In this document: piece after piece, positions 1 to 29,278 of the stretch
How positions within the stretch are numbered: the first letter of the stretch is position 1
Layout: each line of letters begins with the position of its first letter
Made by a program: the position numbers and the translations under genes
Origin: Pseudomonadota bacterium
GTDB taxonomy: Bacteria; Myxococcota; JACRCW01; JAFGSX01
NCBI GenBank assembly: GCA_043821645.1
Contig: JBDRCO010000009.1
Span: forward strand, 1-29,278
Direction of reading: 5' to 3'
Length of the DNA stretch: 29,278 nucleotides
The notes under the pieces: generated by a model
The model's input: only the letters and a program-made list of their open reading frames with translations
Told to the model about the DNA's origin: nothing
Databases searched by the model: none

Positions 1-620
1 ATCTGGTCGCCCAGCCAGTCGGCCGCGCCCTGCGTGGTGTCCTGCTTGCGCTCCAGGTTGGCCTCGATGTAGGCGCGCGCTACCGCGTTGGCGACCACCG
101 CCGCGCGCTCGGGCTTCTGGTCCTCGACCGCGATCTTCATCATGCGCGCGTCCTTGATGCCCTCGACGCGGATCGCGCCTTGCACCATCTTGGCCGCGTC
201 GAAGTGCTGCAGGGCCTGCGCCTTCTGCTCCGGGTCCTCGATGTCCTGCCCCGCGTCCCAGAACGCCGGGTCGGCCAGCAGCGGCGTCTTGTGCACGGTG
301 CGCTCGGCCACGTCGCGGCTCTGCACGATGGCGAGCTGGGTGTTGAAGTACTCCTGGTTCCACCAGTAGGAGCCCGTGCCCAGGTCCACCACCTCACTGA
401 CGCCCTGCCCCAGCACCTTGGGCGCCGAGGTCTCGACCAGCAGGGTCGTCGACGCGCGATAGATCTTGGGCTGGCGCAGGGTCCACACCGCGGTCAGGGC
501 CAGCACCGTGGTCGCGATCGCCGCGATCATCCACTTGCGCTTGAGCACCACCCGCAGGTAGCGGCGAAGATCGATGTTCTCGTCGTCGGAGTCGACGAGG
601 TTTTTCTGTAGCTCACTCAT
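1..620 (-). CDS. Polysaccharide co-polymerase / chain-length determinant (Wzc/GumC family), N-terminal part; runs off the window
   Basis: Not in the ORF track. Manual translation from ATG at 620 gives MSELQKNLVDSDDENIDLRRYLRVVLKRKWMIAAIATTVLALTAVWTLRQPKIYRASTTLLVE...EYFNTQLAIVQSRDVAER. This is the typical Wzz/Wzc N-terminus (IDLxxY, TM helix, PxYxA), and the gene lies directly after the OPX gene. Confidence 0.9.
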   Translation of the reverse strand, partial: MSELQKNLVDSDDENIDLRRYLRVVLKRKWMIAAIATTVLALTAVWTLRQPKIYRASTTLLVETSAPKVLGQGVSEVVDLGTGSYWWNQEYFNTQLAIVQSRDVAERTVHKTPLLADPAFWDAGQDIEDPEQKAQALQHFDAAKMVQGAIRVEGIKDARMMKIAVEDQKPERAAVVANAVARAYIEANLERKQDTTQGAADWLGDQ

Positions 621-656
621 GCGCGCCTCGGAATGTGGTTCCCGGTTCCGGGGACC

Positions 657-1253
657 CTAAAAGATCGACTCCGGCACAAACACAATATCCCCGGGTTGCA
701 GACGAATATTCGTCGCCTCGCCCCGGCCCACGCTCTCGACCGGCACCTCGAGCTGCTGCTCGCCCTCTTCGGTCTTTCTGGTCACCAGAACCTTGTTCTT
801 GCTGGCGATCTTGGTAAAGCCGCCGGCCAGGATGATGGCCCTGAGGATGTTCATGTCGTCCTCGTAGGCGAACACCCCGGGCTTGGCCACCTGCCCCATG
901 ACGTAGATGCGCTTGCTGTTGTAGGTCTTGACCAGGATGGTGACCTGCGGGTCCTTCAGGTAACCCTCCTTGAGCATGCTGGCGATCAGGGTGGCCGCCT
1001 CGTGCGGGGTCTTGCCGCTCAGCTCCACCTTGCCTATCAGCGGGAACTGAATGCTGCCGTCCGAGCCCACCTGGTACTGCGCGCTCAGGTCTGGCTCCTG
1101 GTACACCCGCACGTCGAACACATCGCCTGGCCCCAGCGTGGTCGCGGGCAAGGTGTCGACCTTGGTCTTGAAGTCCTGGTTCTGCCGCTGCGCGCTGGGG
1201 CAGGCGCACAGCAGGACAGACGCTGCAAGCAGCGCAAGCAGATGGGTTTTCAT
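657..1253 (-). CDS. Short polysaccharide export (OPX/Wza-like) lipoprotein
   Basis: Lipoprotein-like signal (LLCAC), Poly_export signature LGPGDVFDVRVY...DGSIQFPLIGKV, one SLBB domain (VMGQVAKPG...AGGFT), ends LQPGDIVFVPESIF; only 198 aa. Confidence 0.93.
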   Translation of the reverse strand: MKTHLLALLAASVLLCACPSAQRQNQDFKTKVDTLPATTLGPGDVFDVRVYQEPDLSAQYQVGSDGSIQFPLIGKVELSGKTPHEAATLIASMLKEGYLKDPQVTILVKTYNSKRIYVMGQVAKPGVFAYEDDMNILRAIILAGGFTKIASKNKVLVTRKTEEGEQQLEVPVESVGRGEATNIRLQPGDIVFVPESIF

Positions 1254-1300
1254 GGCTGGCTCTTCAGGATGGGACAGGCAAGGGGAGCTTAAAGAGAAAC

Positions 1301-2593
1301 TCAGTAATACGCGGTCAGGGTCAGCATGGTCAGGTTTTTCCAGTAGCTGAAGTTGCTGTTGTTGTCGCTACCGGAAGCGTTGGTGAACCTGAGCTGCAGC
1401 ATGTCCGAGGCACCGATGGAGAACCAGTCCAGGATGAAGAACCTGGCGCTCAGGTTGCCCTCGATCAGGTGGTCCATGCGGTTGCCACCGCCTTGGATGT
1501 TGGCCTGACCGGTGGCGCTCACGGCCTGGTCAAAGGCCAGCAAGGCGTAGGCCGCGTTGGCCTTGAGTTGCAGACGCTGGAACAACTGGTGACTGGTCTC
1601 GAAGTAGACTCGATTGTCGGTGAAGAACTGGTACATGTACACCGGACGCATTTCACGGCGTATGCCAAGCGTGAAGGTGTTCATCTCGGTCAGGGCGTAG
1701 CGCGCCTCGAGCTGGCCAATAGCGCCGATGAAGGTGGCTGTGGTCAACTGGCCCGAGCTCGAGAAGATTAGTGGGTTGGTGTAGCCCAGCTTGGCCACGC
1801 CCGAGATCTTGCCCGTCAACTGACCCATGGCGCCTATCTCTATGCCCACTGGGAAGTTGGCCACGTTGGGGCTGTTGGCGCTGAGATAGGTAAAAGAACC
1901 GCCGTAGATATCCAGGAAAAAACCCGTCTTGGGCAAGAAGCGCCACTCGGTGCGCAGCTTGAGCTTGTGCTCCATGTTGTTGAAGTCGTCGGGATTGGCG
2001 ATCTGCGAGACTTCGGGCGAGATGCCGATGAAGTCCAAAAAATTGTTGGTCCGCGCCGGGTCGTAGATCTCGATGCCGAAGCCGTAGATCAGAGCAAAGG
2101 TCAGCAAACCGCCGCCAGGTCGAAGCTCGGCACCCAGCGACAGGTCATTGCGCGTACGCGCAAGCTGAGAACCCAATGCTGCATATCCAGGATCCACCGC
2201 TCGAGTGAGCATGTCCCTCAGCGCGACCCCAAAGAAGCCCTTGCGGTTGACCTCGAGTTCCAGGTTGGCGTCGCCGTCGAGCTGGTTGACCTTGCCGGTA
2301 CGCGCGTCCATCAGTCCGAAGTACTGCTGGTAATTCGCCCGAACGCCGGCCTCGACGCTGAGCATGTCGCTGGGGATGCTGAGCTTGAGCTGGGGTCTAA
2401 AGGCCAGGGTCAGGTCGCCCACGAAGGGCTGAGCGAAAGGCCTGTAGTTGGGATTGGTATCAAACCCCGTCCCCAGATCCGCCCCCAGGTGCAGGCGGCT
2501 CTTCTCACCCAGCTTGAGGCCCAGGTCCGCGTTCTGCGCGGCCGCGGGCAGGGCCAGCGACATGGCAACGAGTGCCAGCAAGGCTCTCTTCAC
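1301..2593 (-). CDS. Outer-membrane beta-barrel protein of the polysaccharide export locus (BBP2/EpsX-like)
   Basis: Probable GTG start at 2593 gives signal peptide MKRALLALVAMSLALPAAA. Alternating amphipathic beta-strands, FDTN motif near the N-terminus, C-terminal LTLTAYY beta-signal; adjacent to the short OPX gene. Confidence 0.8.
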   Translation of the reverse strand: MKRALLALVAMSLALPAAAQNADLGLKLGEKSRLHLGADLGTGFDTNPNYRPFAQPFVGDLTLAFRPQLKLSIPSDMLSVEAGVRANYQQYFGLMDARTGKVNQLDGDANLELEVNRKGFFGVALRDMLTRAVDPGYAALGSQLARTRNDLSLGAELRPGGGLLTFALIYGFGIEIYDPARTNNFLDFIGISPEVSQIANPDDFNNMEHKLKLRTEWRFLPKTGFFLDIYGGSFTYLSANSPNVANFPVGIEIGAMGQLTGKISGVAKLGYTNPLIFSSSGQLTTATFIGAIGQLEARYALTEMNTFTLGIRREMRPVYMYQFFTDNRVYFETSHQLFQRLQLKANAAYALLAFDQAVSATGQANIQGGGNRMDHLIEGNLSARFFILDWFSIGASDMLQLRFTNASGSDNNSNFSYWKNLTMLTLTAYY

Positions 2594-2736
2594 GACGCCA
2601 CCATCAACGAGGGAACTGCCCCCATGCAAGACCCGGTTCTCGGTCACCCGGGAGATCATTCCAATGAGACGCGGCAACATACTCGACATCCCCCCGGGCA
2701 GCAACCCCGACTTTTTCCTGAGTGACGACGTGTGTT

Positions 2737-3864
2737 TCATGTCAGAACACTGGCCATGGCCTCGACCAGCGCGCTGGCCTGGGCATCGTTCAGCTCACCG
2801 TAGATGGGCAACGCCAGCACCTCGGCCGCGGCCTGCTCGGCCACCGGCAGGTCGCCCGGCTTGTAGCCCAGCGAGGCGAAGCACTCTTGCAGGTGCAGGG
2901 GCACCGGGTAGTACACGGCACAGCCCATGTCCCTGGCCTTGAGCGCGGCCATCACCGCGTCGCGCCGCGGCACCCGGATCACGAACTGGTTGTAGATGTG
3001 GCGGCCGCCCGGCTGTTCCAGCGGCAGCACCACGCCCTGGTCGAGCAGGCCCGCGTCCTGGATCAGCTTTCGGTAGCGCGCGGCATTGTGCTGGCGGGCT
3101 GCCGTCCAGCTGTCCAGGTGCGGCAGCTTGGCGCGCAGCACCGCGGCGTTGATGGCGTCGAGCCTGAAGTTGCCGCCCACGATCTGGTGCACGTAGTGCG
3201 CGCCCTCGCCGTGGTTGCGCAGCATGCGCACGGTGCCGGCCAGGGTCGCGTCTGCCGTCGTCACCAGGCCGCCATCGGCGATGCCGCCCAGGTTCTTCGA
3301 CGGGAAAAAGCTAAAGGCGCCCATCTGCCCCATGCTGCCCGCGCGCCGGCCCTGGTGCTCGGCGCCTATGGCCTGGGCGCAGTCCTCGAGCACGGCGATG
3401 GGCCTGTCGCCAATCACCTGCTGCAGCGCGGTCATGTCGACGCACTGGCCAAACAGGTGCACCGGGATGATGGCCTTGGTCCTGGGCGTGATGGCCTCGG
3501 CCACCTTGGCCACGTCGAGGTTAAAGGTCGCCGGGTCTATGTCGACGAACACGCAGCGCGCGCCGCGGCGCCACACCGAGCCGGCCGTGGCAAAGAAGGT
3601 GAAGGTGGGGACGATGACCTCGTCGCCAGCCTGGACGCCCAGGGCCAGCAGCGACACCACCAGCGCGTCGGTTCCCGACGACACGCCCACCGCGTGCGGC
3701 ACCCCGCAGTACTCGGCCAGCTCGCGTTCGAGGCCCTCGACCTCGGGGCCACCGATGTAGCGATGGGTGCTGAGCACGCGGTCCATGGCCGCGCGCACCT
3801 CGCCCATGATGGGCGCGTACTGAGCTTGCAGGTCGAGCATGGGGATGGGGCTGGGCTTGGACAT
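2737..3864 (-). CDS. DegT/DnrJ/EryC1/StrS family PLP-dependent sugar aminotransferase
   Basis: IPMLDLQAQY, SSGTDAL, PVHLFGQ, EDCAQAIG, FSFFPSKNLG (PLP lysine), GNFRLD, YYPVPLHLQ. Start placed at ATG 3864. Confidence 0.96.
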   Translation of the reverse strand: MSKPSPIPMLDLQAQYAPIMGEVRAAMDRVLSTHRYIGGPEVEGLERELAEYCGVPHAVGVSSGTDALVVSLLALGVQAGDEVIVPTFTFFATAGSVWRRGARCVFVDIDPATFNLDVAKVAEAITPRTKAIIPVHLFGQCVDMTALQQVIGDRPIAVLEDCAQAIGAEHQGRRAGSMGQMGAFSFFPSKNLGGIADGGLVTTADATLAGTVRMLRNHGEGAHYVHQIVGGNFRLDAINAAVLRAKLPHLDSWTAARQHNAARYRKLIQDAGLLDQGVVLPLEQPGGRHIYNQFVIRVPRRDAVMAALKARDMGCAVYYPVPLHLQECFASLGYKPGDLPVAEQAAAEVLALPIYGELNDAQASALVEAMASVLT

Positions 3865-3979
3865 GGCCGCCTTGTGAACCCCCGTCGTCAGAGTCTGTGC
3901 CTCGGGCGCCACGTCTCTACCGCATCCTGCTGGCGAAGTCATTTCTTGTTGTGTTGGTGCCCGCGTGCTCGTCCGTCAT

Positions 3980-4525
3980 TCACGGCATCCCCGCCGCCAG
4001 CCGCACCAGCTGGGCCTGGCCCTGGTAGGCGGTCTCGGCCTCGGGGTCGCACACCACCACCACGCGCGCTCGCTCCAGCGACACCTCGCGCAGGGCCAGC
4101 TGCCCCTCGAGGATCTCGCGCACGGCGTCGCGCAGGGGGCCCTCGCCCAGCAGCGCCACCTCGCGCACGCCCGCGTCGACCAGCTCGCCCAGCGTGCTGC
4201 GGCAGTGCCTGAGCAGATCGCGGAACTGCAGCACCGTGTGCGACAGCACCTGGTAGCTCAGCCGCGTGTACAGCGCCCGCCCCTCGGTCGTGAGCTCGTA
4301 GCTGTAGCCCAGCCTGTGCGTCGACGCCCCGGTCGAGCGCAGCTTGACCAGCCCGCCCTCGATCAGCTCGCGCAGCACGAAGTGCGCCCGGGTCAGCGAC
4401 AGCCCCGCCTGCACCGCCAGCTCGCGCTGCGACAGATCCGGCGCCCGCGCCAGCGCCTCGAGCACGGACAGCGCCCGGGTGTCGACGGTGGTCTGGGTCT
4501 GCACGGTGGTAGTGGAGCGGGTCAC
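3980..4525 (-). CDS. MarR-family EPS-associated winged-helix transcriptional regulator
   Basis: LSQRELAVQAGLSLTRAHFVLRELIEGGLVK...YSYELTTEG helix-turn-helix/wing, followed by a short Rossmann-like tail (VALLGEG); sits in the EPS locus. Confidence 0.82.
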   Translation of the reverse strand: MTRSTTTVQTQTTVDTRALSVLEALARAPDLSQRELAVQAGLSLTRAHFVLRELIEGGLVKLRSTGASTHRLGYSYELTTEGRALYTRLSYQVLSHTVLQFRDLLRHCRSTLGELVDAGVREVALLGEGPLRDAVREILEGQLALREVSLERARVVVVCDPEAETAYQGQAQLVRLAAGMP

Positions 4526-4541
4526 TGTGGTCGTGTCGTCG

Positions 4542-5123
4542 TCACTTGATCGGGATCAGCAGCTCGGGGTCAATGGTCGTGCGCACCGCGCGGTTGAGCA
4601 GCTCGATGGCGCACACGATGCGCTTCTTGCCCTCGCCCGCCTCCTCGACCACCCCCACCGCCCCGCGCAGCGGCCCCGCCGCCACCTGCACCCGCGTGCC
4701 CCGGGGCAAGGCCGCGCAGCTCTCGACGTCACTGGCGTGCTCGGCCAGCAGGCGCACGCTCTCCAGCTCGCCGTCCGGGATGGGCAGACCGCCGCGCTCG
4801 GACGTGTGCCCCACCACGCACAGCACGTCGCCGAGGTCGACGATGCGATAGCGCGCGGGACCCACCAGCCGCACCCGGGCGAACACGTAGCCCGGAAACA
4901 GGGCCATCTCGACGGTCTTGATGCGATCGCGCCAGGGCCGACGCTCCTGCTTGAGCGGCAGGTAGTGCTCCACCCCCAGCGCCAGCAGCTCCGCGGCCAC
5001 GCCCTTCTCGCAGCGCGAGCGCACCGCCAGCGCATACCAGTGCAGCTCGAGGGCGACGGCATCGACTGCACCCGGCCGCGGGGTGGGCTCTGCCCCATTC
5101 GGTCCCATGGGGGTCCGATTCAT
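4542..5123 (-). CDS. UpxY/NusG-paralog transcription antiterminator
   Basis: NGN domain WYALAVRSRCEK...LFPGYVF and KOW domain GTRVQVAAGPLRGAVG; first gene of the polysaccharide operon. Start codon uncertain (5123 or nearby). Confidence 0.9.
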   Translation of the reverse strand: MNRTPMGPNGAEPTPRPGAVDAVALELHWYALAVRSRCEKGVAAELLALGVEHYLPLKQERRPWRDRIKTVEMALFPGYVFARVRLVGPARYRIVDLGDVLCVVGHTSERGGLPIPDGELESVRLLAEHASDVESCAALPRGTRVQVAAGPLRGAVGVVEEAGEGKKRIVCAIELLNRAVRTTIDPELLIPIK

Positions 5124-5559
5124 GTGGTCCTGCTTGCTCGAGCCACCGTTTTCCATCGAAACGATGCGTTGGCTCGCCGGCCTGCTGTCCACACTGCGCG
5201 GACACCTGTTGCCGGTCTGCTCCTGATCTCCCTGAGTTGTGGATCCCCTCGAAGGATCCGGCTTTTAGCGAGCCTGCCGGGCGGACGCAAGCCTTATGGC
5301 TGTGTCCCTCCGACGGTCCGTGGCACTTTGTGCTGGCCCACCCGCCCTGCGTTCAAAAAAAGAACGTTTGGCGATCGGACCGCTGGCCCGGATCTCAAAG
5401 GCCCGGCCAAAGCTGATAAAATCCAAGCATGTAGACGCAATGCGTCAAGACAATTCTCTTTCCAAACTCCACCTGGTCTGCATACATGGTGTCGGTGTGC
5501 GGGGTACATCAGGCGCGTTTTCCGCACATCCCAGCTCCGGGGGGAGCGAGGCAGGCACA

Positions 5560-5838
5560 GTGCAGACAGACCGCACCCATCCTGAGTCCTTTTTGGCTGC
5601 CAGCACCCCGCGCGACGTGCTCAAGACCTTGATACAAGGCTACATCCAGCACCAGGTCGCGGAGCACCAGAGCCTGTCGCCGCGGCAGCGCGAGACCCTG
5701 CGCGACGAACTCACCGATGAGCAGGCGCTCGAGCACGAGGTCGATGAGCTGCTCAAGACCGACGCCAGCCCGCAGCGCGAGGTGCCCATACAGGCCGGCT
5801 TCGGCATCGGCGCGCCCCCCAGCCTCGACCAGAACTGA
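5560..5838 (+). CDS. Small acidic hypothetical protein (~92 aa)
   Basis: 3' part of ORF 5296..5838 has strong GC3 codon bias and helical character. GTG at 5560 is preceded by GGGAGCGAGG. Start uncertain (ATG 5440 is possible). Confidence 0.55.
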   Translation: MQTDRTHPESFLAASTPRDVLKTLIQGYIQHQVAEHQSLSPRQRETLRDELTDEQALEHEVDELLKTDASPQREVPIQAGFGIGAPPSLDQN

Positions 5839-5857
5839 TCCCGGCTCTGCTGTCCCT

Positions 5858-6325
5858 TCAGTCCGCTTGAAGCGCTTCCAGCACCTGCTGCGGGTGCGCC
5901 TCCGCCTTGGCGACCTTCTTCCAGTGCCGCTTCACCCTGCCGTCCGCACCAATCCACACCGTCGAGCGAATGACGCCGGTGGTCTTCTTGCCGTACAGGG
6001 TTTTCTCGCCCCAGGCGCCGTAGGACTGCATCACCTTGTGCTCGGGGTCGCTCAGCAGGGTGAAGGGCAGGCCAAAGTCCGCGACAAACTTCTCGTGCGC
6101 GGCCGCCCCGTCGGGCGAGACCCCCAGCACCACCGCGTTCAGGGCCGCGAGCCCGGTCTGCAGATCGCGAAACCCGCAGGCCTCCTTGGTGCAGCCCGGC
6201 GTGTTGTCGCGTGGATAGAAATACAAGATCACCTGCTGGCCCCTGTAGTCGGCCAGGCGGTGGGTTTTCCCCTGGCTGTCGACGAGCGAAAACGCGGGCG
6301 CCGGCTTTCCTTCTTGAATGGTCAT
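5858..6325 (-). CDS. bcp: Thioredoxin-dependent peroxiredoxin (BCP/PrxQ)
   Basis: YFYPRDNTPGCTKEACGFRD (PxxxTxxC plus resolving Cys), LGVSPD, RSTVWIGADG; AAGGAGG ribosome site before ATG 6325. Confidence 0.95.
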   Translation of the reverse strand: MTIQEGKPAPAFSLVDSQGKTHRLADYRGQQVILYFYPRDNTPGCTKEACGFRDLQTGLAALNAVVLGVSPDGAAAHEKFVADFGLPFTLLSDPEHKVMQSYGAWGEKTLYGKKTTGVIRSTVWIGADGRVKRHWKKVAKAEAHPQQVLEALQAD

Positions 6326-6383
6326 GGGGACCTCCTTGCATCGAGGGATGTACAGAGCGGGGGCGGGGGGTGCAAAGGGATAT

Positions 6384-6526
6384 CGCGTTCCCGGTTCCTG
6401 GTTCCCGGTTGCGGGTTTCTGGGTTTGTGATGTGCGCCCGCTCGTCCTCATGGGGGCGTCAGACCGCAACTGGCGATCCCATGGGGATCGAAAACCTGGA
6501 ACCTGGAACCGGGCACCGGGAACCTA
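6384..6526. repeat. Two inverted arrays of degenerate 7-bp tandem repeats
   Basis: 6384-6425: cgcgttc ccggttc ctggttc ccggttg cgggttt ctgggtt. 6492-6526: aaacctg gaacctg gaaccgg gcaccgg gaaccta. The arrays are approximate reverse complements. Confidence 0.75.
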
Positions 6527-7579
6527 AATTTCCGCGGCGTACTTTTGCTTCCAGCGCTCGATGTCGTCGATGGCGCGGCTGCGCGAGGTCTGCTCCAGGG
6601 CGCAGGCGCGGATGCTGGCGATGGCGAGGTCCGCCACCTGCGCAGGCTCGAAACCGTACTCCTCGACCAGCCTGGCCTGCTCGGCCGAGATATCCACGCC
6701 GAACATCACCGGGTCGTCGGCGTCGATGGTGACCTGGCAGCCCGCGTCGAGCAGCGCGCGCAGCGGGTGCGGCTGGTCGGCCGGCATCACGTGCAGCAGG
6801 GTGTTGGAGCTGGGGCAGACGTGCAGCCAGATCTTCTCGGTGGCCAGGCGCCGCACCAGGGCCGGGTCCTCGATGGCCCGCACCCCGTGCGAGATGTGCC
6901 GCACGCCAAGCTGATCGAGCACCTCGCGCACGCTGCTGGCGCCGCACAGCTCTCCGGCGTGGGCGCGCAGGCGCAGCCCCGAGGCCTCGGCGCGGCGAAA
7001 CAGCGGCTTCCAGTCCACCGCGCGGCCCACCCGCTCGTCACCCTGCAGGTCGATGGCCGCGATCAATCCCGCCGGCGCCATGCCCACCAGCCCCAGCGCC
7101 TCGTCGAGCTCGGCCTCGACCTCGGCCAGCGGGCGGTGGCGGTTGAGCCCGTACACCACCTGCACGTCGATGCCGCTGGTGACCGCGGCCCGGGCGCAGC
7201 CATGGGACATGGCCTCGAGCACCTGACGCTGGCTCAGACCGCGCTCGCGATGGAAGGGCACCGACACGATGAGGTCGACGTAGCGCACACCCTGCGCGGC
7301 GAGGTCCTCGAGCACGTGCTGGGTGTGTAGCTCGATGGCGTCGCAGGAGCCGGTGGACGGCCTCAAGAAGCGCTGAAAAACATCAAGAAAATCAGTGAAA
7401 TCCGGAAAAGGATCGGCCGCACCTAGCCACGGCTGATGATCTGCAAAGGCCTCGCCTTCGGGGTGGCGCGAGCGCACCGTGCTCCAGCGCAGCGCGCCCT
7501 CGAGATGCAGGTGCATCGACGCCTTGGGCAACTGTCGCATGGCCCTGACCAGCGCGCTGGTCGATCGCTCGGCGTCCAT
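6524..7579 (-). CDS. Adenosine/adenine deaminase family metallohydrolase
   Basis: LPKASMHLHLEG, AHAGE, ISHGV, CPSSN, DADDP metal and catalytic motifs. Confidence 0.92.
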   Translation of the reverse strand: MDAERSTSALVRAMRQLPKASMHLHLEGALRWSTVRSRHPEGEAFADHQPWLGAADPFPDFTDFLDVFQRFLRPSTGSCDAIELHTQHVLEDLAAQGVRYVDLIVSVPFHRERGLSQRQVLEAMSHGCARAAVTSGIDVQVVYGLNRHRPLAEVEAELDEALGLVGMAPAGLIAAIDLQGDERVGRAVDWKPLFRRAEASGLRLRAHAGELCGASSVREVLDQLGVRHISHGVRAIEDPALVRRLATEKIWLHVCPSSNTLLHVMPADQPHPLRALLDAGCQVTIDADDPVMFGVDISAEQARLVEEYGFEPAQVADLAIASIRACALEQTSRSRAIDDIERWKQKYAAEI

Positions 7580-7677
7580 GGTGGCTCCTGGTTCATTGAA
7601 CCACGCACCACCCCGGCGGTCACGAACACGGCCGGGGGACTGAAGGAGGGTGAAGGAGGGAAGGAGACAGAGAAGGA

Positions 7678-7811
7678 GGGGACTGGCACTTACAATTACA
7701 TTTTATTTGCGCAGCATCCGACCTCAAAGATGTCGAGGTTCGGGGATTACAGTATCATTGTAACTGCCCGTTTTTTATTGTTTTTAAATGTAATTGTAAG
7801 TGCCAGACCCC
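7678..7811. mobile_element. 134-bp AT-rich element bounded by 26-bp terminal inverted repeats (MITE/REPIN-like)
   Basis: 7678-7703 ggggactggcacttacaattacattt versus reverse complement of 7786-7811 ggggtctggcacttacaattacattt: 25/26 identical. Interior is AT-rich, unlike the flanks; no transposase and no evident target duplication. Confidence 0.6.
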
Positions 7812-7845
7812 TATTTCGCCCAACCGAACGCCGGTGCAGCTCCTC

Positions 7846-9773
7846 TCAGGTGGGAGGCAGGGCCTCATGCCCGGTCTCGCCCACCTCGTAGCCTTGCATC
7901 TGCAGCACCTGCTGGGAGAAGGCCGGGGAGCGGACGATGTCGAGCAGGAGCTGGACCTTGTCGTCTTGAAACACGGCCTCGGGGATGACCAGGTCGTAGC
8001 GCTCTTTGGATATGGGTACGAACTCGAGGTCCAGGGCTGCGGCGGCCGCGGCGATGCCCAGGCCGGCGTCGGCGCGCCCCGAGGCCACGGCCATGGCCAC
8101 GGCCATGTGGGTGTGTTCTTCGGCGGTGTAACCGGAGATGGCGTGAGGCTCGATAGCAGCCTTGCGCAGTTCGAAATCAAACAGGATGCGCGTGCCCGAC
8201 CCAGGCTGGCGGTTGATGAAGCGGCTGTCGGCGCGCGCCAGGTCGGCGACGGTTTGAATGTGCTTGGGATTGCCGCGGGCAACCATGAAGCCCTGCCAGC
8301 GGTGCACCAGGGTGATGAGCCGCACCGGCACCTCGGCGAGGAACTTCTTCACGTCGGCGTGGTTGTACTCGCCGGTCGTCGTGTCCAGCAGGTGGCTGCC
8401 CGCGACGTGGGCCGTGCCACGGGCCAGGGCCAGCAGCCCACCCGTGCTGCCCACGTTGCTCGACGAGATGCTGACGCGGCCCGACGAGGCCTCGAGGATG
8501 AGGCTGGCCAGCAGGTGATGCACAGGTCGTGGGAGCCGATGACCAGCAGCTTGTCGTCGAGGGTGCGCCGGGGCACCAGCAGCTCGATCTGCACAGTGTC
8601 GCCCTGGGAGTAGCCGCTGACCTGCTGCGGTATGCGCAGGATGCCGTCGGCGCGGGTGACCGAGGTCATGGCGCCCGCGCCCCCGGCCAGGGGCAGCGCC
8701 ACCACCTCGTCGCCGATGCGGCCCGCGATGACGCGCACGTGCTCCTCGAGGCCGAGCTTCGAGGGCAGCTTGCGCGCCAGCACCGCGCTCACCTGCGCCG
8801 GGCTCGTCGCCACCGTGCCCTGCAGGGCGGCCAGCAGCGGGGCCACCAGCTCGCGGAAGCACACGATGGCGGACACCGGGTAGCCTGGGATGCCGATCAC
8901 GGGTCGGCCCTGCACCTCGGCGAGCAAGGTGGGTTTGCCCGGCATGACGGCGACGCCGTGGGTGAACAGATCCCCCAGCTCCTGCAACAGTTCGGGCGTG
9001 AAGTCGAGGGCGCCCGCCGACGAGCCAGCGATCACCAGCACCAGGTCAAAGCCCTGGCCCAGGCCCTGGGTCACGGCCTGCTGCAGCGCCTGCCTGTCGT
9101 CGCGCACCGGCGATCCCAGCGTGGCCTCGGCGCCGCACTCGGCAGCCATGGACACCAGCATGGGGCCGTTGACCTCGAGGATCTGCCCAGGCTCGAGAGG
9201 GTCGGGCGCCTGCTCCGGGACCACCACCTCGTTGCCCGTGGGCAGGATCAGCAGTCGCGGCCTGGCGAAGACCTCCACCGCCGTGATGCCCGCCGCCAGC
9301 AGGGCTCCCTGGTCGACGGGGGTCACGGCATGACGGGCGGGCAGCAGGATCTCGCCGCGCACGATGTCCTCGCCGGCCTTGCGCACGTGTTGCCAGGGGA
9401 AGGCCGCCGCTCGCAGCTCCCAGCCCGCATCGACCTGCTCGGCATTCTCGATCATGACCACGGCGTCGAACTCCGCGGGCAAGGGCTCGCCGGTATTGAC
9501 CGGGCGCACGGCCGCCCCGTCGAGGATACGGGGTTGATCGGCCTGCGCGCCGAAGGTGTCGCGTGCGCGCACGGCCAGGCCGTCCATGGCGGCGGCGTGA
9601 TAGGCCGGCACCGAACGCAGGGCCCGCACCGGCGCGGCGAGCACGCGCGCCCGCGCCTCGCGCACCGGCACCGTCTCCACGGTCGTGTGCAGCGACGAAA
9701 ACCTGGCGAGCACAGTACTCCGGGCCTCGTCCAGTGGCACGAGCTGGCGATACATGCGCTTGCGTCTATCCAT
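7846..9773 (-). pseudogene. moeA: MoeA fused to a C-terminal periplasmic-binding-protein-like domain; split by a 1-nt frameshift (genuine or sequencing error)
   Basis: From ATG 9773: AAMDGLAV, ILPTGNE, AGSSAG, VMPGKP, IPGYPVS up to LLVIGSHDLCI. The PBP domain (VGSTGGLLAL, AGSHLLD, INRQPGSGTR, HMAVAMAVASGRADAGLG, ERYDLVI) continues in another frame. The switch is at 8516/8517. Confidence 0.85.
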
Positions 9774-11040
9774 GGGCACGCTCCGCGTCGAAGACCAGGA
9801 CCTCGACCTCGTCTCCCCGGGCGAGGCCCTCGGCCTGCGCGGGTACCACCACCAGGCCATCGGCCTTGACCAGCGACGACAGCATGGCGGATTTTCCGAA
9901 CAGCGGCACGGCCACGCGTCCGTCGTCAGCGCGCTCGAGCCGCACCCGCACGTACTCCTCCTGGCCCCGCGCCGAGTGGATGGAGGTCGCGAGGCGTGCG
10001 CGCACGCGCACACCCAGCGGTCCCTGGCGCAGGGGTTCACCACTGAGGTAGCGAACAAAGGGCAGCACAAAGACCTGGGCCACCACGATGGCCGATACCG
10101 GATGCCCCGGCAGGCCGAACAGGGCCTTGTCGCCGACCCTGGCGACGAGGGTGGGCTTGCCAGGCTTGATGGCCACGCCGTGCACCAGGATCTCGGCCTG
10201 GTCCAGCGACGACACCACCGCCGGCATGAGATCGCGCTCTCCCACCGAGCTGCCGCCCGACAGCACCACCAGGTCCGCCCTGTTCAAGGCGTCCTGCAAG
10301 GCATCGTGCAGGGCCTGCGGCTGATCCTCGACGATGCCACCGTGCTCGACCACGCAACCGGCGGTGCGCAGAAGCGCGGCGACCGAATGGGCGTTGGCGT
10401 CGCGGATCTGCCCCGGCCCGGGCTTCTGGTCCAGGGCCACGATCTCGTCGCCGGTCGACAACACGACAGCGCGAGGCGTGCACCCCACCTCCACCTCGGT
10501 CACACCCAGGGCTGCCAGCAGGCCTATGTCCCAGGGTGTGATGCGCTTGCCCGCTGGCAACAGCAGCTGGCGCGCGCTCACGTCTTCACCGCGGCGCAGC
10601 ACGTTCTCGCCGGCGGTGACAGGTCGGCAGACCTCGAGCAGCGTCGTGGAAGCCTGGTTTGTCTGCTCGACCATGACCACCGCGTCGACACCTTGGGGCA
10701 GGTAGCCTCCGGTGGGGATCTGCACCGCCTGGCCCTTGCCCACGACGAGGGAGGAGCGCTCGCCCATGCGCACGTCACCGATCAGCTGCAGCGGCAGGGG
10801 GAGCGAATCCGAGGCACCAAAGGTGTCGGCGGCCTGCACCGCGAAGCCATCCATGGTCGAGCGGTCCGCGTCGGGCAGGTCCTCGGGTGCCAGGATCTCC
10901 GTCGCCAGCACCCTGTACAGGGCCTCGGCCAGGGCGACCCGCTGCGAGGGCAAGCGCGGAAATGTGCTGAGGGCGCGGCACAGCTCGGCGGGCGTGTGCA
11001 CGCGGAGAAACTCGGTGGGGTGATGCGCGCTCTTCCTCAT
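9766..11040 (-). CDS. moeA: Molybdopterin molybdo/tungstotransferase MoeA (gephyrin-like)
   Basis: RSTMDGFAV, IPTGGYLPQGVDAVVMVE, LSTGDE, SGGSSVGERD, IKPGKP, GLPGHPVS. Confidence 0.96.
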   Translation of the reverse strand: MRKSAHHPTEFLRVHTPAELCRALSTFPRLPSQRVALAEALYRVLATEILAPEDLPDADRSTMDGFAVQAADTFGASDSLPLPLQLIGDVRMGERSSLVVGKGQAVQIPTGGYLPQGVDAVVMVEQTNQASTTLLEVCRPVTAGENVLRRGEDVSARQLLLPAGKRITPWDIGLLAALGVTEVEVGCTPRAVVLSTGDEIVALDQKPGPGQIRDANAHSVAALLRTAGCVVEHGGIVEDQPQALHDALQDALNRADLVVLSGGSSVGERDLMPAVVSSLDQAEILVHGVAIKPGKPTLVARVGDKALFGLPGHPVSAIVVAQVFVLPFVRYLSGEPLRQGPLGVRVRARLATSIHSARGQEEYVRVRLERADDGRVAVPLFGKSAMLSSLVKADGLVVVPAQAEGLARGDEVEVLVFDAERAHG

Positions 11041-11459
11041 CGAGATGGCGTCCCTGTGCTGGAGGTAGTTGCGACGAGAATGCGGTGTCGCCAGCGCTTG
11101 GGGAGGTGAGCGCCGAGCACCGCGATGAAAAAGGCGACGAGCAGGACCCCGGTTGCGATCGTCGGCACCGCGCGTGCGAGCGCGAGCAGGCCAAGCTTGG
11201 CGATCGTGACCCAGCCCGAGAGCTGGCGCAGCAGGTCAGGGTGCGAGGCCCACTCGTGGGCCAGCAACAGCACCCCGCTGGTCGCGGCCAGGACCCACCA
11301 CAGGCCCAAACCCGGAACCCGTCCCCCGACGAGCTGCCCACCGAGGATGGCGGCGCAGGCGGTCAGGTGTGCTGCACGCACCAGCACCGAGCCCACGCGG
11401 GCCCAGCCAGGCAGATTGCGGACACGGCCCTCGGCGGCCCGGCGATCGGTCTCGATCAT
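11037..11459 (-). CDS. Small integral membrane protein (about 4 TM), unknown function
   Basis: 140 aa, hydrophobic segments. Starts 10 nt after the porin stop and overlaps moeA by ATGA. Confidence 0.75.
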   Translation of the reverse strand: MIETDRRAAEGRVRNLPGWARVGSVLVRAAHLTACAAILGGQLVGGRVPGLGLWWVLAATSGVLLLAHEWASHPDLLRQLSGWVTIAKLGLLALARAVPTIATGVLLVAFFIAVLGAHLPKRWRHRILVATTSSTGTPSR

Positions 11460-11468
11460 GCGGCGAGT

Positions 11469-12671
11469 CTAGATCGATATTTGCAGACTGAGCAGCACGC
11501 CGTCGTCCGCCAGGTCGGGCAGGCCTGGCTCATCGGTCTGCCGCCAGATGGCGTCGAGCATCAGCCGCACCAGATCCTTGTACAGGTAGTTCACACCCAC
11601 CGTGATCTCCTGCTGGCTCACCAGCGAGCCCACCTCGTTCCACTGGCTCTGGTACCAGTCATAGCGAGCGGCGAGCTGCAGGTCGTGGTCGGCGGTCAGC
11701 GACGCGGGCAGCAGCGTACCGAGGCTGTCGCGCACGCTCCACAGCAGGCGCAGGTCCCAGCCCTCGTACAGCAGGTCGGCGCGGCCGTCGTTGTCATAGT
11801 CGTCGTCGATGCGGCCACCACCGGCGAGCCCGGCGAGGCGCAGACCCAGCACCGGGATGCGCAGGCGCAGGTCGGCCGAGTAGCTGAGCCGGTCGAGGTC
11901 GTAGACCACCCGGCCGCTGTTGAAGACCATGTTGTCGTGCTTGTTGAGGCTGGCGTGGGCCCCCACCGTGACGACGTCGAACCAGTCGTACAGCTCCAGG
12001 CGCAGGCCGTAAAAGAGCTGTGGCCCGTTGGTCAGGATGTACTGCCGCTCGCTGCTGCCGCCGATGTAGAGGTTGGCGCCGAGTCCATTGCCCGCCATGG
12101 CGAAGTAGCGAAAGCCGCCGTGCCCCAGGTCCACATCACCCTTGAGCGCCACGCCCAGATCCCGGTAGTAGCTGCGGTTGCCATAGAACAGCGACGACGT
12201 GTGCACGCCCCTGGACAGCGCGTAGTCGGCACTCACCCGGGTCAGCTGCGAGCGGTGCGCGAAGTCCAGGTCCCGGCTCAGTACCAGCCCCTCATAGGTG
12301 GTGGGGATCTTCTGCTGGCCCACCTGCACGCGCAAGCAGCGCGCCACGTGAAAGGAAGCAAAGGCGTTGAGAAGGGCGGGATTGCGCTCGAGCTTGAGCT
12401 GCACGTGCAGCCCGACGCGATCGTCGATGAGCAGGTAATCCAGCCCCGCGCGAACCTGGTGCACGGACAGACCCGTGGTCTCGGTGACGCCGAGATCTCC
12501 CGATGGGAACTGGTGCAGAGCGTCCGCCTCCTCGAGCTGCTCGTAGACGGTCGCCCACACCTGGGCATAGGCGTAGGCCTCGAGGCCGTCGGAGAAGCGG
12601 TAGGCCTGGGCCGGCACAGCCAGAATGACTGCGACCACAGCGAGCACGGTGGAGCGGACGACAGGCACCAC
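11469..12671 (-). CDS. Outer-membrane porin (OprO/OprP-like anion porin superfamily)
   Basis: GGAGG then GTG start, signal peptide ending PAQA; LLNAF...VGQQKIP...RDLGV...GNG...ARYD...GVNY motifs typical of Porin_O_P-like proteins; beta-strand C-terminus LSLQISI. Confidence 0.75.
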   Translation of the reverse strand: MVPVVRSTVLAVVAVILAVPAQAYRFSDGLEAYAYAQVWATVYEQLEEADALHQFPSGDLGVTETTGLSVHQVRAGLDYLLIDDRVGLHVQLKLERNPALLNAFASFHVARCLRVQVGQQKIPTTYEGLVLSRDLDFAHRSQLTRVSADYALSRGVHTSSLFYGNRSYYRDLGVALKGDVDLGHGGFRYFAMAGNGLGANLYIGGSSERQYILTNGPQLFYGLRLELYDWFDVVTVGAHASLNKHDNMVFNSGRVVYDLDRLSYSADLRLRIPVLGLRLAGLAGGGRIDDDYDNDGRADLLYEGWDLRLLWSVRDSLGTLLPASLTADHDLQLAARYDWYQSQWNEVGSLVSQQEITVGVNYLYKDLVRLMLDAIWRQTDEPGLPDLADDGVLLSLQISI

Positions 12672-12712
12672 GGCGCCTCCCGGTTGCTTGGATCGACGCC
12701 AGCGGGTCACGC

Positions 12713-13945
12713 TCAGGGCACCACGCCGTGTCCGTAGACCACCACCGCGTCCTGATAGATCAGGGCCCAGCCGTCGTTCTTGGCGTCGAAGTCCTCGACA
12801 CCCTCAGGCAGAGGGTCGACGCGGATGGCGACCACGCCGCGCACCATGGCGCCGGCGTTGTGGTCCTTGCTGGCGTCGTAGTCCCAGCCGTCATTGCAGG
12901 TGGTCGGCGAATAGCTGGAGCCGCGGTCAGGCCCGCCCGCCGTGCTCTGCGGCACCACTGCGCGCAGGGGCCCCTCACCGTTGATGCGGCCCGAGCTGGG
13001 ATCCAGGTTGACCGGCTGCATGGCCTCGCCCTCGCGCTGGTGCGCCAGCAGCAACCACTGCGCATCGGGGATGGCCGCACCGTCGATGAGACCTGTGGGC
13101 AACTGGTCAGGGTAGGTGACGAAGTTGCACTCAGCGTTGCCGAGGTTGTCGAGGCCAGCGTGGTAGATCCCGTCGGGGTACTGCCTCTTCACGTCATCGA
13201 TGGAGAAGGTGGTCACGTAGCCGTCGGGCGCGATCATCGACAGCCCCGTGATGGCCGTGTCGTCGAGGTTGACCCCGGCGTCCTGCAGCAGGTCGCGGAC
13301 GCGCACGCCCGTGTACTGGGCATAGTTGTCAAACTGCTGGCGGTTGGAGTTGCACAGCAGGAACTCGGTGTGCTGGGGCAGGGCCTGCAGCGCCGCCCGG
13401 GTGTAGATCCGGTTCGGGGCCACGGGCTGCCCTGGCATGCTGCCCGGATCCCCCGGGTACTTGAGGTCCGCGATCTCGGTGGCGTTGCTGTGCCCGTCGC
13501 CGTCGGAGTCCCGGTCCGCGATCTGCAGCGGCGCCCCGCGGTTGCGGCCGGCGTTCTTGTAGTCGAGGCCATAGGGATTGAGGGTCTCGGCATAGGTGGT
13601 GGGCGTGGGCTCGATGAAGATGGCCGTGCCCGGGTGCTGGATCAGGTGGCAGTAGTCGCAGGCGTTGACGTAGACCTCGCGGATCTGGCCGCTGGAGTCG
13701 TAGCTGAAGGTGTCGCCCTTGTGGCAGGTCTGGCAGTCGTCCAGGCGCGTGCCGAGAAGCGCCGGGTAGGCGGTGACCAGGTTGTTGGCGTCGAGGTCGC
13801 TCTCGTGGCCCTTGTAGGAGCGCGAGGAGAGCAGGCCCTGGTCCCTGTCCTTCGCCGTGTCACAGGCCGCCCCGGGCAGGAGCAGGAGCGAGGGCAGCAG
13901 CGCCACGAGCAGGGAGCAGCGACGGGGCCAGTGAGCTTGGATCAT
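12713..13945 (-). CDS. Diheme c-type cytochrome lipoprotein with a GEGP motif and a C-terminal sulfite-oxidase/MsrP-like domain
   Basis: Lipobox LLLPGAAC; CQTCH (13721-13735) and CDYCH (13646-13660); DSDGDG Ca-binding-like loop; LLCNSN...YTGVRVRDLL...APDGY...GEGPLRAVVP. AGAGGAAGGG before ATG 13945. Confidence 0.85.
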   Translation of the reverse strand: MIQAHWPRRCSLLVALLPSLLLLPGAACDTAKDRDQGLLSSRSYKGHESDLDANNLVTAYPALLGTRLDDCQTCHKGDTFSYDSSGQIREVYVNACDYCHLIQHPGTAIFIEPTPTTYAETLNPYGLDYKNAGRNRGAPLQIADRDSDGDGHSNATEIADLKYPGDPGSMPGQPVAPNRIYTRAALQALPQHTEFLLCNSNRQQFDNYAQYTGVRVRDLLQDAGVNLDDTAITGLSMIAPDGYVTTFSIDDVKRQYPDGIYHAGLDNLGNAECNFVTYPDQLPTGLIDGAAIPDAQWLLLAHQREGEAMQPVNLDPSSGRINGEGPLRAVVPQSTAGGPDRGSSYSPTTCNDGWDYDASKDHNAGAMVRGVVAIRVDPLPEGVEDFDAKNDGWALIYQDAVVVYGHGVVP

Positions 13946-13955
13946 GTCCCTTCCT

Positions 13956-14642
13956 CTATTGTTGCGGCCGGGCGCAGGGAGCATCGTCGACGATGTTCCC
14001 ATCCCGGAGTTCAAGGCGCCGATGCGCCAGGTGTTGTACAAGATCGTGGTCGTGGGTGGCGAGCAGCACCGCGGAGCCAGCGGCGGCGAGGGTGCGCACG
14101 GTCTCCATCACGGCCAGACGGTGCGGTGCGTCCAGGTCGCGAGTCACCTCGTCGAGCAAGAGCAGTTCAGGGCGCAGCACCAGCGCCCTGGCCACGGCCA
14201 CCGCCGTTCGCTGACCACCAGACAGGCGCGCGACATCGCTGCGTGCCAGGTCTGTCAGGGCCAGGGCTGACAGCACCTGCGACACACGTGCCGAACGTTC
14301 GGGGCCGGGCACATGCCGCAGGCCCAGGCCCCAGCTCAGGTTGCGCTCGACGCTGCCCCTGAGCAGGTAGGGATCCTGCAGGACCAGCACCGCGCGCTGA
14401 CGAAAGGCGACCGGTGCCGGAGCCGGTCCGCCGTGCAGCGATCCATCGTCGAGGACGACCGTTCCCTCGGCGACGTCGCACAGTCCGGCGCAAGTCAGCA
14501 GCAAGCTGCTCTTGCCGCTGCCGTTGGGGCCGCACACGGCGGTGATGGAGCCGGCGGTGAGCTCGAGCGCGGGCACCTGCAGCACGAAGCCCGCGCCTCG
14601 CTTCACCTGCAGCGCCTGGCAGCGGAGCAGGGGCGCGCTCAT
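13956..14642 (-). CDS. tupC: Tungstate ABC transporter ATP-binding subunit
   Basis: Walker A GPNGSGKS, signature LSGGQR, Walker B LLLLDE, H-loop ATHD. ATG 14642 overlaps the tupB stop (ATGA). Confidence 0.88.
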   Translation of the reverse strand: MSAPLLRCQALQVKRGAGFVLQVPALELTAGSITAVCGPNGSGKSSLLLTCAGLCDVAEGTVVLDDGSLHGGPAPAPVAFRQRAVLVLQDPYLLRGSVERNLSWGLGLRHVPGPERSARVSQVLSALALTDLARSDVARLSGGQRTAVAVARALVLRPELLLLDEVTRDLDAPHRLAVMETVRTLAAAGSAVLLATHDHDLVQHLAHRRLELRDGNIVDDAPCARPQQ

Positions 14643-15334
14643 GACGCCTTCTCGACCCGCGGCTGGCGCCAGGCCAGCAGCAGGTTGACGCCCAGGGCGA
14701 TGATCAGGAGCACCACGCCCATAGCCACACCGCGGGCGAACTCGCCCTTGCCGGTCTCGAAGGCGATGCCGGTGGTGATGTTGCGGGTGTGACCGCGGAT
14801 GTTGCCACCCAGCAGCATGGCCGCGCCGACCTCGGTGAACACCCGGCCAAAGCCCGCAGCGACGGCGGCCACCAGTGCGGCGGCGTGCTCCTGGGCGACC
14901 AGCAGCGACGCACGCCAGCGACTGGCGCCCAGGCTCAGGGCGGTGAGCTGAATGCGCGGATCGGCCTGCTCCAGGGCGCTGCTGGCAAAACCGATCATGA
15001 TGGGCGTGGCGAGCACGGCCTGGCCCAGCACCATGCCCGGGATCGCGTACAGCAGCCCGAGATCTCCGAGCAAGCCCTGGCGACAAAGCAACCCGTACAG
15101 CACCAGCCCGACCAGCACTGTGGGCAGCGACATCGAGGCCTGCACCAGGGTGCGCAGGGCGTGGCGTCCGCGAAAGCGGCCCAGGCCCAGGGCCACGCCC
15201 AACGGCAGGGCGATGAGCGCGCTCAGCACGCAGGCGGTGAGCGACACGCGCAGGGACACGCCTATGGGGTGCCAGACATCGACGTCCAGCGACAGCAGCA
15301 TGCGAAAGCCGTCGACGAGGCCTGAGAGGATCAT
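14639..15334 (-). CDS. tupB: Tungstate ABC transporter permease
   Basis: SLPTVLVGL, GLLGDLGLLY, GFGRVFTEVGAAMLLGGNIRGHTRNITTGIAFETGKGEF, typical of TupB. Confidence 0.93.
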   Translation of the reverse strand: MILSGLVDGFRMLLSLDVDVWHPIGVSLRVSLTACVLSALIALPLGVALGLGRFRGRHALRTLVQASMSLPTVLVGLVLYGLLCRQGLLGDLGLLYAIPGMVLGQAVLATPIMIGFASSALEQADPRIQLTALSLGASRWRASLLVAQEHAAALVAAVAAGFGRVFTEVGAAMLLGGNIRGHTRNITTGIAFETGKGEFARGVAMGVVLLIIALGVNLLLAWRQPRVEKAS

Positions 15335-15367
15335 CGCCTGACCTGCCCCTCCCGGGTGGCTCCGGGT

Positions 15368-16252
15368 TCACGGCATCGAGGGCGCACTCGCGGCGGCGGG
15401 CTCGGTGCTGCCAGATTTCTTCACCGGATCACAGCCCGACACCAGGTGAAACAACGGCTTTTTCTGGGGCTGAAAACCCGCGATCAGCTCGAGTCCTGTT
15501 TTCGAACTCAGCCAGGCCACCAGGGCCAGGGCCGCCACGTGGTTGACGCCCGGGTGCTTGACCGGATCCACGGCCATGACGCTGTACAGGTTGTCCAGGC
15601 GCGGGTCGCCCTGCACCAGCACCTCGAGCTGCAGCTGGCTGGCGGCCGTATCGTAGGTGGCGCGGTCGCTCAGGCAGTAGGCCTGCTTCTCGCTCGCCAC
15701 GCCCAGGGTCATGCGCATGCCCTGGCCGGCTTCCAGGTACCAGGCGCCCTGGGGCGTGATGCCGGCCTGCTGCCACAGCGCCTGCTCCTTCATGTGGGTG
15801 CCGGACTTGTCGCCGCGCGAAACAAAGACCGCCTGCTTGTCGGCGATGATCTTGAGGGCGGCCGCGGCGTCGCTACCACCGCGCAGGCCCGCGGGATCGG
15901 TCGACGGACCCAGCAGCACGAAGTCGTTCTTCATCAGGGTGCGGCGATCCGTGCCGTGACCCTCGGCCATGAACGCCGCCTCAGCCTCGGGCGCATGCAC
16001 CAGCACCGCGTCGACGTCACCACGTGCGGCCAGGGCCAGAGCCTGGCCGGTGCCCACGGCCATCACCTGCACCTGGAGGCCGGTGCGCTGCTCGAAGGGT
16101 GGCAGCAGGACCTGGAGCAAGCCGGTGTTGTCCACCGAGGTGGTGGTGGCCAGGCGCAGGGGGGCGGGGGGCGCCTGTTTCTGTGCACAGCCGAGCACAG
16201 CCAGCCCGGTGACGACGAGAATCGCGAACCTCGCGACCGCAGAATGTGTCAT
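15368..16252 (-). CDS. tupA: Tungstate-binding lipoprotein
   Basis: Lipobox AVLGC; LRLATTTSVDNTGLL (TTTS tungstate signature), VGTGQAL, DAVLVHAP, SRGDKSGTH, LSDRATY. Start 16252 or 16261. Confidence 0.94.
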   Translation of the reverse strand: MTHSAVARFAILVVTGLAVLGCAQKQAPPAPLRLATTTSVDNTGLLQVLLPPFEQRTGLQVQVMAVGTGQALALAARGDVDAVLVHAPEAEAAFMAEGHGTDRRTLMKNDFVLLGPSTDPAGLRGGSDAAAALKIIADKQAVFVSRGDKSGTHMKEQALWQQAGITPQGAWYLEAGQGMRMTLGVASEKQAYCLSDRATYDTAASQLQLEVLVQGDPRLDNLYSVMAVDPVKHPGVNHVAALALVAWLSSKTGLELIAGFQPQKKPLFHLVSGCDPVKKSGSTEPAAASAPSMP

Positions 16253-16306
16253 GACGTCCATTTCGCTTCTCACATGCGAGTGGCGACAGCAAAGCGTTGA
16301 GCCCGC

Positions 16307-18421
16307 CTATGCGCTCGACGCCGCGCCCGGGGCGTTCGCATCGAGCTCCCGGTCGCAACGCAGGCAGCGCGATGCCTCGCACCGGGCGACCTCCTCGGTC
16401 ACGACCTGTTCGACCTCGATCACCGAGGTCCGGCGCTCGACTGCGGAGAGGTGTGGCACGCTGAGGCGCGCTGCGCAGACTGTGTCTTTTCGGATGGGCT
16501 GCGCAGGCGAGGGCCCCAGGTCCCTTCCGGCGCGGGCGCCGTCTCCGGGCTGGGCCAGCGCCTCGCCGACGAGGAAACGCTCGATCGTATGAGCGGCCCG
16601 CTTGCCGGCGGCGATGGCCTCGATCACGGTGCTGGGGCCGGAGACCGCGTCGCCTCCGGCGAAGACCCCTGGGCGGCGAGTGGCGTGGGTCCGCAGATCG
16701 GCCTCGATGGCTCCCCAGTCGTTGGCCAGGGTCTCCCGCGCGTCGGCGCCCGGTGCGCGCAGGCTGTCCAGGTCAGGCTTCTCGCTCACCGCCACGATCA
16801 AGGTGTCGAGCGGCACCAGGTGCTCGGTGCCCGCCATGGGCACGGGGCGGCGGCGACCACTGCGGTCGGGCGGGCCGAGTTCGTTCTTCAAGCAGGTGAC
16901 GCCGACCAGAGCACCGGCGGCCGTCTCGACCTTGACCGGGGTCAACAGGCAGCGCAGCTCGGCGCCCTCGTCGACCGCAGCATCGATCTCCTCGGCAAAG
17001 GCCGGCATCTCCTCGCGGGTGCGGCGGTACAGAATGGTCACCTGCGACACCTCGGGCTGTCTGAGTGCGATGCGCGCCGCGTCGATGGCCGAGTTGCCGC
17101 CGCCTATGATGCCGACCCGGCCCTTCGCCAGGCTGGTCCCCTTCAGGTTGAACTCGCTGAGGAAGCGCAGCGAGGGGATCACCCCCGACGCGTCCTCGCC
17201 CTTGATGTTCAGCGGCAGACTGCGGTTGGACCCGAAAGCGAGGAACACGGCGGCATGGCCGTCCTCGAGCAGTCCGTCGACGGTGATGTCGCTGCCCAGC
17301 CGCACACCCGTCTTCACGGTGATGCGCGGGTCCAGCAGCGCGGCAATCTCGCGGTCGAGCACGTCGCGGGGGAGGCGGTACGACGGGATCGCGTGCCGCA
17401 GCATGCCCCCGAGCTGCTCGTTCTGCTCGAACACGGACACCCGGAAGCCGCGCAGGGCGAGCAGGTGCGCCGCGCTCAGCCCGGCCGGCCCCCCACCGAC
17501 GATCGCCACCCGCTGCTCCTTGTCGTCCGCGGCGCGCTCGGGCTGGTACACGCCGGGATCGATGGTGTCGGTGACAAAGCGCTTGAGGGCGCGGATGGCG
17601 ACCGGCGAGCCCTCCACCGTACCCAGCCGGCAGCTGCGCTCGCAGCGGTGATCGCATACCCGGGCGCACACCGACGGGAAGGGGTTGGGATCGCGAATGG
17701 CGAGGTAGGCCTGCTCGTACTCGCCGCGCTCGATGTGTGCGACGTAGCGCCAGGCCTCGGTGCCTATGGGGCAGGCCAGCTGACAGGGCGCGGTCAGCGG
17801 ATCCAGCCCCGGTGGCCCCACCAGCTTGTCGGTGATGAGCGCGTCGACCACGGCGCTCGCCTGGTCGCTGGCAAAGAACTTTTCGATCGCCTCGACCTGG
17901 CGCCTGGGTGGCTGCAGCTTCTCGCGCTGTACCAGCTTGATGTAGGGGACCAGCTGGTTCAGTCGCTCCACCCCTTTCTCGACGGCCGAGGGCTCGTCCG
18001 CTGTGCCGTGGCGCCACGGCCCGAGCGCTTTCACCTGCTTTGCAAACTCGGTCATGATCTCGGCGTAGCGAGTTCCCTCGGAGGCGCCGACCCACTCGAT
18101 GCGCAGCCGCTCGGGCGCGACGCCAACGCGGTCGAGCAGCATCTTGCCCAGGTGCACGTTGCACAGGGCATCGAAGTTGCCCTCGGTGACGTAGTGGCAT
18201 TCGCCGGGCCAGCAGCCGGCCACGATCACGCCGTCAGCCCCGTGGGCAAAGGCGCGCAGCACGAAGGACAGGTCCACCCGTCCCGTGCACATCACGCGTA
18301 TGATCCGTATCTCGGTCGCGTACTGTTGTCTGGAGACCCCAGACAGGTCTGCTGCCGAGTACGCTCACCAGTGGCACAAGAAGGCCACGATGCGCGGTGA
18401 GAACTCGAGTTCCGTCGTCAT
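16307..18421 (-). CDS. bamF: Selenocysteine-containing BamF/MvhD-like Fe-S domain fused to a GltD/NfnB-like FAD/NAD(P) oxidoreductase (704 aa)
   Basis: GAGAGGAAACC then ATG 18421: MTTELEFSPRIVAFLCHW-U(TGA 18365-18367)-AYSAADLSGVSRQQYATEIRIIRVMCTGRVD...GCWPGECHY. Then PCQLACP, NPFPSVCARVCDHRCERSC, VGGGPAG, IGGGNSAID, YRRTREEMPA, FAGGD and C-terminal EASRCLRC. Confidence 0.9.
18318..18367 (-). promoter_or_regulatory. Putative bacterial SECIS hairpin immediately 3' of the Sec UGA
   Basis: mRNA reads UGA GCGUACU CGGCAGCAGACC UGUCUGG GGUCU CCAGACA AC AGUACGC. Lower stem GCGUACU/AGUACGC and upper stem UGUCUGG/CCAGACA with a G-starting loop (alternative pairing AGACC/GGUCU). Confidence 0.75.
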
Positions 18422-18456
18422 GGTTTCCTCTCACTTCCCTCGAACGTCAACGTGGA

Positions 18457-18571
18457 TGGTGTTGATTCATCTTGTTGTGGGGGGCCCAGGCGACACTTTT
18501 TTCCGAGCCTGCGAGGACAAAAAGAGTCGCCGGTGAAGGCGGGGCCCCACAACCTGTTCGAATCAACACCA
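18457..18571. repeat. Long nested inverted repeat in the bamE-bamF spacer
   Basis: 18457-18468 tggtgttgattc / 18560-18571 gaatcaacacca (12/12); 18474-18482 gttgtgggg / 18545-18553 ccccacaac (9/9); 18489-18501 ggcgacacttttt / 18519-18531 aaaaagagtcgcc (12/13). Confidence 0.85.
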
Positions 18572-18598
18572 CGTCGTGCACGTGTGGGCCTGCTCTTC

Positions 18599-21500
18599 CT
18601 ACGCCCGCATCAGCGCGGCGTCGATCTGGGCGTTGAGCTCATCGTCGGTGAAGTGCTTGAGCTGGATCGCATGGGTCGCGCACTTGGCGTTGCACAGGCC
18701 ATCGCCCTTGCACAGCACCGGGTTCACCTTGGCCTTCTTTCCCCTCGGCGTGTCCACCAGAGTGATCGCCGCGTAGGTGCAGGCCGTGATGCAGGCACCG
18801 CAGGACACGCAGGCGTCCTCGTCGACCAGGCACACCGAGCCCGAGGCCTTGACCGTGTCCTGGGACAGCAGGGTGGCAGCCCGACCGGCCGCGCCGTAGG
18901 CCTGGCCCAGGGTCTCGGTGAGGTGCTTGGGGTAGTGCGCGCTGCCGCACAGAAAGACCCCGTCGGCGGCGAAGTCCACCGGCCGCAGCTTGACGTGGGC
19001 CTCCTGGTAAAAACCATCGGGATTGGTGGCCACCTTGAACAGCTTGACCACCTCGGCGCTGCTGGCCGCCGGCACCACGGCTGCGGACAGCACCAGCAGG
19101 TCTGCGTCGAGCTCCAGTCGTTTTTGCAGCACCGGGTCGGGCACGCGAACCTTGAGCACCGATCGCCCGTCCTCGCCTGTGCCGGGCTCGACCTCGGGTC
19201 CGTCGTCGGGCACGAAGCGCACGAAGCGCACGTGCTGCTCGGCGGCTGCTCGGTAGTGGTCCTCCTGAAAGCCGTAGGTGCGCATGTCCCTGAACAGGAT
19301 GTCGATGCTCAGCTCGGGCCTGAGCGCCTTGAGCGCCAGGGCGTTCTTCACTGCCTGGCCACAGCACACGCGGGCGCAGTAGTTGTGGTCGGCGTTGCGG
19401 CAGCCCACGCACTGGATCATCACCAGGCTCTGGGCCTGCTGCAGCTCCGGCGCCCCGTCGGCCAGGCGCTGCTCCAGCTCGAGCTGGGTCAGCACCCGGG
19501 GATCCTCGCCGTACAGGTACTCGTGGGGTCTGTACTCGTCGGCGCCCGTGGCCAGGATGGCCGCGCCGTGCTCGATCACCTGCTCGCCGCTCTCGTGCAG
19601 GACCGTGGATACCCAGTTGCCGATGTAGCCGGTGACCTGGCGCAGCGTGGCCTGGTGGTACACGCGGATCAACTTGTGCTGGTAGACCTTGCGGATCAGG
19701 CCCTGCAGGTAGGCCTGCACGTCGAGACCCTCGAGAGTGCGGTGCAGCCGTCGCGCCATGCCACCCAGGTCTTTTTCCTTCTCGACCAGGTGCACCTCGA
19801 AGCCCTGCTCGGCCAGACCCAGCGCCGCGGTCATCCCTGCCACGCCGCCGCCCACCACCAGGGTGGCCTTGTTCACCGGCAGGTCGAACTCCTGCAGGGC
19901 CTCGAGGCCGCTGGCGCGGGCCACGGACATGCGCACGATGTCCATGGCCTTCTGCGTGGCCTCCTCCTTTTGCTTGGAGTGCACCCACGAGCAGTGCTCG
20001 CGGATGTTGGCCATGTCGAAGAAATACTGGTTGATGCCGCCCTCGCGCAGGGTGTCGCGAAACAGCGGCTCGTGGGTCTTGGGCGTGCAGGCGGCCACGC
20101 ACACGCGATTGAGCTTCTTCTCGCGAATGGTCTTCGAGATCTGCTCGGCGGCGTCGGTGGAGCAGATGAACAGCCCCTCCTCGGCGTGCACCACGTGGTC
20201 GAGGCCCTTGGCGTACTCGACCACCGAGGGCACGTTGACCACGCGGCCGATGTTGGCGCCGCAGTGACAGGCGAACACCCCGACCCGCGGTTCCTCCTCG
20301 CTGACGTCGCGCTCGGGCGGGTAGATGCGCTCCTTGGCCAGCTTGCCGCGGCGGTAGCCAAGCAGCTCGCCGACCAGCGCATGGGTGCCGCTGGCGGTCA
20401 TCACCGACTCGGGGATGTCCATGGGGCCGCAAAAGGCGCCGCTCACGAACACGCCCGGACGCGAGGTGGCGATGGGGTTGGTGGGCGGGGTCTGGCAAAA
20501 GCCATGGGCGTCGAGCGCGATGCCGAAGCGGTCGGCGATGGCACGCGCGTCGCGCGGCGGAATCAGGCCCACGCCCAGCACCACCAGGTCGAAGGTGTCT
20601 TCCTTCACGCCGACGTCGTCGGTGGCGTAGCGAATGGTGACGTTGTGGGTGTCGGGGTCCTCGCCGCTGACCGCGACGTAGCTGCGCACGAAGGTCACCC
20701 CGCTGAGCTTCTCGGCGCGCTGGTAGAAGCGCTCGAAGTCCTTGCCGTAGGAGCGGATGTCGTTGTGGAAGATCGTCGCCTCGGCGTCGGCGTCGTGGTC
20801 CTTGGTCAGGATCACCTGCTTCTGGATGTAAGAGCAGCACACCGACGAGCAGTAGCTGTTCGCGCCCTCGAGGATCTGGCGCGAGCCCACGCAGTGTATC
20901 CAGGCGATCTTGTGCGGGTGCTTCTTGTCCGAGGGCCTGAGGATCTCGCCCTCGTGAGGCCCCGTGGCGCACAGCAGGCGCTCGAAGTCGAGGCTGGTGA
21001 CGACGTTGGGATAGGTCCCGTAGCCGTAGTCACCGCGCGCCGCCGGATCGAAGGTCGAGATGCCCGGCGACAGCACGATGGCGCCGACCTTGAGGGTTCG
21101 TTTCTCGGGCTTCTGGTGCAGGTCGATCGCGTTGTTCTTGCAGGCGCCGACGCAGATCGAGCACTTCTCGTCCTGCAGGTACAGGCACTTGTCGTCGATG
21201 TAGGGCACCAGGGGCACGGCCTGCGAGAAGTAGATGTGCACGGCCTTGTTGTCGCCCAGGTTCTGGTTGAAGGGATCCGGGATCTTGACCGGGCAGTACT
21301 CGACGCAGACCGTGCAGCCCGTGCACAGGTCCTCGTTGACGTAGCGGGGCTTCTTGGTCAGCGAGACCTCGAAGTCGCCGGCCTGGCCCGCGACGCTGTC
21401 GACCTCGGTGTAGGTCAGGATCTCGATGTTGGGGTGGCGGTCGCACTCGATGAACTTGGGTGACTCGATGCACATCGAGCAGTCGTTGGTGGGGAAGGTC

Positions 21501-21655
21501 TTGTCGAGCTGCGCCATCTTGCCGCCGATGGTGGGCGCCTTCTCGACCAAGAAGACCTTGAAGCCGGCGGTGGCGAGATCCAGCGCGGCCTGGATGCCGC
21601 TGATGCCGCCGCCGACCACCAGCACGTCGCCGAAGTTCTGCTGGGCCTCGCTCAT
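18599..21655 (-). CDS. bamE: HdrA-like flavo-iron-sulfur subunit of class II benzoyl-CoA reductase (1018 aa)
   Basis: ATG 21655 overlaps the bamD stop. VVGGGISG, AQLDKTFPTNDCSMC, HCVGSR...YCSSVCC, CHCGANI, ACTP, NIREHCSWVH, second FAD motif VGGGVAG, EAHVKLRPVDF, ferredoxin CVSCGAC/CKGDGLC; lies after bamBCD. Confidence 0.93.
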   Translation of the reverse strand: MSEAQQNFGDVLVVGGGISGIQAALDLATAGFKVFLVEKAPTIGGKMAQLDKTFPTNDCSMCIESPKFIECDRHPNIEILTYTEVDSVAGQAGDFEVSLTKKPRYVNEDLCTGCTVCVEYCPVKIPDPFNQNLGDNKAVHIYFSQAVPLVPYIDDKCLYLQDEKCSICVGACKNNAIDLHQKPEKRTLKVGAIVLSPGISTFDPAARGDYGYGTYPNVVTSLDFERLLCATGPHEGEILRPSDKKHPHKIAWIHCVGSRQILEGANSYCSSVCCSYIQKQVILTKDHDADAEATIFHNDIRSYGKDFERFYQRAEKLSGVTFVRSYVAVSGEDPDTHNVTIRYATDDVGVKEDTFDLVVLGVGLIPPRDARAIADRFGIALDAHGFCQTPPTNPIATSRPGVFVSGAFCGPMDIPESVMTASGTHALVGELLGYRRGKLAKERIYPPERDVSEEEPRVGVFACHCGANIGRVVNVPSVVEYAKGLDHVVHAEEGLFICSTDAAEQISKTIREKKLNRVCVAACTPKTHEPLFRDTLREGGINQYFFDMANIREHCSWVHSKQKEEATQKAMDIVRMSVARASGLEALQEFDLPVNKATLVVGGGVAGMTAALGLAEQGFEVHLVEKEKDLGGMARRLHRTLEGLDVQAYLQGLIRKVYQHKLIRVYHQATLRQVTGYIGNWVSTVLHESGEQVIEHGAAILATGADEYRPHEYLYGEDPRVLTQLELEQRLADGAPELQQAQSLVMIQCVGCRNADHNYCARVCCGQAVKNALALKALRPELSIDILFRDMRTYGFQEDHYRAAAEQHVRFVRFVPDDGPEVEPGTGEDGRSVLKVRVPDPVLQKRLELDADLLVLSAAVVPAASSAEVVKLFKVATNPDGFYQEAHVKLRPVDFAADGVFLCGSAHYPKHLTETLGQAYGAAGRAATLLSQDTVKASGSVCLVDEDACVSCGACITACTYAAITLVDTPRGKKAKVNPVLCKGDGLCNAKCATHAIQLKHFTDDELNAQIDAALMRA

Positions 21656-22824
21656 GGGCGGACCTCCAGCGCGGCCTGCAGCACTTCGGTGATGTCCTGG
21701 ATCTGCAGCGGGTCGTCCTCGGCGAGAGACAGCCGGGCCTCCTCGAACATGCTGATGCAGTAGGGGCAGCTGGTGACCAGCACCTCGGCACCGACCTGCT
21801 TGGCCTGGGCGATGCGCAGGTTCGAGAAGCGCTCCTGTTTGGGAGTCTCCATCCAGATGCGCCCGCCACCGCCGCCGCAGCACAGGCTGTTCTCGTGGTG
21901 GTCGCGCATCTCCCGGCGCTGCAGCCCCGGCACCGCGTCGAGCACCGCGCGCGGCGCATCGAACACCTTGTTGTGCCGGCCCAGGTAGCAAGGGTCGTGG
22001 TAGGTGACGGTGCGCGGGAACTCCCCGGCGAGCTTGAGCCGGCCGCTGGCCAGCAGCTCGGCCAGCAGCTCGGTCATGTGCACGACCTCGAAGTGCACCA
22101 TGAACTCGGGGTACTCGTTCTTGAAGGTGTGCAGGCAGTGCGGCGACGAGACCAGGATCTTCTTCACCCCGCGGTCGATGAAGGTCTTGATGTTGTCCTT
22201 GGCCAGGTTCCTGAACACCGCCTCGTTGCCTGTCTTGCGGATGCTCTCGCCGCAGCAGTTCTCCTGGTTGCCGAGGATGCCGAAGGACACCCCGGCCTTG
22301 TGCAGCAGCTCGACGGTGGCCCGGGCCACTTTGCGCATGCGCGGGTCGTAGCTGTAATAGCAGCCGACGAAGTACAGCAGCTCCATGTCGTCGGTAAAGG
22401 GCTTGACGTCCAGACCCGCGGCCCAGGCGTCGCGCTGCTCGCGCTCCTCGTTCAACGGGTTGCCCTGGGTGCCCAGGCTGGCGGCGGCGCTGCGCACCCC
22501 GCGGGCGCTGCCCGGGAACACGTCGTACTCGGCGGCGACCCGGCGGATGGCGACCCCGACCTCGATCTGCTCGACGCCACGCGGGCATTGCGCCGGGCAG
22601 GTACCGCAGGTGGTGCAGCGCCAGACATCCTCGAGTTCGATCTCGGCCAGGCCGTAGCTGGCCTCGCGCACGATGCGGCGGATGCTGAAGTCGCGCACGC
22701 GGTTCCAGGGGCAGACCACGTCGCACTTGCCACACTGGTAGCAGTACTTGAAAGCCTCGCCGCCGGCCTTGCGGATCTCCTGGGTGATCTCAGCGAGAGG
22801 GGCAACAGTCTCCAAGTTCTTCAC
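21652..22824 (-). CDS. bamD: HdrD/GlpC-like Fe-S (CCG domain) subunit
   Basis: CYQCGKCDVVCP and CTTCGTCPAQCP ferredoxin motifs; YFVGC, NCCGE, SPHC, YHDPCYLGR, CCGGGGG, SCPYC. AAGGGAG then GTG 22824. Confidence 0.92.
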   Translation of the reverse strand: MKNLETVAPLAEITQEIRKAGGEAFKYCYQCGKCDVVCPWNRVRDFSIRRIVREASYGLAEIELEDVWRCTTCGTCPAQCPRGVEQIEVGVAIRRVAAEYDVFPGSARGVRSAAASLGTQGNPLNEEREQRDAWAAGLDVKPFTDDMELLYFVGCYYSYDPRMRKVARATVELLHKAGVSFGILGNQENCCGESIRKTGNEAVFRNLAKDNIKTFIDRGVKKILVSSPHCLHTFKNEYPEFMVHFEVVHMTELLAELLASGRLKLAGEFPRTVTYHDPCYLGRHNKVFDAPRAVLDAVPGLQRREMRDHHENSLCCGGGGGRIWMETPKQERFSNLRIAQAKQVGAEVLVTSCPYCISMFEEARLSLAEDDPLQIQDITEVLQAALEVRP

Positions 22825-23002
22825 CAGCTCCCTTGCGGTTCGAATCAACCAGGCGCAGGCGATTGCAGGCTGCACCCGTTGCACGTGGCTCGGGGTCCTG
22901 TCACCTCACCTCCCCCACCGTGCTCGTCCCTGCGCGCGGCGGGGGGCCCCCTGCTCGGCGCCACCCCTCGCGTCCGGGGCAGCACCGACGAGCATTCCCA
23001 CG

Positions 23003-23545
23003 CTACTTCTTGTTCATGCGCTTCATGGCGTCGCGCACGGTGTCCCAGCCATGCTTGTTGGCCAGGGCTTCGAGGCCCACGTCGACGTCCTCGGGGGCCT
23101 CGTCGTGCACGACCTCCTCCTCGCGCTCCTCGTAGATCAGGGCTTCGGCCAGGCACCACTGCACGCACATGGGTGTGTCCAGGGAGGGATCGCTCTCGCA
23201 CATGTCGCACTTGAGGGGCAGGTCCGAGTCGGGCTCCTTGAACAGGTCCCGCGACGGACACGAGGCCCGGCAGAACGCGCACTCGCCGTACTTCTTGCCG
23301 TCGATGGTGTACTGGTCGCGCCCCGCGCACTCGGCCGCCGTGTACTCGCCGGCGTAGACCGGGATGTAGATGTCGGCCAGGGGGTCGCGCACCACCCGGA
23401 TGCGCGAGCGCGCCGGGTTGTTGCAGCTGTAGGCCGGCGACGCGTGCATGGACGAGCAGATCACCTCGCAGGCCTGGCAACCGTTGCACTTGTCGACGTC
23501 GATCTTGATGGTCTTGATCGTCTTCTTGGTCTTTTGGGACTTCAC
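23003..23545 (-). CDS. bamC: Class II benzoyl-CoA reductase 4Fe-4S subunit
   Basis: IKIDVDKCNGCQACEVICS, NPARSRIRV, AGEYTAAECAGRD, ECAFCRASCPSRDLFKEPDSDLPLKCDMC, CVQWC, matching recalled BamC. GTG start overlaps the bamB stop (GTGA). Confidence 0.93.
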   Translation of the reverse strand: MKSQKTKKTIKTIKIDVDKCNGCQACEVICSSMHASPAYSCNNPARSRIRVVRDPLADIYIPVYAGEYTAAECAGRDQYTIDGKKYGECAFCRASCPSRDLFKEPDSDLPLKCDMCESDPSLDTPMCVQWCLAEALIYEEREEEVVHDEAPEDVDVGLEALANKHGWDTVRDAMKRMNKK

Positions 23546-25521
23546 GACGCGCTGCCCTCGTCCTCTTTGAGGATGCCCCGCTGCAAGAAGTCCTTGGCCA
23601 CGTAGTCCAGGTCCAGCTCGTGGAGCGTCTTGCGGGTGGGGATGCCCTCGAGGTTCCAGCCCTTGAAGGTGTAGTACGCGTCGAGCAGCTTCTGCTCGAG
23701 TTCGGGGAAGCGCCGCTTCCAGTGGTCCTCGGGCGGCGCCTCGTCGACACGTCGCATGCCCAGGCGGATGTTGTTGGCGCGCACCAGGTTGCGGTTGCGC
23801 CGGGTCAGGTGCACCAGCGCGTCCTCGTCGAGGTCGAGGCCAGCACCCGACGAGATCAGGGCCGGCAGGTTGTGGATGTGAAAGGGCGGCTTGAGCGGAA
23901 ACGACGACAGGCCCGCGCACATGCCGGTGCTGTCATCGATGTAGTGCATCTGCTCCTGCCAGTTGACGATCTCGGAGCTGGTCTGCGCATCGGGGTAGTT
24001 GGGGATGGAGAACTCTCCACGGTTCTCCCAGTCCTCGAACCACTTCTTGAACCGCTCGTCGGGCACCTGCGGCCAGTTTGCGGTGAAGGCCTCGCGCTCG
24101 GCGCGGGTGTCGAAGGGTGCTTGCGGAAAGTTGCCCTCGATCTGCGTGATGTTGATCTTCTCGCCCGTCGAGTACATCAGGAAGTACATGGGGTTGAGCA
24201 TGCCCAGCTTGAGCGGCAGCTGCTCGGTCTTCTTGATGTTGTTGTGGGCGTAGACCTCGGCGCCCTTGCCTATCTTCTGCCCCGCCCAGTAGGTGCCGTC
24301 GGCGAGCACGTCGCCGATGCCCTCGCGGTGCACGATCTTGTCGAGCAGCCAGTAAAAGGCGCCCTCGTTGTCCAGGGGCATGCCCGGGAAGTCGTCGCGG
24401 GTCAGGATGTTGGCCTCGAGCAGCTCCAGCGCGTAGGCCATGGTCTGCGGCGCGCTGAAGGCGTCGACGCCGTGCTCGGTGGCCTTCTGGGCCATGCGCA
24501 TGCCGAAGTTCAGGTCCGACATGGCGCCCATGGTGTAGGTGAGCTTGCTGAAGCACTTCATCATGTACGAGCACATGCGCGTGTCGACGGAGATGGCAGC
24601 GCCGCACTTCATGGGGCAGTTGTGGCAACTCAGGAGTCGCGTGCGCATCTTCTCCATCGTGCCCGTCCAGGCTTGCTGGATCTCATCTGTCCAGAAACCC
24701 TTGCGGCGATGGCGGGCGTTGCCCCAGGCGAAGTTCTCGGTGTGCCACTTCTCGTCGTGGATCGCCATCTCCTGGGGCGAGCCGAGCCCGGCCAGGATGG
24801 GCATGACGCCGGGGATGGGCTTGTCGTTGCGATCCTTGATAAAGGCCAGCGCCTCGTTGCACAGCTTCATGAACTCGGCCGGACGCGCGATGTTGATGTC
24901 CTTGCTGCCCTTGACCGCGATGGCCTTGAGCTTCTTGTCGCCCATGACCGCGCCGAGGCCGAGGCGGCTGGCGCTGGAGCGGCCCTGCTCGATGCTGGCG
25001 AAGAACACCCGGTTCTCGCCGGCGAGGCCTATCGAGGCCACCGCGGCGTTGGGCTCTTCGAGCTCCTGGCGGATCAGCTCCGCGGTCTCCATGGTGCCCA
25101 GTCCGCGCAGCCGGGACGCATCGCGAAGCTCGACCTTGTCGTCGTGTATCCACAGGTAGACCATCTCGGGCGAGCGGCCGCGCAGGATGATCTTGTCGTA
25201 GCCCGCATGCTTGAGCTCGGGGCCGAAGAAGCCGCCCATCATCGAGAAGGCGAACAGCCGCGTCTGCGGCGAGATGGCGGACACGATGGTGCGGTTGCAG
25301 CCTGGGGCGGGCGTGCCGGCGAGCAGGCCGGTGCCGAAGATGAGCAGGTTGTCCGGCGAGAAGGGCTCGGTCTCGGGCGGCACGCGGTCCCACATCAACT
25401 TGGCGTTGGTGCCCAGGCCGCCCAGGTGCAGCGCGGTGAGGCGCGGGTCCGTGGGCACCCGCTCGATGTTGCCGCGGCTGAGGTCGACCTCGAGATTGAA
25501 CCCTGTCTCGGCGTAGCGCAT
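23542..25521 (-). CDS. bamB: Class II (tungsten-pterin, AOR family) benzoyl-CoA reductase catalytic subunit (659 aa)
   Basis: Starts MRYAETG..EVDL; LGGLGTNAK, GRSSASR, MPILAGLGSPQEMAIHDEKWHTENF, SCHNCPMKC, YMMKCF, EKINITQIEG, CAGLSSFPLKPP. These blocks closely match my recollection of Geobacter metallireducens BamB rather than generic AOR. Confidence 0.93.
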   Translation of the reverse strand: MRYAETGFNLEVDLSRGNIERVPTDPRLTALHLGGLGTNAKLMWDRVPPETEPFSPDNLLIFGTGLLAGTPAPGCNRTIVSAISPQTRLFAFSMMGGFFGPELKHAGYDKIILRGRSPEMVYLWIHDDKVELRDASRLRGLGTMETAELIRQELEEPNAAVASIGLAGENRVFFASIEQGRSSASRLGLGAVMGDKKLKAIAVKGSKDINIARPAEFMKLCNEALAFIKDRNDKPIPGVMPILAGLGSPQEMAIHDEKWHTENFAWGNARHRRKGFWTDEIQQAWTGTMEKMRTRLLSCHNCPMKCGAAISVDTRMCSYMMKCFSKLTYTMGAMSDLNFGMRMAQKATEHGVDAFSAPQTMAYALELLEANILTRDDFPGMPLDNEGAFYWLLDKIVHREGIGDVLADGTYWAGQKIGKGAEVYAHNNIKKTEQLPLKLGMLNPMYFLMYSTGEKINITQIEGNFPQAPFDTRAEREAFTANWPQVPDERFKKWFEDWENRGEFSIPNYPDAQTSSEIVNWQEQMHYIDDSTGMCAGLSSFPLKPPFHIHNLPALISSGAGLDLDEDALVHLTRRNRNLVRANNIRLGMRRVDEAPPEDHWKRRFPELEQKLLDAYYTFKGWNLEGIPTRKTLHELDLDYVAKDFLQRGILKEDEGSAS

Positions 25522-25586
25522 GTCTCCACCTGTCGGAGATTCACCGTGCCTCGGCACGGCCTGTTTTCGCCCTCGAACGATTGTCG

Positions 25587-25633
25587 ACCGTACGTTCGTT
25601 CGGTATTTTTCGGGCTTGGCTGGCCTTTGTCAA
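25587..25633 (-). promoter_or_regulatory. Sigma70-type promoter with adjacent palindromic operator upstream of bamB
   Basis: Minus strand: TTGACA (25633-25628), 17-nt spacer, AAAAAT (25610-25605), then immediately ACCGAACG-AA-CGTACGGT (25604-25587; 7/8 palindrome). Confidence 0.65.
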
Positions 25634-25813
25634 GGAGAAGCCGGGCGAGGGATGCTGCGTCGACACAAGGTGCGCACGGCGGGCGCAGGGAGGTGGACTG
25701 CGGGTGGAGCAGAACCAGGTTCAGGCTGGCCAGGGAGCGATCAGGGCGCGGTCCCGCCGGTGCCTGGCGCTTTTTGCGGAGTGCATGCCGGCAGTGGCGC
25801 CGGCCCGTCGTCC

Positions 25814-26575
25814 CTACCTCGCGCAGGTGAGGTGCCGCCCACCATCGATCATCAGGGTCTCGCCGGTGACCCAGCCCGATCGTTCCGATGCGAAGGTCAG
25901 GATGGCCTCGGCGATCTCCTCGGCGGTGCCGACGCGGCCCATCGGGTGGGTGGTCTTGGAGTGCTCGAGGAACGCGGCGTAGGCAGTCTCGTCCATGCCG
26001 CCGGCGCGGTGCAGGTTGGTCACCACCACTCCGGGGTTGACCGCATTGACGCGCACGCCCGCGGGCGCCAGCTCGATGGCGACGCAGCGGGTGAGCTGGT
26101 CGAGCGCGGCCTTGCTGACGCAGTACGCGAGCAGGTTGGGGAAAACCCGCGCGCTGGCCACCGAGGACACGTTGACCACGCTGCCGCGCGTCCGCTTCAG
26201 GTGCGGCACCGCGCACTGCAGCAGGTGATAGACCGCCTCGAGGTTGAGCTGCAGCTGCGCGGTCCAGTCCTCGGGTCGGGTGGTCTCGATCGAGCCGCCG
26301 CGCAGCATGCCCGCCGCGTTGACGACGATGTCCAGCCGGCCGCACTGGGTTGCGGCGGTGTCGACCACGCGCTCGCAGTGCGCGCGCTGCCTCAGATCGG
26401 CCGCCACCACCACCGCGGCCTGCCCCATCGCCTCCGCCACCTGCTGCAGCCTGGCCTCGTCGCGCGCCACCAGGACAACCCGGGCGCCCTCGGCCGCAAA
26501 GCGCTCGGCCGTGGCTCTGCCAATGCCGCTCGAGGCGCCGGTCACCAGCGCCACCTTGTCGCGCAACATCTCCAT
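25814..26575 (-). CDS. Short-chain dehydrogenase/reductase (classical SDR)
   Basis: TGASSGIG, VNAAG, NVSS, YCVSK, VNPG, HPMGRVG, IDGG; AAAAGGAG before ATG 26575. Confidence 0.95.
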   Translation of the reverse strand: MEMLRDKVALVTGASSGIGRATAERFAAEGARVVLVARDEARLQQVAEAMGQAAVVVAADLRQRAHCERVVDTAATQCGRLDIVVNAAGMLRGGSIETTRPEDWTAQLQLNLEAVYHLLQCAVPHLKRTRGSVVNVSSVASARVFPNLLAYCVSKAALDQLTRCVAIELAPAGVRVNAVNPGVVVTNLHRAGGMDETAYAAFLEHSKTTHPMGRVGTAEEIAEAILTFASERSGWVTGETLMIDGGRHLTCAR

Positions 26576-26644
26576 GTCACTTCTCCTTTTTACGTGCCCG
26601 GACGCTGCCATCGATGAAGCAGACTGTGGTTTTCCCGACAGGTC

Positions 26645-26866
26645 CTAGCGGGCGAAGGTGGACAGATACAGACTCTCGACCTGCTGCCTGGCCCAGGGAG
26701 TCCTGCGCAGGAACTTGAGGCTGGATTTCACCGAGGGCTCATGCCTGAACGCGTTGATTCGAACGCGATCGCCGAGCACCTCCCAGCCGAAATGATCGAC
26801 CAGTCTGGTCAGCACCTGCTCCAGCGTGATCCCGTGCAAGGGGTTGTTCGGTTGCTCCGTCGCCAT
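26645..26866 (-). CDS. VF530/DUF2132 family small DNA-binding-like protein
   Basis: [15 protein letters not shown]...GWE...[24 protein letters not shown] family signature. Confidence 0.9.
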
Positions 26867-26934
26867 GCCAGGATTGTAGACGCCTGTTTTACGCCGGGGC
26901 ACAGAATTTCCCGCGAGCGGCCCTGGCGACTGCG

Positions 26935-28764
26935 CTACATGCCTTCGTACAGGTCACCGGCGGCCCAGTCGTAGGTGTCCGAGGTCGATCGACCCGAGCC
27001 ACCGCTCACCACCGAGCTCGGCCCATTGGCGATGTTGCCGCTGCCGCCCGCGACGGCTGAATAGGTCGATCTGGCTTCATTCTGGTCTCCCCCCAGGACC
27101 GCGGAGCTCTCGGCGGAGGCAAGGTTGTCATACCCGCCGACGACCACGGCACGTTCACCCCGGGCGTCGTTGTTATTGCCGCCGACCACCACCGCCGCGA
27201 GTCCATAGCCGCTGTCGTTGGGCCCGCTCTTGTTGCGGTACCCGCCGACGATGGCGCTGTCGATGCCGTAGGTGATGTTACCGTAACCCGAGCTCGCTCC
27301 CCCTCCGGCCAGGATGGCCGAGGAGCTCCCGAGGGCTCGGTTCCAGCGGCCACTGACGACCACGGAGTGCTGCGCCTCGGCTTTGTTGTGCGAACCACCC
27401 AACACCGCGGAGGAGGTCCCGGAAGCTTCGTTCGCCTCCCCGCCGCCCAGCAACGCGAAGCGGCCCGAGCCAACGTTCTGGTATCCCGCCAGCACGACGC
27501 TGCCCTCGCCCACCGTGCGGTCGAAGCCAATTCCCGAGCCGGCCAGGTTGTCCCGGCCGCCCACGACCACGCTGTAATCCGCCCAGGCCTGGTTGCCCAT
27601 GTAAGCCTGATCAGAACCCCCTCCCAGCACCGCCGAGGTGGCGCCGCTGGCGCGGTTGTTGCGGCCACCTGCCACCACGCTCCCCGCACCGCTGCCCACG
27701 TTCCACATGCCGCCGAGGACCACCGCCACCTGTTCCGTCGCGGAGTTGGCGTAGCCTCCGAGCACCGAGCAGGAGGCGTCGCGGATGCTGTTCAGCTGTC
27801 CGCCGACGATGCCGCCATTGGACGTGTAGTTGTGCTTGGGGCCGACGACCAGGTTGTGGCTGCCGCTCTTGTCCGAGGCGCCCTGGCCGTCCGCGCTGAC
27901 CCGCGCCTCGTCGTAGCCGAGGATCAAGTTGCCGGTGCCGTTGGCGCCGCCGATGGTGCTGCCCAGGTTGTTGACGATCTGCACGTTGACGCCCTCGAAG
28001 CGCAGGGTGTTGCCGAGCACGCGCAGGCTGTCGGTCTTGGTCTCCACGGCCACGACGCGCTGGTCCAGGTGGTGCACGCTGTCACTGGTGGCGTAGCCCG
28101 CCAGCTCGGCCGCGCCGACCGGATCGGCGGGCAGCGCGGCGATGGCGTCGGTGACGGTGCCTATCTCGACCGCGTGGGTGCCCAGCGTCGCGCTGTGGTC
28201 GACCAGGGTGGCGCTGTGCCCGGCCACCTGGCCCTCCAGTGCGGCGATGCGCGCCAGCAGAGCATCCACCGCGCCCTGCAGGTTGTCCGCGGCCAGCCCG
28301 CTGCCGCTGTTGTCATAACCCACCTCGGTGGCCACCGGCAGAGCTCCGCCGCTGGCCAGCTCGGCCGCGCTCAGCCCCTCGAGCGTGTCGGCGTCGCCGG
28401 CATGCAGGGCGTAGGGCACGCTGCCCAGCGGCAGGCGCGGCAGCAGCACCTGGCTGCCCACCGTGACCTGCAGCCAGTGATCGCTGCCGTCGAGGAAGGT
28501 ATCGAGATCACCGGCGCTGTTGAGCGGCACCTCGAAGTGGCCGTCCTGCACGCTCACACTGTCGTGTCGCTCGCTCCACAGCGCAGTGCCTCCGCTGTTC
28601 TGGTCGAACAGCTCGAACAGCAGGTCCGCGCTCATGCTGGCCGGTGCCCCGCCGTCGGTGAGGTAGCCGGTGTAGTACAGGTGCTGCGGAACCGCGGCGC
28701 GGACTCCACTGCTGATCAGCGCAGCTGCGAGCACGGTCGAGAGCAGGGCGATGCGAGAGTACAT
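26935..28764 (-). CDS. Secreted fibre/adhesin-like protein with coiled coil and Gly-rich ~15-aa repeats (609 aa)
   Basis: Signal peptide MYSRIALL...VRA; N-terminal YTGYLTD...ALWSE...WLQVTV...LPR..SVPYA domain; heptad stalk; repeated SxVxGGxxNxAxG units. Confidence 0.75.
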
Positions 28765-28774
28765 GGTGAGTCCC

Positions 28775-29233
28775 CTATTCATGGGCCAGGCCGAGGTGAT
28801 CGAGGTGCAGGTCGCCGCCGCCACTGCTCGCCGGTGCAGCGCCACTGCGCAGCGTGCCGCGCAGGTGCAGGCTGCCCCCGCTGGTGCTGCCGGAGACCGG
28901 CGCCAGCATCGCGGCCCCGCGAAGCTGCAGGTTCGCGCCAGCATCGGAAGCGGTGGCGTCCGGCGGTGAGGACGCGTCCGGGAGCAGGCGATCCGGGCTC
29001 AGCGCCGCATCGACAATTCCGGCGTCCTGGTCAGGCGGGCACACGCAGCGCGACCAGCCGGTCAGGTCGTCGAGGCAGCGTTGCTCCCCCCCCTGGGTCG
29101 ATTCCAGACAGCTGCAGGCACGGGTCGCCCCCTGTTCACAAACTGACGCGGGGGCTGGCTGGTCCGGACAGCCGAGCGCACTCAGCAGCGCGCCCAGGAG
29201 TCCAACGGTTACGAAAATACTAATATTTTTCAT
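28775..29233 (-). CDS. Secreted Cys-rich lipoprotein, hypothetical
   Basis: MKNISIFVTVGLLGALLSALGC lipobox; CEQGATRACSC...QRC...WSRCVC module; Asp/Ala/Pro linker; ends 10 nt before the fibre gene. Confidence 0.75.
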   Translation of the reverse strand: MKNISIFVTVGLLGALLSALGCPDQPAPASVCEQGATRACSCLESTQGGEQRCLDDLTGWSRCVCPPDQDAGIVDAALSPDRLLPDASSPPDATASDAGANLQLRGAAMLAPVSGSTSGGSLHLRGTLRSGAAPASSGGGDLHLDHLGLAHE

Positions 29234-29278
29234 ATACATAAGTCTGCTTGTTGCACCTTTGCGGCAGCAAAACAAGGT

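Follow-up and report, generated by a model that had tools for sequence, protein, structure and literature searches.

Enzymes of the SorAB, SorT and SoxCD type have a domain with the sulfite oxidase (SUOX) fold that carries the molybdenum cofactor (Moco). Their redox partner is a c-type cytochrome, the two being separate chains, and the cysteine that ligates molybdenum is invariant. These enzymes are exported by the Tat pathway. The same fold can also be used without that cysteine. For example, PruR, which binds pterins in the periplasm of Agrobacterium and other Proteobacteria, is described as binding a small ligand with a Cys-less SUOX fold (PMC11194511). PruR (PDB 7kos, 7kou, 7kom, 7kp2 and 7rkb) consists of a single domain of about 140-150 residues that has no heme. 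Its pterin contacts are Asn, Tyr and Trp residues, Pro-Trp occupies the site of the metal ligand, and its partner is the cyclase DcpA. Two kinds of outer-membrane system are also relevant. OprO and OprP are phosphate- and pyrophosphate-selective porins (Pfam Porin_O_P, PF07396), and the porin-cytochrome conduits of the MtrAB or Pcc type thread a multiheme cytochrome, with eight or more hemes, through a large barrel. For the tungstate transporter TupABC, a search of open-access papers turned up no description of an outer-membrane or heme component. TupABC accompanied by an HTH-PBP regulator is an architecture that we take to be that of TunR, on which the same literature yielded nothing in connection with tungstate.

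The window analysed here, a stretch of 29,278 nucleotides from a bacterium placed by GTDB in the Myxococcota (GenBank assembly GCA_043821645.1, contig JBDRCO010000009.1), contains genes that can be compared with these systems. Three co-directional genes on the minus strand encode a GEGP motif-containing diheme lipoprotein of 410 residues (12713-13945), an OprO/P-family anion porin-like outer-membrane protein of 413 residues (11469-12710) and a small membrane protein (11037-11459) in which about four segments are hydrophobic. Directly upstream of the lipoprotein gene, in one gene string with it, lies tupABC (13956-16273, minus strand). It is made up of tupA (15368-16273; Pfam PBP_like_2, with TupA, NF041772, as the best NCBIfam model at 213.6 bits, below the cut-off of 400), the ABC permease gene tupB (14639-15334; BPD_transp_1) and the ABC ATPase gene tupC (13956-14642; ABC_tran). 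On the other side is moeA (9766-11040, minus strand; MoeA_N, MoCF_biosynth and MoeA_C), accompanied by a MoeA-PBP_like fusion gene on the same strand. This fusion lies in two reading frames (8349-9773 and 7846-8862; Pfam matches include PBP_like), over which positions 3-431 and 432-642 of NF011068 are split. Neighbours in the string are separated by gaps of 2-10 nt or overlap by 4 nt, with tupC ending at 13956 and moeA starting at 11040. An earlier note on this DNA had described three tightly spaced genes inserted between tungstate-uptake and cofactor genes, and the coordinates, together with the TupA-like, permease, ATPase and two MoeA genes, agree with that description.

The lipoprotein is a full member of a named family. 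It matches NCBIfam NF041762, "GEGP motif-containing diheme protein", over model positions 1-358 of 359 with 448.2 bits (E 2.2e-134, cut-off 300), as expected from the earlier suggestion of a GEGP-motif diheme family of no known function; the family has a name and no assigned function, and no open-access paper on the "GEGP motif" was found. Homologs fall into at least 1439 clusters, and the family occurs in metagenome-assembled genomes that bear labels such as Myxococcota, Desulfobacterales, Planctomycetota, Gemmatimonadota, Latescibacterota and, among the related loci, Anaeromyxobacter. The ATG at 13945 follows a Shine-Dalgarno-like AGGAAGGGA. The first residues form a predicted Sec-type lipoprotein signal peptide (13862-13945, minus strand; MIQAHWPRRCSLLVALLPSLLLLPGAAC) that ends at the lipobox cysteine Cys28 (LLPGAAC). 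That cysteine is kept in 108 of the 120 close homologs aligned; a strict Tat motif occurs in a single one. The N-terminal diheme domain (residues 36-176; 13418-13840) includes an acidic DSDGDG loop and was modelled with a pLDDT of 90.5. Its two heme motifs, CQTCH (13721-13735) and CDYCH (13646-13660), are those to which the earlier reading had pointed, and both of them, like the GEGP motif, are conserved in all 120 close homologs. The domain matched none of the solved structures searched (best E 2.1 with Foldseek, best Z 2.3 with VIA), which does not establish a new fold, and its Pfam match to Temptin_C is sub-threshold.

The C-terminal domain (residues 176-385; 12791-13420, minus strand) has the SUOX fold, as had been proposed from the letters alone. 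VIA-align gave Z scores of 13.2 for SorT, 13.2 for SoxC and 12.2 for PruR, the SUOX enzymes spanning 12.0-13.2 and the next unrelated row scoring 4.7, and the domain superposes on SoxC and SorT with an rmsd of 2.2-2.7 across 121-122 residues. The best Foldseek matches were PruR (E 8.2e-05) and sulfite oxidases, and hhalign of the C-terminal region against 29 true SUOX domains gave a probability of 97.4% (E 1.2e-11). The lipoprotein stays below the threshold of Pfam PF00174 (19 bits against a cut-off of 24, E 0.0011), its full-length profile found no match among the sequences of solved structures at E values up to 10, and the C-terminal profile found marginal ones (PruR 7kom, E 0.018) amid globins and binding proteins matched by chance. 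The G-P-R motif of SUOX domains is kept as GEGPxR, here GEGPLR (12962-12979); the SUOX dimerisation domain found no match in the lipoprotein.

With this fold, two hemes and moeA adjoining, the protein might be taken for a true periplasmic heme-Moco (or tungsten-cofactor) oxidoreductase, akin to SorAB or SoxCD joined into one chain and served by a substrate porin of its own; its need for the cofactor would explain the nearby tup and moeA genes. SoxC and SorT are its best structural matches, the G-P-R motif is retained, and the window's protein has a cysteine, Cys198 (13352-13354), two residues away from the ligand position and in the same strand. The earlier note had in fact read a cysteine at the metal-ligand position. 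The alignments place it otherwise: in hhalign against the 29 SUOX domains and in HMMER against PruR 7kom, the molybdenum-ligand cysteine, present in 31 of 31 SUOX rows, falls on Ser200 (13346-13348) and not on Cys198. The residue at that position is Ser in 96, Ala in 16 and Thr in 8 of the 120 close homologs. Cys198 is found in only 15 of the 120, and in 69 distant homologs the six residues most frequent there do not include cysteine. The alignments show that the GEGP family lacks a conserved molybdenum-ligand cysteine.

The route of export also argues against such an enzyme. Periplasmic molybdoenzymes are loaded with cofactor in the cytoplasm and leave it through Tat, whereas c-type hemes are attached after Sec export; SorA and SorB, like SoxC and SoxD, are separate chains for that reason. 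A single Sec-exported lipoprotein in which the SUOX and heme domains are joined does not fit this division. A classical molybdenum-cofactor enzyme is unlikely because Ser200 occupies the ligand position, Cys198 is sporadic, the signal is of the Sec/lipoprotein type and the hemes are of the c type. For the same reasons, and with PF00174 below threshold, the heme-pterin oxidoreductase with a cysteine metal ligand that had been envisaged is not supported, and a true heme-Moco enzyme seems very unlikely.

PruR offers a different precedent, in that it too is a degenerate, exported SUOX fold lacking the molybdenum ligand. The lipoprotein could accordingly be a periplasmic redox or signalling protein with a PruR-like pocket and hemes, one that reports or uses excreted pterins and is only co-regulated with tungsten and molybdenum (W/Mo) genes. 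PruR chains head the Foldseek list, with VIA Z scores of 12.0-12.2, and the LNDY of PruR, which contacts the pterin, aligns with an invariant PDGY in the GEGP proteins, although the HMMER alignment is weak (E 0.018). That a protein of this fold binds pterin in the periplasm is documented for PruR (PMC11194511). The GEGP proteins differ from it, however, in their diheme domain, in having Asn-Ser/Ala/Thr where PruR has Pro-Trp, and in their partner. No DcpA-type protein turned up in the neighbour clusters that recur or in the neighbours scanned, and the conserved partner is instead an outer-membrane channel. A signalling or redox role of this kind is rather unlikely.

That partner emerged from a comparison of 76 related loci, each with at most 8 kb of DNA per side, in which neighbours were counted by phmmer on stop-to-stop open reading frames. 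An OprO/P-type porin gene adjoins the GEGP gene in 50 of the 76, downstream in 37 and upstream, with the order swapped, in 13. A TonB-dependent receptor gene takes the adjacent place in two further loci. The other 24 have neither, and in 10 of these the contig ends within 1 kb of the GEGP gene on one side or the other; the 14 with enough sequence to either side also lack an adjacent channel gene. The partner porins are about 375-465 residues long and belong to the OprO/P family. Those of the upstream type match PF07396 in full (positions 2-370 of 370, E 1e-38), whereas the window porin matches it only over residues 344-401, about 58 residues at the C-terminus (36.9 bits, E 3.2e-09, cut-off 20.9). 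Unlike OprO and OprP, the window porin has tungstate genes for neighbours rather than pst or pho genes. Five arginines are invariant among 26 porin sequences, which is only suggestive for anion selectivity. A complex prediction for porin residues 37-413, lipoprotein residues 29-410 and two hemes reached a score of 0.01, the mark being 0.32, and counts as evidence neither way. In the window, the gene pair shared with most of the 76 loci lies inside a tungsten island, with tupABC to one side and moeA to the other.

A cytochrome gene beside a porin gene recalls the electron conduits, and the window also encodes HdrA-like proteins and, at 23542-25557, an AOR/BamB-like protein. The pair might thus be a porin-cytochrome conduit, or the high-potential electron outlet, floated in the earlier note, for a Bam benzoyl-CoA reductase encoded upstream. 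Both ideas are extremely unlikely: unlike MtrAB or Pcc, the lipoprotein has only two heme motifs, its partner is a porin of the OprO/P family of about 375-465 residues, the Bam complex is cytoplasmic, and an AOR-family gene is near the GEGP gene in only 7 of the 76 loci.

The small membrane protein does not belong to the conserved unit. It had been grouped with the lipoprotein and porin as a trio and proposed as the lipoprotein's quinone-side partner, but it accompanies the GEGP gene in only 3 of the 76 loci and in 2 of 401 genomes. It has no match in Pfam or NCBIfam, an Atlas search returned only unnamed clusters, and the protein collection holds three homologs. Three histidines in or near its helices had been named; in seven aligned sequences H31 and H118 are invariant, whereas H68 varies. 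The gene is present in 24 of the 401 genomes, and among 24 other loci, 14 have moeA no more than 1.5 kb away. To judge by this distribution, it is a separate moeA/AOR companion that lies outside the GEGP-porin cassette. The conserved unit, as defined by sequence comparison, is a two-gene cassette of GEGP diheme lipoprotein and OprO/P-type porin, which is both widespread and uncharacterised.

A link between GEGP and W/Mo oxyanion acquisition is supported by conserved neighbourhood and by genome co-occurrence with TupA. Among the 76 loci, tupABC is found in 23 and an HTH_17+PBP_like regulator in 21; one or the other is present in 38, about half, and any W/Mo gene in 44. The GEGP gene is part of the tupABC gene string in the window and in six related loci (L031, L001, L009, L011, L027 and L037). 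L031 has a Moco/Wco riboswitch (76.9 bits) ahead of its tupABC-GEGP-porin string. An Rfam scan of the window gave no riboswitch and nothing at gathering score, and L031 is the only one of 17 related loci scanned to have one, eight Desulfobacterales-type loci being without any. In a sample of 401 genomes of the phylum, a TupA homolog occurs in 12 of 12 genomes with full-length GEGP, compared with 32 of 389 others. This co-occurrence is inflated by kinship, since the 12 carriers represent only four taxonomic families and eight of them fall in one family, in which TupA is present in 16 of 18 genomes. The envelope system for W/Mo oxyanions put forward in the earlier note is upheld to this extent.

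The same survey can be read differently. No W/Mo gene was found within the DNA available, at most 8 kb per side, in 32 of the 76 loci; in those inspected, the GEGP neighbours are unrelated housekeeping genes, and the cassette often stands alone among them. Since its nearest structural relatives act on sulfur anions, the lipoprotein could act in the periplasm as a redox enzyme on a different anion (an oxyanion of sulfur, selenium, arsenic or phosphorus) with its own porin, the tungsten context reflecting shared ecology and not function. This is rather unlikely in view of the gene string shared with tupABC in the window and six other loci, the riboswitch of L031, the regulator in 21 loci and the presence of TupA in every carrier genome.

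The preferred reading, to which we would give a probability of roughly 0.55, is that the cassette acts at the outer envelope as the first stage in the acquisition of tungstate (W/Mo oxyanions). The porin would let the anion through the outer membrane. The lipoprotein, presumably oriented to the periplasm, would hold a ligand in its cofactor-less SUOX-type pocket and pass electrons via its two c-type hemes. That ligand may be an oxyanion, a thio-oxyanion or a small pterin, and the pocket is likely to involve the invariant residues D206, Y208, D241-G242-aromatic243, Y278, G325-P326-x-R328, D340 and N363, along with the nearly invariant H362. His47 and His362 might serve as axial ligands of the hemes. 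Redox chemistry would condition the metal species, so that the metal could reach TupA in a form that it can bind. Tungstate is hard to reduce, and so it is not obvious what two hemes would contribute to the handling of WO4(2-) itself. A more specific version, offered only tentatively, makes the GEGP protein a metal-conditioning enzyme: its pocket would trap W/Mo species unsuited to TupA, for example thiotungstates in sulfidic water, and the hemes would oxidise them or strip their ligands, freeing plain tungstate beside TupA, while the porin or, in some lineages, a TonB-dependent receptor imports the raw species. Among open-access papers none was found on the cassette, nor on a Moco riboswitch together with a porin.

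Were metal conditioning to prove true, it would add an outer-membrane and a redox step to tungsten acquisition and would be the second non-Moco use of the sulfite oxidase fold, PruR being the first. The cassette itself, through its tie to tup genes, is a concrete and testable candidate for the passage of tungstate or molybdate across the outer membrane and for the steps that come before binding by TupA or ModA. It also provides a functional lead for the named family NF041762, in which the sulfite oxidase fold is reused without its cofactor ligand and fused to c-type hemes. The cassette probably helps anaerobes to obtain tungsten.

Every gene from 18295 down to 7846 in the window lies on the minus strand. 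Read 5' to 3', a gene for an NAD(P) oxidoreductase with a fused FlpD/MvhD domain (16307-18295) is followed by tupA (15368-16273), tupB (14639-15334), tupC (13956-14642), the GEGP diheme lipoprotein (12713-13945), a porin-like gene (11469-12710), a 140-aa membrane protein (11037-11459), moeA (9766-11040) and a MoeA-PBP_like fusion in two frames (8349-9773 and 7846-8862). Gaps of 10, 2 and 9 nt and then a 4-nt overlap separate the genes from tupC to moeA. AGGAAGGGA, a Shine-Dalgarno-like sequence, precedes the lipoprotein ATG at 13945, and a simple scan of the minus strand from about 8000 to 15800 found no terminator-like site. The arrangement of these genes is as the earlier note described it. 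Further upstream, on the same strand, are a 1378-aa HdrA-like gene (18599-22735), which carries Fe-S domains besides its triple HdrA-like match, and a BamB-like gene of the AOR family (23542-25557); with the FlpD/MvhD fusion these form a Bam-like tungstoenzyme cluster (16307-25557). The GEGP-porin pair here shares one gene string with that cluster, tupABC and two moeA genes. In the MoeA-PBP_like fusion (NF011068), model positions 3-431 fall on ORF 8349-9773 and 432-642 on ORF 7846-8862; the frame change near 8502-8510 is either a one-base assembly indel or a real pseudogene. Pfam at E <= 1e-4 gives no match for two long minus-strand ORFs, 26935-28944 (669 aa) and 1301-2740 (479 aa).

The lipoprotein matches the whole NCBIfam model NF041762, "GEGP motif-containing diheme protein" (448 bits, cut-off 300). 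The family is known by its database name, and no paper on it was found in the open-access literature. It contains at least 1439 clusters at E <= 0.001 (8000 candidates scored); 501 representatives at 50% identity also reach E <= 0.001. By record title, its carriers are metagenome-assembled genomes of Myxococcota, Desulfobacterales, Planctomycetota, Gemmatimonadota, Latescibacterota, Poribacteria and others. The lipoprotein signal ends at lipobox Cys28; of 120 close homologs, 108 have Cys at the aligned position and the others a gap. Both CxxCH motifs are kept in all 120; His47 (117/120) and His362 (120/120) are candidate distal heme ligands. The N-terminal domain, residues 36-176, is predicted confidently as a stand-alone fold (pLDDT 90.5), and no solved structure matched it (Foldseek best E 2.1, VIA best Z 2.3). 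Nine genomes have partial NF041762 matches, at model positions of about 44-129 in open frames of 275-489 codons, and therefore this heme/acidic-loop module also occurs in other proteins, without the C-terminal domain. Two Desulfobacterales-type homologs (L050:7866-10283 and L061:7752-10199) are extended at the C-terminus by seven EPTP repeats (PF03736, E 1e-82 to 1e-86), which probably fold as a beta-propeller.

The C-terminal domain is, by structure prediction and profile comparison, a sulfite-oxidase (SUOX) fold, as the earlier note had suspected. The full-length model (pLDDT 81) gave ten SUOX-family rows in an all-against-representatives structural search; those selected for report are SorT and SoxC (both Z 13.2), PruR 7rkb (12.2), SorA and PruR 7kp2 (both 12.0), chicken sulfite oxidase (10.3-10.6) and YedY (8.8). 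All span model residues of about 176-385, and the first unrelated row is at Z 4.7. Foldseek placed PruR chains on top (E 8.2e-05), with sulfite oxidases next. Pfam PF00174 alone stays below its cut-off, with 19 bits where 24 are needed. An alignment of true SUOX domains (31 rows, 29 distinct) drawn from the genomes of 15 relatives was compared by hhalign with 21 diverse GEGP C-terminal domains, giving a probability of 97.4% (E 1.2e-11, 109 columns). Little or no variation is seen, distant members included, at D206, Y208, D241, G242, an aromatic residue at 243, Y278, G325-P326-x-R328, D340 and N363, and GEGPxR aligns with the G-P-R motif of SUOX. Together these make a conserved pocket likely. 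A published account of PruR (PMC11194511) describes a small pterin bound in the periplasm by a Cys-less SUOX fold, a precedent for such a fold as a small-ligand binder. That the lipoprotein is itself a PruR-like pterin protein is a reading we consider unlikely.

A cysteine had been proposed at the metal-ligand position, and this did not hold. The invariant SUOX cysteine (31/31 rows) aligns to Ser200, directly after invariant Asn199; a weak HMMER alignment with PruR 7kom also puts its Cys-equivalent tryptophan there. The lost Mo-ligand position is thereby placed directly by alignment. Position 200 is S, A or T in 96, 16 and 8 of 120 close homologs, and T, A or S in 28, 20 and 8 of 69 distant ones. 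Cys198, two residues earlier, is Cys in only 15 of the 120 (A 73, S 17, V 12) and mostly Met or Leu in the 69. The family therefore lacks a conserved metal-ligand cysteine. The export signal is of the Sec/lipoprotein type, and one of 120 homologs has a strict Tat motif. Since the attachment of c-type hemes follows Sec export, whereas periplasmic molybdoenzymes are loaded with cofactor in the cytoplasm and exit by Tat, a classical Moco enzyme appears unlikely. Despite the fold, both the missing cysteine and the signal leave a true Moco/Wco enzyme little chance.

An outer-membrane channel is the usual neighbor of the GEGP gene. In a scan of 77 loci, one genome per species, the ORF search recovered GEGP in 76. 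An OprO/P-type porin lies directly downstream in 37 and directly upstream in 13 (mostly Desulfobacterales-type loci; full-length Pfam Porin_O_P match at 1e-38), a TonB-dependent receptor lies directly upstream in two, and neither adjoins in 24. In ten of these 24 the contig ends within 1 kb of the GEGP gene on one side or both, and 14 have room; with the ten set aside, a channel adjoins GEGP in 52 of 66 assessable loci. The receptor takes the porin's place in L054 and L055 (also L047 and L077), and ExbB-ExbD-TonB directly follows the pair at L044:10456-12413.

A link to W/Mo acquisition genes, also proposed earlier, is supported. Within the available DNA, at most 8 kb per side, 23 of 76 loci have tupA, tupB or tupC, 21 an HTH_17+PBP_like regulator, 38 one or the other, 5 moeA, and 44 any W/Mo gene. 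An AOR-family gene occurs in 7; a role as electron conduit or as outlet for Bam is highly improbable. In a Poribacteria genome a Moco/Wco riboswitch (RF01055, 76.9 bits; L031:5151-5276) lies 5' of tupABC-GEGP-porin, the order seen in the window; it was the sole case in 17 related loci, with none in the window. Neighbors were scanned in ten of the 32 loci that lack W/Mo genes and in two W-linked loci without an adjacent porin, and they are unrelated housekeeping genes. An enzyme for another anion is an unlikely reading. In a sample of 401 genomes of the phylum, full-length GEGP exceeds the cut-off in 12, and 44 encode a protein that matches TupA of the window at E <= 1e-30: 12/12 GEGP genomes versus 32/389 others, often on separate contigs. 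The 12 represent four taxonomic families, and kinship inflates this co-occurrence because eight belong to one family with TupA in 16 of 18 genomes.

The small membrane protein, taken earlier as a partner of the lipoprotein, instead accompanies moeA and tungstoenzyme genes and is separate from the GEGP-porin cassette. It matches no Pfam or NCBIfam family and has three close homologs in a large protein collection. Relatives occur in 3 of 77 GEGP loci, all metagenome-assembled genomes labelled Gemmatimonadota or Longimicrobiales, where the gene sits between a MoeA-PBP fusion gene and GEGP. By profile search it is present in 24 of 401 phylum genomes, of which only G000 and G282 also carry GEGP (on different contigs in G282). 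In 24 other loci, genes within 1.5 kb include moeA (14), AOR-family (5), the HTH-PBP regulator (2) and tupA (2), with none of these in 6. Of the histidines pointed out before, His31 and His118 are invariant in seven sequences; His68 varies. The homologs begin at MPGW, and translation may truly start some 26 codons 3' of the ATG at 11459.

It is secure that GEGP and an outer-membrane channel make up the conserved unit, and that this unit is linked to the uptake of tungstate and to the regulation of that uptake. We infer, with a probability of about 0.55, that it is an envelope front end of tungstate acquisition. The porin would let the anion in, the cofactor-less SUOX pocket would hold a ligand while the two hemes move electrons, and the metal would afterwards reach TupA. 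The chemistry is the weakest element of this reading. Because tungstate as such resists reduction, the substrate could be a thio- or complexed W/Mo species; alternatively, a small pterin may occupy the pocket, as it does in PruR.

Follow-up and report, generated by a model that had tools for sequence, protein, structure and literature searches.

The closest described system is a benzoyl-CoA reductase (BCR) of class II, that of Geobacter metallireducens, Bam[(BC)2DEFGHI]2, whose BamBC part is found in PDB entry 4Z3W and whose whole complex is the subject of a preprint (bioRxiv 10.64898/2026.04.10.717634). As that preprint describes it, BamF carries a selenocysteine (Sec) at position 19 and interfaces with BamI through a winged helix-turn-helix (HTH) domain (section 4), and the C-terminal cluster cysteines of BamE accept electrons from BamI. 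A second group of relevant proteins contains NfnL-like domains: NfnA of Caldicellulosiruptor NfnABC (9BOV/9BP5; PMC11829005), NfnA of archaeal Nfn-Bfu (9N5U; PMC12018979) and StnC of Sporomusa ovata (8OH5/8OH9; PMC10482914). The domain is described there as part of a formate-dehydrogenase/NuoG-like subunit of ~1170 residues, which feeds a HydBC-type FMN bifurcation site. In the account given for NfnABC, NADPH reduces the FAD of this domain, and electrons are relayed singly via clusters A7 and A6; this FAD is the end of the chain and was judged incompatible with bifurcation (PMC11829005).

The bam locus and its canonical subunits

The window is the whole stretch of DNA that we analysed, an entire 29-kb contig (29,278 nucleotides) of a binned genome that is 94.7% complete and 3.95% contaminated. 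Statements on the rest of the genome depend on binning and incompleteness. On the minus strand, bamB, bamC, bamD and bamE are followed by a 704-codon fusion gene and, 36 nt past it, by a tupA-like gene (15368-16273). The features are:

23542..25521, minus strand: bamB, AOR-family catalytic subunit with tungsten-pterin, 659 aa (AFOR_N and AFOR_C domains; match to 4Z3W_A)
23003..23545, minus strand: bamC, FeS electron-transfer subunit, 180 aa (weak Fer4 matches; identity to other BamC)
21652..22884, minus strand: bamD, HdrD/HdrBC-like subunit, at most 410 aa (two CCG domains and a Fer4 dicluster)
18599..21655, minus strand: bamE, double HdrA-like flavoprotein, 1018 aa, proposed bifurcation site (domain profiles, HdrA2 model)
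16307..18421, minus strand: bamF-gltD fusion gene of 704 codons, one of them UGA (single frame with TGA at codon 19; domain profiles)
18365..18367, minus strand: UGA, predicted Sec19 of BamF (conserved codon; Sec machinery in the genome)
18305..18363, minus strand: SECIS-like hairpin 3' of the UGA, apical stem 18330-18342 (folding, conservation)
17807..18391, minus strand: BamF core, MvhD/FlpD domain (aa 11-134) and second BamF domain (aa 135-205) (BamF alignment, tblastn)
16310..17806, minus strand: NfnL/StnC/GltD-type module, aa 206-704 (match to solved NfnA/StnC)
13956..16273, minus strand: tupA-like, tupB-like and ABC ATPase genes, probable tungstate uptake (domains; TupA/TupB matches below cut-off)
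7846..11040, minus strand: two moeA genes and a PBP_like domain, from context metal insertion into the pterin cofactor (domains)

An earlier note on this DNA had described bamB, C, D and E in canonical order, then a 704-aa fusion protein and tupA, in an operon without NuoE/F/G-like genes. Order and coordinates are confirmed, and NuoE/F/G-like genes are absent from the whole 29-kb contig. The tupA-like gene is followed by tupB-like, ABC ATPase and two moeA genes. The tup region contains PBP_like_2, BPD_transp_1 and ABC_tran domains, but its model scores fall short of the cut-offs, with 213.6 bits against 400 for TupA and 190.2 bits against 320 for TupB. MoeA_N, MoCF_biosynth and MoeA_C are each present twice in the moeA genes, with PBP_like (249.5 bits) and the C-terminal part of PRK14498.

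That this is a genuine bam cluster, as the note had assumed, is borne out by BamB, which matches the solved G. metallireducens protein (4Z3W_A) over residues 1-652, and so in full length, with 1073.3 bits; the next PDB match, AOR 1AOR, scores only 199.6 bits. The BamB-like gene is unique in the genome, the nearest AOR homologue being 26% identical. BamC, with its weak Fer4 matches, is 50-80% identical to the product of the gene after bamB in other bam loci, and BamD, with a Fer4 dicluster and two CCG domains, is 53-73% identical to BamD elsewhere; the bamD start is uncertain, since alignments with homologues begin no earlier than about residue 13-24. BamE is built of two halves of the Pyr_redox_2/FAD type, with a Fer4 dicluster at the C-terminus (HdrA2 model, 938 bits); all 32 aligned BamE sequences have C59, C62, K279 and the cysteines of the C-terminal clusters. 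Across 78 bamB loci, identity of BamC-E to their counterparts is 50-86%. BamB/BamC (catalytic tungsten-pterin site and FeS wire), BamD (the HdrD-like exit at high potential) and BamE (a double HdrA in one chain, with the proposed bifurcating FAD) are canonical. The gene order bamB-C-D-E-F is shared with Geobacter. In BamE, Cys59/Cys62, the conserved Lys and the ferredoxin-like clusters at the C-terminus are shared as well. Unlike its Geobacter counterpart, the bamE gene of the window has no in-frame stop, and its product therefore carries no Sec.

The BamF-GltD fusion protein

The proposal that an MvhD/BamF domain is joined to a GltD/NfnB-type flavoprotein agrees with both the single 704-codon frame and the domain profiles, which place FlpD/MvhD at residues 11-134, Fer4_20 at 210-287 and Pyr_redox_2 at 304-606. 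Residues 1-205 align nearly gap-free with every BamF type, whether of the wHTH or the ferredoxin type, and residues 1-200 are 57-63% identical to canonical BamF by tblastn; Sec19, the MvhD domain and the second domain are all features of Geobacter BamF. Canonical BamF then continues with an ArsR-type winged helix; in the fusion protein, from the junction near residue 205, a module of ~500 residues stands in its place. Beyond this point canonical BamF has an ArsR-type HTH (HTH_5, 36.6 and 31.5 bits) and a second BamF type has a 2x[4Fe-4S] domain, while an HTH profile search of the fusion protein gave no match at E<=0.01. Unlike Geobacter, the window has an operon without bamGHI and a BamF whose BamI-docking winged helix has given way to an NADPH/FAD/2x[4Fe-4S] module. 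The position of the module supports replacement: an NfnL/StnC-type module, joined covalently to BamF, takes the place of the winged helix that holds the BamGHI arm in Geobacter.

The module features two [4Fe-4S] motifs and sites for FAD and NADP(H), and its C-terminal tail ends in CxxC. Its best solved relatives are 9BOV_A (NfnA, 331.5 bits, residues 102-567), 9N5U_A (NfnA, 309.1 bits) and 8OH5_C (StnC, 295.6 bits), with similarity over the whole module including the tail to 'CLxC'. The cysteines of the clusters and the 'LKRF' Lys, a ligand position, are aligned with these relatives, and the NADPH-site motif GGGNxAxD...YRRTxEEMPA is shared; GGGNSAIDAARIALRQPEVSQVTILYRR is present in the fused module. 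In NfnA/StnC the CxxC leads into further cluster domains, whereas the fusion polypeptide stops just past it, and its module sits on an MvhD-type adaptor, from which it would feed an HdrA-type FAD bifurcation site. GGGNSA and YRR, which the earlier note took as an NADP(H) signature, are both found in the module, and GxGxxA...YRR is kept in 8/8 fusion proteins. GxGxxA is taken as NADP-type (PMC12054007).

A similar arrangement is HdrA with an inserted GltD-type module, where a pyridine-nucleotide module has likewise been added to an HdrA/MvhD bifurcation machine, giving NAD(P)H a direct way in. There, the module lies beside a ferredoxin domain and has the motif GxGxxG, considered NAD-type by its authors; here, it follows the MvhD-like subunit of a benzoyl-CoA reductase at its C-terminal end and has GxGxxA. 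The closest sequence relatives outside the fusion family are NuoF::GltD proteins of ~1060 aa (51-57% identity over residues ~193-693), which have the same NADPH-site motif and are encoded in NuoE - NuoF::GltD - NuoG-N operons at 17 metagenome loci and in genomes of the same phylum. In these proteins a NuoF/HydB-like subunit, and not BamF, carries the module, and the operons do not stand in a bam context. We know of no characterised member of these operons.

The earlier note had raised the possibility of a second, NfnB-like bifurcating flavin. In such a scheme the FAD of the fused flavoprotein would act like that of NfnB in NfnSL and separate the two electrons of NADPH, one leaving at low potential via the two [4Fe-4S] clusters and the other at higher potential via the BamF [2Fe-2S]. 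The module is indeed homologous to NfnSL NfnB (T. maritima 4YLF_B, 247.3 bits; 5JCA_L, 219 bits), the [2Fe-2S] centre of the MvhD domain is within the same polypeptide, and the abstract and section 3 of the preprint give the Geobacter BCR complex two bifurcation-type modules (10.64898/2026.04.10.717634). However, the module scores higher against Bfu-type NfnA/StnC, in which the FAD is terminal and non-bifurcating, and the operon contains no NfnS-like gene, nor any for an NfnS/NfnA-like FAD/[2Fe-2S] partner. Furthermore, the Geobacter BamF [2Fe-2S] is described as a relay towards the BamE FAD and not as a high-potential exit (10.64898/2026.04.10.717634). A second, Nfn-type bifurcation at the fused module is thus unlikely. 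What we retain of the note's reading is a proposed five-subunit, tungsten-dependent variant with an NADP(H)-type module; the second bifurcating flavin is not supported.

The 704-aa frame holds one in-frame TGA (18365-18367, codon 19), owing to which standard ORF calling yields only a 662-aa product; the protein database entry for the fusion on the source contig is a 582-aa call only (P0006). The 704-aa protein exists only if this TGA is read as selenocysteine. The truncated calls might be taken to mean that the TGA is a real stop in a pseudogene, or that the fusion is a mis-assembly, but we consider such an artefact extremely improbable. Codon 19 is TGA in 49/52 BamF genes (a count that leaves out locus L039) and encodes Cys in the other three, and in a larger set TGA occupies the Sec codon in 95 distinct BamF loci. 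The genome encodes Sec machinery (tRNA-Sec on C16; SelB, 256 bits; SelA, 531 bits), and codon 19 is the conserved BamF selenocysteine codon. The SECIS-like hairpin 3' of the TGA has an MFE of -27.5 kcal/mol (z -2.6), and 5/200 shuffles fold equally well. Of the four pairs in its conserved apical stem, three are the same in 42/42 BamF loci, while 40/42 retain the fourth; a both-sides change occurs once, in a single sequence, and there is no covariation energy term. Arg31, within the stem, is encoded by AGA, which accounts for 9/372 Arg codons across 12 window genes. The earlier note overlooked the selenocysteine codon in the fusion frame.

Recurrence of the fusion and NuoEFG-like genes elsewhere

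The same single fusion ORF occurs on seven independent metagenome contigs (63-67% identity), and 27 protein clusters combine FlpD, Fer4_20 and Pyr_redox_2 (62-74% identity), so the fusion is not an assembly chimera. A survey of bamB loci for this architecture, of the kind the note had outlined, showed that it recurs after bamE without bamGHI downstream: bamE is directly upstream on all six metagenome contigs that show upstream sequence, and NuoEFG is absent from 4/4 fusion contigs with at least 5 kb of downstream sequence. The fusion was seen in 0/47 informative species-representative bamB loci and no description of it was found in a literature search. Fusion BamF cores form one clade with a support of 0.97 (seven cores, the window and six others; L105, whose N-terminus is missing, was left out). 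In the BamE tree the window and the remaining fusion loci do not group together; hence they do not share a simple history as one lineage.

There are only two Complex1_51K genes in the genome. One belongs to complex I, and the other to a NuoEFG-like trio on C23 that is linked to a 2-oxoacid:ferredoxin oxidoreductase (OFOR). The search for bamGHI elsewhere in the genome found no bam-linked trio, but one OFOR-linked NuoEFG-like trio. Since bamB-F and bamG-I are reported in separate clusters in strain NaphS2 (PMC2988823), it is conceivable that the C23 trio supplies BamGHI in trans and that the fused module is an extra NADPH entry, as in the bam clusters in which BamH is fused to a GltD-like domain (L134, L159). 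The C23 NuoF-like protein is ~50% identical to canonical BamH and groups with it against a thin outgroup set (support 0.985), and the adjoining OFOR is a possible source of the reduced ferredoxin that Geobacter BamGH is described to use (10.64898/2026.04.10.717634). Yet the fusion BamF lacks the winged helix to which BamI would dock, and NuoEFG is missing from the fusion contigs with long downstream sequence. The trio also has relatives closer than BamH (52-56%, tblastn), which are OFOR-linked in 5/6 loci and found in genomes G006, G016 and G013, in which BamB was not found. In the NuoF tree, C23 lies on a long branch outside 51 BamH sequences, although that split is weakly supported (0.24). 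We consider supply in trans quite improbable; the trio is OFOR-linked rather than bam-linked, in a genome that seems to have no GHI of the bam type.

Proposed electron path, energetics and substrate

On balance, we favour reading the bam genes of the window as those of a class II benzoyl-CoA reductase, dependent on tungsten but not on ATP, whose electron-input end has been rebuilt: a five-subunit enzyme that draws on NADPH and bifurcates once, at BamE. A hydride from NADPH would reduce the FAD of the fused module, which would pass on single electrons via the two [4Fe-4S] clusters to the site normally fed by the last cluster of BamI. This entry site would be the C-terminal ferredoxin-like clusters of BamE, followed by the [2Fe-2S]/Sec of BamF, from where electrons would arrive at the bifurcating FAD of BamE. 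The low-potential electron would then travel through BamC to the tungsten site, where benzoyl-CoA would be reduced to cyclohexa-1,5-diene-1-carbonyl-CoA, and the high-potential electron through BamD to ETF or another soluble acceptor, and from there to quinone. Such a complex would have five kinds of subunit, a single bifurcation and no NADH/ferredoxin confurcation, its predicted donor being NADPH alone, unlike Geobacter with its NADH and reduced ferredoxin. The proposal builds on observed gene content and order, domains, the swap junction, the Sec codon, recurrence and the lack of bam-linked NuoEFG; from these we infer cofactor binding, NADPH specificity, electron path, flow direction and subunit stoichiometry. 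If it is true, an NADPH-reading fused domain replaces a three-protein electron-intake unit, a simpler way to power the difficult oxygen-free reduction of an aromatic ring.

The potential of NADPH is about -320 mV. That of benzoyl-CoA is given as -622 mV (10.64898/2026.04.10.717634). With NADPH as the sole donor, our arithmetic calls for a high-potential acceptor near or above about -20 mV under standard conditions; the energetics are tighter than in Geobacter.

Electrons might also run the other way, with the fused module as an exit, NADP+ serving as high-potential acceptor for the BamE bifurcation and low-potential donors such as ferredoxin entering elsewhere. This would parallel what an older model proposed for BamGHI and NAD+. 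That model, repeated in a review (PMC12016498), has ferredoxin give the electrons and NAD(P)+ act as the acceptor at high potential, GltD/NfnL modules are reversible in transhydrogenases, and the OFORs of the genome could reduce ferredoxin. We give this little credence, as the 2026 structure and assays are described as making BamGHI the input and BamD-to-ETF the high-potential output (10.64898/2026.04.10.717634) and the fusion occupies the BamGHI position. Moreover, no other ferredoxin-docking module is evident in the operon, unlike in the ferredoxin-type BamF variant.

The substrate could be a different aryl-CoA, such as a substituted benzoyl-CoA. BamB paralogues are common, and several organisms are described with multiple paralogues of unclear substrate (PMC5109826, PMC4148979); no benzoate-CoA ligase model matched the genome at its cut-off (best, 249 vs 375 bits), leaving it without an equivalog. 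Another substrate nevertheless seems distinctly unlikely to us, given that the genome has a sole BamB that matches the solved benzoyl-CoA reductase subunit in full length. Two enzymes of the benzoyl-CoA pathway that are encoded elsewhere in the genome also speak against it, and for a true bam cluster: Oah scores 578 bits against a cut-off of 464, and Had 441 bits against 339. The match to dienoyl-CoA hydratase is below cut-off (256.7 vs 292.5 bits).

Gene content of the bam locus and the selenocysteine codon of bamF

The five bam genes span 16307-25521, all on the minus strand. The earlier note had described bamB, bamC, bamD and bamE followed by a gene for a 704-aa fusion protein and by tupA, and this observation is confirmed by the gene content and domains at the coordinates listed here.

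Genes of the bam locus
23545-25521, minus strand: bamB, AFOR_N and AFOR_C domains
23006-23545, minus strand: bamC, directly 3' of bamB
21655-22884, minus strand: bamD, HdrD-like, two CCG domains and a ferredoxin dicluster
18602-21655, minus strand: bamE, 1018 aa, double HdrA-like flavin halves and a C-terminal dicluster
16310-18421, minus strand: bamF-GltD fusion gene, 704 codons; FlpD/MvhD 11-134, Fer4_20 210-287, Pyr_redox_2 304-606

Residues 1-652 of BamB match residues 1-651 of the solved Geobacter BamB structure (4Z3W_A) with 1073.3 bits in a PDB search; the second-best match, an aldehyde:ferredoxin oxidoreductase (AOR), scores 199.6 bits. The source genome has one BamB gene. The order bamC-D-E after bamB is that of the other bam loci compared, and BamE keeps Cys59/Cys62, a lysine (K279) and the C-terminal cluster cysteines, which are invariant in all 32 aligned BamE sequences. 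A tupA-like gene starts 36 bases beyond the fusion gene. Next come a tupB-like gene, genes for an ABC ATPase and a GEGP dihaem protein, a porin-like gene and two moeA genes. Matches of the tup-like genes to the TupA and TupB models stay below cut-off, and these genes and the two moeA genes downstream of the bam genes serve only as context for tungsten and activity. The GEGP-motif dihaem protein (447.8 bits, above cut-off) and the porin-like gene (11469-14041) lie between the tungstate-transporter-like genes and moeA. At 7846-10070 the second moeA ORF (8349-10070) overlaps, in another frame, a PBP_like ORF (7846-8862) that matches PRK14498 over its C-terminal part; this could reflect a frameshifted MoeA-PBP fusion or an overlap of an unusual kind.

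The source genome is binned (7.07 Mb, 140 contigs, 94.7% complete, 3.95% contaminated), and genes outside the window were called with a GC3-based heuristic and no gene finder. The window is the whole of contig C9 (29,278 bases), with a G+C content of about 68%. The bamB loci closest to the window come from MAGs that are variously labelled, including as Myxococcales and Polyangiaceae, and a gene on another contig of the source genome carries a gliding-motility domain of myxobacterial proteins. The pathway genes outside the window depend on the binning. Amid thiolases and acyl-CoA dehydrogenases, contig C87 encodes Oah and Had, at 578 and 441 bits respectively (cut-offs, 464 and 339). The best match to the dienoyl-CoA hydratase Dch reaches 256.7 bits, below the cut-off of 292.5, and no benzoate-CoA ligase above cut-off was found in the source genome (best, 249 bits versus 375). 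The genome contains one ETF pair.

The earlier note did not mention that codon 19 of the 704-aa frame is an in-frame TGA (18365-18367). Plain ORF calling yields only 662 aa for the fusion gene, and for the window contig a public protein collection has a call of 582 aa (entry P0006). Several results indicate that the TGA is read as selenocysteine, which would make the fusion a bacterial selenoprotein. Codon 19 aligns with the C/U position of the motif FLC(H/N)W(U/C)AY, and is TGA in 49 and Cys in 3 of 52 BamF genes in a script reading of bamB loci (L039, a misread locus, was left out); altogether we found TGA at this codon in 95 distinct BamF loci. A preprint describing the structure of the Geobacter complex names the corresponding BamF residue Sec19 (bioRxiv 10.64898/2026.04.10.717634). 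The source genome encodes tRNA-Sec, together with SelB and SelA at 256 and 531 bits respectively (cut-offs, 242 and 268). The RNA just 3' of the TGA is predicted to form a hairpin (-27.5 kcal/mol, z -2.6; equal folding in 5 of 200 shuffles). Across 42 aligned BamF loci, three of its four apical pairs never change and the fourth is preserved in 40. Because the pairs are essentially invariant, these loci contain no covariation signal, and support for the hairpin comes from conservation and from a rare codon: the stem forces Arg31 to be AGA, a codon used for 9 of the 372 arginines in 12 window genes.

The BamF junction and the nature of the fused module

We aligned the window fusion with seven other fusion proteins, six canonical BamF proteins and five BamF proteins of a third kind. 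Residues 1 to ~205 are common to all three kinds, which differ in what follows; this shared part comprises the MvhD domain (FlpD, 158.7 bits in the window) and a second domain, and closes with ...L(I/V)ADKL. An ArsR-type winged helix (HTH_5, 36.6 and 31.5 bits; cut-off, 22) forms the C-terminus of canonical BamF (~255 aa). In the third kind (270-297 aa) the winged helix is replaced by a C-terminal 2x[4Fe-4S] ferredoxin domain. In the window protein, a flavoprotein of ~500 aa lies beyond residue ~205, and no HTH domain was matched at E<=0.01. According to the Geobacter preprint, the winged helix of BamF docks BamI, whose last cluster gives electrons to the C-terminal ferredoxin-like clusters of BamE; from there they reach the [2Fe-2S] cluster of BamF and go on towards the bifurcating FAD (bioRxiv 10.64898/2026.04.10.717634). 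Given the junction and this docking and electron path, the fused module occupies the position that normally holds the BamGHI arm.

Third-kind BamF genes were seen just after bamE in L020, L021, L038, L040, L042, L049, L051, L054, L059 and L060, and further in L067-L073, L079, L085 and L086. The motif CxxCxxCxxxCP is present in 21 third-kind sequences, which fall into at least two clades, and no bamGHI genes were found downstream in the 19 third-kind loci with at least 2.5 kb of sequence there. A Thermoleophilia MAG (L062:17144-18516) carries a tandem bamF pair, one ferredoxin-type (278 aa) and one winged-helix-type (255 aa), followed by bamGHI.

When scored against solved structures, the fused module (residues 206-704) matched best to NfnA of Caldicellulosiruptor NfnABC (9BOV_A, residues 102-567; 331.5 bits), NfnA of archaeal Nfn-Bfu (9N5U_A; 309.1 bits) and StnC of Sporomusa ovata (8OH5_C; 295.6 bits). 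NfnB of the NfnSL type scored 247.3 (4YLF_B) and 218.7 bits (5JCA_L), and GltD ~190 bits. Like NfnA (9BOV_A), the module keeps the cluster cysteines and the lysine ligand of the first cluster ('LKRF'); with NfnA and StnC it shares GGGN(S/T)A.D...YRRT.EEMPA. Fer4_20 and Pyr_redox_2 score 77 and 79.7 bits, VGGGPAG is an FAD motif and GGGNSA...YRR an NADPH motif. The NADP(H)-type signature, GGGNSA plus YRR, to which the earlier note had drawn attention, holds up across the family, with GxGxxA...YRR in all eight fusion proteins; GxGxxA is taken as NADP-type in PMC12054007. By these features, the module is a predicted GltD/NfnL-type NADPH-dependent FeS flavoprotein with two [4Fe-4S] sites, an FAD site and an NADPH site.

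In NfnABC, NADPH reduces the FAD of the NfnL-like domain, from which single electrons pass to clusters A7 and A6 (PMC11829005). Given its homology to NfnA of this complex, the fused module is most simply predicted to be an NADPH dehydrogenase that injects single electrons. The earlier note had suggested a second, NfnB-like bifurcating flavin. This finds no support, the module being closer to NfnA and StnC than to NfnB, and no gene for an NfnS/NfnA-like FAD/[2Fe-2S] partner was found in the operon or on the window contig. A second bifurcation site in the module appears unlikely.

The absence of bamGHI, also claimed in the earlier note, stands for the window contig, on which we found no NuoEFG-like genes, but the genome does contain one such trio besides complex I. 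Its two Complex1_51K genes are a complex I-type gene on contig C72 (447 aa) and the NuoF-like gene of this trio on contig C23 (C23:179009-184872, L009, including the oxidoreductase; NuoE-like, 152 aa; NuoF-like, 637 aa; NuoG-N-like, 276 aa). The trio lies directly 3' of a four-subunit 2-oxoacid:ferredoxin oxidoreductase. Its NuoF-like protein shares ~50% identity with BamH of canonical loci and groups with 51 BamH proteins against the NuoF::GltD proteins and complex I (support, 0.985); within this grouping it sits on a long branch outside the 51 BamH, with a split support of only 0.24. Its closest relatives among 30 related genomes (57-59% identity) are found in G002, G006, G023, G016 and G013, and of these we found BamB in G023 only. 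Oxidoreductase subunits precede the trio in 5 of 6 loci of these relatives, including those of G006, G016 and G013, in which BamB was not found. From the trees, the oxidoreductase linkage and the relatives without BamB, we judge the C23 trio to be probably an oxidoreductase-linked module of its own kind rather than bamGHI. Use of the trio by the bam enzyme in trans is retained as a rival because bamB-F and bamG-I lie apart in strain NaphS2 (PMC2988823), but the winged helix on which BamI docks is missing from the window BamF, and we consider such use quite improbable. With neither a bam-type BamGHI arm nor the docking helix of BamF, the window locus is best classed, by its gene content, as a variant of the eight-subunit Bam type and not as a member.

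Recurrence and history of the fusion

Used to scan metagenome contigs, the fusion protein matched 80 loci, which were sorted by tblastn with the window proteins.

Loci matching the fusion protein in metagenome contigs
7 loci: whole fusion, 63-67% identity, same junction (L091, L093, L094, L098, L104, L105, L151)
17 loci: NuoE - NuoF::GltD - NuoG-N operons
2 loci: bam clusters in which BamH is fused to a GltD-like domain (L134, L159)
2 loci: HdrA-like genes with inserted GltD (L120, L131)
52 loci: ordinary BamF loci

The gene directly upstream of the fusion is bamE in all six loci with upstream sequence, and bamB-C-D-E is visible in L091, L094 and L104. None of the four loci with at least 5 kb downstream (L091, L098, L104, L105) has a NuoEFG-like gene there. 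A DsrC/TusE-family gene (93.6 bits) lies directly 3' of the fusion gene on the same strand in L104 (L104:12092-12478); farther on are Oah-like, Had-like, TetR and xanthine-dehydrogenase-family (FAD_binding_5 and molybdopterin-binding) genes. A protein search retrieved 27 clusters of FlpD + Fer4_20 + Pyr_redox_2 proteins (62-73% identity to the fusion, up to 74% on alignment), and the next matches were NuoF::GltD proteins of ~1060 aa with 50-59% identity over the module.

Among 78 species-representative bamB loci, 28 have BamF and NuoEFG, and 19 have BamF but lack NuoF and GltD over at least 2.5 kb downstream; the sequence stops too soon after BamF in 5 and short of BamF in 26. The fusion occurs in none of the 47 informative loci; that it could be a common bam architecture, which the earlier note had weighed against its own reading, is not what this survey found. 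In a same-phylum sample of 400 other genomes (including G195, flagged as unpublished), none of the matches listed spans both halves; 327 weaker matches were unlisted. The fusion is rare among reference genomes.

Trees were made with FastTree (local supports) on our own alignments. In the BamF tree (residues 1-205), the seven fusion proteins with a complete N-terminus (the window and six others) form one clade (0.97) nested among winged-helix BamF, and ferredoxin-type BamF falls into at least two clades. In the BamE tree, the window falls with three bamGHI-type loci (0.97) and L151 with two (0.89), and a separate clade is made up of five other fusion loci (1.00). A single lineage of fusion-type bam clusters is rejected on the BamE tree, though the BamF cores form one clade. 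This combination suggests that the fusion gene probably arose once, the bamF module then being exchanged between bam clusters; a misleading signal in the BamE tree is the alternative to such exchange.

Proposed electron path and related fusions

The reaction of class II benzoyl-CoA reductase is among the most reducing in biology. Beyond the parts list and the junction, which can be read off directly, we infer an electron path, its direction and its nucleotide specificity. NADPH would reduce the FAD of the fused module, which would pass electrons to its two [4Fe-4S] clusters and from there, via the C-terminal clusters of BamE and the [2Fe-2S]/Sec site of BamF, to the bifurcating FAD of BamE. 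The low branch from this FAD would run via BamC to the tungsten site of BamB, the other via BamD to ETF or quinone. Co-folding of BamE 590-1018 with fusion residues 136-704 (alignments A1 and A2) gave a score of 0.00 (mark, 0.32), which counts neither way on binding.

NADPH lies near -320 mV. For benzoyl-CoA, the Geobacter preprint gives ~-620 mV (bioRxiv 10.64898/2026.04.10.717634). From -320 and ~-620 mV we calculate that under standard conditions the high-potential partner must lie near -20 mV; a highly reduced NADPH pool would allow a somewhat lower value. By this calculation, the energetics of the NADPH-fed scheme are tighter than those of the Geobacter scheme.

The preprint explains the reduction by the coupling of two bifurcation-type modules (bioRxiv 10.64898/2026.04.10.717634). 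Tentatively, we propose for the window a ferredoxin-independent, NADPH-only class II benzoyl-CoA reductase, in which a tethered NfnL-type NADPH dehydrogenase and a single HdrA-type bifurcation at BamE might suffice to reach ~-620 mV. The NADH/ferredoxin confurcation arm of the Geobacter enzyme (BamGHI) would then be optional and exchangeable, and the C-terminus of BamF a socket that accepts one of three plugs: the winged helix that takes BamGHI, the 2x[4Fe-4S] domain or the NADPH module. A full-text literature search found neither an MvhD/BamF-GltD fusion in a bam cluster nor this three-way modularity, and an earlier mention is possible. Inferred from sequence within a known enzyme class, the locus would serve specialists as a natural experiment, useful and a little unexpected, on the need for the confurcating BamGHI arm. 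If the proposal is true, a natural five-subunit form, with a fused NADPH module in place of the whole BamGHI arm, would show the input module to be exchangeable and would allow a direct test of the need for ferredoxin confurcation; smaller and fed by a cheap soluble donor, the complex would also suit heterologous expression and mechanistic studies. Gene-survey pipelines for anoxic aromatic degradation that require bamGHI, or truncate bamF at the UGA, would misjudge such organisms, and the three-way C-terminus of BamF would serve as an easy marker of which electron donor to predict for a bam cluster.

GltD-type modules are also fused elsewhere. In L134:4219-7038 and L159:6444-9515, BamH runs without a stop into a GltD-like domain (39-42% identity to the window module; motif GGG(D/N)VA...YRR), followed by bamI; bamE, bamF and bamG are present. 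Benzoyl-CoA reductase would here have recruited an NADPH-type module a second time, independently. The operons of NuoE, NuoF::GltD (~1060 aa) and a NuoG N-terminal protein (L090, L092, L095-L103, L106-L111, L143) encode the closest relatives of the window module outside the fusion family (51-57%) and look like a rearranged Stn/NfnABC-type transhydrogenase; same-phylum genomes contain NuoF::GltD ORFs of ~1065-1071 aa as well. In L120:9527-13984 and L131:7084-9954, a GltD-like domain (45% identity to the window module) interrupts an HdrA-like frame, an arrangement resembling the archaeal 'type III HdrA' described in PMC12054007; an MvhD-like gene lies near this frame in L120. The source genome itself has another HdrA-like gene pair, whose C-terminal match is MvhD-like (C81:19639-23195, L010), and ~8 kb from it a GltD-like gene with 37-39% identity to the window module (C81:9864-11552).
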